Shown: positions 1-64,000, counted from the stretch's first letter. The stretch is DNA of 64,000 nt from an uncultured Actinomycetes bacterium (GCA_963704725.1 OY969934.1:608001-672000); one strand, 5' to 3'. Program-made: numbers and translations. Notes: generated by a model from the letters alone, not told the origin.

Positions 1-355
1 CCAGGCGGACCGTCTGGATCAGGTGCTCGGCGTCCCGGGCCTTCAGGACGTAGCCCCGGGCGCCGGAGCGCACGGCCTCGACGACGAACTGCCGGTCGTC
101 GTACGCCGTGAGCATGATGACGCCCACGTTGGGGAACCGGTCCCGGATCTGCCGGGCGGCCTCGAGCCCGTCCATCTCGGGCATCCGGATGTCGACCAGG
201 GCGATGTCGGGGGTCTCGCGCTCAATCAGGTCCACGAGCTCCTTGCCGTTGGCGGCCTCGCCGACGACCTCGATGCCCTCTGCCATGTCGAGATAGCGCC
301 GGAGCCCCTGGCGGACCAGGGAGTGGTCGTCCGCGATGGCTACCCGTACGGTCAC
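1..355 (-). CDS. NarL/FixJ-type response regulator, N-terminal part (runs off the window edge)
   Basis: Hand translation of the minus strand from GTG at 355 (SD GGGAGGT at 361-367): VTVRVAIADDHSLVRQGLRRYL...VIMLTAYDD...GARGYVLK, a typical receiver domain. Absent from the ORF track because it is truncated. Confidence 0.9.
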   Translation of the reverse strand, partial: MTVRVAIADDHSLVRQGLRRYLDMAEGIEVVGEAANGKELVDLIERETPDIALVDIRMPEMDGLEAARQIRDRFPNVGVIMLTAYDDRQFVVEAVRSGARGYVLKARDAEHLIQTVRL

Positions 356-416
356 CCGTAACCTCCCGCCTGCTCACGCCCCTGCGAGCGACATCCTATA
401 TGTCGGGGGGGACCCC

Positions 417-1616
417 TCAGAAGATGTAGTACCAATTGACGGTGAGCACGGAGAGCACCCCCAGGGCGGCGGCGCCCGCCGCGGCGAGCCCCCACCGGGG
501 GATCCGGAAGCGCTCGGCGAGCTCCGCGGCCCCCCAGAAGGCGGGGAACAGGGGGAGCGCGAACCGGGGCATCGACATCAGCGGGCGGTCCGGGAACACG
601 AACGTCAGGGGGATGAGCACGCTCCCCAGCAGGTACAGGCCGTAGGCCGGCCGGTACCTGGTCGCCGCCCAAGCCGCCACGAGCAGGACCGGCACCACGA
701 CGAGCCAGTCGATCAGCCAGTAGCCGCCGTTCGTCTCACCGACCAGGCGGAACGCGGTCCGGGTCCCGTGCCACATCGTGACCCAGGGCCAGGAGAACTC
801 GCGCTGCCAGTCCTGCTGCTTGCTGAACGGCGCCAGGAGATCGCCGGTCCGAGCCTGCCACCACGCGAGGTAGGCCAGCGTCCCGCCGGCCGTCGCGCCG
901 GCCGCGAGCAGTCCGGGCCACGCCCGGCCGCCCTCCGTCCGCCGGTGCCACGCCTCGATCGCCAGCGCCGGCGCCAGCACGATCCCCACGCTGCGGGTCA
1001 GGGCCGCGAGGGCGCCGCAGGCCCCGGCCAGGAGCCATCGCTCGCGCCGGGCGGCCCAGAAGGCGCTCACCACGAGCAGCAGGAACAGCGGCTCGCTGTA
1101 GGGCATGAGGAAGAAGTACGACGTCGGGAAGAAGGCCAGGAGCACCACCGTGGTCCGAGCCCGCCGCTCGTCGAGCTCGAGGGCGGTCAACCGGTAGGTC
1201 ATCACGAGCGCGGCGAGGAAGGACGCGTTCGACACGAGGACGGAGGCGGCGAAGGGGCGCCCGAGCAGGACCCACGAGACCGCCCGGATCGCCAGCGGGT
1301 AGAGGGGGAAGAACGCGGCGCTCCCGTCGCCCCCGCGGTACCCGCCGTCCGCGATCCGCAGGAACCACAGCGCGTCGAACCGCTCCCAGGCCGTGAACAG
1401 GTTGTGCCATCCCGGATCGGGGATGGGGTGGGCCGGCCATCCGGGCACCCCGACGGGGTCGATCGGCGGGATCACCGAGACGGCCACGACGCCGATCACG
1501 AACGTGAGCAACCGCAGTCCGAGGAAGACCAGCGCGCAGTACCGCACCACCTGCCCCAGCGACGGCTCCTCGACCCGCGCCGCCTCCACGGCCGGCGCCT
1601 CGGTGTCCGTCCTCAC
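417..1616 (-). CDS. GT-C membrane mannosyltransferase, PIG-V/GT76-like
   Basis: C-terminal part of ORF 417..2918. Motifs WERFDALWFLRIADGGY, AFFPLYP, PYSEPLF, SMPRF and many TM segments. GTG start overlaps the upstream gene's stop (GTGA). Confidence 0.8.
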   Translation of the reverse strand: MRTDTEAPAVEAARVEEPSLGQVVRYCALVFLGLRLLTFVIGVVAVSVIPPIDPVGVPGWPAHPIPDPGWHNLFTAWERFDALWFLRIADGGYRGGDGSAAFFPLYPLAIRAVSWVLLGRPFAASVLVSNASFLAALVMTYRLTALELDERRARTTVVLLAFFPTSYFFLMPYSEPLFLLLVVSAFWAARRERWLLAGACGALAALTRSVGIVLAPALAIEAWHRRTEGGRAWPGLLAAGATAGGTLAYLAWWQARTGDLLAPFSKQQDWQREFSWPWVTMWHGTRTAFRLVGETNGGYWLIDWLVVVPVLLVAAWAATRYRPAYGLYLLGSVLIPLTFVFPDRPLMSMPRFALPLFPAFWGAAELAERFRIPRWGLAAAGAAALGVLSVLTVNWYYIF

Positions 1617-2854
1617 GCCGGGGCCTCGGCGAGCGCGGGCTCGGCCGGGGCGGCCGGGACCGGGGCCGGCTGCCGGCGGCGCACCCACGCCAGGATGCAG
1701 GCGACCAGGATCACGGTGCGAACCAGCACGGCGATCTCGAACGCGCCGAAGGGGAGGCCCCCGAGACCGGAGAGCCGCCCGAAGAACGAGAACCGCGTCA
1801 CGAACACCGCGAGGTCGGCCGCCTCGAACGCGACGAACAGCCGGGGCTCGGGAAGGGCGAGCGCGAACCACGGCAGCAGCCACAGCCCGTACTGGGGCGA
1901 GTACACCTTGTTCGACAGCAGGAACAGGACGAGGATCGGCAGGCCCAGGGTCCACCGGGGGAAGCCCGGGTCCCGAGCGGCCTTCCACCGCCACACGGCC
2001 GCGGCCAGCGCGACGAACGCCAGCGCCGACACGACGTTGATCAGCCGGGTGTTCCCGCACGAGGCGAGCTGGCCGGACAGCCGCTCGCAGCCGATGAAGT
2101 AGAGGCTGTCCCAGTCCGCCGGACGGGCCGAGTTGAAGCGGAAGAACTCCCACCACGCGCTCGGCGACGCGAGCGCGAAGGGCAGGTTCACCGCGATCCA
2201 CGTCCCGACCGTGGCCCACACGAGGTAGGTGCCGCGATCGGGCTCGCGAGAGCGGAACCGCCCCGCGGCGAACGGGATCAGCAGCAGCGCGGGGTAGAAC
2301 TTCGCCGCGGCCCCGAGGCCGAGGAGCACGCCTGCGCCGAGGTCGCGCCGCCGCAGGTACAGGAGCGTGGCGCCGGTGGCGAGCGCGACGGCCAGGAGGT
2401 CCCAGTTCATGAACCCGTAGACGAGCAGCGTCGGCGCGAGCGCGAAGTACAGCGCGCGACCCCCGGCCATCAGGTACAGGCACAGGGCGACGGCGAAGGC
2501 GGCGACCGTGAGGAACACGACGTTCGCCGAGAAGAAGGCCGAGACGTCGCCGCCCGAGACCCATGCGGCCAGGCGCATCGTCCACATCGACAGCACCGGG
2601 TACTCGTCGCACTCGCCGGCCGCGTCCGCGTCGCAGCGGTCGAGGAACGGCAGGCGGCCACCCGAGAGCTGCTCGGTGCCCAGCAGCGGCACGATGTCGG
2701 AGTAGCACAGCCGCGTGTACTGGCGGCCGTCCCCCCAGTCCCCGCCGCTGCACGGCGACTTCACGGCGAGGCCGAGGGCGAGCGTGGCCGAGAGGCACAC
2801 GAAGACCATCCCGAGCCCGATCCGGCGCGTCGCGGCCGCCACCGGCCGCATCAT
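1613..2854 (-). CDS. Glycosyltransferase family 87 (polyprenol-phosphate-mannose dependent) membrane protein
   Basis: CYSDIVPL, EYPVL, NWDLLAV, GAAAKFYP and NKVYSPQY motifs of the actinobacterial GT87 usually found near rpsF. Confidence 0.85.
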   Translation of the reverse strand: MMRPVAAATRRIGLGMVFVCLSATLALGLAVKSPCSGGDWGDGRQYTRLCYSDIVPLLGTEQLSGGRLPFLDRCDADAAGECDEYPVLSMWTMRLAAWVSGGDVSAFFSANVVFLTVAAFAVALCLYLMAGGRALYFALAPTLLVYGFMNWDLLAVALATGATLLYLRRRDLGAGVLLGLGAAAKFYPALLLIPFAAGRFRSREPDRGTYLVWATVGTWIAVNLPFALASPSAWWEFFRFNSARPADWDSLYFIGCERLSGQLASCGNTRLINVVSALAFVALAAAVWRWKAARDPGFPRWTLGLPILVLFLLSNKVYSPQYGLWLLPWFALALPEPRLFVAFEAADLAVFVTRFSFFGRLSGLGGLPFGAFEIAVLVRTVILVACILAWVRRRQPAPVPAAPAEPALAEAPA

Positions 2855-3114
2855 CGCACGGCCTCCGGACCCCGGACGTGCAGCGGGGCCGCCGAGGGGG
2901 AGGCGGCCCCGCCGTCACCTTCCGGGATCGGACCGCTGAGGTCCGTCCGGCTCCCGAGCCGGTCGCCCGTGGCGTCCGGCTCTTCGTGCCGTCGCTGCAT
3001 CCATCGGCAGGACGGTGTCACGAGCGCATGGTCCACGAGGGGGGTTGTGGCGGCCCCACCGGGGGAGACCGTTCGGAGTTGCCGTTCGGACGAACGGCCC
3101 CTCGACCTCGGGAC

Positions 3115-3786
3115 TCAGAGCTCGATCTGTCCGTGACGGACCGCGAGGGCCACGGCCTCGAGCTTGGAGTGCACCTCGAGCTTGCCGAGGACGTTACGCA
3201 CGTGGGTCTGCACGGTCTGGGGGCTGATGAACAGGGTGCCGGCGATGTCGTCGTTGCGGCGTCCCTGCGCCACGTACTGGAGGATCTCTCGCTCGCGTTC
3301 GGTCAGCGTGGCGAACCGCGACAGGACCTCGCGCTGCTCCTCCCGTTCCTTCGTCACCTGGTGCAGCAGCCGGGCCAGCGTGGCGGGGTCGATCAGGACC
3401 TCGCCCTCGGCGGCCGCCTTCGCGGCGGCCAACACCTCGTCCGCCGGCTCGTCCTTGCCGAAGAACCCGGACGCGCCGGCCTCGACCGCCTCGACGAGGA
3501 GCCGCTCGTCGTCGTGCGCGGTCATGATCACGACCTTCGTGGGCGGCGAGGCCTCCTTGATCTTGCGCGTCGCCTCGATCCCGCTCATCCCGGACTTGAA
3601 CTCGATGTCCATCAGGACCACGTTGGGCCGGTGCTCCCGCGTGAGCTCGACGGCGCGCTCGGCGTCGTGGACCGGCCGCGCGACGAGCCGGAGCTCCGGG
3701 TCCCGCTCGACCACCATGGCGAGCGCGTCGGTCAGGGTCTTGTGGTCATCGCAGATGAGCAGCGTGACCGGTTCGTGAGCGCTCAG
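3115..3786 (-). CDS. NarL/LuxR-family response regulator
   Basis: Receiver (LLICDDH...LMDI...MTAH...GFFGK) plus LuxR HTH (LTEREREIL...LFISPQTVQTHVRNVLGKL). No ATG/GTG/TTG in frame after the kinase stop; CTG at 3786-3784 lies 7 nt after GAGGAG, so the start is inferred. Confidence 0.88.
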   Translation of the reverse strand: MSAHEPVTLLICDDHKTLTDALAMVVERDPELRLVARPVHDAERAVELTREHRPNVVLMDIEFKSGMSGIEATRKIKEASPPTKVVIMTAHDDERLLVEAVEAGASGFFGKDEPADEVLAAAKAAAEGEVLIDPATLARLLHQVTKEREEQREVLSRFATLTEREREILQYVAQGRRNDDIAGTLFISPQTVQTHVRNVLGKLEVHSKLEAVALAVRHGQIEL

Positions 3787-3799
3787 CTCGGAGCTCCTC

Positions 3800-4681
3800 T
3801 CACTCCATGGCCCGATCCTCGGCCGGCAGGGTGATCCGCAGGATGGTACCCCCCTCATCCCGGTCGTCCATCTCCACCCGGCCCTCGTGGGCACGGACGT
3901 GTGCCCTGGTGAGGAACAGCCCGAGCCCGGCCCCCGGCGTCTCCTCGTAGCCGGACGGCCGCCACGCGCCGAAGCGGTCGAACACGCTCTCGGCGCGCTC
4001 GAGGGGGATGCCGGGGCCGCGGTCGCCGATCTCGACCACCGCCGTCCCGTCATCCCCCCGCCGGACCGCGACGTCGATCGGGGCGTCCGGGGGAGAGAAC
4101 TTCGCGGCGTTCTCGATGACGTTGCCGATCGCCTCCGACAGGTGCAGGTGGTCGGCCTGCACCCGGATCCCCGGCTCGATGTCCAGGGACATCGGGTGCT
4201 CGCCGTGGGGGGTGGCCCACGCCGCCTGCTCGACGAGCGGCCCGAGCTCCAGCTCGCGCAGGTCGTACACGACGCGATCGGCGTCGACCTTCAACGCCGT
4301 CGAGGCCTGTTCGAGGACGCGCTTGAGGCGGCCGGCCTCGTCGTCGATGAGCGTGAAGAACTCCCGGCGCTCCTCGTCCTCGAGCTGGTCGAACATGCGG
4401 GCGCCGGTCGAGGCCAGGCCCTTGATGGCCATCAGGGGGTTCTTCAGCTCGTGGGAGAGCTTCGAGGCGGTCTCGGCCCGCTCCGAGAGCGCGTCGCCCG
4501 GACCCTCCCGCCGACCGGCGCCCCACACGGCGGCGCCGGTCGAGATCACGACGCCCACGATCCCGGCCGCGATCAGCCCGCGCGCGTCGCCCTCGGTGCT
4601 CCCCAGGGCGGCCCCCAGGGCCCCCATGGTGGCCGCCGCGACGACGAGGGCGGCGACGAGGAACCACCGCGTCGATCCCAC
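3800..4681 (-). CDS. Sensor histidine kinase (HisKA + HATPase_c), two N-terminal TM helices
   Basis: H-box LSHELKNPL, N-box NVIENAAKFS, G1 DRGPGI, G2 GAGLGL. A -10-like TACACT sits 6 nt before the GTG. Confidence 0.92.
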   Translation of the reverse strand: MGSTRWFLVAALVVAAATMGALGAALGSTEGDARGLIAAGIVGVVISTGAAVWGAGRREGPGDALSERAETASKLSHELKNPLMAIKGLASTGARMFDQLEDEERREFFTLIDDEAGRLKRVLEQASTALKVDADRVVYDLRELELGPLVEQAAWATPHGEHPMSLDIEPGIRVQADHLHLSEAIGNVIENAAKFSPPDAPIDVAVRRGDDGTAVVEIGDRGPGIPLERAESVFDRFGAWRPSGYEETPGAGLGLFLTRAHVRAHEGRVEMDDRDEGGTILRITLPAEDRAME

Positions 4682-4705
4682 GCGGCGAGTGTATTGCCCG
4701 GGGCT

Positions 4706-5494
4706 TCAGGAGCGGTACGAGTGGTCCTCGTCGGGGAAGGTCCCTGCGGCCACGTCGCCGGCGAAGGCCCGTGCCGCGTCCCCGATCTCGCGCCGCAGGT
4801 CCGCGTAGGCACGCGCGAACCTGGGGAGCCGCTCGGACAAGCCGAGGAGGTCGTGGATCACCAGGACCTGGGCGTCCGTTCCCGGGCCGGCTCCGATGCC
4901 GATCGTGGGGATCTGCAGCGTCTTGGTGATCTCGGCCCCCAGGTCGGTCGGCACCCCTTCCAGCACGACGGCGAACGCCCCGGCCTTCTCGAGAGCCTGG
5001 GCCTCGTCGAGCAGCCGGGCCGCGTCCTCGCCCCGACCCTGGACCCGGTAGCCGCCGAGACCGTGCACGGACTGCGGCGTGAGCCCGACGTGCGCCATCA
5101 CGGGGATGCCCAGCTCGACGAGCCGGTGCGTGAGCTCGACCTGCGGCCCCTCGAGCTTGACGGCGTGCGCGCCGCCCTCCTTCAGGAACCGCCCGGCGTT
5201 GCGGATCCCCTCGTCCACGGAGACCTGGTAGGACAGGAAGGGCAGGTCGCCGACCACCATCGCGCTCCGCGCCCCGCGGGCCACGGCGCGCGTATGGTGC
5301 AGCATCTCCTCCATCGTGACGGGGAGCGTGTTCTCGTAGCCGAGGACGTTGTTGCCGACGGAGTCGCCGACGAGCAGCACGGGGATGCCCGCCTCGTCGA
5401 GGATCCGCGCGGTGGGGAAGTCGTACGCGGTGAGCATCGCGAAGCGCTTGCCCTCCGCCTTCCACGCGCGCAGGTCGTGGATCGTCACCGTCAT
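4706..5494 (-). CDS. panB: 3-methyl-2-oxobutanoate hydroxymethyltransferase
   Basis: MLTAYD, LLVGDS, VKLEG, HVGLTPQ and IGIGAG motifs. ATG at 5494 with SD AAGGAGG upstream. Confidence 0.97.
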   Translation of the reverse strand: MTVTIHDLRAWKAEGKRFAMLTAYDFPTARILDEAGIPVLLVGDSVGNNVLGYENTLPVTMEEMLHHTRAVARGARSAMVVGDLPFLSYQVSVDEGIRNAGRFLKEGGAHAVKLEGPQVELTHRLVELGIPVMAHVGLTPQSVHGLGGYRVQGRGEDAARLLDEAQALEKAGAFAVVLEGVPTDLGAEITKTLQIPTIGIGAGPGTDAQVLVIHDLLGLSERLPRFARAYADLRREIGDAARAFAGDVAAGTFPDEDHSYRS

Positions 5495-5629
5495 CGCTCG
5501 CGCCTCCTTCCGGCAGTGCACGGCTGGGTTCGCAGAGTGTAACCGTGGTCCTGAGCCTGGCTCTTCCCCGCTGTCAGAGGTGGCTGGTAGGGTCGCCACC
5601 AGGCAGAAGCGATAAACTCTGGGGTCGCC

Positions 5630-5674
5630 CATCCCTGCTCCCCCAGTGGGGGCCGTCCAGACCAGAGGAGGTGG
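5630..5674 (+). promoter_or_regulatory. S6:S18 ribosomal-protein leader (autoregulatory mRNA structure)
   Basis: CCCTGCTCCCCC-AGT-GGGGG-CCG-TCCAGACCA-GAGGAGGTG directly before rpsF: a hairpin, the CCG motif and a pyrimidine tract able to pair with the SD, as in known S6:S18 leaders. A -10-like TAAACT lies just upstream (~5613). Confidence 0.75.
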
Positions 5675-5678
5675 GGCG

Positions 5679-5972
5679 CTGAGAACGTACGAGGCCATGC
5701 TCATCCTGCCCGCCGAGGCCGACGAGTCCGTCGTGTCCGGGGCGCTGGATCGCATCACCCGGATCGTGTCGGAGAGCGGCGGAGCGGTCGGCAAGGTCGA
5801 TCGGTGGGGCCGCCGGCGGCTCGCGTTCGAGGTCGATCGCCAGAGCGAGGGGTACTACGTCGTGGCGGAGTTCACGGCCGAACCCACGGCGATCGTCGAG
5901 CTGGAGCGCACGCTGCACCTCGCCGACGAGATCCTGCGCTTCAAGGTGGTCGTCCGCGGCGAGGCCGCGTAG
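5679..5972 (+). CDS. rpsF: 30S ribosomal protein S6
   Basis: RTYEAMLIL...[10 protein letters not shown]...EGYY...ILRFKVV. The start is inferred as CTG at 5679, 6 nt after AGGAGGT. Confidence 0.97.
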
Positions 5973-6042
5973 GCGAAACGCACTTCCCCCTCCTCGGCCC
6001 GCCATCCGTCGGGGAGCGGATCAAGATCGGAAGGTGATGGAG

Positions 6043-6492
6043 ATGGCGAGCGAGAACCAGATCATCGTCGTGGGCAACCTCACGGACGACCCCGAGCTCC
6101 GGTACACGCCGAACGGGGCCGCCGTCGTGAAGTTCCGCGTCGCCGTGAACCGCCGGTACAAGGACGAGGCCGGCAACTGGAAGGACGGCGACACCTCCTA
6201 CTTCTCCGTGAACGCGTGGCGTTCGCTGGCCGAGAACGTCGCCGAGTCCCTCACCCGGGGCACGCGTGTCGTGGTCGCCGGGCGCCTGCAGATGCGCTCC
6301 TGGGAGACCCAGGAGGGGGACAAGCGCACGGTCGTGGAGATCGAGGCCGACGAGATCGGTCCGAGCCTGCGGTGGGCGACGGCGAAGGTCGAGCGCCAGG
6401 GCCGCTCCGGCTCGGGCGACTGGTCCGCGCCGGCCGTCGTCGGCGCGTCGAGCGGAAACGAGGAGACACCACTGGATGCCAGCGAAGTCTAG
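6043..6492 (+). CDS. ssb: Single-stranded DNA-binding protein
   Basis: [19 protein letters not shown]...[16 protein letters not shown]...EIGPSLRWA; lies between rpsF and rpsR. Confidence 0.97.
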
Positions 6493-6748
6493 GAAGCGAC
6501 CGCCCAAGAAGGAGAAGGACGAGAAGGGCTGGCAGAAGAAGCAGAAGCGCAAGGTCTGCATCTTCTGCAAGGACCGGATCGAGTACGTCGACTACAAGGA
6601 CACCGCGATCCTGCGCAAGTTCGTGTCGGAGCGCGGCAAGATCCGGGCGCGACGCGTGACGGGCAACTGCTCGCAGCATCAGCGCGACGTCGCGACCGCG
6701 GTCAAGAACGCCCGCGAGATGGCCCTCCTGCCCTACTCGTCGCGATGA
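6476..6748 (+). CDS. rpsR: 30S ribosomal protein S18 (Zn-ribbon C+ type)
   Basis: KRKVCIFC...[26 protein letters not shown]...[17 protein letters not shown] at 6460-6465. Confidence 0.97.
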
Positions 6749-7197
6749 AGATCATCCTTCAGAAGCCCGTCGACAAGCTCGGGGTCCCCGGGGACATCGT
6801 CGAGGTCGCCGACGGCTACGCGCGCAACTACCTCATGCCCCGGGGCATGGCGGTCAAGGCGACGCGGGGCGGCGTCAAGCACATCGACAGCCTGAAGCGG
6901 GCGCACACCACCCGCACGAACAAGGCCAAGGCGGAGGCCGAGCAGCTCGCCGGCCGGCTCATCGCGACGCCGATCAAGATCACGGCGCACGCGGGCGAGG
7001 AGGGCAAGCTGTTCGGGAGCGTCACCGCCTCCGACGTCGCCGAGGCCATCGACAAGGCCGCCGGGATCCGCGTGGACCGCCACGACGTGCACCTCGACGA
7101 GCCGATCCGCTCGATCGGCACGCACGAGGTGCGTGTGCACCTGTTCGCCGAGGTCGACCCGGTCGTCTCGGTGGAGGTGGAGGGCTCGGAGGTCTGA
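6745..7197 (+). CDS. rplI: 50S ribosomal protein L9
   Basis: [27 protein letters not shown] and [12 protein letters not shown] overlap with rpsR. Confidence 0.98.
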
Positions 7198-7213
7198 GGT
7201 CACGCTCGATTCG

Positions 7214-7250
7214 ACGACCCCGGATCGCTTCGGCGTCCGGGGTCGTTTCG
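7214..7250 (+). terminator. Stem-loop terminator of the rpsF-rplI operon
   Basis: ACGACCCCGGA-T-CGC-TTCG-GCG-TCCGGGGTCGT followed by TTCG, 16 nt after the rplI stop. Confidence 0.7.
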
Positions 7251-7396
7251 TGGCTGGGGTCGGTGGGGCGCGCTGAGGTCGGGCGGTCCCGCCGGGCTGC
7301 TCGTCTCCGCCTTCGCACTCGGTCCGTGCTCGTCGAGGTCCGTTGGCTCCGGCTCCGCTCGACGACGCCCGGCGGGACCGCCCTTCTCGCGCGCCG
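7247..7396 (+). repeat. Structured ~150-bp intergenic repeat, copy 1 (REP/MITE-like)
   Basis: About 80% identical by eye to the reverse complement of 8342-8490. Contains a perfect 17-bp internal inverted repeat (7281-7297 with 7367-7383). Confidence 0.85.
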
Positions 7397-7417
7397 CCGT
7401 CGTCGTCGGGTCGGACC

Positions 7418-7909
7418 TCAGGGGAGGTCGCGGTGCATGATGAACTCGGCCAGGGACGGGTTCGAGTCCAGCGGCTGGCGGTCCGTGCCGGGGCGGAAGC
7501 CGCGGGACTCGTAGAGGTGGATGGCCGGGGCGTTCGTCTCGGTGACCCAGAGGTCGATGCGGTCGAAGGCGTGGGTCTGTGCCCATCGGATGGCCGCGTC
7601 GACGAGGAGCGTGCCGACACCTCGGCCGCGGACCGCGGGATCGACCCACATGGAGACGAGGTGGGCGGTTGCCGTGTCGTCGTCGCTGGGGAAGACGCCG
7701 ACGATGCCGAGCCAGGCCTGCTCGTCGAGGGCGGCGAAGGAAGCGCCGTCGGATCGCTCGAGTCGTGTTCGCCAGTAGGCGTCCGGGCGCGTTCGCTCGT
7801 CCTGCACCTTCGACGAGAACGCGAAGGGCGCGTCGGCGAGCGCCCGAAGGCGGACCTCCTTGAAGCGCTCCCATTCGTCCTGGTCGATCCGGCGGACGAC
7901 GATCGTCAT
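7418..7909 (-). CDS. GNAT-family N-acetyltransferase
   Basis: W..FKEVRLRALADAP.AF, SMWVDPAVRGRGVG.LL and N.PAIHLYESRGF. TACCCT lies 6 nt before the ATG. Confidence 0.92.
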   Translation of the reverse strand: MTIVVRRIDQDEWERFKEVRLRALADAPFAFSSKVQDERTRPDAYWRTRLERSDGASFAALDEQAWLGIVGVFPSDDDTATAHLVSMWVDPAVRGRGVGTLLVDAAIRWAQTHAFDRIDLWVTETNAPAIHLYESRGFRPGTDRQPLDSNPSLAEFIMHRDLP

Positions 7910-7962
7910 CGCGCGAGGGTAGCCGGGCCGCCGACCGCGGGTCTTCCCGACCGGCGTCGACG

Positions 7963-8286
7963 TCAGGTCACCGTTCGCACCCGCTCCCGGCGGACCGCCG
8001 CCGCCACGAACAGCGCGATCGACGGCACATACGCGACGCCGACCCAGCCGATCAGGAGCACGGCCGCGGTCGCCGACACCAGGCCCGCGGCCACCCCCGC
8101 GGCGATCCTGCTCGACGAGCGTCGGAGCGCCAGCGCACCACCCGCGATCGCAGGCATGAGGATGACGACGACCCCCGGCTTGCCGATCGCCAGGATGCGC
8201 ACGAGCAGGATCCCGCTCACCCCCAGCGCCATGACGGCGCCGACCCATGCGGAGCGCTCCCGCCCGGTCGCACGTGTGATCCCCAT
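7963..8286 (-). CDS. Small membrane protein (about 4 TM), unknown function
   Basis: 107-aa hydrophobic ORF filling the gap between the GNAT gene and repeat copy 2. Confidence 0.6.
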   Translation of the reverse strand: MGITRATGRERSAWVGAVMALGVSGILLVRILAIGKPGVVVILMPAIAGGALALRRSSSRIAAGVAAGLVSATAAVLLIGWVGVAYVPSIALFVAAAVRRERVRTVT

Positions 8287-8341
8287 GTCGCGAGTGTGCG
8301 CTCAAGACGTGCGACCCGCCAGGTGGGGCGCCGGCGGCGAC

Positions 8342-8490
8342 CGGCGGGCGGGGAGGGCGGTCGCCCCGGGCGTCGTCGAGCGGAGCCGAAGCCGACGGAC
8401 GTCGACGAGCACGGACCACGCGCGTAGGCGGAGACGAGCAGCCCGGGGCGATCCCCCGACCTCAGCCCGCCCCCCCGACCCCCACACGAA
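8342..8490 (-). repeat. Structured ~150-bp intergenic repeat, copy 2 (inverted relative to copy 1)
   Basis: Its reverse complement aligns to 7247-7396, with compensatory changes in the stem arms. Confidence 0.85.
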
Positions 8491-8524
8491 CCCCTCCCAC
8501 CCGTCGTAGAATCACACGCCTGTC

Positions 8525-8650
8525 ATTCCCACCTGATACACAGATACCCACAGGGTTCTCCACATGTGGAATCGCAGGTGGAAGGCACAGTGACAAGGAA
8601 TCTCGGCCCGCGACCAGGGGTGGAGGTTTCCCCATGCGTTATCCGCTGCG
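8525..8650. promoter_or_regulatory. Cluster of DnaA-box-like 9-mers upstream of dnaB
   Basis: Locally AT-richer. TGATACACA 8534-8542, ATACCCACA 8544-8552, TTCTCCACA 8556-8564, reverse box TGTGGAATC 8565-8573, TTATCCGCT 8639-8647 (consensus TTATCCACA). Confidence 0.65.
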
Positions 8651-8716
8651 GTCCTTGCCACGGCGGGGCTAGGGTTCCGCCCGGTCGGGCCGGGCGCGAG
8701 GGGGAGGGGCGAGTTC

Positions 8717-10069
8717 GTGGTGCGCGTCGTTGAGGACGTCCGGCGGATCCGGCCGGATCGCGTCCCTCCTCACAACCTCGAGGCCGAGGAGTCGGTGCTC
8801 GGGGCCATGATGCTGTCGGCGGAGGCCATCGCCGACGTCGTCGAGATCGTCCGCCCGGCCGACTTCTATCGCGGGGCCAACGCGAAGGTCTTCGACACCC
8901 TGCGCGAGATCTACGGCCGCGGCGACCCCGTCGACGCCGTCACGGCGGTCGAGGAGCTCAAGCGCCGGACGCTCCTCGAAGAGGTCGGGGGTCACCTGTA
9001 CATCTCCGAGCTCGTGGAGCGCGTGCCCACGCCCGCCGCCGCGGCCTCGTACGCGCGGATCGTCGCGGAGACCGCGCTCCTTCGTCGGCTGATCTCGGCG
9101 GCGGGCGACATCATGGAGTTGGCCTACTCGGCCCCGGAGGAACCCGAGGCCGTGGCCGATCAGGCCGAGCAGCGGATCTACGACGTCGCGCGACACGACG
9201 AGAAGGATCAGGTCGCCTCGCTCCGCGACCTCGTCGACCAGGCCATGACCGACCTGGAGCGGATCCAGAACCGCGAGTCGGCGTTCGCCGGCGTGCCGAC
9301 GGGGTTCCGCGACGTCGACTCGCTCCTGTCGGGCCTGCAGGCCGGCAACCTCATCGTCGTCGCCGCCCGGCCGGGCGTCGGCAAGTCCTCGTTCGTCACC
9401 AACCTGGCGCGAAACGTCGCCGTCGACGGCACGACGCCGGTGGCGATGTTCTCCCTCGAGATGTCGCGATGGGAGATCGGCATGCGCCTGCTGTGCGCCG
9501 AGGCCCGCGTGCCGTGGGACCTGATCCGCAACAAGCGGGTCGGCGCCGAGGACTGGTCGCGGATCGCCCAGGCCGCCGACGTCCTGCACGAGGCTCCGCT
9601 GTTCATCGTCGACTCGGGCAACGTGACCCTCGTCGACATCCGGGCCAAGGCGCGGCGGCTCGCCGCGCGGCCGGCGGGGCTGGGCCTCATCATCGTCGAC
9701 TACCTGCAACTGATGTCGCACACGCGTCGCGTGGACAACCGTCAGCAGGAGATCGCCGAGATCAGCCGGGGGCTCAAGATGCTCGCCAAGGAGCTCTCGA
9801 TCCCCGTGATCTCCGTCTCGCAGCTCAACCGCGATCCCGAGCGCCGGCAGGACAAGCGCCCGCAGCTCTCGGACCTCCGCGAGTCCGGCGCCATCGAGCA
9901 GGACGCGGACGTGGTCATGTTCATCCACCGCGACGACAGCGACCCTTCGAAGAAGGGGCTCGCCGACCTCATCGTGGCCAAGCACCGCAACGGCCCGACC
10001 GATACGATCCCGCTCACGTTCCTCCCGCACCTGACGCAGTTCCGGAGCTTCGCTCCGCCATCCGCGTAG
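8717..10069 (+). CDS. dnaB: Replicative DNA helicase
   Basis: PPHNLEAEESVLG, AARPGVGKS, FSLEMS, IIVDYLQL, SQLNR, LSDLRESGAIEQDAD and AKHRNGP. No intein. Confidence 0.98.
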   Translation: MVRVVEDVRRIRPDRVPPHNLEAEESVLGAMMLSAEAIADVVEIVRPADFYRGANAKVFDTLREIYGRGDPVDAVTAVEELKRRTLLEEVGGHLYISELVERVPTPAAAASYARIVAETALLRRLISAAGDIMELAYSAPEEPEAVADQAEQRIYDVARHDEKDQVASLRDLVDQAMTDLERIQNRESAFAGVPTGFRDVDSLLSGLQAGNLIVVAARPGVGKSSFVTNLARNVAVDGTTPVAMFSLEMSRWEIGMRLLCAEARVPWDLIRNKRVGAEDWSRIAQAADVLHEAPLFIVDSGNVTLVDIRAKARRLAARPAGLGLIIVDYLQLMSHTRRVDNRQQEIAEISRGLKMLAKELSIPVISVSQLNRDPERRQDKRPQLSDLRESGAIEQDADVVMFIHRDDSDPSKKGLADLIVAKHRNGPTDTIPLTFLPHLTQFRSFAPPSA

Positions 10070-10092
10070 CGGTCGCGTAGGCTGCGCGCGCC

Positions 10093-10788
10093 ATGGCGGT
10101 CGACCGGCGACGGGTGCGCGCGATCCACCGGCGCCTCGAGCGGCAGTTCGGCGAGCTGCTTCCCCCGCGCCGGAGCGACCCCCTCGCCGAGCTGATCCTC
10201 ACCGTGCTGTCCCAGCACACGAGCGACCTGAACGCCGAGCGGGCGTTCGACAGCCTCCGGCGCACCTTCCCGGGGTGGGACGAGGTGGTCCGGGCCCGGG
10301 CCGGTGCGGTGGCCGACGCGATCCGCTCCGGGGGGCTGGCGAACACCAAGGCGCCCCGGATCCAGGCGATCCTGCGCGAGGTGCGCGACCGCGAGGGCCG
10401 GTACGACCTGAGCCGGCTCCGCGAGATGGACGACCGCGAGGCCACGGGGTACCTCTCCGCCCTTCCCGGTGTGGGTCCCAAGACGGCGGCCGTGGTGCTC
10501 GCGTTCTCGCTGGGCAGAGACGCCATGCCCGTAGACACCCACGTCCATCGGGTGACGGCACGGCTCGGGTGGATCGATGCGGGGACGAACGCCGAGCGAG
10601 CCCATCGGGTGCTCGAGGAGCTCGTCCCGGCCGAGATCCGCGTCCCCATCCACGTCGGCCTGATCCGGTTGGGGCGGGAGATCTGCAGGGCGGGCCGGCC
10701 GCGGTGCGAGGTTTGCCCGCTGTTCGAGCTCTGCCCCACCGGCGTCGTCGTCCTGGGGCGGGGGGACGAGTCCGACCGTCGCCGGTGA
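10093..10788 (+). CDS. nth: Endonuclease III-family DNA glycosylase (HhH-GPD, 4Fe-4S)
   Basis: LSQHTSD, LPGVGPKTA, PVDTHV.RV and C-x6-C-x2-C-x5-C. Confidence 0.9.
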   Translation: MAVDRRRVRAIHRRLERQFGELLPPRRSDPLAELILTVLSQHTSDLNAERAFDSLRRTFPGWDEVVRARAGAVADAIRSGGLANTKAPRIQAILREVRDREGRYDLSRLREMDDREATGYLSALPGVGPKTAAVVLAFSLGRDAMPVDTHVHRVTARLGWIDAGTNAERAHRVLEELVPAEIRVPIHVGLIRLGREICRAGRPRCEVCPLFELCPTGVVVLGRGDESDRRR

Positions 10789-10825
10789 CGAACGGATCGC
10801 GACGTCGCGCGTATCCTTGCGCCGG

Positions 10826-11032
10826 ATGGCCGGCGGGTTGGCTCCGCGCGCTCGGGCTCGGGACGACGTGACCCCTCTCCTGATCGTGCTCGTCGTCCTC
10901 CTCCTGGGCCCGTGGATCCTCGAGCCCGCCACCCCGCGGGTCCGCCGCACCACCCGAGCCGTCGCCGCGAGCCCCTGCCCTCCGCTCGGCGCCGCGACCA
11001 CCGCCTCGTCTCGACGAACGACCGGCCGGTAG
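10826..11032 (+). CDS. Putative small upstream ORF with a hydrophobic segment (leader peptide candidate)
   Basis: TATCCT (10812-10817) lies 8 nt before ATG 10826. Encodes ...TPLLIVLVVLLLGPW... plus a basic, Thr/Arg-rich tail and ends 63 nt before secE. Confidence 0.4.
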   Translation: MAGGLAPRARARDDVTPLLIVLVVLLLGPWILEPATPRVRRTTRAVAASPCPPLGAATTASSRRTTGR

Positions 11033-11095
11033 TCCTCGGTCGGTCCGTTCGGGGCGCGCTTCGGCCGCCCCCTTCACGAAACGAGGTGCCGAACC

Positions 11096-11305
11096 ATGGA
11101 GCCGTCCCGGCATGAACGCCGATCTCGAGCGGTTCGATTCCTCCTCGAGGTCGCCGCGGAGCTCACGAGGGTCGTGTGGCCCGCCCGCAGGGAGGTGGTC
11201 ATCCTCACGATCGTCGTGGTCGCGACGGTCGCGGTCCTCACGTCGTTCGTCTTTCTCCTCGATGCCGTGTTCGCCCGGCTCGTCCTGAGGGTCCTCGGCG
11301 GATGA
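11096..11305 (+). CDS. secE: Preprotein translocase subunit SecE (non-canonical location)
   Basis: RFLLEVAAELTRVVWPARRE...TIVV...FVFLLD..F, i.e. the SecE amphipathic helix, V.WP hinge and single TM. SD GAGGTG at 11083-11088. Confidence 0.85.
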   Translation: MEPSRHERRSRAVRFLLEVAAELTRVVWPARREVVILTIVVVATVAVLTSFVFLLDAVFARLVLRVLGG

Positions 11306-11360
11306 GCGAGTCGTCGCGGCCGCGACGGCCGGGCCGATGGCCGAGGTTATGCTGCCCGCG

Positions 11361-12362
11361 ATGGCGATCTTCCTCGGCGTGGACGGCGGCGCGAGCATCA
11401 CCCGCGCCGTCGTGGCGGACGAGGGGTATCGGACGCTCGGCGCGGGCGTCGCCGGCGGGTCGAACTGGCCGCTGGTCGGGATCTTCGCCGCCGGTCAGGC
11501 CATCAAGGATGCAGCCGAGAAGGCCCTGTCCGCGTCGGGGAAGTCCGCGGCGGACGTCGACGCCGCGTACTTCGGGCTCGCCGGGGTGGACTGGCCCTCC
11601 GACGTCGATCGCCTGGGCGGGGTGCTCTTCCAGCTCGGGCTGCGCGGCAAGACGGAGATCACCAACGACTCGTTCATCGCCCTGCGCGCCGGGACGAGTG
11701 GCCCCTCGGGCGTGGTCGTGATCGCGGGATCCGGGTCGGTCGCGGCGGGGCGGAACGCACGGGGCGAGGTCTTCCGTACTCTCGGCCTCGGGCCGGACTA
11801 CGGCGAGCTCGGCGGGGAGACCGACATCTCGGTGGCCGCGATCCGCGCCGTGGCGGTCGAGTACACGGGCCGGGGACCCAGGACCGCGCTGACCGAGCGC
11901 ATCTGCGCGGCCGCCGCGTGCCCCTCGGCCGGCGAGCTCCTGGAGCGGGTGAACCGGGGGCTCGCGAACCCCGAGGGTTTCGCCCCCGATCGATTGGCGT
12001 CCGTCGTCTTCGCCGCCGCCGAGGCCGGGGACGCGGTGGCTCGCGAGATCGCGACGCGCGCCGGCACCTCGCTCGGCGAGTCGGTGGCCCTCGTCATCCG
12101 GCGGCTCTCGATGAGCGCCGAGCCCGTCGAGGTCGTCTGCGCCGGCGAGCTCATGCAGATGGCGCACCCGGCGCTACGCGATCCGTTCGAATCCGTCACG
12201 CGCCGCGCGGCTTCGAGCGCCTCCTTCGTCACGCTCCAGACGCCGCCGGCGGCCGGCGCCGTCCTGCTGGCGATGGAGTTGGCCGGGATCTCCACCACCG
12301 AGAGCGGCCGCTCCACCCTCGGGATGACCGCGGGAACCGCCCTGCGTCAGGTGGGCGGATAG
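11361..12362 (+). CDS. BadF/BadG/BcrA/BcrD-type ATPase, N-acetylglucosamine/sugar kinase-like
   Basis: FLGVDGGAS.T, FGLAGVD, ITNDS.IAL and VVIAGSGS. TATGCT lies 7 nt before ATG 11361. Confidence 0.85.
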   Translation: MAIFLGVDGGASITRAVVADEGYRTLGAGVAGGSNWPLVGIFAAGQAIKDAAEKALSASGKSAADVDAAYFGLAGVDWPSDVDRLGGVLFQLGLRGKTEITNDSFIALRAGTSGPSGVVVIAGSGSVAAGRNARGEVFRTLGLGPDYGELGGETDISVAAIRAVAVEYTGRGPRTALTERICAAAACPSAGELLERVNRGLANPEGFAPDRLASVVFAAAEAGDAVAREIATRAGTSLGESVALVIRRLSMSAEPVEVVCAGELMQMAHPALRDPFESVTRRAASSASFVTLQTPPAAGAVLLAMELAGISTTESGRSTLGMTAGTALRQVGG

Positions 12363-12415
12363 CGCCGGTCTCCGTCCGAAGGCCGAGCCGAGCCGGGGAC
12401 GGAGGAACGAGAGAG

Positions 12416-12486
12416 AGCGGGCGAGGGGAATCGGACCCCCGTCTCGAGCTTGGGAAGCTCGCGTTCTGCCATTGAACCACGCCCGC
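12416..12486 (-). tRNA. tRNA-Gly(CCC)
   Basis: Cloverleaf GCGGGCG-TG-GTTC/GAAC-CGAGC-TTCCCAA-GCTCG-AGAC-GGGGG-TCCGATT-CCCCT-CGCCCGC-T. CCA not encoded; -10 TACACT upstream. Confidence 0.93.
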
Positions 12487-12569
12487 GCGGCCCGCTCGCC
12501 GAGGCGAGCGGATCGCCAGTGTACCGAGCGTCGCGTGGCGCCGGGAACACCTGCTAGCCTCCGGGCCCG

Positions 12570-13598
12570 ATGGCCGACGTGGACCCCGACTTCTGGCCGC
12601 GGGCGCTCTCGAGGATCGCGGCGCACGAGGCGCTCACGGCCGACGAGTCCGCCGAGGCGATGCGGCAGGTGATGTCGGGGGAGGCCACGCCGATCCAGCT
12701 GGGCGGCCTGTTGATGGCGCTTCGCACGAAGGGCGAGACCGTCGACGAGATCGAGGGGTTCGCCCGCACGATGCTGGCGTTCGCGAACCCCGTCCGCCCG
12801 CCGTCGCCCGTCGTCGACACCTGCGGGACCGGCGGGGACCGCAGCGGCACGTTCAACATCTCGACGGTCGCGGCGATCGTCGTCGCCGGCGCCGGCGTCC
12901 CGGTGGCCAAGCACGGCAACCGCGCGGCCTCCTCGCAGTGCGGCTCGGCGGACCTGCTCGAGGCGCTCGGCGTGCGGATCGAGCTCGAGCCGGAGGGCGT
13001 CGAACGATGCCTGGCGGAGGCCGGCATCGCGTTCATGTTCGCGCCCGTGTTCCACCCGGCGATGCGCCACGCCACGCCCGTGCGCCGGGAGCTCCGCGTG
13101 CCCACGGTCTTCAACTTCCTCGGACCGCTCACGAACCCGGCGGGTCCCTACGCGCAGGTGGTGGGGGTCTCCGATCCGCGCATGGTGCCGTTGATGGCGG
13201 AGGTGTTGGCCCGGCGAGGGGTGCGCGCCCGCGTCTTCCGGGGCGCCGACGGGCTCGACGAGCTCACGACGACGGGGCCGTCGACGGTGTACGACGTCGC
13301 CGACGGGGGGGTCCGGCAGTCGACCTTTTCACCGGAGGACTTCGGGGTTTCGTCGGCCTCGCCGGAGGACCTGCTGGGCGGCGACGTCGACCGCGCCGTG
13401 GAGGTCGCGCGGTCGATCCTCGGCGGCGAGCCCGGCCCCAAGCGCGACGTGGTCCTGGTCAACGCGGCCGCGGCGCTCGAGGTCGCCGGGAGCGCGCCCT
13501 CCTTCGCCGAGGCCCTGGACCTCGCGGCCCGCTCGATCGACTCCGGCGCGGCCGCTGCGACCCTGCACCGATGGATCGCGGTCTCGCGGACCGGGTAG
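12570..13598 (+). CDS. trpD: Anthranilate phosphoribosyltransferase
   Basis: DTCGTGGD, FNIST, KHGNRA.SS.CGSAD.LE, NFLGPL.NP and DGLDE. Confidence 0.96.
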   Translation: MADVDPDFWPRALSRIAAHEALTADESAEAMRQVMSGEATPIQLGGLLMALRTKGETVDEIEGFARTMLAFANPVRPPSPVVDTCGTGGDRSGTFNISTVAAIVVAGAGVPVAKHGNRAASSQCGSADLLEALGVRIELEPEGVERCLAEAGIAFMFAPVFHPAMRHATPVRRELRVPTVFNFLGPLTNPAGPYAQVVGVSDPRMVPLMAEVLARRGVRARVFRGADGLDELTTTGPSTVYDVADGGVRQSTFSPEDFGVSSASPEDLLGGDVDRAVEVARSILGGEPGPKRDVVLVNAAAALEVAGSAPSFAEALDLAARSIDSGAAAATLHRWIAVSRTG

Positions 13599-13610
13599 CA
13601 TCGCCCGGCG

Positions 13611-14189
13611 ATGATCCTGTCGGACGTCGACATCCGCAAGGAGCTCGCCGCGGGGCGGATCCGGATCGATCCCTTCGACGAGACGTGCGTGCAGCCGTCC
13701 TCGGTCGACCTCCACGTCGATTCGCAGTTCCGCGTGTTCGCGAACTCGCGCTACCCGTACATCGACGTCCGCGCGCCGATGCCCGATCTCACCGAGCTCG
13801 TCGAGGTGAGCGGCGAGGACCCGTTCATCCTGCACCCCGGGGAGTTCGTCCTGGGCTCAACCCGCGAGCGGGTGGCGGTCCCGGACGACCTGGTGGCGAG
13901 GCTGGAGGGCAAGTCGTCGCTCGGGCGGCTCGGGCTGCTGATCCACTCGACCGCCGGCTACGTCGACCCGGGGTGGGACGGCTACCTCACGCTCGAGCTC
14001 TCGAACGTGGCCAACCTGCCGATCACGATCTACGCGGGCATGAAGATCGGACAGATCTCGTTCTTCCGCCTGTCGAGCCCGGCGGAGAACCCGTACGGCT
14101 CCACGGAGACGGGGAGCAAGTACCAGGGTCAGCGCGGGCCGACGGCCAGCCGGTTCTTCGAGGAGTTCCGGCGGCCCGGCGAGGGCTAA
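13611..14189 (+). CDS. dcd: dCTP deaminase
   Basis: [39 protein letters not shown] and KYQGQ.GPT.SR. Confidence 0.97.
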
Positions 14190-17100
14190 CCGTCGTTCAG
14201 ACGGGACAGCGCGTCCTGCGCCGCTGCGACGACGCCGGGGATCGGATCGCGGAGCAGCCCCATCAGCGCCTCGCGGGCGTTCGGGTCGCCCACCTCCGCG
14301 AGGAGCTGGGCGGACCGGGCTCGGATCCGCTCGTCGGGGTCGGACACCGATCGCAGCAGGGCGTTGACGGCGGCCGGTCCTCCGATCGCGCCGAGCGCCT
14401 CGACCCCTCGCAACCGCCGCTCGGGCTCGACCGCGTCGAGCCGGGAGAGGAACTCGTCGGGCTGAGAGATCCGCTGGAGCAGGTCGCCGACCGTGGGGAC
14501 CACGGCCGGGTTGTGCTGCATGAGGACGTCGATCAACAGCTCGACCGCGGGCGGCCCGATCCGCGTGAGCAGGTCGGTGGCCGCCTCGCGCAGCCTCGGG
14601 ACGGCCAGCACGCCGGCCAGCCGTCGTGCCACGGCCGGTGAGCTCCACTCGGTGAGCACGTGGCTCGTGACGTCCCGCACCCGCGGGTCGGGGTCGTTCA
14701 GGGCCGAGACCAGGAAGCCCAGCACCGCCTCGTCGTCGATCACGCCGAGGGCGCGAACGACCCCGATCCGAACCTCCGGGTCCGGATCGCCGAGCGCCTT
14801 GCCGAGCGCGTTGGCCGCGGCCGGGTCGTGGAGCCGGCCGAGCGCGACCGTCGCCGTGCGCCGGACCTGCGCCGCGGGATCGCCCAACGCCTGGATCGCG
14901 CCCTCGACGCAGCCGGGGCTCGCTCCCCACCCGCAGACCTCGACGGCGAGGATCCGTTCCTCCAGCTCGGGGGAGCGGAGCCGCTCGAGCGCGATCTGGG
15001 TGAGCGAGCCGCTCCGGACCCGCTCGAACGAGGCGATGATGTCGCCGCGCCCGGAGTCCGGGGCCCGCCGGAGCGCGGACCAGATGAGCTCGGGATCGGC
15101 GGCCCGCCCGGCCAGACGCTTCGACGCGGCCAGGCGTACCCGGTCGTCCTGATCCGAGAGTGAGGACGTGAGCGCGTCGATCGCCTCAGGGCCGTCGACG
15201 TCGGGCAGCGTCTCGATCGCGGTCGCGCGGACCTCGGGATCGGGATCGGACAGCGCCCGCACGATGACGGCCGCGGGGGGAGCGGTCGTGAGCTGGGAGA
15301 GCACGCGGACCGCCCGGGCCCGGACCACCGGCGAGACGTCGGTCTCGAGGGAGATCCGCACGACGTCCACGGCGGAGGGGTCCCCCGACTCGGCGAAGAC
15401 GTCCAGGATCGCCTGGCGCATGGGGGCCGACGGATCGTCCAGGTAGGGCCGCAGGTGCGGGAGGACCGGCGGGCCGCCGATCTGCCACAGCATCCGGATG
15501 GCCTCCGGCTGGGACGTCGGATGGACCTGGGGGAGCAGGGCGGCGAGCTGATCGGGCGGCATGACGAAGGACCTCAGGGCGTCGACGAGGCTGTGACGCG
15601 CGTCGACGGGGAGCACGGCCGCGGCGTCGAGGATGTCGGCGGCGCCCTCGACCAGGCGAAGCTGGTAGGCCGTCGAGGCGGCGAGCGAGAGCTGCCCCGC
15701 GTCGCCGGTGCCGATCGCGTCGCGTACCCAGGACGCGAGCGCGGCGCGGTCCATGCCGGCCAGCCCCGAGAGCGCCAGGTGGCGAACGGTCGCGTCGTCG
15801 TCGAGCAGCGCGCGCGCGAGCGAGGCGATCCGGTCGGTGCCGTCGTCGAGCTGGGGGGACTCGCCCAGCGGGATCCGCTCCCGCGCCGACTCGGCCTGAA
15901 GGAGCTCCTCGACCGCGGCGGTGGCCACCTCGCGGATCTCCTCGAGGGGATCTCCGTTGTGGGTGGCCAGCTCGCGGAGCACGTCCGGCGAGCGATCGTG
16001 CGAGAGCAGCCGGATCGCGCCGAGGCGGGGGACGTCCGGCCACGAGAGCGCGTCGAGGACGCGGTGCGACCCGAGCGCCAGCGCGAGCTGTCCCATGGCG
16101 GGACGCTCCTCCGGCAGCGGGCCGGGGTCGAGGTCGCCGACCGCCGCCAGCACGCGGCGCATCGCGTCGTCATCGACCGTCGACGCCGAGGTCACCTCGG
16201 GCAGCAGACGAAGGACCGCGCGGTGGGTGAGCGGCCAGTCACGGGCCACGAGCAGCGGCGCGATCTGGGCGACCTGGCCACGCTTGGCCGCGAGCTCGAC
16301 CGCGACCTCGCGCACCTCGTCGGTGGGGTCCTGCAGGGCCTGGCGGATCGCATCCTCCTGGACGCGGTCGGGGCGGCGGGCGAGCGTCTGCAGCGCCAGC
16401 CGACGGATGTCGGTCTCGGGATCGAGCAGCACGGCCTCGATCCGGTGCGTGTCGGCCTCGGACAGGTCGTGGGTCGCCAGCTCCTCGAGCGCGACCCGAC
16501 GCTCGTGCGGATCCGTGGAGACGAGGGAGGGAGCCGGCGGCTCGACGTCGACGGGAGCCTCGGCGGCCGGCTCGGGCTCGGCCGGCGGATGCGCCGGCAT
16601 CTCGAACGAGGGGGCCTGCTCGAAGCTCCCCGGATCCGCGTCGCCGAACGACGGAGCTTCGTCCTGCGGAACCGAGGCCTCGACACGATCCTCCGGGTGC
16701 GATCCCTCCTGGAGCCAGGACGCAGGGAGCTCGGCCGTGGGGTCGGCCACCTCGGGCGGAGCCTCCCGCGGCTCGAGGACCTCATCGAGGTCGCCCGGCG
16801 GCGCGAGCTCGGGGAGGTCGGCGAGCTCGGCATGCTCCGGCTCGACATCCCCGATCGTCTGGGACTGCTCGAACGGCTCCCCGGGCCGGTGCGTCTCGGC
16901 CTGCTCGAAGGCCGGGATCTCGTCGAGGTCGCGGCGCTCGGGCTCGACCTCGGCGGCGCCGTGCGTCTCCTCCAGGGGCGGTCCGGCGGGCACGCCCTCC
17001 TCGACGGGCGGAACCACGTGCAACCGGGGCGCGAGGTCGCCCTCGAACGGCGCGGCCGCGAACCGATCCTGCGGTGTGACGTCCGGTTCGCGCTCGTCCC

Positions 17101-17404
17101 GCTCGGGGCGATCCTCCTGGTGCTCCCATGGCTGCGGCGTGTCGGCCGCTTCCACGGCGGCGGCCTCGGCCTCCAGCGGTGCCGGCTCCTCGGGCTCGGG
17201 CTCCTGCCTCTCCTCGAGCTCCTCCTCCGGAGCGGCCAGGGGCTGCTGCCGCTCCGCGAGGGCCCGGAGGCTTCGATACCAGTCCTCTTCGTAGGCCTCG
17301 CGGTCGTCGCGTCCCGCCGACATGACGTCGGAGCCGTGCGACCTGGCGTCGTCGGTGCCGTCGGTCGAGCGAGACCCGAGCAGTCCTTGCTTGTCAGCCA
17401 TCAT
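14186..17404 (-). CDS. Large HEAT/PBS-lyase-repeat protein with an acidic Pro/Glu-rich N-terminal region
   Basis: About 300 aa of low-complexity E/P/A sequence, then many L.D.D..VR..A...L repeats (e.g. [35 protein letters not shown]). Confidence 0.88.
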
Positions 17405-17494
17405 CCGCCTCGCGGGCTCGCCGTCGCATCTCCCGAACCGATCGGAGCGCCGGCCCCCGCCGTCGCTCGCTCCCTTCCGTGACTCGCCGGCCCG

Positions 17495-18199
17495 TTATCG
17501 CCCTCTCCCCGCCGGAAGGCCGACGACGCTCCCGAGCGCCGCCGCCGTCGGTCCGATCCCCATGGAGACGGCGGCCATGGCCGCCTGTGTGCGGTTGCTG
17601 ACGCCGAGCTTGCGGAAGATCGCGGCGAGGTGCGCCTTGACGGTCTTCTCCGACAGGTACAGCGCGCGGGAGATGTCGCGGTTGCTCTTGCCCTCCGCGA
17701 GCAGCGACAGGATGTCGGTCTCGCGCTGGGTGAGCGAGCTCGTGGGCCGATGCATCGACTCGCCGGTGTCTCCGATGGAGCCGCCGTCCATCGCGTCGAA
17801 CAGGTTCTGGATCACGCGGGGCGACAGGACGTTGCCGCCGCCGGACAGCGCGACCTTGATGGCCTGCTCGAGGTCCTCCGGGGTCGCGTCCTTGAGCATG
17901 TACCCGGCGGCACCTTCGGCCAACGCGCGGCGGACGTACTGGGCATGGTCGAACGAGGTCAGCATGATGACCGGGACGTCCGCCCACCGGGCCTTCATGT
18001 CGTGCAGCAGGTCGAGCCCGTCCGAGTCGGGCATCCGGACGTCGACCAGCGCCACGTCCACGCGGGACGAGGTCATCGCGTCGAGCGCCTCCGCGGCCGT
18101 TGCCGCCTCGACGATCTCGGCGTCGGGGAAGGACTCGCGGACCACGTGACTCATGCCACGGCGCACGAGCGCGTGATCGTCGACGATGAGGATCTTCAC
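17495..18199 (-). CDS. NarL/LuxR-family response regulator
   Basis: ILIVDDHALVRRG, LVDVRMP, MLTSF, GYMLKD and LTQRE...LYLSEKTVKAHL. Confidence 0.95.
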   Translation of the reverse strand: MKILIVDDHALVRRGMSHVVRESFPDAEIVEAATAAEALDAMTSSRVDVALVDVRMPDSDGLDLLHDMKARWADVPVIMLTSFDHAQYVRRALAEGAAGYMLKDATPEDLEQAIKVALSGGGNVLSPRVIQNLFDAMDGGSIGDTGESMHRPTSSLTQRETDILSLLAEGKSNRDISRALYLSEKTVKAHLAAIFRKLGVSNRTQAAMAAVSMGIGPTAAALGSVVGLPAGRGR

Positions 18200-19152
18200 G
18201 GCTTCACCCCTTGCTCCGGGACGGGCAGCCTCGCGACCACCCGCGTGCCCTTGCCGGGCGACGATTGGATGTCCAGCGTTCCGTTCAGCTCTGCGACGCG
18301 GCGACGCATCATCTCGAGGCCGAGGTGACCGGCGTGGAGTCCGGTGGTGGCCGGATGGAAGCCACAGCCCCCGTCCTCGACCGAGACCTCGACGCCGTCC
18401 TCAGCGGCCAGGACCTTGACGGCCACCGCCGTCGAGGATGCGTGCTTCGCGGCGTTGGCGACGCTCTCGCGGATGACCGAGGACACGACGTCGAGCACGG
18501 GCTTGGGAAGGACCCGCACGTCGCCCTCGATGGACCAGCTCGCCGGCAGCTGCCAGCGTTGGATCACGCCCTGGATCAGCTCCTCGAGGGTCTGCGAGGA
18601 TCCTCCACCCTGGGTGGAGAGGCTTGCCAGCACGGCCCGGATCTCGCCCAGCGCCGTGCGCAGCTCGCCCGCGGCGGTGTTCAGCGCCTCGACGGCCTCG
18701 GCGGGCTCGACCTCGGCCCGGCGGGCGTGCCACTCGAGCTCCAGGATCGACGCGGTCACGACCTGCGTGAGGCCGTCGTGGATCGCGTAGGCCAGCCGGG
18801 TGCGCTCGCGCTGGATCGGGTCCTCGGGGGCGACGCCGCCGAGCTGGATCTCCTCCTCGGCGCTCTCTTCGGTCGCGAGCGAGGACAACATCGCCGTGAG
18901 CGCCGAGACGGATCGTCCGGGCGTCCCTTCGGTGAGGTGGGCGAAGACCAGGTCGTCGCCCCGGGGGAACGCGATCCAGCCCGAGGCGGACCCATCCAGG
19001 ATCCGCTCGAGCGGCACCACCTCCGTGCCGGGCGTCGCCCACCACGACACGCGTCGACGCTCTCCGTCGGCGCGCACCACGCCCACCGCATCAAGGTTCA
19101 GGAGCTCCGCCAAGCGGCGGCACTCGTCGGCGTCCGACGACTGGGTCCTCAT
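18196..19152 (-). CDS. Cytoplasmic HisKA_3 (NarX-type) sensor histidine kinase
   Basis: ERTRLAYAIHDGLTQ, RESVANAAKHA, VEDGGCGF, GHLGL.MMRRR and PGKGTRV. No TM segment. Start may instead be GTG at 19170. Confidence 0.88.
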   Translation of the reverse strand: MRTQSSDADECRRLAELLNLDAVGVVRADGERRRVSWWATPGTEVVPLERILDGSASGWIAFPRGDDLVFAHLTEGTPGRSVSALTAMLSSLATEESAEEEIQLGGVAPEDPIQRERTRLAYAIHDGLTQVVTASILELEWHARRAEVEPAEAVEALNTAAGELRTALGEIRAVLASLSTQGGGSSQTLEELIQGVIQRWQLPASWSIEGDVRVLPKPVLDVVSSVIRESVANAAKHASSTAVAVKVLAAEDGVEVSVEDGGCGFHPATTGLHAGHLGLEMMRRRVAELNGTLDIQSSPGKGTRVVARLPVPEQGVKP

Positions 19153-19427
19153 CGTCGCAGTCGCGTCCACGTTCCTCCCACGCCCTCGTCCGGTCGCCGG
19201 CCGAGACCGGCTCGCGGCCCTCCGGCGCGGCCACGCCGCGCCGCCTGCCTCTCCGAGGCACCGACCGTCGGGCACCCGCCGCACGGCGGATGCCGTATCC
19301 GTTCGGTCTAGTGCTTCTTTCGGTCGGTTGGGGGCGTGGCTTGATACCCGCGGCTGGGTGGGGGGCGGGCGTGCTCGGGCCGGGCGTGGCCGAGCCGGAG
19401 GAGCCGGGCCGCCGGGGGCCGATCGGC

Positions 19428-21434
19428 CTAGGCGGAGCCCGGCCCGCCGCCGACGGATCGCGCCACGAGCTGCGCGAGGTCCAGGACCGAGGTTTCGTCC
19501 CCCCGGGCCCTGGCGCCGTCGTCCAGCATGATCAGGCAGTACGGACAGGCCACGCCCACGGTGTCGGCCCCGGTCGAGGCGGCCTCGTCCATGCGCTCCT
19601 GGTTGATCCGCTTGCCGATCCGCTCCTCCATCCACATCCGGGCGCCCCCCGCTCCACAGCAGAGCCCTCGTTCGGCGTGCCGTGGCATCTCCACGACCTC
19701 CACCCCGGGGACCGACTCGAGCGCCCGGCGGGGCTCGCGGTAGACGCCGTTGTGCCGTCCGAGGTAGCAGGGGTCGTGGTAGGCGACGGTGGCGGGCACG
19801 CGACCGCTCGGACGGAGCCGGCCCTCGGCGAGCAGGTGAGCGATGAGCTGGGAGTGGTGGATCACGTCGTAGGAGCCGCCGTAGTCCGGGTACTCGTTCC
19901 GCAGCGTGTTGAAGCAATGGGGGCAGTTGGCGATCACGGTGGTGACCCCCGCGTCGTTCAGGGTCTCGACGTTGCGCTCGGCGAGGGTCTGGAAGAGATA
20001 CTCGTGGCCCATCCGGCGGGCAGGGTCGCCGGTGCAGAGCTCGCGCGGCCCGAGCACCGCGAAGGAGACGCCGGCGCGCTGCAGGACCTGGACCACCGCG
20101 CGGGAGATCGCCTTGGCGCGATCGTCGAACGCCCCCGCGCAGCCCACCCAATAGAGGTACTCGGGAGCCCGCTCACCCGCGCCCACCACGCGCACGCCGA
20201 GGCCCTCGGCCCAGTCCGCGCGCGTGGACTGCGGCAACCCCCACGGGTTGCTGGTGTTCTCGAGGTTCCGAAGCAGCGCGCCCGCCTCCGGGGGGAATCG
20301 TGACTCCGCCATCACCAGGTTCCGTCGGAGGTCGACGATCGTGTCGACGTGCTCGATGTCGACGGGGCACTCCTGCATGCAGGCGCCGCACGTCGTGCAC
20401 GCCCACACCGCCTCGTCGTCCACGACGTCGGGCACGAGCGCCGGGGCCTCCGCCTCTGCGCCCCCCTCGAGCAGGCGGGGACCCTCGTCGAGGAGGTGGT
20501 CCCGCAGGTTCATCACCAGGAGCTTCGGCGACAGCGGCTTGCCGGTGTTCCATGCGGGGCAGGCGGACTGGCAGCGCCCGCACTCCGTGCAGGCGTACAG
20601 GTCGAGGCTCTCCTTCCACGTGAGGTCGCGCACCGTCCCCGCCCCGAGGACGACGTCCGCGTCGGCCGCCTCGAGGTCGATCCGTAGCGGCGTGAGCCGT
20701 CCTCGAGGCTTCGTGCTCCCGAAGAACACGTTGATCGCGCTCGTCGCGATGTGCAGGTGCTTGGAGTACCCCAGGTAGACGAGGAAGCCGAGGATCAGCG
20801 CGATGTGGACCCAGATCAGGGTCCACATCGAGAGGCGGAGCCACCCCGGAGACATCCACCCGAAGAGCTTCGACGAGGCTGTGGAGACCGGGGTCCACCA
20901 CCGATCCGGGTCCAGGGCGAGCGCGATCCGCGACCCCCGGGCGAGGAACAGGGTGACGATGATCCACAGGATGAGGCCCAGGATCCGGTAGGCATCCAGG
21001 CCGTGGCTCCCGACGAACCGCTCGGGGCGGCGGCCGAGCCGGATCGCGACCGCCATCGCCAGACCCACCAGCACCCCGGCCGCGAACACGTCCTGCCCGA
21101 GGCCGAGCCACGCCGTCCCGCCGATCCAGGGGAGGCGGAAGTCGGGGTCGATCGCCTGACCCCCCACCTCGATGATCGTCGTCAGCAGCACGAGGAAGCC
21201 CCAGAAGATCAGAGCGTGCATGAGACCGGGCACGAACCGCTGGAAGAGCTTCCGCTGTCCGAGGACCCGCGCCCCCTCCCGGGCTACGCGCGTGGAAAGG
21301 TCTCCGCTCCGATCCGACGGCCGGCCCATCCGAACGAGCCGCGTGAGGAGCCGGGCGCGCCGGGTGGCCAGGACGCCGGAGACGACGACCAGCGCGACCA
21401 GCGCGGCGGCGCGAAGGAGCATGAGCGCGAGCAT
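19428..21434 (-). CDS. Membrane Fe-S oxidoreductase, FadF/HdrD-like (TM domain + 2x4Fe-4S + CCG domains)
   Basis: CTECGRCQSACP, CTTCGACMQECP, YWVGC, CPHC, YHDPCYLGR, CCGAGG and ACPYC. Confidence 0.92.
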   Translation of the reverse strand: MLALMLLRAAALVALVVVSGVLATRRARLLTRLVRMGRPSDRSGDLSTRVAREGARVLGQRKLFQRFVPGLMHALIFWGFLVLLTTIIEVGGQAIDPDFRLPWIGGTAWLGLGQDVFAAGVLVGLAMAVAIRLGRRPERFVGSHGLDAYRILGLILWIIVTLFLARGSRIALALDPDRWWTPVSTASSKLFGWMSPGWLRLSMWTLIWVHIALILGFLVYLGYSKHLHIATSAINVFFGSTKPRGRLTPLRIDLEAADADVVLGAGTVRDLTWKESLDLYACTECGRCQSACPAWNTGKPLSPKLLVMNLRDHLLDEGPRLLEGGAEAEAPALVPDVVDDEAVWACTTCGACMQECPVDIEHVDTIVDLRRNLVMAESRFPPEAGALLRNLENTSNPWGLPQSTRADWAEGLGVRVVGAGERAPEYLYWVGCAGAFDDRAKAISRAVVQVLQRAGVSFAVLGPRELCTGDPARRMGHEYLFQTLAERNVETLNDAGVTTVIANCPHCFNTLRNEYPDYGGSYDVIHHSQLIAHLLAEGRLRPSGRVPATVAYHDPCYLGRHNGVYREPRRALESVPGVEVVEMPRHAERGLCCGAGGARMWMEERIGKRINQERMDEAASTGADTVGVACPYCLIMLDDGARARGDETSVLDLAQLVARSVGGGPGSA

Positions 21435-21493
21435 ACCGATGGGAGCCTTCGGCCGGGTCCTGTCGTCGGACCGCGCCTCGGAGCATCATCACG

Positions 21494-22453
21494 ATGGGAG
21501 CGCGACCGGTCGACGAGAAGGAGACGCCCGTGCAGGAGCGCGCCGAAACGCCCGCCGCTCGTCTGATCACCGAGGTCGCCGGGTACGTGGGAGCCACCGC
21601 CGCGCTCGTCTCGGCGTTCGCCTTCCTCGCGCTCATCGAGGCCGACGAGACGGGGGTGTTCGCAGCCTTCGCCGCCGCGACCGGGGTCCTCGTGGGCGGC
21701 GGATTCCTGATCGGCCGGACCTCCGTCGACGCCTACCAGCGGCTGCGCAGCGTCCTGTGGTTCGGGTCCGTGTTCGCGCTCAGCCTGGCCCTCGAGGCGC
21801 TGTTCGTCGGCGTGCTCGACCTGGTGGACGATCAGTCGAGCGCCCAGACCGTGACCCTGCTCACGGGCGCGGTCGTGGCGGTGTCGGCGTTCTTCTTGTG
21901 GCTCCGGTCGCAGCGGGCCCTGCAGCTGCTGGCGCTGCACCTGGCCCTGCTCGGCGTGGTGACGGCGATCGTCTACACGACCGCCGACCCCCTCACCGGT
22001 CCCGGCGGCGGGGTGGTCGGCGTCGTCCTGTGGCTGTTCGGGGTGGTCTGGATCGGGGTCTCGGCCGGCGGCCTCGCCCCGGCCCCCGTCCAGACGGCCC
22101 TGGTGCTCGGCGGGCTCACGGCGCTGGCCGGTCCCTACGCGGCCGCCGCGCCGTCGGATCTCGGGTATCCGGTCTCCCTCGGCGGCGCGGACCTGTGGTC
22201 GTTGGCCACGGCGGTCGGGTTGCTGTGGCTGGGGACGACGCGAGGGTTGCGGGGCCTCCAGGGTGTCGCCATCGCGGGGGTCCTCGTGGGCACCGGGACG
22301 ATCCTCACGGACCTGGTGAGCACGAAGGCGACCGCGGCCGTCGCCCTGGTGATCGGAGCGGCCCTGCTCGCCGCGGCGCTCGTGCAGATCCGTCACCTCG
22401 CCGGGCAGCAGGTGCCCACCCCGCCCCTCCTGCCGCCACCGCCGCCGGCCTGA
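21494..22453 (+). CDS. Polytopic membrane protein (DUF2157-like)
   Basis: Many TM segments, N-terminal [10 protein letters not shown] and a Pro-rich C-terminus. Family assignment tentative. Confidence 0.65.
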
Positions 22454-22496
22454 TCCACGATCCGGCCCTGCGGAACATGCCGTCACCGGCGCGAAA

Positions 22497-22526
22497 GTTG
22501 ACAGTTGTACGCTCAAGTTCCATTAT
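22497..22526 (+). promoter_or_regulatory. HAIR operator (HspR site) overlapping a sigma70-type promoter of the dnaK operon
   Basis: GTTGACA-N7-GCTCAAG (22497-22517) against consensus CTTGAGT-N7-ACTCAAG. -35 TTGACA 22498-22503, 17-bp spacer, -10 CATTAT 22521-22526. Confidence 0.85.
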
Positions 22527-22574
22527 GCATATGCACTGAGAGAAGCCACCAGCAAAGCAGTCAGGAGGGATCAC

Positions 22575-24437
22575 ATGCCACGAGCCGTGGGGATCGACCT
22601 CGGGACGACCAACTCCGTGGTCGCCGTGCTAGAGGCCGGCGAACCGGTCGTCATCCCGAACGCCGAGGGGGCGCGGACCACACCCTCGGTCATCGGGTTC
22701 ACCAAGAGCGGGGAGATCCTGGTGGGCGAGGTCGCCAAGCGCCAGGCCATCACGAACCCCGACCGCACCGTCCGCTCGGTGAAGCGCCACATGGGGGCCA
22801 AGGACTGGGGTCTGGACGTCGACGGCAAGCGATGGACGCCGCAGGAGGTCTCCGCCCAGATCCTGGCCAAGCTCAAGCGCGACGCCGAGGCCTACCTGGG
22901 CGACACCGTGACGCAGGCGGTGGTCACCGTGCCCGCGTACTTCGACGACTCCCAGCGGCAGGCCACCAAGGAGGCCGGGCAGATCGCCGGGCTCGAAGTG
23001 CTGCGGATCATCAACGAGCCGACGGCGGCGGCGCTGGCGTACGGGCTCGACAAGCAGCACGACCAGACGATCCTCGTCTTCGACCTGGGCGGTGGCACGT
23101 TCGACGTCTCGCTGCTCGAGATCGGCGAGGGCGTGTTCGAGGTCAAGGCCACGCACGGCGACACGCAGCTCGGCGGCGACGACTGGGACCAGCGCGTCAT
23201 CGACTGGATGGTCAAGGAGTTCAAGAACAACTACGGCATCGATCTGGCCAACGACCGCATGGCCCTGCAGCGGCTGAAGGAGGCGGCGGAGAAGGCCAAG
23301 ATCGAGCTCTCGCAGGTCTCCGAGGCCACGATCAACCTGCCGTTCATCTCGGCCGGCGCCGACGGCCCGTTGCACCTGGAGATGAAGCTCACGCGCAGCG
23401 AGTTCGAGCGCATGACCGAGGACCTCGTGCGGCGCTGCAAGGAGCCGTTCGATCTCGCGGTGAAGGACTGGGGCAAGAGCGTCGACGCGATCGACCACAT
23501 CATCCTGGTCGGCGGCTCCACCCGGATGCCCATGATCCAGGACCTCCTGAAGGAGATCACCGGCGGCAAGGAGGCCCACAAGGGGGTCAACCCCGACGAG
23601 GTGGTGGCGGTCGGGGCGGCGATCCAGGCCGGCGTGCTGAAGGGCGACGTGAAGGACATCCTGCTCCTGGACGTCACGCCCCTCACGCTCGGCGTCGAGA
23701 CCAAGGGCGGCATCATCGCCCGGCTCATCGAGCGCAACACGACGATCCCGACGCGCAAGTCGGAGATGTTCACCACGGCGGACGACGGGCAGACCAACGT
23801 CGAGATCCACGTGCTGCAGGGTGAGGCGGAGACCGTGTACTCGCCGGCCGTGCGTTCGCTCGGCAAGTTCATGCTCACCGGGCTTCCGCCCGCGCCGCGC
23901 GGGATGCCGCAGATCGAGGTCGCCTTCGACATCGACGCGAACGGCATCGTGAACGTCTCGGCGAAGGACATGGCCACCGGCAAGGAGCAGGCCATGACGA
24001 TCACCGGGGGCACGGCCCTGTCCAAGGAGGACATCGATCGCATGGTCGTCGACGCCGAGAAGTTCGCGTCCGAGGATCATGCGCGACGCGAGGCGGCCGA
24101 GACCCGCAACGCCGGTGACCAGCTCGGCTACCAGGTCGACAAGTCACTCGAGGAGTGGGGCGACAAGGTGCCCGAGCCCGATCGCGACGAGCTGAAGAAG
24201 CTGAACGAGGAGCTCAAGGAGGCGCTGAAGGGCGAGGACGTCGAACGGATCAAGGGCAGCACCGATGCCGTGATGCGCAAGTTCCAGAGCATCGGCCAGT
24301 CGATGTACCAGCAGACGCCCGAGGCCCAGCAGGCCGCGGCCGCCGGCGGGGGTGGGTCCACGGCCCCCGGCGGCACCGAGGGCGAGAACGACGTGGTGGA
24401 AGGCGAGATCGTGGACGAAGGAGGAGAGGAACGATGA
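22575..24437 (+). CDS. dnaK: Chaperone DnaK (Hsp70)
   Basis: [35 protein letters not shown] and LLLDVTPL. Confidence 0.99.
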
Positions 24438-24886
24438 GGGACACACTGGTTCGCTGGGACCCGTTCCGCGACGTGGTCTCGATCCAGGATGAGTTGAACC
24501 GGCTGTTCGGGCGGCCCTTCACCGGGATCGAGCCGCTCCGTCCGTCGGCCACGGGGACGTGGGCGCCGGCGATGGACGTCTTCGAGACCGAGGACAAGAT
24601 CGTGGCGACGCTCGAGCTGCCGGGGATCGACCCGGAGGCGGTCGAGGTGTCGGTCGAGGACTCGACGCTCACCGTGACCGGCTCGCGTGCGTTCGCGAAC
24701 GACGTGAAGGAGGACCACTACCACCGCCTGGAGCGGCGGTACGGCTCCTTCTCGCGCTCCGTCACCCTGCCGCAAGTCGCGGACACGGAGAAGGTCGAGG
24801 CCAGGTTCGACAAGGGCGTCCTCACCATCGAGGTGCCCAAGGTCGAGCGGGCCAGGGCCAAGAAGATCCAGGTCAAGGCGGAGTAG
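24434..24886 (+). CDS. Small heat-shock protein (Hsp20/alpha-crystallin)
   Basis: WDPFR..., [29 protein letters not shown] and [13 protein letters not shown] overlap with dnaK. Confidence 0.95.
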
Positions 24887-24892
24887 GAACGG

Positions 24893-25492
24893 ATGACGGA
24901 ACACGACGAGCGCGAGCGCGACGAGGAGCGGCCGAAGGTCCGCGTCGTCGACAAGCGCCGGTTCCGCGAGGGCGAGGCCGCGCCGGTCGATGAGGCCGGC
25001 GCGGCACCCGTCTCGGGGTCGCCGGCCTCGGCGGCCGAGGCACACGACGAGCTGGCGGAGGCGCGCGCGCAGGCGGCGGAGTACCTCGACCACCTGCAGC
25101 GGCTGCAGGCCGAGTTCGAGAACTACCGCAAGCGCATCACCAGGTCGCAGGAGCGCGTGGTCGAGGCCGAGCTGCAGCGGTTCGTGCAGCAGATCCTCGG
25201 CGTCCTCGACGAGTTCGACCTCGCGCTGATCGCGGCCGAGCGGGAGCCGGACTTCGAGAGCTTCCGCAAGGGCGTCGAGCTCGTGTACGCGAAGCTCGCC
25301 GAGACGCTCCGCGCCGAGGGGCTGGAGCGGATCGCGGCGGAGGGCACGACGTTCGACCCCAACGAGCACGAGGCGCTGATGCAGACCGGCGAGGGCGACG
25401 GGGAACCGCACGTCGCCGAGATCTTCCGACAGGGGTACAAGCTGCGGGGCAACGTGATCCGGCCGGCGAGCGTCCGCGTCGAGCGGAAGTGA
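24893..25492 (+). CDS. grpE: Nucleotide exchange factor GrpE
   Basis: [20 protein letters not shown] and GYKL...VIRPA.V.V. Confidence 0.96.
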
Positions 25493-25505
25493 GGTTCGGC
25501 AGACG

Positions 25506-26636
25506 GTGAACGGCGACGTCCGGCGCGAGTGGTTCGAGAAGGACTACTACCAGGTGCTCGGCGTGGCCAAGAACGCGACGGCGGCCGAGATCAAGAAGGC
25601 CTATCGCAAGCTCGCGCAGCAGTTCCATCCGGACGCGAACCCCGGCAACAAGCAGGCCGAGGACCGCTTCAAGGAGATCTCGGCCGCACACGACGTCCTC
25701 GCCGACGAGGCCAAGCGCAAGCAGTACGACGAGGTGCGAGACATGGCGTCCTCGGGGTACGGGGCCGGCGGTTTCCCCGGTGGATTCCCCGGCGGCGGAC
25801 GCGTCCGGTACGAGAACGTGGGCGGGTTCGGGGTGGGGGATCTCGGCGACCTGTTCGGAGGGCTGTTCGGCGGGGGTCGTGCTCGCGGCCGCCCGGCGCG
25901 CGGCACCGATCTGGAGACCGAGGTCGCCGTGCCGTTCGAGGATTCGATGAAGGGCACGACCGTGCCGGTCCGGATCTCCGGCCCCGCTCCGTGCGAGACC
26001 TGTCACGGCTCGGGCGCCGCGCCGGGGACGAGCCCCGTGATCTGCCCCAGGTGCGACGGCGCCGGGCAGATCGCCGTCAACCAGGGTCTGTTCCAGATGT
26101 CGCAGCCGTGCCCTCGGTGCCACGGGTCCGGCCGGATCGTCGAGACGCCCTGTCCAACGTGCGGCGGTACCGGGAGTCAGCGGCGGACGCGGAGCCTGCA
26201 GGTGAAGGTGCCGGCCGGCGTCCGGGACGGCGCGCGGATCCGCTTGGCCGGCCGGGGCGAGCCCGGGCCGGCGGGCGGGCAGGCCGGCGACCTGTTCGTG
26301 CGCGTGCACGTCCGCCCGCACGCCTTCTTCGGCCGGCAGGGGCACGACCTCACGGTCGAGCTGCCGCTCACGTACGCCGAGGCCGCCCTCGGCGCCAACG
26401 TGCAGGTGCCGACGCTCGACGGGCCGGTGACGATGAAGGTGCCGGGCGGCACGCCGGCCGGCAAGACGTTCCGGCTCAAGGGCAAGGGCGCGCCGAAGCG
26501 CGGGGGGCAGGGGGACCTGCTCGTCACCGTCGAGGTCGAGGTCCCGAAGAAGCTCTCGAAGCCGGAGAAGGAGCTGCTGAAGCAGCTCGCGGAGGTGGAG
26601 CGGGAATCGCCCCGACGCCGCCTGGGCGTGGGGTGA
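25506..26636 (+). CDS. dnaJ: Chaperone DnaJ
   Basis: J domain with HPD, G/F-rich region and four CxxCxGxG zinc repeats. Confidence 0.98.
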
Positions 26637-26652
26637 GGGAGCGGAGGTCGAG

Positions 26653-27069
26653 ATGAACCAGGACGCGAGCGGCGGGCGAGGCGGACGGACCGATCCGTCG
26701 GCGCGCGAGCGCGCGGTCTACATCATCAGCGTCGCGGCCGAGTTGGCGGGCGTCCATCCGCAGACGCTTCGGATGTACGAGCGCCGGGGGCTCTTGCAGC
26801 CCCAGCGGACGTCCGGGAACACTCGCCGGTACTCCGAGCGGGACATCGAGCGCATCCGCGCGATCCAGGAGCTCACCCAGCTCGGCGGGATCAGCCTGGC
26901 GGGCGTGAAGCTGTTCATCGAGATGCGTGAGCGGCTCGACGAGATGCAGCGGCGCGCGGCCGAGCTCGAGCGCGAGCTCACGCGCCGGGCGCGCGAACGC
27001 GGCTCGATCGACATCGTGCCGCTTCGCACGGCGATCCGGTTCGCCTGGGAACAGGACGCCTCGTCGTGA
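26653..27069 (+). CDS. hspR: Heat-shock transcriptional repressor HspR (MerR family)
   Basis: VYIISVAAELAGVHPQTLR.YER.GL..P.RT.G..RRYS..DI; follows dnaJ; HAIR site upstream of the operon. Confidence 0.95.
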   Translation: MNQDASGGRGGRTDPSARERAVYIISVAAELAGVHPQTLRMYERRGLLQPQRTSGNTRRYSERDIERIRAIQELTQLGGISLAGVKLFIEMRERLDEMQRRAAELERELTRRARERGSIDIVPLRTAIRFAWEQDASS

Positions 27070-27611
27070 CGGAGCTCCGAGGAGGCAGGATCGTCCTCCG
27101 TGGGTTCCGCCCGGACGAGGTCGCGCTCGCGCTGACCCGCATGTCCCACGGGGCCAGCACCGTCCAGATCGGCGACCCGGCCGAGCGCGAGCGCCGGTTC
27201 CGCGACCGCCTCGAGCGGTCCGGCGCGCGCAACGACTGGGAGGTGCTGTTCGCCATCGAGGCCGGCGGCCGGCTGGTGGGCGACGCGCAGGGTCGCTGCT
27301 CGGATCTCGCGATGCCCCCCGGTGTCTGGGAGATCGGGCTCGAGCTGTGGGACGAGGCCGATCGGGGCCGGGGCCTCGGCGGGGACGCCGTCGAGCTGAT
27401 CACGTCGTACCTGTTCGCCGAGCAGGCGGCGATCCGCGTGCAGGCCTCGACGGACGTCGAGAACGCCGCGATGCGCCGGGTGCTGGACCGCGCCGGCTTC
27501 GGGTTCGAGGGCGTCCTGCGGGGGTTCATGCCGAGCCCCGACGGCCCGCCTCGCGACTACACGATGTATGGCGTGACGATGGCGACGTGGGCGCCGAGGG
27601 GGGACCCGTGA
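27066..27611 (+). CDS. RimJ/RimL-type GNAT N-acetyltransferase
   Basis: [22 protein letters not shown] and TDVEN.AMRRVL.RAGF.FEGVLR. GTGA overlap with hspR. Confidence 0.88.
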
Positions 27612-28134
27612 CCGAGATCGCCGGCGAGCGGGTCCGCCTGCGAGCCTTTCGCCGCGACGAGCACGACGCGTTCGTCGCCGCGCGGATGGCTGCGGGCGAG
27701 GGGGTCGCGGTCGCGTCCCCGTCCGAGGAGGAGCTTCGGCGTCGGGTCGAGGGGTCCGGCGAGCTGACCGACAAGGGCCTCCTGCTCGCCATCGACGTCG
27801 ACGGTCGCGCCGTGGGCGAGATCCAGGCCTATCGGGCCGGCCTTCCCGACGGTGTGTTCGGGATCGGGATCGGGCTGTTCGACGAGGCCGATCGCGGTCG
27901 CGGCGTGGGGACCGAGGCCACGTCGATGCTCACGCGCTACGCGTTCGCGGAGCTCGGGGCGCGGCGCGTCGAGGCCGGGACGCACGTCGGCAACGCCCCG
28001 ATGATCGGCGTGCTCGAGCGGCTCGGGTTCGTGCGAGAGGGCGTCCTTCGCCGCTTCTTCCCCAGCAGGGACGGCGGCATGGACTGTGCGATCTACGCGA
28101 TGACGACCGAGGACTGGGAGAACGTGAGGGAACG

Positions 28135-28153
<19 letters not shown>
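27608..28153 (+). CDS. RimJ/RimL-type GNAT N-acetyltransferase (tandem paralog)
   Basis: [23 protein letters not shown] and [26 protein letters not shown] overlap with the previous gene; overlaps the clpB start. Confidence 0.88.
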
Positions 28154-30723
<2,570 letters not shown>

Positions 30724-30754
30724 GCCGGGCCCGGTCCCTTCCTATACTCGGGCG

Positions 30755-31486
30755 ATGGAGCACCTCTGGCCGCGCGCGATCGCGGTGGGGGTCGGAGCGA
30801 TCGTGGCGGCCCTGCTCCTGAAGGTCGCCCCGCCGCTCGTGGTGCTCGCCGTGTTCGTGGCCGGGTTCGCCGTCTTCTACGTGCGCCTCACCCGCGCCAT
30901 GCGTCCGGCCACGATCGCGGACGCCGAGGCCACCGGGCTGGAGCGCGCCGAGACCGATCCCTTCGGGATCCTCGGCTACCCGCTCCTGCTTCTGTCCCGG
31001 GTGGTCGAGCCGGCGATCGACGAGGTCGTGTGGGGACGCTGGCGCGGCATCGACGTTCACGCGTTCGCGCTGTCGTTCGGCGCCGCGGCGATCGACGGGG
31101 CCGCCCCGGCGCGGACGGTGTTCTCGTGCGCCATGGCCAGGATCCCGTCCCCGGCCCCGGCGGTCGTCGTCGAGCCGCAGCTGTTCGCGACGTCGCTCGC
31201 GGCGCCGGACCTGGAACGGATCGATCTCGGGGACGACCCGTTCGAGGAGGCGATGCGCATCTGGTCGCGGGACGAGGCGTTCGCCCGAGCCCTGCTCGTC
31301 CCGGCCACCCGCGAATGGCTGCGATCGGCCGAGCCGGCATGGGGGCTGGAGGTCCGAGGGAACATCGCCCTGGTCTACGGGCCGAAGGCTCAGGGCCCGG
31401 ACGTCACGCCGACGCTGGAGACGCTCCGAGGCCTGCTGGCCCGGCTCCCCAAGGACGAGGGTGTTCCGCACCCGCCTGCCGTTTGA
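30755..31486 (+). CDS. Membrane-anchored hypothetical protein (similar to 32808..33491)
   Basis: TATACT lies 6 nt before ATG 30755. Two N-terminal TM; VVWGRW, FSCA and F.R....EWL blocks shared with the downstream paralog. Confidence 0.75.
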   Translation: MEHLWPRAIAVGVGAIVAALLLKVAPPLVVLAVFVAGFAVFYVRLTRAMRPATIADAEATGLERAETDPFGILGYPLLLLSRVVEPAIDEVVWGRWRGIDVHAFALSFGAAAIDGAAPARTVFSCAMARIPSPAPAVVVEPQLFATSLAAPDLERIDLGDDPFEEAMRIWSRDEAFARALLVPATREWLRSAEPAWGLEVRGNIALVYGPKAQGPDVTPTLETLRGLLARLPKDEGVPHPPAV

Positions 31487-31519
31487 GGAAAGCGAACCTG
31501 GCGTCGTAGCGTGATGCCG

Positions 31520-31936
31520 ATGGCGTGGACCGAACCCCCGCGGACCGACCCGGAGACGCCTCGGCTCCTACGTCGCAGCCGCGCCAACCGCATGATCGGC
31601 GGTGTCTGCGGCGGGCTCGGCCGGTACCTCGGCGTGGATCCGGTGCTCCTGCGCGTGGCGTTCGTCGTGCTCGCGATCGCCGGGGGCGGAGGTGTCCTGC
31701 TGTACCTCGTCTCGTGGGTCCTGATCCCCGAGGAGCGTCCGGGAGAGCCGCTCGGCACCGAGCGGCCGTCGGTCGTCGACACCACCCGGCTCATCGTGGG
31801 CGGGGCGTTCATCGCGGTCGGGACGATCCTGCTCCTGAACCTCACGTTCCCCCGTCTCGGCCGCTTCTTCTGGCCGCTGGCGCTCATCGCGGTCGGCGTC
31901 GCCATCGTCGTGCAGACGTCCACGTCGCGACGATGA
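31520..31936 (+). CDS. PspC-domain membrane protein
   Basis: LRRSRANRMIGGVCGGLGRYLGVDPVLLRVAFV...LYLVSWVLIPEE. Confidence 0.92.
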   Translation: MAWTEPPRTDPETPRLLRRSRANRMIGGVCGGLGRYLGVDPVLLRVAFVVLAIAGGGGVLLYLVSWVLIPEERPGEPLGTERPSVVDTTRLIVGGAFIAVGTILLLNLTFPRLGRFFWPLALIAVGVAIVVQTSTSRR

Positions 31937-32586
31937 GCGCCGTCGCGGAGCCACCGGCGCCCCCGCCGTCGCCTCCTCGCCCCGATCGAACCGGGCGGCT
32001 GCTGGTCGGCATCCTCCTCGTGCTGTTCGGGATCGGATGGCTGCTCGACGTGCTCGACGTGGCCGACTTCGCGTGGGGGGTGCTGCTCTCGTCGGCGCTG
32101 ATCCTGATCGGCCTGGCGTTGGTGCTCACGTCGCGGTCGCGCGAGTCTCATGGCGGCCTCATCTCCGCCGGCGTCGTGCTGTCCGTCCTGCTCGTCTTCG
32201 GCTCGGCGCTGGACTTCCCGATCGAGGGCGGCATCGGCGACCGCGAGGTCCATCCCACCACGGCCGGGGCGATCCGCAGCGAGTACGCGCTCGGCATCGG
32301 GCAGCTCACGGTCGATCTGTCGGACCTGGCCGGCACCGACCTCGTCGCGGCCGAGATCGACCACATGCGGATCAAGGTCGGCGTCGGCGAGCTGATCGTG
32401 ATCGCGCCGCCGGGCGTCGACCTGCGGGTTCAGGCGCGGGCGGGGATCGGGAACGTGCGAGTGTTCGGCCGGGAGGAGGTCGGTCTGGATGTGGAGCTGA
32501 CGATCGGGCCGGATCCGTCGACCCTGCCCGGGCTGGATCTCGTGCTCTCCGTCGGCCTCGGACAGGTGGAGGTGCGCCGTGGCTGA
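31933..32586 (+). CDS. LiaF-like cell-envelope stress protein (TM region + C-terminal beta domain)
   Basis: Three to four TM, then GGIGD...YALGIGQLTVDL...VGVGELIVI.P...AGIG. ATGA overlap with the pspC-like gene. Confidence 0.75.
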   Translation: MSAVAEPPAPPPSPPRPDRTGRLLVGILLVLFGIGWLLDVLDVADFAWGVLLSSALILIGLALVLTSRSRESHGGLISAGVVLSVLLVFGSALDFPIEGGIGDREVHPTTAGAIRSEYALGIGQLTVDLSDLAGTDLVAAEIDHMRIKVGVGELIVIAPPGVDLRVQARAGIGNVRVFGREEVGLDVELTIGPDPSTLPGLDLVLSVGLGQVEVRRG

Positions 32587-32764
32587 GCGCGAGCCGAGCC
32601 GGACCGCGGTCGTCGCCGGGATCTGCTTCGTCGTGGCAGGGGTGGCGTTCCTCCTGGAGCAGCTCGACGTGTGGGACCTCGAGCTGAAGACCCTGGCACC
32701 GGCGCTCCTGATCGGGATCGGCCTCGCGATCCTGCTGGGCGGCCGGCGCCCCCGCCGGCGATGA
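32579..32764 (+). CDS. Small 2-TM membrane protein of the Psp/Lia cluster
   Basis: AVVAGICFVVAGVAFLL...PALLIGIGLAILL; overlaps the upstream gene's end. Confidence 0.75.
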   Translation: MAEREPSRTAVVAGICFVVAGVAFLLEQLDVWDLELKTLAPALLIGIGLAILLGGRRPRRR

Positions 32765-32807
32765 CCGGCGCTCCGGCGCTCTCGAGAAGCACCCGTTAGG
32801 AGGGGTC

Positions 32808-33491
32808 GTGGAGGTCCTGTTCATCGTCCTGGCGATCGTGGTGGCCGGCGCGGCCGCGGTCTGGTCGTACCGGCTCAAGCAGAAGCGACGCGAGGCGCTC
32901 GCCACCATGGCGCGGCAGCTCGGCCTGGAGTACTCGCGCGACGACGTCCGCGGCTGCCTCGAGCTGCCGTTCTCCCTGCTGGGGCGAGGGGACGGACGCG
33001 GCACCGAGAACGTGCTCTGGGGGGTGTGGCAGGACGTCCCGGTCCTCGAGTTCGACTACTGGTACTACGAGGAGTCCCGGGACGCGAAAGGCAACACCTC
33101 GCGCACGACGTACCGGTTCTCGTGCGCGGTCACCGAGGTCGAGGCCGGGCTGTCGCCGCTGACGCTGGGCAGGGAGAACGTCCTGACGCGCCTGGCGGAC
33201 TCGATCGGGCTCCACGACGTCGAGTTCGAGCTGGAGGACTTCAACCGGGCGTTCACGGTGAAGTGCAAGGACCGCCGGTTCGCCAACGACTTCGTCGACC
33301 CCCGGATGATGCGGTGGCTCCTCGCCACCGATCCCGGCTTCTCGTTCGAGGTCTGCGCCACGCGGATGCTCGTCTACTCCAAGCGCCGCAGGCCCACCGA
33401 CCTCGTCCCCCTGATCGGCACGCTCAAGCAGTTCCGGGACCAGATCCCGCGCGTGGTCTACGACCTGTACGGTCTCCCGGCCAGCGGCTAG
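32808..33491 (+). CDS. Membrane-anchored hypothetical protein (DUF3137-like, LemA-associated)
   Basis: Strong SD AGGAGG, one N-terminal TM, FDYWY and DVEFELEDFNRAFTV.C.D..FA. Family assignment tentative. Confidence 0.75.
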   Translation: MEVLFIVLAIVVAGAAAVWSYRLKQKRREALATMARQLGLEYSRDDVRGCLELPFSLLGRGDGRGTENVLWGVWQDVPVLEFDYWYYEESRDAKGNTSRTTYRFSCAVTEVEAGLSPLTLGRENVLTRLADSIGLHDVEFELEDFNRAFTVKCKDRRFANDFVDPRMMRWLLATDPGFSFEVCATRMLVYSKRRRPTDLVPLIGTLKQFRDQIPRVVYDLYGLPASG

Positions 33492-33550
33492 GCTGGGGTT
33501 CGCGGTTCTCCCCAAGGACTCCGAGAGGACCCCGAGAGGAAGGATCGATC

Positions 33551-34207
33551 GTGATCGCGCTGTGGATCGTGCTTGGCGTTCTGGTGCTCGCCGCCATCGC
33601 CGGCGTCATCTCCTACAACCGCTTCGTGTCGCAGCGGCAGCTCATCAAGGACTCGTGGGCGAACATCGACACCGAGCTGCGCCGCCGGTACGACCTGATC
33701 CCCAACCTGGTCGAGACCGTGAAGGGGTACGCCTCGCACGAGCGCGAGGTCTTCGAGGAGGTCGCGCGGACGCGTTCGATGGCCGCCGGGGCGACGGGCT
33801 CGCCCGCCTCGCAGGCGGCCGCCGAGGGCCCGTTCGTCGCCGCGCTCGGCAAGCTCTTCGCCGTCGCCGAGAACTACCCGGACCTGAAGGCCAACCAGAA
33901 CTTCCTCGCCCTGCAGGCCGAGCTCTCCAACACGGAGGACCGGCTGCAGACGGCCCGTCGCTTCTACAACGCGAACGTGCGGCAGTACAACCAGCGCGTG
34001 GGGCAGTTCCCGTCGACGATGATCGCTCGGGCGTTCCACTTCGAGGTCGAGGAGTACTTCGAGATCGAGGAGGCGCTCCGGGAGGCCGGCGCCCCGCGCG
34101 TGGACTTCTCGGGTGCGGGGCCGGCGGTCAGCTTCGGGCAGTCGTCGGGCACGGACCCCCAGGCGGCGCCGCCCGCGCCACCGCCCGGGGGGGCGCCGCC
34201 CTCGTAG
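33551..34207 (+). CDS. lemA: LemA family protein
   Basis: N-terminal TM, SWANIDTELRRRYDLIPNLVETVKGYA.HE, ENYPDLKANQNF and ARRFYN. Confidence 0.95.
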   Translation: MIALWIVLGVLVLAAIAGVISYNRFVSQRQLIKDSWANIDTELRRRYDLIPNLVETVKGYASHEREVFEEVARTRSMAAGATGSPASQAAAEGPFVAALGKLFAVAENYPDLKANQNFLALQAELSNTEDRLQTARRFYNANVRQYNQRVGQFPSTMIARAFHFEVEEYFEIEEALREAGAPRVDFSGAGPAVSFGQSSGTDPQAAPPAPPPGGAPPS

Positions 34208-34217
34208 CGACGTCGCG

Positions 34218-35531
34218 CTAGATCCGGTTCGGATCGGCCGCCAGGAGCTCGAGCTCGGGCGCGGGTCCGCAACCCTCGAGCATCGTGGCGCGCCGGACGT
34301 CGCCCGTGAGCCAGGTCCACACGCCGGCCCAGACGACGGCGACGGCCCCGAGGGCGATCGCGGTCGGTCTGGGGCCGAACACGTTCGCCGTCCATCCGGT
34401 CACGAGCGCCGAGGTCGTCAGCGTGACCGTGATGAGCGCGGCGTCGAAGGCGAAGATCCGCCCCCGGATCCGGTCGGGCACGACCCGCTGCAGCCCGTAG
34501 GACGACAACGTCCACTGCGCGCCGCCTCCCAGATGCGCGAACGCGATGGCCGGCGCCGCCAGGGCCATCGAGGGCATGAGCCCGAGCACGGCGTAGCCCA
34601 CCCCGAAGACGCCCAGCGCCGTGCCGATCGCGCCGAACAGCCGCCGGTCGTCGCGCCCGGTCAGCCACCGTCCCAGGAACGGGCCGACCAACGCGCCCAC
34701 GCCTCGCGCGGACATGAGGACCCCGATGCCGACGTCGCCGGCGCCGAACTCCTGCCTCGCGAAGACCGAGATCAGCAGGATGACTCCGGCGGCGAGCCCG
34801 AACCCGGCCTTCACGCCGAGCAGCGCGAGCACGCGATGGTCCCGGCGGGCGTATCGGAGGGTCTCGACGGTGGCGCGGGCCACGTTGGCCTCGGGCTCCT
34901 GCGCGCGGTCCTCCGAGAACGGCCTGCGGATCCCGGCGATGAGCGCTCCCGAGACGGCGAACGAGGTCGCGTCGATCAGGAAGGCGGCGTCCCGGCCGAG
35001 GATGCCGGCGACGATCCCGCCCAGGGCCGCCCCCACCGCGAGCATCGTTCCCCACAGCGAGCCGAACAGCGCGTTGGCCGGCCCCAGGTCCCGGGACTCG
35101 ACGAGATTGGGGAACGCGGCGCTGGAGGCCGGGTCGAACGCCGCGGAGAACGAGGAGATCGCCGCGAGGAGCACGTACGCCACCCAGAACGTTCCCTGGT
35201 CGTGCACGAGCAGGAACCCGAGGCAGAGCACGGCTCGGGCGCCGTCGCAGGACACCATAAGCCACCGGCGGTTCAGCCGGTCCGAGAGCACGCCCCCGAT
35301 CGGCGACATCAGGAAGAACGGCAGCTCCTGGGCGGCCAGCAGCACGGCCACCGACACGGCCGACCCCGTCAGCTCCAGCGCCAGCCCGAACAGGGCCACG
35401 ACCAGGAACCAGTCGCCGCCCAGCGAGATCAGCGACGCCACGTAGAGCCGTCGGAAGTCGCGGTTGCGTCGCAGCAGCGAGATCGCGGCCCGCAGGCCCC
35501 CCATCTCCTCGACCGGCTCGCGCGCCGCCAC
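34218..35531 (-). CDS. MFS transporter (H+ antiporter-3/macrolide-efflux-like)
   Basis: RNRDFRRLY....ISL.GDW, GVLSDRLNRR and VPD..RGR.F; about 12 TM. Confidence 0.92.
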   Translation of the reverse strand: MAAREPVEEMGGLRAAISLLRRNRDFRRLYVASLISLGGDWFLVVALFGLALELTGSAVSVAVLLAAQELPFFLMSPIGGVLSDRLNRRWLMVSCDGARAVLCLGFLLVHDQGTFWVAYVLLAAISSFSAAFDPASSAAFPNLVESRDLGPANALFGSLWGTMLAVGAALGGIVAGILGRDAAFLIDATSFAVSGALIAGIRRPFSEDRAQEPEANVARATVETLRYARRDHRVLALLGVKAGFGLAAGVILLISVFARQEFGAGDVGIGVLMSARGVGALVGPFLGRWLTGRDDRRLFGAIGTALGVFGVGYAVLGLMPSMALAAPAIAFAHLGGGAQWTLSSYGLQRVVPDRIRGRIFAFDAALITVTLTTSALVTGWTANVFGPRPTAIALGAVAVVWAGVWTWLTGDVRRATMLEGCGPAPELELLAADPNRI

Positions 35532-35598
35532 GACGATTTGTCACACTACAGGGGCTGCCCCGAACGACCCGGCGATCTCAACGGAGGAGGGAGCGACC

Positions 35599-36246
35599 GT
35601 GCTGGAGCGCTTCACATGGTTCCGTCAGTCGGCGATGCGGTACGCGGGAGATGGGCTCACCCTCTACATCGACCCCTGGGGGACCACGCCGCAGGATGAG
35701 AAGGCGGACCTCATCCTCATCACCCACGCCCACGGCGATCACCTCCAGCCGGAGGAGATCGAACGCCTCTCGACCTCCGGGACCAAGCTCGTCGCGCCCG
35801 CCGACGTGGCGCGGGAGCTCTCGGGCGACGTGACCGCGGTGGCGCCCGGCCAGTCGCACGAGATCGCCGGCGTCCGGTTCGAGACCGTGCCCGCGTACAA
35901 CATCGTCGAGCACCGCCTCGACAAGCACCCGAAGGCCAACGACTGGGTGGGCTACGTCCTCGAGCTCGGCGGCCGCCGCTACTACCACTCGGGCGACACG
36001 GACGCTCTGCCCGAGCTCGAGTCGCTCTCGACGGACGTGGCGATGGTCTGCATCGGCGGTGACCCCTTCACGATGGGCCCGCGAGAGGCCGGCGGCCTGG
36101 TGAAGGCGATGGGACCCCGGCTGGCGGTCCCCATGCACTTCGGCTTCGTCGTCGGCGCGCCGTCGTTCGCCGACGAGTTCACCAAAGAGGCCGCGCCCGT
36201 CGACGTGCAGGTCATGACGCCGACGAACCCCTACGAGCAATCCTGA
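35599..36246 (+). CDS. MBL-fold metallohydrolase (UlaG-like)
   Basis: YIDP, ITHAHGDH, YHSGDTD and PMHF. SD GGAGGAGG before GTG 35599. Confidence 0.9.
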   Translation: MLERFTWFRQSAMRYAGDGLTLYIDPWGTTPQDEKADLILITHAHGDHLQPEEIERLSTSGTKLVAPADVARELSGDVTAVAPGQSHEIAGVRFETVPAYNIVEHRLDKHPKANDWVGYVLELGGRRYYHSGDTDALPELESLSTDVAMVCIGGDPFTMGPREAGGLVKAMGPRLAVPMHFGFVVGAPSFADEFTKEAAPVDVQVMTPTNPYEQS

Positions 36247-36262
36247 CGAAAGGAGCCCGCGC

Positions 36263-37168
36263 ATGGCGCTCGGCTACGACAAGCCGCTCTACGTCCTGGC
36301 CTTCGACCACCGAGGGTCGTTCCAGAAGAAGTTCTTCGGCGTCGCGGGAGAGCCGAACGCCGAGGAGTCGGTGCGGATCTCGGACGCGAAGACGGTCATC
36401 TACGAGGGCGCCAGGCGGGCGCTCGACGAGGGGGTCCCGCGGGAATCGGCAGGAGTCCTCGTGGACGAGCAGTTCGGCGCCGGCATCGCGCGCGACGCGA
36501 GGGCGAGCGGCCTCACGTTCGCGATGCCGCTGGAGAAGAGCGGGCAGGAGGAGTTCGACTTCCAATACGGGGAGGAGTTCGGGGCGCACATCGAGGACTT
36601 CGACCCGACCTTCGCCAAGGTGCTCGTGCGCTACAACACCGACGGCGACCGCGAGATGAACGAGCGGCAGACCCAGCGCCTGCGCCGGCTCGGCGAGTGG
36701 CTCCACGAGCGGGATCGCCTGTACCTGTTCGAGCTCCTCGTCCCCCCGACTCCCGCGCAGCTCGAGGCCGCCGGCGGTGACCAGGACCGGTGGGACACGC
36801 AGGAGCGGCCCAAGGTCATGAAGGCCGTGATCGAGGAGCTCCAGGGCGCCGGCGTCGAGCCGGACATCTGGAAGATCGAGGGGATCGATCGGCGCGAGGA
36901 CTGCGAGATGATCTCCGCCGCCACGCGGGCCGGGGGGCGGGACGGCGTGGCGTGCGTCGTCCTCGGCCGTGGTGCGGACGACGCCGCCGTGGACCACTGG
37001 CTCCGGATGGGGTCGGGCGTCCCCGGCTACATCGGGTTCGCCATCGGGCGCTCGATCTGGTGGGATCCGCTGAAGGCGTTCGTGGACGGGAGCACGGCGC
37101 GCGAGGAGGCGGCCAAGCAGATCGCCGCCAACTACCGGCGATTCATCGATGTCTACAACGGGGGGTAG
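36263..37168 (+). CDS. Class I aldolase-fold protein (DUF2090/IolC C-terminal, LacD-like)
   Basis: LAFDHR, KVLVRYN, LFELLVP, PDIWKIEG, LGRG and GFAIGRSIW. Confidence 0.85.
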   Translation: MALGYDKPLYVLAFDHRGSFQKKFFGVAGEPNAEESVRISDAKTVIYEGARRALDEGVPRESAGVLVDEQFGAGIARDARASGLTFAMPLEKSGQEEFDFQYGEEFGAHIEDFDPTFAKVLVRYNTDGDREMNERQTQRLRRLGEWLHERDRLYLFELLVPPTPAQLEAAGGDQDRWDTQERPKVMKAVIEELQGAGVEPDIWKIEGIDRREDCEMISAATRAGGRDGVACVVLGRGADDAAVDHWLRMGSGVPGYIGFAIGRSIWWDPLKAFVDGSTAREEAAKQIAANYRRFIDVYNGG

Positions 37169-37178
37169 AGCGAGTCCG

Positions 37179-37388
37179 ATGGCGATCCTGAAGACGATCG
37201 ATCTGGTGGGCGTCTCGCCGGAGTCCTGGCGGGACGCGGCGCACCAGGCCCTGTCCGAGGCCGCGAAGACGATCCGCGGCATCGAGGGGATGGACATCCT
37301 GGGAACGAGGGCCGTGGTGCAGGAGGGGAGGATCTCCGAGTACCACACGGAGGTCCGCATCATCTTCCGCATCGAACGCACCATGTGA
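37179..37388 (+). CDS. Dodecin (flavin-binding)
   Basis: K.IDLVGVSPESW.DAA..A..EA.KTIRGI...GRISEYH.EV.I.F.IE. Confidence 0.88.
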   Translation: MAILKTIDLVGVSPESWRDAAHQALSEAAKTIRGIEGMDILGTRAVVQEGRISEYHTEVRIIFRIERTM

Positions 37389-37474
37389 GGGCCGCCGCGG
37401 TCGGGCCGGGACGGAGCATCGCCCCGGCCCGTCCGCGCGTTCGGGCACGATGGGCTGGATAGACTCGGCCGGTC

Positions 37475-38755
37475 ATGCCTGCGTCGATCGTGGTCGGGAC
37501 CCAGTGGGGGGACGAGGGCAAGGGCAAGGCCACGGACTACCTGGCCGACCGCATGGACCTCGTGGTCCGCTATCAGGGCGGCAACAACGCCGGCCACACG
37601 ATCCTGGCCGAGGGCCACACGCTGAAGCTCCAGCTCATCCCCTCCGGGGTGCTGTACCCGAACATCACGTCGGTGATCGCCGACGGCGTGGTCGTGGATC
37701 CGCGCGTGCTGCTGCAGGAGATGGACGGGCTCCGGGCGATCGGGGTCGACCCGTCGCGCCTCGTGGTCTCCGGGAACTGCCACATGATCATGCCGTACCA
37801 CCTCGAGATGGAGAAGGTGACCGAGCGCTTCCTGGGCAAGAACGCGCTCGGCACGACGAAACGGGGGATCGGGCCGGCGTACGGCGACAAGGCCGCCCGG
37901 ATCGGGCTGCGGATCCAGGACCTGTTCGACGAGAAGATCATGCGCGAGAAGCTCGACATCGTGCTGAAGGAGAAGAACCTGATCCTGACGCGCGTGTACG
38001 GGCGCCTCCCGCTGACGGCGGAGGGGATCGTCGAGGACTACCTCCGTTACGCCGAGCGCCTCCGGCCCCACGTCGCCGACACCTCGAAGCTGATCCACGA
38101 TGCGCTCCGGGACGGCCGCAACGTCCTGCTCGAAGGGGCGCAGGGCACGATGCTCGACCTCGACAAGGGGACCTATCCCTTCGTCACCTCCTCGAACCCG
38201 GTCGCCGGGTACGCGCTCGCGTCGGCGGGGATCGGCCCTCGCGAGGTCGATCGCGTGATCGGGATCACGAAGGCCTACGTGACGCGGGTCGGCGCCGGGC
38301 CCTTCCCCACGGAGGACCACGGGCCGGGCGGCGAGCGGCTCGGCGAGCGGGGGCACGAGTTCGGCACCGTGACCGGACGCAAGCGGCGATGCGGTTGGTT
38401 CGACGCCGTGATCCTGCGGTACGCGGCCCGCGTGAACGGCCTCACGGAGCTCTTCGTGACCAAGCTCGACGTGCTCTCGGGCTTTCGGACGCTGCGGGTC
38501 TGCACCGCCTACACGGCCGACGGCGAGAGGTTCGAGGACTTCCCGCCGCACCAGTCGCTGTTCCACCGCGCCGAGCCCGTGTACGAGGAGCTCGAGGGAT
38601 GGGACGAGGACCTGACGAGCGCCCGCTCGTTCGGCGACCTGCCCGGCGCCGCCCGCACGTACCTGAACCGGGTCTCGGACCTGGTCGGGGTGCCGATCGG
38701 CGTGGTCTCCGTGGGTCCGGGGCGAGAGCAGAGCCTGGCGCTCGGCGCCGACTGA
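37475..38755 (+). CDS. purA: Adenylosuccinate synthetase
   Basis: GTQWGDEGKGK, GGNNAGHT, EGAQG..LD, TRVG.GPFPTE and TGRKRRCGW. Confidence 0.98.
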   Translation: MPASIVVGTQWGDEGKGKATDYLADRMDLVVRYQGGNNAGHTILAEGHTLKLQLIPSGVLYPNITSVIADGVVVDPRVLLQEMDGLRAIGVDPSRLVVSGNCHMIMPYHLEMEKVTERFLGKNALGTTKRGIGPAYGDKAARIGLRIQDLFDEKIMREKLDIVLKEKNLILTRVYGRLPLTAEGIVEDYLRYAERLRPHVADTSKLIHDALRDGRNVLLEGAQGTMLDLDKGTYPFVTSSNPVAGYALASAGIGPREVDRVIGITKAYVTRVGAGPFPTEDHGPGGERLGERGHEFGTVTGRKRRCGWFDAVILRYAARVNGLTELFVTKLDVLSGFRTLRVCTAYTADGERFEDFPPHQSLFHRAEPVYEELEGWDEDLTSARSFGDLPGAARTYLNRVSDLVGVPIGVVSVGPGREQSLALGAD

Positions 38756-40035
38756 TGAGGGTCCTCGTCGTCGGTGGAGGCGGGCGGGAGCACGCGCTCG
38801 TGTGGCGCCTGGCGCGGAGCTCCTCGGTCGAGCGCTTGATCGCAGCACCGGGGAACGCGGGCATCGCCCGCGAGGCCTCATGCATCCCCGTCGCGGTCGA
38901 CGACCTCAGCGGGTTGGTCGACCTCGTCGAGCGCGAGCGGATCGACCTGACGGTGATCGGTCCGGAGGTCCCGCTCGTGGCCGGCCTGGCCGACGAGCTC
39001 GCGGCGCGCGGGCGGCTCGTGTTCGGGCCCTCGCGCGCCGCCGCGAGGATCGAGGGGTCCAAAGGGTGGGCGAAGGCCCTGTGCGAGCGCCGCGGGATCC
39101 CCGCCGCGCGCTCGCGGACGGCGGACTCGATGCCGGAGGCGCTCGACGCGCTCGAGGAGTTCGCGCCGCCGTACGTCGTCAAGGCCGACGGCCTCGCCGC
39201 CGGCAAGGGGGTCGTCATCGCCGAGGGCCGACAGGACGCGATCCGGTTCCTGGGGGCGGCGCTCGAGGGCGGGGCGTTCGGCGAGGCGGGCGCCCGCGTG
39301 CTGATCGAGGAGTTCCTCACGGGGCGCGAGGTCTCGGCGTTCGCGCTGTGCGACGGGAACGACGTGCTGCCCCTCGCGCTCGCGCAGGACTTCAAGCGCG
39401 TGGGCGACGGCGACGCGGGGCCCAACACGGGCGGGATGGGCGCCTACTCGCCGCTGCCGTTCGTCGACGAACCCACCGCCGAGGCGATCTGGGCGGACGT
39501 GGTCCGACCCACCGTGGACGCCATGGCGTCGGAGGGCGTTCCCTATCGCGGGGTCCTCTACGCAGGACTGATGGTCACCGCGGACGGCCCCAAGGTCCTC
39601 GAGTTCAACGCCCGCTTCGGCGACCCCGAGACGCAGGTCCTGCTTCCCCGCCTCGACGCCGACCTCGCCGAGCTCTGCCTGGCGTCCGCCGAGGGCACCC
39701 TGTCGGGCCGCCGCGCGGAGCTGTCCCGTCGGGCGTGCGTGACCGTCGTCCTCGCCTCGGGCGGCTATCCGGGCGCGTACGAGACCGGTTTGGAGGTCTT
39801 GGGGATCGAGGACGCGGAGGCGGTGGAGGGTGCGGTCGTCTTCCACTCCGGCACCGCCGAGCGTCGGGGTAGAGTGGTCACGTCGGGGGGACGGGTCCTG
39901 TCGGTCACCGCGATCGGCGACGATCTGGGACGGGCACGGACCCGGGCCTACGAGGCCTGTGCGCGGATCTCGTTCGAGGGGATGCACTACCGCAAGGACA
40001 TCGCCGCGCGGGCGGCGGGGGAGGAGGGGACGTGA
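38755..40035 (+). CDS. purD: Phosphoribosylamine-glycine ligase
   Basis: MRVLVVGGGGREHAL, KADGLAAGKGV, GPNTGGMGAYSP and EFNARFGDPE. Confidence 0.98.
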   Translation: MRVLVVGGGGREHALVWRLARSSSVERLIAAPGNAGIAREASCIPVAVDDLSGLVDLVERERIDLTVIGPEVPLVAGLADELAARGRLVFGPSRAAARIEGSKGWAKALCERRGIPAARSRTADSMPEALDALEEFAPPYVVKADGLAAGKGVVIAEGRQDAIRFLGAALEGGAFGEAGARVLIEEFLTGREVSAFALCDGNDVLPLALAQDFKRVGDGDAGPNTGGMGAYSPLPFVDEPTAEAIWADVVRPTVDAMASEGVPYRGVLYAGLMVTADGPKVLEFNARFGDPETQVLLPRLDADLAELCLASAEGTLSGRRAELSRRACVTVVLASGGYPGAYETGLEVLGIEDAEAVEGAVVFHSGTAERRGRVVTSGGRVLSVTAIGDDLGRARTRAYEACARISFEGMHYRKDIAARAAGEEGT

Positions 40036-40505
40036 GCGAGGCGGCTCCCCTGGTCGGCGTGGTGATCGGATCGCCCGCCGAGCTCGCCGTGATGCAGCAG
40101 GCCACCGCCATCCTGGAGAAGCTCGGGATCCCGCACGAGATCCGAATGATGTCCTCAGCTCGGAACCCCGACCTGGTGGACGAGTACGCGCGGACGGCGT
40201 TCGATCGGGGGCTGCGCGTCCTGGTCTGCTCGACCGGCATCTCGGGACACGCCGCCTCGGCCGCCGCTGCCCGAACCGTCCTGCCCGTGGTGGGGGTGCC
40301 GATCGCCAGCGAGCAGATGAGCGGCGAGCAGTCCCTCTACGTCACGGCCCAGATGCCCGCCGGCGTACCGGTGGCCACCGTCGGCATCGACGCCGCCATG
40401 AACGCCGCCGTGCTCGCCGCCCAGATCGTCGGCGTCGCCGACCCCGACGTGCAGAAGCGGCTGTGGCGGTTCAAGGACGACCTGGCGGAGGGCCTCCGCC
40501 TGTGA
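40032..40505 (+). CDS. purE: PurE-family protein with degenerate active-site motifs
   Basis: PurE fold (PVVGVP, QMPAGVPVATV, NAA.LA.QI) between purD and purB, but GSxSD is GSPAE and SAHR is SSAR. Confidence 0.8.
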   Translation: MSEAAPLVGVVIGSPAELAVMQQATAILEKLGIPHEIRMMSSARNPDLVDEYARTAFDRGLRVLVCSTGISGHAASAAAARTVLPVVGVPIASEQMSGEQSLYVTAQMPAGVPVATVGIDAAMNAAVLAAQIVGVADPDVQKRLWRFKDDLAEGLRL

Positions 40506-40509
40506 CGGC

Positions 40510-41817
40510 ATGATCCGGCGCTACACCCGCCCCGAGATGGCCGCGGTGTGGTCGGACCGGGCGCGGCTCGGCCACTGGCTGGAGATCGAGATCCTCGCCG
40601 TCGAAGCGTGGGCCCGGCTCGGCGTCGTCCCGGCCGAGGACGCGCGCGCCGTGCGCCACAAGGCCGCGTTCGACGTCGAGACCGTCCTGGAGCGCGAGCG
40701 CGTCACCCGTCACGACGTGGCCGCGTTCGTGGAGGTGGTCGGGGAGTCGGTGGGTCCGGCGGGACGATGGGTGCACTTCGGTCTGACGTCCTCGGACGTC
40801 CTCGACACGGGCCTCGCGCTGCAGCTCCGCGAGGCTCTCGACCTGATCCTCGCGGCGCTCGAGCGGCTCCTCGGCGTGACCAAGCGGCTCGCGCTGGCGC
40901 ACCGGGGCACCGTCATGGCCGGTCGAACGCACGGCGTGGTGGCGGAGCCCACGAGCTTCGGCCACAAGGTGGCGCTGTGGGCGTTCGAGCTCGATCGCGA
41001 CCGGGAGCGGCTCCGCCGCGGGCGCGAGGCCGTGAGCGTCGGCGCGATCAGCGGGGCGGTCGGCACGTACGCACAGGTCGATCCGCGCGTCGAGGAGGAG
41101 GTCTGCGCGCGACTCGGCCTCCGGCCCGCCGAGGCCTCCAACCAGATCGTCGCCCGCGACCGGCACGCCGAGCTGATGAGCGCGCTCGCCATCACCGCCT
41201 CGACGCTCGACGCGATCGCCACCGAGATCCGGCATCTCGCCAGGACGGAGGTGCGCGAGGTCCAGGAACCGTTCGCGGAGGGCCAGAAGGGCTCGAGCGC
41301 GATGCCCCACAAGAGGAACCCCGTCCGCTGCGAGCGCGTGACCGGGCTGGCCCGCGTGGTCCGCGGGAACCTGCAGGCGGCGCTCGAGAACACCGTGCTG
41401 TGGCACGAGCGCGACATCTCGCACTCGTCGGCCGAGCGCGTGATCCTGCCGGACAGCACGGCGGCCCTCGACTTCATGCTCGCCGAGCTCGAGGACGTCC
41501 TGGCGGGTCTCGTGGTCTTCCCCGACCGGATGCGCGTCAACCTCGACGTGGGGGGCGGGCTGGCGTTCTCCCAGAACGTGCTGCTCGCGCTTGTCGACGC
41601 GGGGATGTCGCGGGACGAGGCGTACGCGATCGTGCAGGCGGCGGCGGCTCGGGCGTGGGACGAGGGAGCGTCGTTCCGCGACGAGGTGGCCGCGAACGCG
41701 GAGGTTCGCGGACGGGTCGGCGACGGTCTGGGTGCGCTGTTCGAGCCGGGCCGGGCGCTCCGGAACCTCGACGTCGTGTTCGATCGATTGGAGAAGGTCC
41801 AGGTGGGGGCGGAGTGA
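40510..41817 (+). CDS. purB: Adenylosuccinate lyase
   Basis: MIRRY, HDV.AF, HFGLTSSD, GRTHG, GSSAMPHKRNP and HERDISHSS.ER. Confidence 0.98.
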   Translation: MIRRYTRPEMAAVWSDRARLGHWLEIEILAVEAWARLGVVPAEDARAVRHKAAFDVETVLERERVTRHDVAAFVEVVGESVGPAGRWVHFGLTSSDVLDTGLALQLREALDLILAALERLLGVTKRLALAHRGTVMAGRTHGVVAEPTSFGHKVALWAFELDRDRERLRRGREAVSVGAISGAVGTYAQVDPRVEEEVCARLGLRPAEASNQIVARDRHAELMSALAITASTLDAIATEIRHLARTEVREVQEPFAEGQKGSSAMPHKRNPVRCERVTGLARVVRGNLQAALENTVLWHERDISHSSAERVILPDSTAALDFMLAELEDVLAGLVVFPDRMRVNLDVGGGLAFSQNVLLALVDAGMSRDEAYAIVQAAAARAWDEGASFRDEVAANAEVRGRVGDGLGALFEPGRALRNLDVVFDRLEKVQVGAE

Positions 41818-42770
41818 GCGGGCCCGGCGCGCGGCTCCACGGCCGGGGCAAGGTCCGCGACATCTACGACGTCGGGCAGGGCCGCCTGCTCCTGGTGGCG
41901 ACGGATCGCATCAGCGCGTTCGACGTCGTGCTGCCGAACCCGATCCCCGACAAGGGCCGGGTCCTCACCGGCACGACGCTGTTCTGGCTGGAACGGACGA
42001 GGGATCTGGTCGGCAACCACCTGATCAGCGCCGACCGCCGCGACTTCCCCGAGCCGTTCCGCAGCGAGCCCGTGCTCTCGGGGCGGGCGACGCTCGCGGT
42101 GAAGGCGGACGTCGTCCCGGTCGAGTGCGTGGCGCGCGGCTATCTCACGGGATCGGGGCTCAAGCAGTACCGCGCCGAAGGCCACGTGTGCGGCGTGCCC
42201 TTGCCGCCCGGCCTCGTCGAGGCCGATCGGCTGCCCGAGCCGATCTTCACTCCGACGACCAAGGCCGCGGCAGGGCACGATCTCCCGCTCACGTTCGACG
42301 AGACGGCCGACCTGGTGGGACGGGGCCTCGCCGAGCGGCTCCGCGAGCTCACGATCGCGCTGTACGAGCGCGGCGCCGAGATCGCGGCGGAGCGCGGCAT
42401 CATCGTGGCCGACACCAAGTTCGAGTTCGGCTTCGCCGGCGGCGAGCTGATCTTGATCGACGAGGTGCTCACGCCGGACTCCTCGAGGTTCTGGCCCGCC
42501 GACGGGTACGCGCCCGGTCGCGGCCAGCCCTCGTTCGACAAGCAGTTCGTCCGCGACTGGCTCGACGCGACGGGCTGGGATCACGAGCCTCCCCCGCCCG
42601 AGCTCCCCGAGGAGGTCGTCGATCGCACCGCGACGAAGTACCAGGAGGCGTACGAGCGGATCACCGGCGAGCGGTGGGACCACTACCGGCACAAGATGGG
42701 CGTGACGGCCGAGCGCGACCGGGAGCGGAGCGAGGCCGAGCTCGAGCGCCTGAGGACGGATCACGCGTGA
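41814..42770 (+). CDS. purC: SAICAR synthase
   Basis: GKVRDIY, TDRISAFD, ECVARGY, DTKFEFG, DEVLTPDSSRFW and SFDKQFVR. Confidence 0.97.
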   Translation: MSGPGARLHGRGKVRDIYDVGQGRLLLVATDRISAFDVVLPNPIPDKGRVLTGTTLFWLERTRDLVGNHLISADRRDFPEPFRSEPVLSGRATLAVKADVVPVECVARGYLTGSGLKQYRAEGHVCGVPLPPGLVEADRLPEPIFTPTTKAAAGHDLPLTFDETADLVGRGLAERLRELTIALYERGAEIAAERGIIVADTKFEFGFAGGELILIDEVLTPDSSRFWPADGYAPGRGQPSFDKQFVRDWLDATGWDHEPPPPELPEEVVDRTATKYQEAYERITGERWDHYRHKMGVTAERDRERSEAELERLRTDHA

Positions 42771-43027
42771 GGTACGCGTTCGAGGTCCTCGTCCGCCTCA
42801 AGCCCGGGCTGCTCGACCCCCAGGGCAAGGCCGTGGAGGGCTCGCTTCCGGCCATGGGGTGGACGAACGTGTCCGGGGTCCGCGTGGGCAAGCACGTGGA
42901 GCTGACCGTCGAGGCGCCGAGCGAGGACGCCGCCCGGGCCCAGGTGCAGGAGATGGCTCGCCGGCTGCTCTCGAACCCCGTGATCGAGGACTTCCAGGTC
43001 GTGACGGCCGCCGAGGTCGCCGGGTGA
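42767..43027 (+). CDS. purS: FGAM synthase subunit PurS
   Basis: LKPGLLDPQGKAV, VRVGK and LLSNPVIEDF. Confidence 0.96.
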   Translation: MRYAFEVLVRLKPGLLDPQGKAVEGSLPAMGWTNVSGVRVGKHVELTVEAPSEDAARAQVQEMARRLLSNPVIEDFQVVTAAEVAG

Positions 43028-43743
43028 GCGAGCCGATGCCGCGGGTCGGCGTCGTGACCTTCCCCGGGTCGCTCGACGATCGCGACGCGCTCCGCGCCGT
43101 CCGGAGCATGGGCGGCGAGGGGGTTCGCCTGTGGCACGCCGACCGCGACCTCCGCGGCGTCGACGCGGTGATCCTGCCCGGCGGGTTCTCCTACGGCGAC
43201 TACCTCCGCACGGGGGCCATCGCCCGGTTCGCGCCCGTGATGGACGAGGTGCGGACGTTCGCCGAGGGCGGTGGGCCCGTGCTCGGCATCTGCAACGGAT
43301 TCCAGATCCTGTGCGAGGCGGGCCTGCTGCCCGGCGCGCTGATCCGCAACCGGGGCCTCCGGTTCGTGTGCCGATGGGTCCACGTCCGCGTCGAGACCAC
43401 CCTGTCGCCGATCACCGCCGGTCTCGTCCCCGGCGAGGTGCTGCACGTCCCGGTCAAGCACGGCGAGGGGCAGTTCGTGGCGCGGGAGGACGACCTCAGG
43501 CGGATCGAGGGGGATGGGCTCGTCGTCCTGCGGTACTGCGACCACGACGGGGCGCTCGACGACGCCCACAACGTGAACGGGAGCACGGCGGCGATCGCCG
43601 GCGTTCGGAACGAGGCCGGCAACGTCGTCGGTCTCATGCCGCATCCCGAGCATGCCGTCGACCCCGACGTGGGCCTCACCGGCGGCCAGCCGATGTTCGC
43701 CGCCCTGCTCGAGGCCGCCCTGGCCCGGGTGTCCGCGGCGTGA
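43024..43743 (+). CDS. purQ: FGAM synthase glutaminase subunit PurQ
   Basis: FPGS, PGGFSYGDYLR, GICNGFQ and MPHPE. Confidence 0.97.
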   Translation: MSEPMPRVGVVTFPGSLDDRDALRAVRSMGGEGVRLWHADRDLRGVDAVILPGGFSYGDYLRTGAIARFAPVMDEVRTFAEGGGPVLGICNGFQILCEAGLLPGALIRNRGLRFVCRWVHVRVETTLSPITAGLVPGEVLHVPVKHGEGQFVAREDDLRRIEGDGLVVLRYCDHDGALDDAHNVNGSTAAIAGVRNEAGNVVGLMPHPEHAVDPDVGLTGGQPMFAALLEAALARVSAA

Positions 43744-45938
43744 GCTCGGCCGGCCCGCTGCACCGGCAGCTCGGCCTCACCGACGACGAGCTCGAACGGA
43801 TCGTCTCGACGCTCGGCCGGGAGCCGAACCGCGCCGAGCTCGCGATGTACTCAGTGATGTGGTCGGAGCACTGCTCGTACAAGAGCTCGAAGGTCCACCT
43901 GCGGAACCTGCCGACGGAGGGCCCGGCGGTGCTCGTCGGGCCGGGGCAGGACGCCGGAGCCGTCGACGCCGGCGACGGGCTGGCCGTGGTGTTCAAGATG
44001 GAGTCGCACTCCCATCCCAGCGCCGTCGAGCCGTATCAGGGCGCCGCGACCGGCGTCGGGGGGATCGTCCGCGACATCATCGCCATGGGGGCGCGGCCGG
44101 TCGCGCTGCTGGACCCGCTCCGCTTCGGACCGCTGACGGAGGAGCGCAACCGGTGGCTGTTGGACGGCGTGGTCGCCGGGATCGGCAGCTACGGCAACTG
44201 CATCGGCGTCCCCACGGTCGGCGGCGAGGTGCATTTCGCCACGCCGCACTCCGCGAACCCCACCGTCAACGTGATGTGCGTGGGCGTCGCCCCCGCCGAC
44301 CGGCTGGTCACATCCGCGCGCGAGGTGCACGAGGGCTCGGTGCTCGTGCTGTTCGGCGCCGCCACCGGCCGCGACGGGATCGGCGGGGTGTCGGTGCTGG
44401 CCTCCCGGACGATCGAGGACGACGCGGCCGAGAGCCGCCCGAGCGTGCAGATCGGAGACCCGTTCGCCGGCAAGCTGCTGATCGAGGCGTCGCTCGAGAT
44501 GGTCGAGCGCGACCTGCTCGAGGGGCTGCAGGACCTGGGCGGCGCCGGCCTGACCTGCGCGACCAGCGAGTCGGCGGCGAGGGCGCGGTTGGGGGCGGAG
44601 ATCGACCTCGACGCGGTGCCGCTGCGCGAGCCCGACCTCGAGGCGTTCGAGATCCTGACGAGCGAGTCGCAGGAACGGATGCTCGCGATCGTCGACCCCC
44701 ACCGGGTGGAGGACGTCCGGGGTGTCTGCGTCAGGTGGGGTCTCGCGTCGGCCGTGATCGGCAGCCTGGTGCCGGGAGGGCGTCTCGCCATCCGGCTCCG
44801 TGGCTCCGTCGTGGCCGACGTGCCCGCGCGATCGCTCGCCGACGAGGCCCCCGTGTACACGCGCCCGATGTCGCCGCCACCGGAGCGGGACGATCTCGTC
44901 ACCGACGACCCGACGTTCGCGACGTTCCCGATCTCGCCCGGCGACGCGCTGCTCGCCGTGCTCGGCTCGCCGAACGTGTCGAGCAAGCGCTGGGTTTGGG
45001 AGCAGTACGACTCGATCGTGCAGGGCGGGACCGTGATCGGCCCGGGCGGCGACGCCGCGCTCATCCGCATCGAGGGCACCCTGAAGGCGCTGGCGCTCTC
45101 GTGCGACGGGAAGGGACGGTTCGGCGTCCTGGATCCGTACCTCGGAGCCGCCCACGCCGTGGCCGAGGCCGCTCGAAACGTCGCCTGTACCGGCTCCAAG
45201 CCGGTCGCCGTCACGAACTGCCTGAACTTCGGCAACCCCGAGCGGCCGGAGGTCATGTGGCAGTTCGCGGAGACGATCCGCGGGATGGCGGACGCGTGCC
45301 GCGCGTTCGAGACGCCGGTGACGGGGGGCAACGTGAGCTTCTACAACGAGTCCGGGGGCTCGGCGATCTGGCCGACGCCGGTGATCGGCATGCTCGGACT
45401 GATCGGCGACCACCGCCTCGCCGTGCGCTCGGCGTTCGTCGAGGGGATGGAGGTCTACCTGCTGGGCGAGACCTTCCCCGAGCTCGGCGGGTCCGAGCTC
45501 GCCGAGGTGGTGCTCGGCGTCGTGGCCGGCCGGCCGCCGGCCCTGGACCTCGAGCGGGAGCGGTCGCTGCATCGGTTCTTGGTCGAGGCGGCCCGGTCGG
45601 ACCTGCTGGCCTCCGCCCACGACTGCGGCGACGGCGGCATCGCCGTGGCGCTCGCCGAGTCGGCGATCGTCGGCGGGACCGGCTTCGCCGTGTCGCTGCC
45701 GGGCGATCTGCCGCCCCACGTGGCGCTGTTCAGCGAGACGCCCTCCCGGGCGGTCGTGACCGTGCCGGAGGATCGGGCCTCCAAGCTCGAGGAGCTGGCC
45801 GCAGCCCTGCGCGTTCCGTTCTCGCGGCTGGGGGAGACGGGCGGGCCGAGGATGGTCGTCGACGACGCCGTGGACCTGGTCGTCGAGGAGGCCGCCGCGG
45901 CGTACGAGGACGCCCTTCCCAAGCTGCTCGCGGGGTAG
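43740..45938 (+). CDS. purL: FGAM synthase subunit PurL
   Basis: WSEHCSYK, ESH.HPS, GAATGVGGI.RDI, QDLG.AG, SESQERM, LNFGNPE and GGNVSFYN. Confidence 0.98.
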   Translation: MSSAGPLHRQLGLTDDELERIVSTLGREPNRAELAMYSVMWSEHCSYKSSKVHLRNLPTEGPAVLVGPGQDAGAVDAGDGLAVVFKMESHSHPSAVEPYQGAATGVGGIVRDIIAMGARPVALLDPLRFGPLTEERNRWLLDGVVAGIGSYGNCIGVPTVGGEVHFATPHSANPTVNVMCVGVAPADRLVTSAREVHEGSVLVLFGAATGRDGIGGVSVLASRTIEDDAAESRPSVQIGDPFAGKLLIEASLEMVERDLLEGLQDLGGAGLTCATSESAARARLGAEIDLDAVPLREPDLEAFEILTSESQERMLAIVDPHRVEDVRGVCVRWGLASAVIGSLVPGGRLAIRLRGSVVADVPARSLADEAPVYTRPMSPPPERDDLVTDDPTFATFPISPGDALLAVLGSPNVSSKRWVWEQYDSIVQGGTVIGPGGDAALIRIEGTLKALALSCDGKGRFGVLDPYLGAAHAVAEAARNVACTGSKPVAVTNCLNFGNPERPEVMWQFAETIRGMADACRAFETPVTGGNVSFYNESGGSAIWPTPVIGMLGLIGDHRLAVRSAFVEGMEVYLLGETFPELGGSELAEVVLGVVAGRPPALDLERERSLHRFLVEAARSDLLASAHDCGDGGIAVALAESAIVGGTGFAVSLPGDLPPHVALFSETPSRAVVTVPEDRASKLEELAAALRVPFSRLGETGGPRMVVDDAVDLVVEEAAAAYEDALPKLLAG

Positions 45939-45970
45939 CGGGGCTCGCGCCGCCATGATGTGATGGGCTC

Positions 45971-47032
45971 GTGACGGACGCCGAGGGCATCTCGCGGGAG
46001 GAGCTGCAGCTCGCCGCGCGCAACCACGGGATGCCGCTCGAGGCGCTCCGCTACGACGTGACGCCCGCCGGGCTGCACTACCTCCTGATCCACTACGACA
46101 TCCCGGACGTGGAGCCCGAGACATGGCGACTCCAGATCGGCGGTGCCGTGACCCGCCCGGCCGAGCTGTCGCTGCAGCAGCTGCGAACGAGGTCCGCCGT
46201 CACGCGGGCGGCGACGCTCGAGTGCGCGGGCAACGGACGCGCGCTGCTCGAGCCGCGTCCGGTGAGCCAACCGTGGCTCCTCGAGGCCGTGGGCAACGCG
46301 GCGTGGACGGGCGTGCCGCTGCGCGGGGTGCTCGAGGACTCGGGGGTCGAGGACGGGGCCGTCGAGGTCGTGTTCACGGGGCTCGACCGCGGCGTCGAGG
46401 GCGACGTTGAGCAGGACTACGAGCGGAGCCTCCCGCTCGGGGAGGCGATGCGCGAGGACGTGCTCCTCGCGTACGAGATGAACGGGCATCCGCTGCTCCC
46501 GCAGCACGGGTTCCCGCTCCGTCTCGTGGTCCCCGGCTGGTACGGGATGACGCACGTGAAATGGCTCTCGCGCATCACGGTGCTCACGGAGCCGTTCCGG
46601 GGGTACCAGCAGTCGCGTGGCTACCGGCTCCGGTCCGACCCCGACGAGCTCGGCGAGCCAGTGACCCGGATCCGCCCGAGGAGCCTCATGGTCCCGCCGG
46701 GAATCCCGGACTTCATGACGCGACGCAGGATCGTGGACGCCGGGGCGCACACGATCCGGGGTCGCGCCTGGTCGGGACGAGCCCCCATCGAGCGCGTCGA
46801 GTTCAGCGACGACGGCGGCCGGACGTGGTGGGACGCGACCCTGGACGACTCGCCCGACGACGCGTTCGCGTGGCGAGGGTGGTCCTTCGCGTGGCACGCC
46901 GGCCCGGGCGAGCGCATCCTGAGCTGCCGCGCCACCGACGCGACCGGCGAGACTCAGCCGTCGGAGCCGACCTGGAACGTCGGCGGCTACGTGAACAACG
47001 CCGTTCAGCGCGTCCTCGCGCTCGTGCGTTGA
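45971..47032 (+). CDS. Sulfite oxidase-family molybdopterin oxidoreductase
   Basis: RNHG.PLE, LECAGNGR (Mo-ligating Cys), HGFPLRLVVPGWYG...VKWL and a C-terminal dimerisation domain. Confidence 0.92.
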   Translation: MTDAEGISREELQLAARNHGMPLEALRYDVTPAGLHYLLIHYDIPDVEPETWRLQIGGAVTRPAELSLQQLRTRSAVTRAATLECAGNGRALLEPRPVSQPWLLEAVGNAAWTGVPLRGVLEDSGVEDGAVEVVFTGLDRGVEGDVEQDYERSLPLGEAMREDVLLAYEMNGHPLLPQHGFPLRLVVPGWYGMTHVKWLSRITVLTEPFRGYQQSRGYRLRSDPDELGEPVTRIRPRSLMVPPGIPDFMTRRRIVDAGAHTIRGRAWSGRAPIERVEFSDDGGRTWWDATLDDSPDDAFAWRGWSFAWHAGPGERILSCRATDATGETQPSEPTWNVGGYVNNAVQRVLALVR

Positions 47033-47904
47033 ACCAACGTGCGGCTGCCACGGTCGCCGCCGTCCTTGCAGCGGCGCTCCTGTCGGCCTGCGATCCGCTG
47101 GGGATCGCCGATACTCCCGGTCAGGCTGTGGTCACCATGACCATCCGGGGCGGTGGAGGCGCATCCCTGCAGGTGGAGCTGGGGCACGTCTCCGACGACG
47201 GGTTGATCCGCGCGATCACCGGCGACGTGGCGGCCGCCCTCTTCCCGAGTCCGGTTCGTTGGGAGGCGTCGATCGACGAGAACGACGGGGGTTGGAACTT
47301 CGGCGCGGTGGCGATCGAGGCCTTCTATCGGCCTGCGTCGCGGGTCACGCTCCGAGTCGAGACGACACCACTCGCACCTGCCCTCGCGGCCTGGGGCTAT
47401 CACTCGATCCGGCTGTTCCTCTGCCTCCCCCACGTCGATTCCCGCCTCGTCGCCTCAGTGCGGGGGGTCGCATCTGGGAGTTGCCGCCGGTGGGATCTCG
47501 GCGGCGAGGTAGCGGCTCCGGCGATCGTCGTGACGATGGAGCCGGATGCCGTCCGTGGTTGGGTCGTGTTCGGCGCCACGGTCGCATCGCTCGCCTCGGT
47601 CGCCATCTGCTGGATCCTCTGGGCCGGTGCGCGCCGTCTGGCCAGGGCGTGGCTGATCCTCGTCACCGGCGCCCTCGGGATTTTGGCGCCAATCGCCGCC
47701 GGCGCGGTGTCGGGCGGCAGCATCGACCACCTCGCGGTATCTGGCGCCATCACGGGCGGGATCGAGTCGGTCGCGCGGGTGGTGGATGGCCTCGGCGTGG
47801 CCGTCGCGTTGCTGGGCGGGGTCGGCGGGTTCGTCGCGGGCCTCCATGCAGTAACCGACGCGCGCAACACGCGTGCTCGATCGGCACTCCCGCCACCCCC
47901 GTAG
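47029..47904 (+). CDS. Putative lipoprotein with C-terminal TM segments, unknown function
   Basis: TTG start overlapping the upstream stop, lipobox LLSA-C, three C-terminal TM helices. Codon usage is visibly less GC3-biased than its neighbours. Confidence 0.6.
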   Translation: MNQRAAATVAAVLAAALLSACDPLGIADTPGQAVVTMTIRGGGGASLQVELGHVSDDGLIRAITGDVAAALFPSPVRWEASIDENDGGWNFGAVAIEAFYRPASRVTLRVETTPLAPALAAWGYHSIRLFLCLPHVDSRLVASVRGVASGSCRRWDLGGEVAAPAIVVTMEPDAVRGWVVFGATVASLASVAICWILWAGARRLARAWLILVTGALGILAPIAAGAVSGGSIDHLAVSGAITGGIESVARVVDGLGVAVALLGGVGGFVAGLHAVTDARNTRARSALPPPP

Positions 47905-47981
47905 TCCTTTCGAGAAAGGCCGACAAGACCGACCTCCCGTTCCCGGTTGCGCAGAAGGCCGGTGCTAGCATCGGCGAACCG

Positions 47982-49382
47982 GTGGGGGCGGAGAGTCCGA
48001 AGGACGAGTGCGGCCTGTTCGGGGTATGGGCCCCGGGCGAGGACGTGGCCCGCCTGATCTACTTCGGGCTGTTCGCGCAGCAGCACCGGGGGCAGGAGTC
48101 CGCCGGGATGGCGGTCTCCGACGGCGAGCACCTTCTCGTGTTCAAGGAGCTCGGGCTCGTCGCGCAGGTGTTCAACGAGTCGACCCTGGCCACGCTGCAG
48201 GGCGACCTCGGGATCGGCCACAACCGCTACTCGACGACCGGGTCGACCACGTGGGAGAACGCGCAGCCGGCGTTCAAGACCGACGGGCATCGCTCCATCG
48301 CGATGGGACACAACGGCAACCTGGTGAACACGCTCGAGCTCGCCGAGCGTGCGGGGCGCAGCGGGGCCGCGACGACGGACTCCGATCTCGTCGCCACGCT
48401 CCTCGCGTCCCGGTCCTTCGAGGGGCTCGAGCCCGCCGCGCTCGAGATCCTGCCCACGCTCGAGGGCGCGTTCTCCTTCGTCCTGATGGACGAGCGGAGC
48501 CTGTTCGCGGCCCGGGACCCACACGGGCTCCGGCCGCTGTCGATCGGGCGACTGCCGAACGGGTTCGTCGTGGCCTCCGAGACCTGCGCACTCGACATCG
48601 TCGGAGCGGTGTTCCTGCGCGACGTGGAGCCGGGCGAGCTCGTGCGCATCGACGACCGGGGCCTGCACTCGGAGCGCTTCGCCGAGAGCCCTCGGAGCGC
48701 GCTCTGCATCTTCGAGTACGTCTACCTGGCGCGCGCCGACTCGAGGATCCGGGGGCGGACGGTCTACGAGGTGCGCCGGGAGCTGGGGCGGCGGCTTGCC
48801 GCCGAGGCTCCGGCGGAGGGCGACCTCGTCATGCCGGTACCCGACACCGGTCACGCCGCGGCCGCCGGCTACGCCGAGGTCTCGGGGATCCCCTACGGCG
48901 AGGGGCTGATCAAGAACCGCTACGTGGGAAGGACGTTCATCCAACCCTCGCAGGCCCTGCGCGAGCGCGGGGTCAAGCTCAAGCTCAATCCGATCCCGGA
49001 GACGATCCGCGGGAAGCGGCTCGTCGTGATCGACGACTCGATCGTGCGCGGCACGACCACGCGCCAGCTCGTCCAGGCGCTGCGCGAGGCGGGCGCCGCC
49101 GAGGTCCACACCCGGATCACGTGCCCGCCGATCCAGTGGCCGTGCTTCTACGGGATCGACATGTCGACGCGCACCGAGCTGATCGCGTCCGATCTCGCGG
49201 TGGAGGAGATCCGCCGGTACGTGGGGGCCGACTCGCTCGGATACCTCTCCCTCGACGGTATGGTGGCGGCGACGGGGCAGGACAAGGGCGGGTTCTGCCG
49301 CGCGTGCTTCGACGGCGACTACCCCATCCCGATCCCGGAGCGCGCCGGCAAGTTCCTGCTCGAGCACCCGGCCAAGTCGTGA
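47982..49382 (+). CDS. purF: Amidophosphoribosyltransferase
   Basis: Short propeptide then ECGLFG, QHRGQESAG, GH.RYST, HNGNL, VIDDSIVRGTT, PCFYGID and C.ACF.G.YP. Confidence 0.98.
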   Translation: MGAESPKDECGLFGVWAPGEDVARLIYFGLFAQQHRGQESAGMAVSDGEHLLVFKELGLVAQVFNESTLATLQGDLGIGHNRYSTTGSTTWENAQPAFKTDGHRSIAMGHNGNLVNTLELAERAGRSGAATTDSDLVATLLASRSFEGLEPAALEILPTLEGAFSFVLMDERSLFAARDPHGLRPLSIGRLPNGFVVASETCALDIVGAVFLRDVEPGELVRIDDRGLHSERFAESPRSALCIFEYVYLARADSRIRGRTVYEVRRELGRRLAAEAPAEGDLVMPVPDTGHAAAAGYAEVSGIPYGEGLIKNRYVGRTFIQPSQALRERGVKLKLNPIPETIRGKRLVVIDDSIVRGTTTRQLVQALREAGAAEVHTRITCPPIQWPCFYGIDMSTRTELIASDLAVEEIRRYVGADSLGYLSLDGMVAATGQDKGGFCRACFDGDYPIPIPERAGKFLLEHPAKS

Positions 49383-50437
49383 GCGGGGGTTCCGAGGCTC
49401 GAGGGGCCGGCGTGGCCCCCGACACGAGCGAGGCGTACCGGAGGGCCGGCGTCGACCTCGACGCGGCGGCCGAGGCCGTCGGCCGCATCCGGGAGATCGC
49501 CGCGGGGGCGTCCCGTCCCGAGGTCGCCGAGGGCGTGGGCGGGTTCGCGGGGCTGTTCCGGATCGGCCCCGACCGATACCTGGCGGCCGCGACGGACGGC
49601 GTGGGGACCAAGCTCGAGGTCGCGCGGATGGCCGGCCGTCTGTACACCGTGGGGATCGACCTCGTGGCCATGTGCGCCGACGACGTCGTCTGCACCGGCG
49701 CCGAGCCGTGGTTCTTCCTCGACTACCTGGCCGTCGGCGCACTCGTGCCGGAGGACGCCGCGGCGATCGTCGAGGGCGTCGCCGAGGGGTGTCGCCGGGC
49801 GGGATGCGCGCTGCTCGGCGGCGAGACCGCCGAGCATCCCGGCACGATGGCGAAGGGGCGGTTCGACCTGGCCGGGTTCTGCGTCGGAGCGGTCGACGGG
49901 CCGAACCTCCTCGGCCCCCACCGCGTCGTCGAGGGCGACGCGCTCGTCGGTCTCGCCTCGAGCGGCCTGCACGCGAACGGGTTCTCGCTGGTCCGGCGGG
50001 CGCTGTTCGAGGACGCGGGCTACGCGCTCGAGGACGAGCTGCCGCGCCTGGGTCGCCCGCTCGTGGACGAGCTGCTCGAGCCGACGTCGATCTACGCGCG
50101 CTCGATCCTCGAGCTGGCGGGAGAGGGCCTCCTCCACGCCGTGGCCCACGTCACGGGCGGCGGGCTGGTCGAGAACGTCCCCCGGGTCCTGCCCGAAGGT
50201 CTCGGGGCCGAGATCCGCCCCGGCTCGTGGCCCGTCCCGCCCGTGTTCGAGCTGGTGGCCGAGGCCTCGGGCACCAGCGTGGAGGCCCTCCGATCGACCC
50301 TGAACCTCGGCGTCGGGATGGTCCTCGTCGTCCCCCGCGAGGTCGCCGGGGACGTGATCGGCAGGGCCGGGGTCCTCGGGACGTCGGCGTTCGAGATCGG
50401 GTCCGTGGTCGCCGGCGGCGGGATCCGATTCACGTGA
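49379..50437 (+). CDS. purM: AIR synthase (phosphoribosylformylglycinamidine cyclo-ligase)
   Basis: Y..AGVD, TDGVGTK, GIDLVAM, GGETAEHPG, SSGLH.NGFSL and HVTGGG. Confidence 0.97.
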   Translation: MSGGSEARGAGVAPDTSEAYRRAGVDLDAAAEAVGRIREIAAGASRPEVAEGVGGFAGLFRIGPDRYLAAATDGVGTKLEVARMAGRLYTVGIDLVAMCADDVVCTGAEPWFFLDYLAVGALVPEDAAAIVEGVAEGCRRAGCALLGGETAEHPGTMAKGRFDLAGFCVGAVDGPNLLGPHRVVEGDALVGLASSGLHANGFSLVRRALFEDAGYALEDELPRLGRPLVDELLEPTSIYARSILELAGEGLLHAVAHVTGGGLVENVPRVLPEGLGAEIRPGSWPVPPVFELVAEASGTSVEALRSTLNLGVGMVLVVPREVAGDVIGRAGVLGTSAFEIGSVVAGGGIRFT

Positions 50438-50580
50438 GGATGATGCGACTGCCGTGGAGTGACTAGTCCTGTGTGGTCCCGGGTGGGCCCGTCTCCGGTG
50501 GCGGGGGACGCCATCCGGACCTCGCAAACCGACTTCTGGCCCGGTGCTCGGAGTTCGGCTCCCGCCGATACCTACGTGGG

Positions 50581-50967
50581 ATGACGATGACGGAAACCGC
50601 GACCCGCGTGCTCGTCGTCGACGACGAGCCCCAGGTCGTGTGGATGCTGCAGTTCAGCCTGGAGGCCGAGGGCTACCAGACGTTCGCCGCTCGCGACGGG
50701 ATCGCGGCGCTCGAGGAGATCCGGGAGCACCGCCCGGAGCTGATGCTGCTCGACATCATGATGCCGCTCCTCGACGGGTGGAGCGTGCTCGAACGCCTGC
50801 GGGACCTCCCGGAGGACGAGCGTCCCCGCGTGGTCGTCGTCTCCGCCCGATCGAGCCTGCGCGACCGGGCGAAGGCTGCCGAGCTCGGCGCCGACGCCTT
50901 CGTGCCGAAGCCGTTCAGCGTCGACGACCTCATCCACGTCCTGCACGGTCTCGAGAAGGCCAGCTGA
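50581..50967 (+). CDS. Stand-alone response regulator receiver protein
   Basis: VLVVDDE, LLDIMMP.LDG, VSA and GADAFVPKPF; no output domain. Confidence 0.9.
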   Translation: MTMTETATRVLVVDDEPQVVWMLQFSLEAEGYQTFAARDGIAALEEIREHRPELMLLDIMMPLLDGWSVLERLRDLPEDERPRVVVVSARSSLRDRAKAAELGADAFVPKPFSVDDLIHVLHGLEKAS

Positions 50968-50970
50968 ACC

Positions 50971-51723
50971 TCAGCTCGTCCTGAGACCCGCCTCCGCCAG
51001 CAGCTCGAGCAGCGGCTCGAGCAGCTGCGGTGGGCTCGCGACCACGAGCTCGCCGCCGCCGGGCTGGGCGATGGTGCGCACGACGCCCCCGGCCGCCTCC
51101 ACGATGGCGCGTCCCCCGCACAGGTCCCACGGCGCGATGCCGACCTCGTAGTACGCGTCGACCTCACCGCTGGCGGCCGCGACGAGGTCCCACGCCGCCG
51201 AGCCCGTCCGGCGGATGTCCGCGATGCGCGGAAGGACGTGCGCGGCGACCCGGGCTTGCCGCTCGCGCTCGTCCGCCTGGTAGCCGAAGCCGGTGGCCAG
51301 GACGGACGTGGCCAGGTCCCGCCGCTCGGACGGTCGCGCCGGGCGGCCGCCCCGCAGCGCGCCGGCGCCGCGAACGCCCTCGGTCCGCACGCCGCGGGAG
51401 TCCACCACCACGCCGACGACGGCCTCGCCGTCGACCTCGACGCCGATCGAGACGCAGTAGCCGGGGTGACCCCGCACGTAGCTCGCCGTGCCGTCGAGGG
51501 GATCGATCACCCACCGCACGCCGGTCGTGCCGGCGCGGTCGGTGCCCTCCTCGCCCAGGATCGCGTCGTCCGGCCGCTCGGCGATGATCCCCGCGACGAT
51601 CTCGCGCTCGCTCGCCTTGTCGACGTCGGTGACGAGGTCGACCGGCGAGGACTTCTCGCTCACCGCGAACCCGCGCTCCCGGCCCTCGCGGTGGATCTCG
51701 GCCGCCCGCTCCGCGAGCCTCAC
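50971..51723 (-). CDS. Inositol monophosphatase family protein (SuhB-like); true start probably further upstream
   Basis: DLVT.VD, ILGEE, WVIDPLDGT, RR.GSAA.DL and PWD..G. Confidence 0.9.
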   Translation of the reverse strand: MRLAERAAEIHREGRERGFAVSEKSSPVDLVTDVDKASEREIVAGIIAERPDDAILGEEGTDRAGTTGVRWVIDPLDGTASYVRGHPGYCVSIGVEVDGEAVVGVVVDSRGVRTEGVRGAGALRGGRPARPSERRDLATSVLATGFGYQADERERQARVAAHVLPRIADIRRTGSAAWDLVAAASGEVDAYYEVGIAPWDLCGGRAIVEAAGGVVRTIAQPGGGELVVASPPQLLEPLLELLAEAGLRTS

Positions 51724-51784
51724 GGCCAGGTCTCTCAGCGGCTCGAGGTCAACGGGGGGAACGCCGGCGCTCCTTCGTCACTTC

Positions 51785-51994
51785 TCAGCCCTCCACGACC
51801 TTGCCGAAGCGGACGGCGCGGGCGGGGACGCGGGCCAGCTCGCCGCTCTTGCGCCGCACCACGTACGTCTCGGCGGCCGCGTCGAAGTACTCGAGGGTCC
51901 CCACGGCCTCGCCGACGAACCCGTTCGGCAGCTCGAACTGGAACGAGACGCGCCTGCCGACGTCGCCGGGTGTCACGAGGTTCTGCCCTCTCAC
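51785..51994 (-). CDS. Small beta-barrel (SH3-like) hypothetical protein
   Basis: DVGRRVS...G...EAVG.L...VVRRKSGE...VP...V.FGKVV resembles the N-terminal domain of Rv0428c-like actinobacterial proteins. TATCCT lies 7 nt before the GTG. Confidence 0.7.
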   Translation of the reverse strand: MRGQNLVTPGDVGRRVSFQFELPNGFVGEAVGTLEYFDAAAETYVVRRKSGELARVPARAVRFGKVVEG

Positions 51995-52019
51995 GGCGGC
52001 GAGGATACCGAACCGCCTC

Positions 52020-52931
52020 TCACCGCAGGCGGGCGATCCGGCCGGGCGGCGGCTCGGGGAACGCGTCGGGGTGCAGCGCCCACGCCAGGGCCTCGATCCC
52101 GTCGACCAGCCTCGGGCCCGGTCGTGAGAAGTACGAGGTCGCGTCCACCGCGAACGCGTTGCCCGTCCGCGCCGCCGGGAGCCGCTGGAACGCGGGGAAC
52201 GCCGCGAGCTCGGCTCCCTCGTCCTCGGCGCCGTCGAGGTCGTAGCCGCACGGCATGAACACGACGACCTCGGGCGCGGCGCGCTCGACCTCCTCCCACG
52301 TCACGACGCGCGACGGCTGCTCGGGCTCGTTCAGGAGGTTGGCCCCCCCGGCGAGCTCGATCATCTCCGGGACCCAGTGCCCGCCGACGAACGGCGGATC
52401 CAGCCACTCGAGCGCGAACGTTCCGATCGACGGGAGCCCGGCCGTGACGCGCCGGACGGCGGCGATCCGCTCCCGCAGCCGTGCCGCGATCTCCTCGCCC
52501 CGCTCCGGGGCGCCGAGGAGCCGTCCCGCGGCGCGGATGGACTCGATCACCTGGTCGAGCGAGTTGGGATCGAGCGAGAGCACCTGGGCCTGCGGGGTGC
52601 CGAGCTCGTCGAGGGCGCGCTCCACCTGGCCGCTGGGGACGGCGCAGACCCGGCACAGGTCCTGCGTGAGGATCACGTCGGGCTCGATCCGGCGGATCAG
52701 GTCGACGTCGAGCCGGTACAGCGGCTCCCGGGCGTCCATCCGCTCCCGAACCGCCGCGTCGATCTCGCGGGAGGTCGCGAGCCCGGGGGGCAGGGTGCTC
52801 CGAGACACGACGGGCTTGTCGTCGACCTCCGGCGGCCAGTCGCACTCCTCGGTGACCGCGGCGAGCTGGTCGCCGAGCCCGAGCGCGAACACGATCTCGG
52901 TCGCCGACGGCAGGAGCGAGATGATCTTCAT
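52020..52931 (-). CDS. BtuF-like (Peripla_BP_2) binding-protein fold without a signal peptide
   Basis: MKIISLLPSATEIVFALG, PDVILTQ, EWLDP...GHWVPEM and FSRPGPRLVDG.E. ATGA overlap with E2. Confidence 0.85.
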   Translation of the reverse strand: MKIISLLPSATEIVFALGLGDQLAAVTEECDWPPEVDDKPVVSRSTLPPGLATSREIDAAVRERMDAREPLYRLDVDLIRRIEPDVILTQDLCRVCAVPSGQVERALDELGTPQAQVLSLDPNSLDQVIESIRAAGRLLGAPERGEEIAARLRERIAAVRRVTAGLPSIGTFALEWLDPPFVGGHWVPEMIELAGGANLLNEPEQPSRVVTWEEVERAAPEVVVFMPCGYDLDGAEDEGAELAAFPAFQRLPAARTGNAFAVDATSYFSRPGPRLVDGIEALAWALHPDAFPEPPPGRIARLR

Positions 52932-54127
52932 GTCGGGAGCGCGCCCAAGCGCTCGCGCGACTCGAGCAGCTCGACGAGCGCGCCGAACGCCCGTCCCACG
53001 GTCGCCCCGTCGAGCACGCGGTGGTCGAACGTGAGCGAGAGCGTGCAGGCGGGCCGGGCCTCGACCCGGCCGTCGACGACGAGGGCTCGCGGACGGATCA
53101 CGCCGAGCGCGATCGTGACGGCGTGCCCCGGGTTCAGCAGCGGGGTCCCGTACTCGGACCCGTAGCTGCCGGCGTTCGTGACCGCGATCGTCGCGCCGGT
53201 CGTGTCCCGCGGCTTCAGGGAGCCCGCTCGGGCGGCTCGCGCCAGCCGGTCGATCTCGGCGGCGATCGCGGCGACGCCCATGGCGCCCGAGTCCATCACG
53301 ACGGGGACGACGAGCCCGCGATCCGTGTCCGTGGCGATCCCCACGTTGACCCGGCTGTGCCGCAGGATCCGGTCTCGTGCCCAGCTCGAGTTCAGCATGG
53401 GGTGCTCGCGGCAGATCTCGGTCAGGGCCCGGACGAAGAGCGGGAGCGGCGAGACGCCGAGGCGCCGGCGGACATCCTCGAGCGCGGAGGCGTCGACGGT
53501 GCGGAACGTCGTCACCTGCGGGATCGCGGCGACCTCCGAGAGGTGCTCGGCGATCGAGCGGCGGATCCACGAGAGCGGGAGCTCCTCCGCGTCCTCGACC
53601 CCGCTGACCGTCCACGCGGTTCCGCGCTCGCCCTCGGGAAGCGTCACCTCGCTCGCGGTCGCCGTCACGCCGGCCCCGGCGGCGCGCTCGACGTCCTCCC
53701 GTGTCACGCGACCCTGCGGACCGCTTCCCGACACGGTGGCGAGGTCCAGGCCGATATCCTTCGCCAGCCTGCGCACGGCCGGCGTCGCGGCGACCGGCCC
53801 GTCGGCCGCTTGCGCGCTCGGAGGCGGAGCGGGAAGCGATACCGCGGCCGTAGCGCCGTCGGGAGGAGGCGCGGCGGCCGCCGGCCCCGCGACGTCGAAC
53901 GTGACCAGAGGCGCCCCGACCGCCACCGTCGCGCCGGGCGCGGCGTGCAGGCGGGCGATCCGTCCCGCGAAGGGCGAGGGCATCTCGACGACGGCCTTGG
54001 TGGTCTCGATCTCGGCGATCGGCTGGTTCAGCTCGACGACCGCGCCCTCCGCCACGAGCCAGGCGGTGACGACGGCCTCCTCGAGCCCCTCGCCGAGGTC
54101 GGGAAGGACGAAGACGCGCTCCGCCAT
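52928..54127 (-). CDS. Dihydrolipoamide acyltransferase (E2) of a 2-oxoacid dehydrogenase
   Basis: Lipoyl domain LPDLGEG...ETTKA, E3-binding ATPAVRRLA...GSGPQGRV and catalytic DHRVLDG. Confidence 0.95.
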   Translation of the reverse strand: MAERVFVLPDLGEGLEEAVVTAWLVAEGAVVELNQPIAEIETTKAVVEMPSPFAGRIARLHAAPGATVAVGAPLVTFDVAGPAAAAPPPDGATAAVSLPAPPPSAQAADGPVAATPAVRRLAKDIGLDLATVSGSGPQGRVTREDVERAAGAGVTATASEVTLPEGERGTAWTVSGVEDAEELPLSWIRRSIAEHLSEVAAIPQVTTFRTVDASALEDVRRRLGVSPLPLFVRALTEICREHPMLNSSWARDRILRHSRVNVGIATDTDRGLVVPVVMDSGAMGVAAIAAEIDRLARAARAGSLKPRDTTGATIAVTNAGSYGSEYGTPLLNPGHAVTIALGVIRPRALVVDGRVEARPACTLSLTFDHRVLDGATVGRAFGALVELLESRERLGALPT

Positions 54128-55101
54128 CAGTACGCCACCGTCCGCCGCACGGCATCGGCGATCCGCTCGACGCTCGGTAGGTAGGTCTGCTCGAGCGAGG
54201 CGGGCGGGTACGGCACGTCGGGGCCGGTCACGCGGGCGACGGGCGCCTCGAGGTACGCGAACGCCTCCTCCATGATCCGGGCCGAGATCTCGGCGCCCAT
54301 GCCGAGCGTGAGCGGCGCCTCGTGCACGACCACGGCGCGGCCGGTCTCGCGCACCGCCGCGCCGATCGTCTCGACGTCGAGCGGAACGAGCGAGCGGAGG
54401 TCGATCACGCGGCACTCGAGGCCCTCGGCGGCGAGCGCGGTCGCGGCCTCCAGGCAGCGATGCACCATCGCACCGTAGGAGATCAGCGTGCAGGCGTCCC
54501 CGTCGCGGAGCGTCCGGGCCAGCCCGAGGCCGGGGCCGTCCGCGTCGAGCGTTCCCTCGGCCTTGACCCAGTACCGGCTCTTCGGCTCGAGGAAGATGAC
54601 GGGATCGGGGTCGGCGATCGACCGGCGCAGCAGCCGGTAGGCGTCGAGCGGATCGGACGGGACGACGACCTTCAGCCCGGCCGTGTGGACGTAGTAGGTC
54701 TCGGGGCTCTCGCCGTGGTGCTCCTTGCCGCGGATCCCGCCGAAGGAGGGGATGCGGATCACGATCGGCATGGCCACGCGGCCCCGGGTCCGCATCCGGT
54801 ACTTCGCGACGTGGCTGATCACCTGGTCGAGCGCCGGGTAGGAGAACCCGTCGAACTGCATCTCCGCGATGGGGCGCCACCCGGCCATGGCCAGCCCCAC
54901 GCAGATGCCGGCGATGCCGGCCTCGGCGATCGGCGTGTTGAACACACGCTCCCCGCCGAACTCCGACCGGAGCCCCTCGGTCACGCGGAACACCCCGCCG
55001 AGCTCGGCCACGTCCTCGCCGAACACGAGGGTGCGCGGGTCGGCGGCGAGCGCATCTCGCAGGGCGTGGTTCAGCGCCCCCACCATCGTGACCTCAGCCA
55101 C
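54127..55101 (-). CDS. 2-oxoacid dehydrogenase E1 beta subunit
   Basis: FGEDV...GGVFR.T, TPIAE, EMQF.GF, EHH.ESPE and IDLRSL.PLD. Confidence 0.95.
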   Translation of the reverse strand: MAEVTMVGALNHALRDALAADPRTLVFGEDVAELGGVFRVTEGLRSEFGGERVFNTPIAEAGIAGICVGLAMAGWRPIAEMQFDGFSYPALDQVISHVAKYRMRTRGRVAMPIVIRIPSFGGIRGKEHHGESPETYYVHTAGLKVVVPSDPLDAYRLLRRSIADPDPVIFLEPKSRYWVKAEGTLDADGPGLGLARTLRDGDACTLISYGAMVHRCLEAATALAAEGLECRVIDLRSLVPLDVETIGAAVRETGRAVVVHEAPLTLGMGAEISARIMEEAFAYLEAPVARVTGPDVPYPPASLEQTYLPSVERIADAVRRTVAY

Positions 55102-56161
55102 GTCCGAGGAGCTCCTCGCGCTGACGCCGTAGGGCGGCGGGCGGCTCCGCGAACGCGTGATCGAAGATCTCGGACGGCGGCGGCGCCCCGAGCGCGGTGA
55201 GCTCGGCGCGGACGAGGGCCACCCAGGCCTCGGCGTCCGAACGGCATCCCTCGACGAACGCGTCGTCGATCGTCCCGGCCGCGGACAGGAACCGCCGGAA
55301 GCGGTCGATCGGGTCTCGCCCACGCCACCGGTCGACCTCGGCGTCGTCCCGGTAGCGGGTGGCGTCGTCGGCGGTGGTGTGGGGGCCGACCCGGTAGGTG
55401 ACGGCCTCGATCAGCGTCGCGCCGCCGCCTCCCCGGGCGCGCTCCACCGCCGCCCTGGTCACCGCGTAGACGGCGAGCACGTCGTTGCCGTCCACCCGGA
55501 TGCCGGGGATGCCGTACCCGGCCGCGCGGGCGGCGATCGGGGCCGACGTCTGCTGCGCGAGCGGGACCGAGATCGCCCAGCCGTTGTTCTGACAGAACAG
55601 GATGGCCGGGGCCCCGAACACCGCGGCCAGGTTCGCCGCCTCGTGGAAGTCGCCCTCGGAGGCGGAGCCGTCGCCGAAGTAGGCGAGGGCGCAGGCCGCG
55701 CTTGCGTCGAGCTTGGCGCCGAGCGCCCAGCCCACGGCGTGGACGATCTGCGTGGCGACCGGCACGCAGATCGGCGCGAACCGGTTCGCCACGGGGTCGT
55801 AGGGCCCGCCGTGCCACGTCCCCCGGTGGTACTGGAGGTACTCGACCGCGTCGACTCCTCGCACGATCGCGGCCGCGAGCTCGCGGAACGAGGGGAACAC
55901 GAAGTCCAACGGTCCCAGCGCGAACGCGCTCCCCACCTGGGCCGCCTCCTGACCCTCGAACGGCGGGTAGACGGTGAGCTCCCCCTGTCGCTGCAGCGCC
56001 ATGCACTCGCGGTCGAGCCGCCTCGCCCTGATCATGAGCCGGAGGAGCTCGCGGAGCTCCTCGTCCGACAATCCGACGTCGGTCCCGGCGCTCGCCGTCC
56101 CGTCCGGGGCCACCAGCTGGACCATGGGGGCGTCCTCGGCGGAGATGTCGCGGATGCTCAT
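55094..56161 (-). CDS. 2-oxoacid dehydrogenase E1 alpha subunit (PdhA/BkdA type)
   Basis: LQRQG, GQEAAQVG, ThDP motif FGDG...QNNGWAIS and HTTADD. Confidence 0.95.
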   Translation of the reverse strand: MSIRDISAEDAPMVQLVAPDGTASAGTDVGLSDEELRELLRLMIRARRLDRECMALQRQGELTVYPPFEGQEAAQVGSAFALGPLDFVFPSFRELAAAIVRGVDAVEYLQYHRGTWHGGPYDPVANRFAPICVPVATQIVHAVGWALGAKLDASAACALAYFGDGSASEGDFHEAANLAAVFGAPAILFCQNNGWAISVPLAQQTSAPIAARAAGYGIPGIRVDGNDVLAVYAVTRAAVERARGGGGATLIEAVTYRVGPHTTADDATRYRDDAEVDRWRGRDPIDRFRRFLSAAGTIDDAFVEGCRSDAEAWVALVRAELTALGAPPPSEIFDHAFAEPPAALRRQREELLGRG

Positions 56162-56214
56162 GCGGGATATCCCTCGGGCGAACGGGGTGGGCGAAGCATA
56201 TACACTGCTGCGCC

Positions 56215-57015
56215 ATGGTCCCGGCCGCCGAGCTGCGCGTCTACCAGCCGCTCGAGGCGTTCCCCGCCGAGGAGCAGGCGCGCTGGGAGCGCTACATCGT
56301 GGCGGGGGCCCCCCACCCTGTGCGCCCCCGGTATGCGGACCTCGCCACGCCGGCCGGGCTCGGCTTCGTCCATCCGACCGGCGAGGACGGCGCCCACGTC
56401 AAGGTGATCGACGGTGCGTACTTCATCTGCCCCGAGCGGACGCGCCTGCGGGTGCTGGCCGGCGCGCTCGCCTTCCGGGAGGCCGCGCCGTTCGAGGGCG
56501 CCGACGCGTTCATCCTACCGGGGGAGGTGCGGCGGCTGCGGCGCCAGCTCCACCGGATGCGGCGGCGGAACCCCGGACACGTGGCCTCCGTCATGCAGAG
56601 CCCGTGGCACGTTCCGGTCCGCTGGTTCGTCCTGTTCGAAGACGAGGAGCGCCGGCTCGCCGAGCGAGGGCTCCGGCATCACCTGTCGTACGTGACGGCG
56701 ACGCGCAAGGCGCTCCGCCGCGCCGAGCGGGCCGTCCCCGTCCTGCGTCACACGGAGCTCGGACCCATCGCGGAGCTCATCGTGGAGCTCCATCAGTGGC
56801 TCTCGGCGTTCGACGCCGCCTCGCTGCTCGAGCTCGACTACGCCGGGCTGTGCGACCTGATGACGTGGGACGAGATGGACGACGACCGCGGCGCGCGTGA
56901 CATCGCGGAGGCGCTCAAGGCGCTCTCGGCGGAGGAGTTCACGAGGTCGGCCGAGCTGTACCAGTCGGCGCTGTCGCGCTCGAACGATCTCCGGACCCAC
57001 GAGAGCACGAACTGA
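56215..57015 (+). CDS. Conserved actinobacterial hypothetical protein
   Basis: LRVYQPL.AF, ICP..TRLR, W.VP.RWFVLF and S.LELDY.GL, recalled from a conserved actinobacterial family. TACACT lies 8 nt before the ATG. Confidence 0.8.
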   Translation: MVPAAELRVYQPLEAFPAEEQARWERYIVAGAPHPVRPRYADLATPAGLGFVHPTGEDGAHVKVIDGAYFICPERTRLRVLAGALAFREAAPFEGADAFILPGEVRRLRRQLHRMRRRNPGHVASVMQSPWHVPVRWFVLFEDEERRLAERGLRHHLSYVTATRKALRRAERAVPVLRHTELGPIAELIVELHQWLSAFDAASLLELDYAGLCDLMTWDEMDDDRGARDIAEALKALSAEEFTRSAELYQSALSRSNDLRTHESTN

Positions 57016-57024
57016 CCGCCCGGG

Positions 57025-57100
57025 TGGTGGCCAGGGGCAGAATCGAACTGCCGACACCGCGGTTTTCAGCCGCGTGCTCTGCCATCTGAGCTACCTGGCC
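57025..57100 (-). tRNA. tRNA-Phe(GAA)
   Basis: GGCCAGG-TA-GCTC/GAGC-CGCGG-CTGAAAA-CCGCG-GTGTC-GGCAG-TTCGATT-CTGCC-CCTGGCC-ACCA. Confidence 0.96.
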
Positions 57101-57148
57101 CTGCGTCGAACGCCGGCCCGAAATGGCGGCCGGCGTCTCGTCGCATCG

Positions 57149-57223
57149 CGCGGCTGACGGGCTTCGATCCCGCGATCTTCGCCTTGACAGGGCGATGAGG
57201 ACTCCGGACTCCTCCACAGCCGC
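57149..57223 (-). tRNA. tRNA-Asp(GTC)
   Basis: GCGGCTG-TG-GAGG/CCTC-TCGCC-CTGTCAA-GGCGA-AGATC-GCGGG-ATCGAAG-CCCGT-CAGCCGC-G; atypical T-loop. Confidence 0.9.
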
Positions 57224-57238
57224 GTATTCGGTTGTCGG

Positions 57239-57311
57239 TGCCCCCAACGGGATTCGAACCCGTGTCGCCGCCTTGAAAGGGCGAAATCCTAGGCCACTAG
57301 ACGATGGGGGC
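57239..57311 (-). tRNA. tRNA-Glu(TTC)
   Basis: GCCCCCA...TCGCC-CTTTCAA-GGCGG-CGAC-ACGGG-TTCGAAT-CCCGT-TGGGGGC-A. -10 TATACT upstream; first of the Glu-Asp-Phe cluster. Confidence 0.95.
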
Positions 57312-57472
57312 CCGGGCGCCGGGGACAGCCGACGCAGTATAGCCTCCCGCCTCGGGCCCTCCCATCGGGGAGCCCGGAGCCGCCGACGCGGGCCGCTCGA
57401 GGCCGATCGGTCCCCGGCTACGAGGTCCTCCGGCCCTGCGTGCAGGCATCGGGCCGCCCGAACCTAACGGGC

Positions 57473-58021
57473 GTGAGGCGTCTCCTGCTCGTCACCGCGC
57501 TCCTCGCCCTCGCCGGCTCGGCCTGCGCCGAGGCCGCGAGCCCGGGCGGTCCCGCCGCGAGCGGTGGGACGCCGGCCCCGTGGGCCGAGCGCGATCCCGT
57601 CGTCTACTCCGTCGTCGTGGCCGAGGTGCTCGACGACCTGGGGGCGGCCCCGGGGGTGGTGTTCGTGGTCGACGGCGTGTGCCCACAGGCGGGCCAGGTG
57701 GACCCGGGAGAGCTCTCGTGTAGCGGTTCGATCCCGTCCGACGGCAAGGCGGCCCTGCAGGCCCAGCTCGAGCGGTACGCCCGGGTCGAGTTCGTCGACA
57801 CGGCCGAGGCCGCCCTGGGCGACGACGGCGCGGTGCGGGAGGACGGGGTGCTGTTCTGGCTGGGGCCGCTCAAGGACCGCAAGAACGGCGAGGTGCGCGT
57901 GGGCGCGAACTACGCTCGCCGGCTCTCGGGCGAATCCCTCGGCGTGAACCTGGCGATGACGGACCAGGGCGGATCCTGGATCGTCACCGGCGCCGCCGGG
58001 CTCGGCGGGTGCCCGGCCTGA
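57473..58021 (+). CDS. Putative lipoprotein, unknown function
   Basis: VRRLLLVTALLALAGSA-C signal/lipobox with GC-typical codon usage. Confidence 0.7.
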   Translation: MRRLLLVTALLALAGSACAEAASPGGPAASGGTPAPWAERDPVVYSVVVAEVLDDLGAAPGVVFVVDGVCPQAGQVDPGELSCSGSIPSDGKAALQAQLERYARVEFVDTAEAALGDDGAVREDGVLFWLGPLKDRKNGEVRVGANYARRLSGESLGVNLAMTDQGGSWIVTGAAGLGGCPA

Positions 58022-58344
58022 GCCGGGACGAGCTCGTCACCCACCCGCAGATCCACGTCCATCGAGCACTCGAGCACGTGCTGCGCCCGGCGCATCGGCG
58101 ACAGGAGTCGCCTCGGTGCCACGGTCCGCAGGTCCACCACCCGGAGCGATCCGTCGAGCCGCGCCACCACGATCGGGAACCGCATCCCGAACGTGTGGAC
58201 CGAGGTGGCGCCGGGGAACAGGAGCGCCTCGTCGGCCGCGAGACGGTCCGCCCCACGCAGGCCGGCGGAGCGTTCGCGCCATCGCAGGGCCACCCGGCAT
58301 CGCAGCCTCGCCCCGCGGGGGCCGGTCAACACCACGTGCCTCAC
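57910..58344 (-). CDS. DUF192-family protein
   Basis: GLRG...EALLF....SVHTFGMRFPI.V..LD...V...P.R.....A..VLE. TAGGGT lies 7 nt before the GTG. Its 3' end overlaps the convergent lipoprotein gene. Confidence 0.75.
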   Translation of the reverse strand: MRHVVLTGPRGARLRCRVALRWRERSAGLRGADRLAADEALLFPGATSVHTFGMRFPIVVARLDGSLRVVDLRTVAPRRLLSPMRRAQHVLECSMDVDLRVGDELVPAQAGHPPSPAAPVTIQDPPWSVIARFTPRDSPESRRA

Positions 58345-58397
58345 GCCGGCGACCCTAGCGTGACCCGCCGACAGCCCAAGGCCGACACGTCACACAG

Positions 58398-58472
58398 TGG
58401 GCCGGGCAGGATTCGAACCCGCGACACGAGGGTTAAAAGCCCCCTGCTCTGACCTGGCTGAGCTACCGGCCC
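58398..58472 (-). tRNA. tRNA-Lys(TTT)
   Basis: GGGCCGG-TA-GCTC/GAGC-GGGGG-CTTTTAA-CCCTC-GTGTC-GCGGG-TTCGAAT-CCTGC-CCGGCCC-A; -10 TAGACT upstream. Confidence 0.95.
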
Positions 58473-58621
58473 CGGGCCGAGTCTACGGCGGCGTGATGGC
58501 CGGATCCCGCCCTCGGCCCTCTCGCCAGCCCCGCTCCGGGCACCGTAGCGCCAATACCCCAAGGAGCGCATGCCCTCGTCGTCCCTACCCCCGTAATGTC
58601 GGCCGATCAGAGGGGGATCGC

Positions 58622-60496
58622 ATGTCGCGTCAGACCACCGTAGCCCCGGGCGATGCCGGCACGACGCCGGCCGGGGATCGTCTGGAGGAGATCTGGGCGG
58701 GACTGTCCCGGTTCAGTCGGTGCGAGGATGCGAACGCCGGCCGGGCGGAGGAGCAGGCCTTCATCGACACGCCGGCCGGGCCGGTCTTCGTCACGCTCGT
58801 CGAGCCGCTCGGGCGCCGGCGAGATGTCGGATTCCTGGTCTGCCACTCCTTCGCCTTCGAACAACTCGACCTGTTCCCGCTGGAGCTGACGTTCGCTCGG
58901 TTCGCGGCCTCGTCCGGTTTCCCCGTCCTGTACCTCCAGGCGCGGGGGTACGCCGACTCCGGCGGCGATCTCGGCGAGGCGACCGCGACCACGCAGCTCC
59001 GCGATACCCTCGCCGCCGCAGAGCATCTGCGGGCGAGGGGCCACGTCCGCCACGTGGTCCCGGTGGGCGTCCGGTGGGGAGGGGCGATCGCCCTCATGGC
59101 GGCGGACCGCCTCGACGCGCCCGGCGTGGCCCTGTGGAACCCCGCCGTGGAGCCCGGCGCGTACCTGGACGACCTCCTCCGCGTGTTCTCGCGCTCCCGG
59201 ATCGCCGGGAAGGGGCGCGATCCCGCGGCGCCCGAGGGCCCCAGCCGGCAGCAGCTTCGAGCGATGCTCGAGCAAGGGGGGCAGGTCGACCTGTTCGGCT
59301 TCCCTCTGACGTCGCGCTGCTACGGCGACGCGGCCTCCGTGCATCCTCTCGACACCTCGTCGCCGGCGCCCGGCCAGGCGCTGGTCGTCGTGGTGAACCC
59401 CCGGGTCCGGCCCGAGGTCGAACGCACGGCGCGACGGCTCCGCGAGCGTGGCGCCGAGGTCCACGTCGACGAGGCTGAGGGCCCCGGGCGGGCCCAGTTC
59501 GCGCTGGGTGCGAGTCCCGCGGGCCGGCGCGTCGTCGCCGGCCAGACGCTCTTCGAGGACGTGGCGAGGCGGACCGTCGACTGGGCGCTCGAACGGTGGG
59601 ACGGCGTTGCGAGTGAGCCCGTCGTCTCGAACGGCGGAGCCGCCGCCTCCACCGCCCCAGTCGATCCGGCACCGAGACCCGAGGCCGACGTCCTCGAGGT
59701 GCCCGTCTACGTGGACAGCCGAGGCGAGCGGCTCGGAGCGGTCGTCACGGTGCCCCGGGATGGCGGCTCCACCCTCGGTGTCGTGCTGCTGGCCAGCCGG
59801 GCGCGCGATCGAGCCCATCGCAACGGGATGTGGGTGAAGGCGGCACGAACGCTCGCGGGAGATGGGCTGTACGTGCTGCGGCTCGACTACCCGGGTGTTG
59901 GGAACTCGACGGGCTCGCCGCGCATGTTCGGTATGGAGGACATGCCCTCCTGGGCGGTCGACGACGCCTGCGCCTTCCTCATCGACCACACGCCGGTCCG
60001 CAGGATCCTCCTGGCGGGCACGTGCTACGGGGCCAGGGTCGTTCTCGACGCGGCGCCGAGGATCCCGACGGTGGACGGCGTCGCGATGATCGTCGGCCCG
60101 ATCATGCGACCGCTGTCGTCGAGGACCAAGCTCCGCTTCCGGCTGGCCGGCCTCATCGGCAGACGCGCCCGCGGGAAGGACCCGGCCGCCGAGGCGGGCC
60201 GCCCCGCGCCCGGCGCCCGAGCCCAGCGCCGTCGGATCGACCCGGCCTTCGTCCGGACGCTCAAGCGCTACCTCGCGCGGGGGCGCGTGTACTTCCTGTA
60301 CGGGGACCGCGACGTGTACTGGGAGGAGCTGCGCTTCACGCTCCAGCGCCTGCGGCTGACCGAGGATCGGCATGAGGTGGATCTCGTACCGGGGGAGATC
60401 GACTCCTTCCGATCCATCGACATGCAGGCGATCGCGCGCGACCGACTGGTGGCGTGGTGCCGTCGTGCGGCCGCGGAGTTGCGAGAGGTGACGTGA
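58622..60496 (+). CDS. Tandem (fused) alpha/beta-hydrolase-fold protein
   Basis: Domain 1: GFPVL....GYADS.GD with elbow G-V-R-W-G-G. Linker. Domain 2: G..VLRLDYPGVGNS.G with elbow G-T-C-Y-G-A. Confidence 0.85.
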   Translation: MSRQTTVAPGDAGTTPAGDRLEEIWAGLSRFSRCEDANAGRAEEQAFIDTPAGPVFVTLVEPLGRRRDVGFLVCHSFAFEQLDLFPLELTFARFAASSGFPVLYLQARGYADSGGDLGEATATTQLRDTLAAAEHLRARGHVRHVVPVGVRWGGAIALMAADRLDAPGVALWNPAVEPGAYLDDLLRVFSRSRIAGKGRDPAAPEGPSRQQLRAMLEQGGQVDLFGFPLTSRCYGDAASVHPLDTSSPAPGQALVVVVNPRVRPEVERTARRLRERGAEVHVDEAEGPGRAQFALGASPAGRRVVAGQTLFEDVARRTVDWALERWDGVASEPVVSNGGAAASTAPVDPAPRPEADVLEVPVYVDSRGERLGAVVTVPRDGGSTLGVVLLASRARDRAHRNGMWVKAARTLAGDGLYVLRLDYPGVGNSTGSPRMFGMEDMPSWAVDDACAFLIDHTPVRRILLAGTCYGARVVLDAAPRIPTVDGVAMIVGPIMRPLSSRTKLRFRLAGLIGRRARGKDPAAEAGRPAPGARAQRRRIDPAFVRTLKRYLARGRVYFLYGDRDVYWEELRFTLQRLRLTEDRHEVDLVPGEIDSFRSIDMQAIARDRLVAWCRRAAAELREVT

Positions 60497-61842
60497 CCCT
60501 GGCGACGACTCCCTCCTCCTCGACACGCCCGTTCCCCACGCCGCTCGAGGCCCTTCGGTCCTTCCGAGCCGACCCCCTCGGCCTGCTCCTCGGGCTCGCG
60601 AGGGAGCGAGGAGACGTCGTCTCGATGGACATGGGGCGGTTCCACGTGTTCCTGCTCAGCCACCCCGACCACGTGAAGGACGTCCTCGTGGTCAACCACG
60701 CGCGGTTCGAGAAGGGCGACGTCCTGCTGGAGGCCAAGCGTCTCCTCGGCGACGGTCTGCTGACCAGCGAGGGCGAGCTCCACCGGCAACAGCGCCGGTT
60801 GATCCAACCCGTCTTCCATCATCGACGGATGGCGGAGTACACGGACCTCATGGTCGAGCGGGCGGCGCGGGTCACCGACGGATGGCGCGATGGCGAGGTG
60901 GTCGACGTCCCCGACGCGATGGTCCTGCTCACGATGTCGGTGCTGGCGAAGACCGTTCTGGACGCCGACATCGAGGACCACGAGGCTCGGCTGACCGGCC
61001 GCGCTCTCGCCACGTGCCTCGACATGTTCGGACGCCTCGCGTCGCCCTACGCGCGGCTCCTGGACCAGATCCCCTCGCGCAGGAACCGGGAGTTCGAGTG
61101 GGTCCTCGGGGTCTTCGACGAGATCGTCGTGCGGTTGATCGAGGCGCGGCACACCGCCGGCACCGACGGCGGCGATGTGCTCTCGCAGCTCATGCGGGTA
61201 CGAGACGAGGCGACGGGCCGGGCCATGCCCGATCGGCAGCTCCGGGACGAGGTGCTCACGTTCATGGTCGCCGGGCACGAGACCTGGTCCAACTCCCTCG
61301 CTTGGACCTGGTACCTGCTCTCGCAGAACCCGACGGCGCGCGAGGCCATGGAGGCCGAGCTCGACGAGGTCCTCGGAGAGGACCGGGCCGACGCCGACGC
61401 CGCTCGGGCGCTTCCGTACACGAACGCGGTGTTCACCGAGGCTCTCCGCCTGTACCCACCGGCGTGGACCGTGGGGCGCAAGGCGCTCGTCGATCACACG
61501 ATCGGCGGGCACGCGATCCCCGCAGGCTCGATCGTGCTGATCTCTCCGTACGTCGTTCACCGGGACCCGCGATGGTTCCCCGAGCCGTCGGCGTTCCGGC
61601 CCGAGCGCTGGCTCGGCGAGGCCGTCGGTCGGACCCCGACCTTCGCCTACCTCCCGTTCGGCGCGGGCCCGCGCGTCTGCATCGGGCAGCCGCTCGCCAC
61701 GCTGGCCGGCGTCCTGTTCCTGTCGACGATCGCGCGCCGGTGGCGGCTCGATCTCGTTCCCGGTCACCCGGTCACCCCGGAGGCACCCCTCCTCCGGCCC
61801 GCCCATGGCATCCCGATGATCGCTCGGGAGCGCGATCGATGA
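60493..61842 (+). CDS. Cytochrome P450
   Basis: GLLTSEG, I-helix AGHET, ExxR (EALR), FRPERW and heme motif FGAGPRVCIG. GTGA overlap. Confidence 0.97.
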   Translation: MTLATTPSSSTRPFPTPLEALRSFRADPLGLLLGLARERGDVVSMDMGRFHVFLLSHPDHVKDVLVVNHARFEKGDVLLEAKRLLGDGLLTSEGELHRQQRRLIQPVFHHRRMAEYTDLMVERAARVTDGWRDGEVVDVPDAMVLLTMSVLAKTVLDADIEDHEARLTGRALATCLDMFGRLASPYARLLDQIPSRRNREFEWVLGVFDEIVVRLIEARHTAGTDGGDVLSQLMRVRDEATGRAMPDRQLRDEVLTFMVAGHETWSNSLAWTWYLLSQNPTAREAMEAELDEVLGEDRADADAARALPYTNAVFTEALRLYPPAWTVGRKALVDHTIGGHAIPAGSIVLISPYVVHRDPRWFPEPSAFRPERWLGEAVGRTPTFAYLPFGAGPRVCIGQPLATLAGVLFLSTIARRWRLDLVPGHPVTPEAPLLRPAHGIPMIARERDR

Positions 61843-63533
61843 CCGCCGTGGCGGCGACGCTCGCGGAGGCACTCGAGTCGGCCACGACCACGCCATCCGA
61901 GCTCGTGTTCCACCTCTCGGGGGGCGAGACGCGGGTCCCCGCGTCCGCGCTGTTGGAGCAGGCCCGGGCCGGCGCCACAGCCCTTGCGGAACGCGGGGTC
62001 GGCCGTGGCGACACGGTGGGCATCCTTGGCCCGAACGGGCCGCAGTGGGCGCGGTGGGCGTTCGCCGCATGGACGGCAGGGGCGACGGTCGTCCCGCTCC
62101 CGTACCACCTTCGGACCCGCGACTCGGAGGCCTTCCGCGAGCAGCTCGGGGTCCTGGTGCGAGCGGCGGGCTGCCGGGTGGCCCTGGCCGATCCCCGCTT
62201 CATCCCCTTCCTTCCTCCGGGCCTGGGCTTGGAGTGGGACGCCGAGCTCCCACGAGCCGTCCCCGCTCATGTGCGGGAGCCCCGTCCGGAGGACGTCGCG
62301 GTGATCCAGTTCACCTCGGGCAGCACGTCCATGCCGAAGGGCGCGACCCTGTCGCATCGCGCCGTCCTGGCGGGGGTGCGGAACTCCGCGGCAGGGCAGG
62401 GTCTCGACTCGGCCTCGTGCGTCCAACTCTCCTGGCTCCCCTTCTTCCACGACTGGGGGTTGTTCGGCTACCTCGTGTGGGCGGTGGTGTTGGGGACGCA
62501 GACGCACGTCCTGCCGACCGAGCGCTTCGCCCGGGACCCGTCGGAGTGGCTGCGCCTGGTCGGCAGGGTCGGAGCGACGCAGACCCCCGGCCCGACCTCG
62601 GCCTGGGACGCGGCGCTCCGCGTCGCGAGCCGCCGGCCCAGGGACATCGATCTGTCCACGCTCCGGGCGTGCACCATGGCGGCAGAGGCGATCGAGCCTC
62701 GGGTTCTGGACCGGCTGCTCGAGCAGGGGGCCCGGCTCGGCCTGCGCCCCGAGGCGCCCAACGGGGGCTACGGTATGGCCGAGTCCACGCTCGCCGTGAC
62801 CGTGGGTCGCGTGGACGAGCCCATCAAGGTCGACTCCGTGGATCGGCAGGAGCTCGTGTCGGCCGGCCGTGCCTCGCCGGGCGAGGGACCGGGCGCCAAA
62901 CGCGTCGTCTCCTGCGGTCCCCCGGTGCCGGGCGCGGAGGTGCGGATCGCGGGTGGGAACGGCCGGGCGCTCGAGCGCAGGGTTGGAGAGATCCTCCTTC
63001 GCGGACCGTCGCTCACGAACGGCTACCTCGGAGACGACCGTGGCCTCCCGTTCGTCGACGGCTGGCTGTGCACCGGCGACCTCGGCTATGTCTCCGACGG
63101 TGAGCTCTACGTCACGGGGAGGATCAAGGACATCGTCATCGTCATGGGCCACAACTACCCGGCCCAGGACCTCGAGTGGGCCGCCGAGCGGGTCGAGGGC
63201 GTCCGCGTCGGGCGGAGCATCGCGCTCGCCACCACCGAGACGGAGGGGGAGGCGGTCGTGATCGTTGAGCCGAGCGGGGCCGTCGACGTCGCCGGGCTTC
63301 CGCGGCGGGTGTGGCGGGCGGTCGCCGACGCCATCGGGGTCGTCCCACGCGAGGTCGTCGTGCTCGCGCCGGGGTCGGTTCCGATGACGACGAGCGGGAA
63401 GCTCCGCCGGAGCTGGGTTCGGGACTCCTACGTGGCGGGCGATCTCGATCCGCTCGTGCTGGCCCGGGGCCCGGCCTCCGCAGGCCCGGCCGAGGGTGTG
63501 GCGGCCGAGGTACCGGCCGAGGTGCAGGCGTGA
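61839..63533 (+). CDS. Fatty acyl-AMP ligase (FAAL)-type adenylation enzyme
   Basis: IQFTSGSTSMPKG, SWLP.FHD.GL, YGMAESTLAVT plus FAAL-type segment VDRQEL...SCG.P, TGDLG, GRIKD and TTSGK.RR. ATGA overlap. Confidence 0.92.
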   Translation: MTAVAATLAEALESATTTPSELVFHLSGGETRVPASALLEQARAGATALAERGVGRGDTVGILGPNGPQWARWAFAAWTAGATVVPLPYHLRTRDSEAFREQLGVLVRAAGCRVALADPRFIPFLPPGLGLEWDAELPRAVPAHVREPRPEDVAVIQFTSGSTSMPKGATLSHRAVLAGVRNSAAGQGLDSASCVQLSWLPFFHDWGLFGYLVWAVVLGTQTHVLPTERFARDPSEWLRLVGRVGATQTPGPTSAWDAALRVASRRPRDIDLSTLRACTMAAEAIEPRVLDRLLEQGARLGLRPEAPNGGYGMAESTLAVTVGRVDEPIKVDSVDRQELVSAGRASPGEGPGAKRVVSCGPPVPGAEVRIAGGNGRALERRVGEILLRGPSLTNGYLGDDRGLPFVDGWLCTGDLGYVSDGELYVTGRIKDIVIVMGHNYPAQDLEWAAERVEGVRVGRSIALATTETEGEAVVIVEPSGAVDVAGLPRRVWRAVADAIGVVPREVVVLAPGSVPMTTSGKLRRSWVRDSYVAGDLDPLVLARGPASAGPAEGVAAEVPAEVQA

Positions 63534-63805
63534 AGGAGGCGATCGCCGCCTACATCGCCGAGGAGATCCTCGGAGACGAGACCCCAACGGACCTCACCCA
63601 CGACACGCCCCTCCTGTCCTCGGGCCTGCTGGACTCCCTGTCCGTTGAGCAGCTCCTCCTGTTCCTGGAGGACGAGATCGGGGTCCCCTTCGAGGAGGAC
63701 GACTACTCGGCCGAGAACTTCGAGACGATCGACGCGATCGATCGCCTCGTCCAGCGCAAGATGGGGTCGGCTGCTTCCGATAGGAGTGGTGGGAACCCCA
63801 CCTGA
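63530..63805 (+). CDS. Acyl/peptidyl carrier protein
   Basis: TPLLSSGLLDSL (phosphopantetheine Ser), FLEDE.GV and ENFETIDAI. GTGA overlap. Confidence 0.92.
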   Translation: MKEAIAAYIAEEILGDETPTDLTHDTPLLSSGLLDSLSVEQLLLFLEDEIGVPFEEDDYSAENFETIDAIDRLVQRKMGSAASDRSGGNPT

Positions 63806-63850
63806 GCACCTCGCGTCCAAGCGGAGCCACCGACTCCGTGAGGTGATCTC

Positions 63851-64000
63851 GTGAAACCGAACGCGAAGTGGGGTGCCGCCGGACTGATCCTCGGGCTCGC
63901 GATCGCACTGACGCTCCCGACGATCGCCCAGGAGTCACCCAGCCCCGAGACGGGGAGCTCCGACAGGACCGTCGCGACCAACGGCGCCGCCATCATCCGG
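63851..64000 (+). CDS. Secreted protein, probably SIMPL/DUF541 family (truncated by the window end)
   Basis: SD GAGGTG and GTG 63851: VKPNAKWGAAGLILGLAIALTLPTIAQ...DRTVATNGAAIIR (signal peptide, then an RTV...G strand). Confidence 0.55.
   Translation, partial: MKPNAKWGAAGLILGLAIALTLPTIAQESPSPETGSSDRTVATNGAAIIR

What the first reader, a model, noticed from the sequence alone, without database searches (positions are those of the whole stretch)
58622..63805. Minimal PKS/NRPS-free cluster: fused double hydrolase-fold protein + P450 + FAAL + ACP
Seen: four genes joined by three 4-nt stop/start overlaps, bounded by tRNA-Lys and an apparently unrelated secreted protein, with no KS, C-domain or desaturase gene. 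Established: FAALs load fatty acids onto a dedicated ACP and normally feed PKS/NRPS lines, and some P450s oxidise ACP-bound acyl chains (BioI is the precedent). Inference: this is a self-contained route that activates a fatty acid, oxidises it on the ACP and then transfers or releases it through the hydrolase-fold protein, giving an unknown oxidised lipid or acylated envelope polymer.
Basis: partly seen in the sequence, partly recalled or inferred. Interest (0 to 1): 0.8.

Follow-up and report, generated by a model that had tools for sequence, protein, structure and literature searches.

The report
Stand-alone fatty-acid loading and transfer cassette
Four tightly packed genes of an uncultured actinobacterium look like a self-contained kit that activates a fatty acid, oxidises it on a small carrier protein and passes it on through an unusual cysteine-based double enzyme whose relatives sit in cell-surface sugar-polymer gene clusters.

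Summary
Four + strand genes (58622-63805) are joined by GTGA/ATGA/GTGA overlaps: a fused double alpha/beta-hydrolase-fold protein, a P450, a fatty acyl-AMP ligase (FAAL, with the FAAL insertion) and a carrier protein.

The set recurs. Four other Actinomycetota genomes hold all four genes, and two more hold FAAL-ACP-hydrolases with the upstream side cut off. It lies in at least three different neighbourhoods. No KS or condensation domain appeared among 388 ORFs of 30 related loci.

It is a fusion of the hydr2/hydr1 pair whose nearest curated models are the exosortase-A-associated hydrolases (TIGR03101/TIGR03100, scores below cut-off).
- The N half is a pseudo-enzyme, with Arg at the nucleophile position.
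- The C half keeps an invariant Cys nucleophile but lacks the triad His.

This pair plus a PltL-like carrier protein is a constant core with swappable loaders: adenylation domain plus PigA-like dehydrogenase, aryl-acid ligase, or FAAL plus P450. Sibling cassettes often lie in polysaccharide loci.

The best reading is a carrier-protein-dependent activate, oxidise and transfer module with an unknown acceptor. I rate it a new variant of a known kind, of moderate interest.

The parts
58473..58621 (+). 149-nt intergenic leader between tRNA-Lys and gene 1; a GAGGGGGA Shine-Dalgarno-like motif lies just upstream of ATG 58622
   Evidence: Sequence read. No sigma-70-like promoter and no Rfam family other than the tRNA.
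58622..60496 (+). Gene 1, 624 aa: fused hydr2-like and hydr1-like alpha/beta-hydrolase-fold protein, with no signal peptide evident
   Evidence: 8 relatives at 55-62% identity among 5.77 billion protein clusters. 4435 relatives at E<=1e-3 among 1.84 billion representatives, fused and split.
58622..59641 (+). N half (residues 1-340), hydr2-like pseudo-hydrolase. It has the C74-H75-S76-F-x-x-E80-Q81 motif and G149-x-R151-x-G153 in place of the nucleophile elbow (R151 codon 59072-59074)
   Evidence: TIGR03101 1e-18, 67.8 bits against a cut-off of 202.75. Arg at position 151 in 107 of 127 family rows, Ser in 2. R151 aligns with the nucleophile Ser of 9pic and with C468 of the C half.
59642..60493 (+). 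C half (residues 341-624), hydr1-like. It has G466-T-C468-Y-G470 (Cys codon 60023-60025), D564 (60311-60313) and D594 where the family's triad His lies (60401-60403)
   Evidence: TIGR03100 1.5e-17, 63.8 bits against 168.45. Cys468 in 70 of 75 rows, the other 5 being gaps, and in 31 of 31 alignable locus copies. It aligns with the nucleophile Ser, acid Asp and His of 9pid. 'GEIDSF' against 'GEIHSF' among the closest relatives.
60493..61842 (+). Gene 2, cytochrome P450, 449 aa. Heme motif FGAGPRVCIG with Cys396 (61678-61680), I-helix AGHET, and EALRLYPP
   Evidence: 21 relatives at 56-76% identity, then a large family near 50%.
61839..63533 (+). Gene 3, fatty acyl-AMP ligase, 564 aa
   Evidence: Best solved relative is 3pbk 'Fatty Acyl-Adenylate Ligase', 6.8e-66 over residues 7-531.
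62820..62885 (+). FAAL insertion, residues 328-349 of gene 3. It is present in the window, L001, L029 and L030 ligases and absent from the sibling ligases
   Evidence: Alignment A3. The run was computed as positions where at least 5 of the 6 sibling ligases have a gap. The 3pbk alignment runs through this stretch with only two one-residue gaps inside it.
63530..63805 (+). Gene 4, carrier protein, 91 aa, with the phosphopantetheine Ser36 in L-D-S-L (63635-63637)

Best explanation
The four genes form a self-contained, carrier-protein-dependent module that activates, oxidises and hands over a fatty acid.
1. The FAAL adenylates a free fatty acid and loads it on Ser36 of the dedicated carrier protein. 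This is inferred from the family, the FAAL insertion and the gene adjacency.
2. The P450 oxidises the chain, most likely by hydroxylation, while it is tethered. This is inferred. The P450 fills the slot that in sibling cassettes holds a PigA/RedW-like dehydrogenase, whose curated models are named for a dehydrogenase of carrier-protein-bound prolyl.
3. The hydr1-like C half of gene 1 takes the acyl group from the carrier thioester onto its invariant Cys468. With the catalytically dead hydr2-like N half (Arg151 in the elbow) as obligate partner, it passes the group to an acceptor other than water.

The acceptor is unknown. In sibling cassettes the surrounding genes point to a cell-surface polysaccharide precursor.

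Shown here: the gene set, its conservation, the domain identities, the motif states and the contexts. Inferred: every chemical step.
For: Conservation as a unit:
- L001 and L002 keep the window's order, at 57/70/71/66% identity.
- L029 and L030 have P450-FAAL-ACP-hydr2-hydr1, at 65/62/51/32% identity.
- L004 and L010 have FAAL-ACP-hydr2-hydr1 at a contig start.
- The neighbourhoods differ: housekeeping genes and tRNAs; a two-component system with an ECF sigma factor; P-II; APS kinase.

No PKS/NRPS: no ketoacyl-synthase, condensation or PKS acyltransferase domain among 388 ORFs of 30 loci or in the window.

Core and loaders:
- hydr2 and hydr1 are adjacent or fused, always N half then C half, in 28 of 30 loci. 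The other 2 are cut by a contig end.
- A homologous carrier protein lies in 18 of 30 loci, with D-S invariant in 15 of 15 aligned.
- An AMP-binding enzyme lies in 17 of 30 loci.
- The loaders differ. Some are an adenylation domain (TIGR01733, 402 bits against 317) with a PigA/RedW-like dehydrogenase (433-445 bits). One is a benzoate-CoA-ligase-family enzyme (423 against 375). The third kind is FAAL plus P450.

Transferase-like chemistry:
- Cys468 is invariant: 70 of 70 non-gap rows and 31 of 31 in the loci.
- The canonical His is present in only 3 of 29 alignable locus copies.
- The N half carries Arg at the nucleophile position in 107 of 127 rows.
- The two halves are paralogues (hhalign 98.7%, E 4.7e-16). 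They are fused only in the window, L001, L002 and L006, which argues that they work as one complex.

Translational coupling: three 4-nt overlaps in the window, and the ACP stop overlaps the hydr2 start in L029.

Glycan context of siblings: 11 of 30 loci carry Wzx, Wzy, Wzz, CapD-like, glycosyltransferase or sulfotransferase genes (tallied by hand).

Precedents: the alpha/beta-hydrolase OlsI is an O-acyltransferase (PMC12493201, abstract and passages). CouN7 transfers a carrier-bound pyrrole acid, and CmaE shuttles carrier-bound aminoacyl groups (PMC8748450, passages).
Against:
- None of the 7 FAAL-type cassettes (window, L001, L002, L004, L010, L029, L030) has glycan genes in the flanks held, and no acceptor-making gene is conserved beside them.
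- The window's C half has Asp at the triad His position, so conventional catalysis of either transfer or hydrolysis is not assured.
- All matches to the TIGR03100, TIGR03101, FAAL and carrier-protein models are below the curated cut-offs.
- The hydrolases of FAAL-type cassettes fall in three separate places in the trees, so loader and hydrolases have not always travelled together.
- No ferredoxin or reductase for the P450 lies in the cassette.
- The P450 family is large, with 7546 proteins at E<=1e-60 among the 8000 candidates scored, and its closest characterised relatives act on free terpenoids or fatty acids.
Confidence: 0.45

Rival explanations
1. Release route. The same loading and oxidation steps occur, but the double hydrolase-fold protein acts as a thioesterase. 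The product is then a free oxidised fatty acid (hydroxy, epoxy or dicarboxylic), perhaps a signal or a membrane-active lipid.
For: The fold is that of hydrolases. The nearest solved relatives are esterases, including cinnamoyl and chlorogenic acid esterases and monoglyceride lipase. No acceptor gene is conserved beside the FAAL-type cassettes.
Against: The nucleophile is Cys in every alignable member, not Ser. The water-activating His is missing in the window and in most Actinomycetota copies. Half of the protein is a conserved pseudo-enzyme, which a simple thioesterase would not need. Sibling cassettes lie inside polysaccharide loci. There is no Pfam Thioesterase hit.
Confidence: 0.25
2. Starter-unit supply in trans. 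The FAAL-ACP pair, with P450 tailoring, feeds a PKS or NRPS encoded elsewhere in the 3.45-Mb genome, and the hydrolase-fold protein edits or shuttles the chain.
For: By established knowledge, most characterised FAAL-ACP pairs prime PKS/NRPS lines. NCBIfam lists the mycobactin ligase MbtM among the best hits (276.9 bits). Only 64 kb of the genome could be seen.
Against: 0 of 30 related loci and 0 of 74 window ORFs scanned show a KS or condensation domain within up to 10 kb. The constant partner of the carrier protein is the hydr2/hydr1 pair, not a synthase.
Confidence: 0.1
3. Polyester or estolide formation. The P450 makes a hydroxyacyl-ACP, and the Cys enzyme couples hydroxyacyl units to each other, as PHA synthases do with their G-x-C-x-G box (recalled).
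For: The G-T-C-Y-G box. A P450 able to supply a hydroxyl. No separate acceptor gene.
Against: Sibling cassettes load pyrrolyl-type or aryl acids, and neither enzyme name points to a product with a hydroxyl that could be esterified (inference). The family-wide reaction is therefore more likely transfer to a separate acceptor. No match to a PHA synthase model appeared.
Confidence: 0.05

Closest known systems
Exosortase-A-system-associated cassette of NCBIfam/TIGRFAMs: hydrolase 2 (TIGR03101), hydrolase 1 (TIGR03100) and acyl-CoA ligase (TIGR03098), with an ACP (the ACP is recalled)
   Same: The N half best matches TIGR03101 and the C half TIGR03100, as do all 13 relatives tested. Arg at the hydr2 elbow and Cys at the hydr1 elbow are also seen in P0052, which scores close to those models' cut-offs. 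The sibling ligases hit TIGR03098 with 284-350 bits as their second-best model. The pair lies next to a ligase and a carrier protein, often in polysaccharide loci.
   Different: Scores are far below the cut-offs (67.8 against 202.75; 63.8 against 168.45). The two proteins are fused. The ligase is a FAAL, not a TIGR03098-type enzyme. A P450 is added. The host is an Actinomycetota member, and no exosortase lies in the window. The reference cassette is itself uncharacterised: the models are 'hypoth_equivalog', and searches and look-up found no functional study.
Mycobactin lipidation genes: MbtM (FAAL), MbtL (ACP), MbtN (acyl-ACP dehydrogenase) and MbtK (acyltransferase). The roles of MbtL and MbtK are recalled
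   Same: The same logic of FAAL, dedicated ACP, an oxidoreductase acting on the tethered chain, and a transferase. MbtM is among the best NCBIfam hits of gene 3.
   Different: 276.9 bits against a cut-off of 621, so gene 3 is not an MbtM equivalog. A P450 replaces the flavin dehydrogenase, and a Cys alpha/beta-fold pair replaces a GNAT transferase. No siderophore genes are nearby.
Pyrrolyl-2-carboxyl carrier systems (PltF/PltL/PltE, PigI/PigG/PigA) and the transfer enzyme CouN7
   Same: The window's carrier protein is most like PltL (2.3e-10) and also matches PigG. Sibling cassettes carry PigA/RedW-like dehydrogenases and adenylation domains. CouN7 moves a carrier-bound pyrrole acid to the final scaffold (PMC8748450, passage).
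   Different: The window's loader is a FAAL and its oxidoreductase a P450. The transfer enzyme is a two-domain Cys/pseudo-enzyme pair. No antibiotic scaffold genes are present.
OlsH/OlsI ornithine-lipid pathway
   Same: The best NCBIfam hit of the carrier protein is 'ACP_for_OlsHI' (4.5e-15). OlsI is an alpha/beta-hydrolase-fold O-acyltransferase (PMC12493201).
   Different: 55.8 bits against a cut-off of 130. There is no GH3-like OlsH, and gene 1 hit no OlsI model at E<=0.01.
   Same: A P450 encoded beside genes that make an acyl-ACP, so it serves as a mechanistic precedent (recalled).
   Different: No BioI-type match appeared. The nearest relatives are 7wzl, 3dbg (listed as 'Putative cytochrome P450'; CYP170A1 by recall), LUT5 (CYP97A3 by recall) and P450 BM3. 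The best NCBIfam models are albaflavenone monooxygenase and pentalenene oxygenase, both below cut-off.

Membership tests
Fatty acyl-AMP ligase (FAAL) | ANL adenylation core motifs (TSGST-x-x-PKG, YG-x-AE, TGD, GR-x-KD, catalytic Lys near the C-terminus) | tested here: met
   Invariant T159 S160 G161 T163 P166 K167, G413 D414, G427 R428 and K521 in alignment A3. Pfam AMP-binding 197.3 bits.
Fatty acyl-AMP ligase (FAAL) | FAAL-specific insertion of about 20 residues after the YG-x-AE motif (the criterion is recalled) | tested here: met
   Residues 328-349 are present in the window, L001, L029 and L030 ligases, and at least 5 of the 6 sibling ligases have a gap at every position of the run. The alignment with the solved ligase 3pbk runs through the stretch with only two one-residue gaps inside it.
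Fatty acyl-AMP ligase (FAAL) | Score at or above a curated FAAL model cut-off | tested here: not met
   PRK09192 338.5 against 600; PRK07768 366.9 against 572; MbtM 276.9 against 621.
Fatty acyl-AMP ligase (FAAL) | Transfers the acyl group to a carrier protein and not to CoA | not testable with these tools
   Needs an enzyme assay. Only the adjacency to the carrier-protein gene is shown (4-nt overlap).
Cytochrome P450 | Pfam p450 above cut-off, and a heme-thiolate motif F-x-x-G-x-R-x-C-x-G | tested here: met
   257.8 bits against 22.8. FGAGPRVCIG with Cys396, invariant among 8 aligned homologues.
BioI-type (CYP107H) acyl-ACP P450 | Closest relatives and models are BioI | tested here: not met
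   No BioI-type model or structure among the hits listed.
Acyl/peptidyl carrier protein | Phosphopantetheine-attachment Ser in a D-S-L context | tested here: met
   D35-S36 invariant in 15 of 15 aligned carrier proteins.
Acyl/peptidyl carrier protein | Pfam PP-binding gathering score | tested here: not met
   18.0 against 20.8. Close homologues in L004 and L010 pass with 26.2 and 26.3.
TIGR03101 / TIGR03100 (hydrolase 2 / hydrolase 1, exosortase A system-associated) | Score at or above the curated cut-offs | tested here: not met
   67.8 against 202.75 and 63.8 against 168.45. I therefore file it as a relative, not a member.
TIGR03101 / TIGR03100 (hydrolase 2 / hydrolase 1, exosortase A system-associated) | The two hydrolases occur side by side, with an AMP-forming ligase and a carrier protein nearby | tested here: met
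   Fused in the window. Adjacent or fused in 28 of 30 loci, with a carrier protein in 18 of 30 and a ligase in 17 of 30.
TIGR03101 / TIGR03100 (hydrolase 2 / hydrolase 1, exosortase A system-associated) | The genome has an exosortase A / PEP-CTERM system | not testable with these tools
   Only 64 kb of the genome is held, and no exosortase lies in it.
Canonical serine alpha/beta hydrolase or type II thioesterase | Ser-Asp-His triad with G-x-S-x-G | tested here: not met
   N half: G-V-R-W-G, with Arg151. C half: G-T-C-Y-G, with Cys468, Asp564 and Asp594 in place of His. No Pfam Thioesterase hit.
PKS / NRPS biosynthetic gene cluster | A ketosynthase or condensation domain in or next to the cluster | tested here: not met
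   None in 74 window ORFs scanned or in 388 ORFs of 30 related loci.

The most novel reading that the evidence does not exclude
The hydr2/hydr1 pair together with its PltL-like carrier protein is an uncharacterised two-component acyltransferase. It joins a Cys enzyme to an Arg-bearing pseudo-enzyme partner, and it decorates cell-envelope glycans or lipids with whatever acyl group a swappable loader supplies: pyrrolyl-type, aryl or fatty. The window would hold the lipid-installing version, producing a P450-oxidised fatty-acylated envelope component in uncultured Actinomycetota. The same chemistry would then explain the long-unassigned ligase/ACP/hydrolase cassette of exosortase-A polysaccharide loci.
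Probability: 0.3. Interest if true: 0.75.

Novelty: new variant of a known kind. Interest (0 to 1): 0.55.

Why it matters
FAAL-ACP pairs are usually read as primers of PKS or NRPS lines. Here the pair is wired to a P450 and to a Cys-based hydrolase-fold pair, with no synthase in sight.

Comparative context links that pair to a catalogued cassette of polysaccharide loci for which my searches found no functional study. If the transfer reading is right, it names a general route for putting unusual acyl groups on envelope polymers.

It also gives a small, testable four-gene system for working out the chemistry. That chemistry includes what a conserved Arg-for-nucleophile pseudo-enzyme and a His-less Cys active site do.

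If the protein is merely a thioesterase, the finding is an ordinary small fatty-acid oxidation operon.

Tried and rejected
Ideas rejected:
- Cys74 as a second active-site residue. It aligns with the residue before the 'HG' oxyanion motif, and that residue is also Cys in the solved hydrolase 9pic ('MCHGF'). It is probably structural.
- A compensating His for H594D. None co-varies; only R274 and L498 track the change.
- A genomic island at tRNA-Lys. The GC content of the cassette equals that of the window. No integrase is present. The cassette has the same upstream neighbours (BCKDH genes, the tRNA cluster, a DUF192 gene) in L001 and L002, where tRNA-Lys lies downstream instead.

Scans that found nothing:
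- The sigma-70 promoter and terminator scan of 58300-64000.
- Rfam, which found only tRNAs.
- PADLOC defence models, with no hit.

Alignments that failed:
- The first alignment, A1, was too diverse for the locus scan, so A2 was used.
- The 150-sequence alignment A4 was too gappy and was not used.

Tools not available:
- Structure prediction.
- Complex prediction.
- The protein-atlas search.
- The listing of cluster members.
As a result there is no fold, no docking and no source names for the relatives.

Literature:
- Searches found no paper on this cassette or on the exosortase-associated hydrolases.
- One search found nothing on the Cys of CmaE and SyrC, and one search found nothing on 7wzl.
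- Haft 2006 (PMC1569441) contains none of the four terms looked up.
- Craig 2011 (PMC3187218) is not held.

The neighbourhoods of the metagenome-only relatives (P0006, P0008-P0012 and most of the 21 close P450 relatives) therefore stayed unchecked.

Full report
**What is there.**
The window is 72% G+C. Outside the finding it is housekeeping chromosome: rpsF-ssb-rpsR-rplI, dnaB, dnaK-grpE-dnaJ-clpB, purine biosynthesis, a branched-chain 2-oxoacid dehydrogenase and a tRNA cluster.

After tRNA-Lys(ttt) at 58397-58472 on the minus strand come four + strand genes, which a GC3-based gene call recovers independently:
- gene 1, 58622-60496, 624 aa;
- gene 2, 60493-61842, 449 aa;
- gene 3, 61839-63533, 564 aa;
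- gene 4, 63530-63805, 91 aa.

The junctions read GTGA, ATGA and GTGA, and each start follows a purine-rich Shine-Dalgarno-like stretch. The P450 start at 60493 agrees with the N-termini of 5 of 7 close homologues, although the database copy is 44 residues shorter.

The next ORF starts at 63851, has a signal-peptide-like N-terminus and runs off the window. In L001 and L002 that position holds an M28 peptidase on the other strand, so the ORF is not part of the set.

**The parts.**
- Gene 2 is a complete P450, at 257.8 bits, with FGAGPRVCIG, AGHET and EALRLYPP. Its nearest solved relatives are 7wzl, 3dbg (CYP170A1 by recall), LUT5 (CYP97A3 by recall) and P450 BM3, not BioI.
- Gene 3 is an ANL adenylating enzyme. 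Its best solved relative is the fatty acyl-adenylate ligase 3pbk, at 6.8e-66 over nearly the full length. It carries a 22-residue insertion (residues 328-349) that the sibling ligases of related loci lack. By recalled criteria that is the FAAL hallmark. The curated FAAL models are hit below their cut-offs.
- Gene 4 is a carrier protein with the D-S-L serine. It is most like PltL and PigG among solved structures, and 'ACP_for_OlsHI' is its best NCBIfam model, below cut-off.

**Gene 1 is the key.**
Its N half best matches TIGR03101 ('hydrolase 2, exosortase A system-associated'). Its C half best matches TIGR03100 ('hydrolase 1 ...'). Both matches fall far below the cut-offs. The two halves are distant paralogues (BLASTP E 0.008; hhalign 98.7%, E 4.7e-16).

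An exhaustive HMMER search found 4435 relatives at E<=1e-3 among 1.84 billion representatives. Among the 157 proteins then held, 84 had only an N-type domain, 32 only a C-type domain and 35 the N-C fusion. The other 6 were CN (2), NCC (2), NCNC (1) and NN (1). The window's own fused form is rare, with 8 relatives at 55-62% identity among 5.77 billion clusters.

Mapped on solved hydrolases (9pic, 9pid):
- The N half has Arg151 where the nucleophile Ser lies. Arg occupies that position in 107 of 127 family rows, and Ser in 2.
- The C half has Cys468 at the nucleophile position. Cys is there in 70 of 75 rows, the other 5 being gaps, and in 31 of 31 locus copies.
- The acid is mostly kept (D or E in 59 of 75 rows).
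- The triad His is present in only 42 of 75 rows, and in 3 of 29 alignable copies from the loci.
- The window protein reads GEIDSF where 5 of its 10 closest relatives read GEIHSF or the near-identical AIHTF and TVHSF.

So gene 1 is not two hydrolases. It is a conserved pseudo-enzyme fused to a Cys enzyme with an unconventional active site.

**Comparative context.**
A pattern scan of one genome per species returned 30 loci from 22 MAGs: 29 loci from Actinomycetota and 1 from Chloroflexota.
- tblastn with the four window proteins shows the full set in the window's order in L001 and L002.
- L029 and L030 carry it as P450-FAAL-ACP-hydr2-hydr1.
- L004 and L010 carry FAAL-ACP-hydr2-hydr1 at a contig start, so a P450 may be cut off.

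The flanks differ. L001 and L002 share the window's upstream side. L029 and L030 have a two-component system, a weak cupin-like ORF, an ECF sigma/anti-sigma pair and an M15 peptidase. L004 has P-II, and L010 has APS kinase.

I called 388 ORFs in the 30 loci and scanned them all with Pfam. No ketosynthase, condensation or PKS acyltransferase domain appeared. The only loosely related hits were an ordinary SDR and an SRPBCC protein in L006.

**A constant core with swappable loaders.**
hydr2 and hydr1 are adjacent or fused, always in that order, in 28 of 30 loci. L003 and L026 end at a contig edge.
- A carrier protein homologous to gene 4 lies in 18 of 30 loci. The carrier proteins of all cassette types form one family.
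- An AMP-binding enzyme lies in 17 of 30 loci.

In L007, L008, L012, L013 and L014 the order is carrier protein, acyl-CoA-dehydrogenase-fold protein, ligase, hydr2, hydr1 (in L013 the carrier protein follows hydr1). I scanned the dehydrogenases of L012 and L014 and the ligases of L012, L014, L016 and L027 with NCBIfam:
- The two dehydrogenases are PigA/RedW-like; the RedW model is named 'L-prolyl-[peptidyl-carrier protein] dehydrogenase'. They score 433-445 bits against a PigA cut-off of 500.
- The four ligases pass the amino-acid adenylation-domain model at 330-403 bits against a cut-off of 317 (402-403 for L012, L014 and L016). TIGR03098, the exosortase-A-associated ligase, is second best at 284-350 bits.

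L022 pairs an ACP with a benzoate-CoA-ligase-family enzyme, and L028 has shikimate-pathway genes beside its hydr pair and ACP. The hydr2/hydr1 pair thus accompanies carrier proteins loaded with at least three kinds of acid. The P450 occupies the slot of an enzyme family named for acting on carrier-bound substrates.

Eleven of 30 loci (L008, L013, L014, L015, L016, L019, L020, L021, L022, L024, L025) carry flippase, polymerase, chain-length, CapD-like, glycosyltransferase or sulfotransferase genes (tallied by hand). None of the 7 FAAL-type cassettes does. However, 3 of the 6 MAGs that hold a FAAL-type cassette also hold sibling hydr2/hydr1 loci (record titles). For two of them the sibling locus carries glycan genes (L015; L019 and L022). 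For the third, L023 has only a phosphodiesterase-family ORF beside the pair.

In trees of either half, the hydrolases of FAAL-type cassettes sit in three separate places. Well-supported branches force at least 4 label changes in the N-half tree. The unfinished 'quick' C-half tree forces at least 2. The window clade sits on a long branch. The P450 and FAAL are nevertheless 62-65% identical between the window and L029/L030, while the hydrolases are about 32% identical. The P450-FAAL-ACP triad has therefore been combined with different hydrolase lineages.

**Mechanism.**
The best-supported reading (0.45) runs as follows:
1. The FAAL loads a fatty acid on the carrier protein.
2. The P450 oxidises the tethered chain.
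3. Cys468 of the hydr1 domain takes the acyl group by thioester exchange.
4. The hydr2 domain acts as obligate partner, and the group is passed to an acceptor.

The invariant Cys, the frequent loss of the water-activating His, the conserved pseudo-enzyme partner and the polysaccharide context of siblings favour transfer over hydrolysis. This is inference.

Precedents for hydrolase-fold or related transferases acting on carrier-bound acyl groups are OlsI (PMC12493201), and CouN7 and CmaE (SyrC appears only in that paper's reference list) (PMC8748450). That CmaE and SyrC use an active-site Cys is recalled and was not found in print here.

The rivals are thioesterase release of a free oxidised fatty acid (0.25), supply in trans to a PKS or NRPS elsewhere (0.1) and polyester formation (0.05).

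The weak points are these:
- There is no biochemistry.
- No acceptor gene was found.
- The window's copy has the H594D state.
- All family matches are below cut-off.

**Comparison and novelty.**
The nearest catalogued system is the exosortase-A-associated ligase/ACP/hydrolase-1/hydrolase-2 cassette. It is itself unassigned, and no functional paper was found. The window's gene 1 fails its cut-offs, so it is a relative and not a member.

In logic the cassette resembles the mycobactin lipidation genes and the pyrrolyl-carrier systems.

I found no description of a FAAL + P450 + carrier protein + fused hydr2-hydr1 set. I rate it a new variant of a known kind, with interest 0.55. It is more than routine, because it opens an unassigned, widespread enzyme pair to a small, testable system.

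Noticed in passing
L007, L008, L012, L013, L014 (e.g. L012:6881-11763; L014:2726-10700): Sibling cassettes of a PltL-like carrier protein, a PigA/RedW-like prolyl-carrier dehydrogenase, an adenylation domain, hydr2 and hydr1. In L008, L013 and L014 they sit among sulfotransferase, APS kinase, sulfatase, glycosyltransferase and Wzz-type genes. This looks like loading of a pyrrole-type acid onto a sulfated glycan, and none of my searches turned up a description.
   Followed up: partly
L019:8332-13856; L022:537-2368 and 9851-11661: L019 has three tandem hydr2/hydr1 pairs in one locus, and L022 has two pairs in another locus of the same MAG. The same MAG also holds the FAAL/P450 cassette L030.
   Followed up: no
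L022, L028, L005, L009: hydr pairs beside DUF3179 proteins, CmlS-like FAD enzymes, shikimate-pathway genes and, in L022, a benzoate-CoA-ligase-family enzyme with an ACP. This suggests an aryl-acid version of the cassette.
   Followed up: partly
window 60401-60403 (codon GAC, residue 594 of gene 1): Asp replaces the family's triad His in the window protein and in 4 of its 9 closest relatives (GEIDSF against GEIHSF). The change co-varies with R274 and L498, and no compensating His was found. Most Actinomycetota copies lack this His altogether.
   Followed up: partly
L006:9941-12940: A 999-aa fused hydr2-hydr1 protein with a C-terminal extension of about 380 residues and a following 88-aa ORF. 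Neither has a Pfam match at E<=0.1.
   Followed up: partly
window 60493-60627: The public protein record for the window's P450 (P0161, 405 aa) starts 44 residues downstream of the start that 5 of 7 homologues support. The 4-nt overlap with gene 1 is therefore missed in that annotation.
   Followed up: yes
window 57025-58472; L001 and L002 near 21600-21700: tRNA-Lys(ttt) lies directly upstream of the cassette in the window but about 6.5 kb downstream of it in L001 and L002. The Phe-Asp-Glu tRNA cluster and the DUF192 gene keep their places, so this is a local rearrangement.
   Followed up: partly
window 417-2854 (-) and 14186-17404 (-): Two adjacent GT87-like membrane glycosyltransferases lie next to two-component regulators, and there is a 1072-aa HEAT-repeat protein.
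   Followed up: no
L029:6135-6497; L030:2094-2489: A conserved small ORF with weak cupin similarity (E about 2e-4, below cut-off) lies just upstream of the P450 in the split-hydrolase version of the cassette. It is absent from the window.
   Followed up: partly
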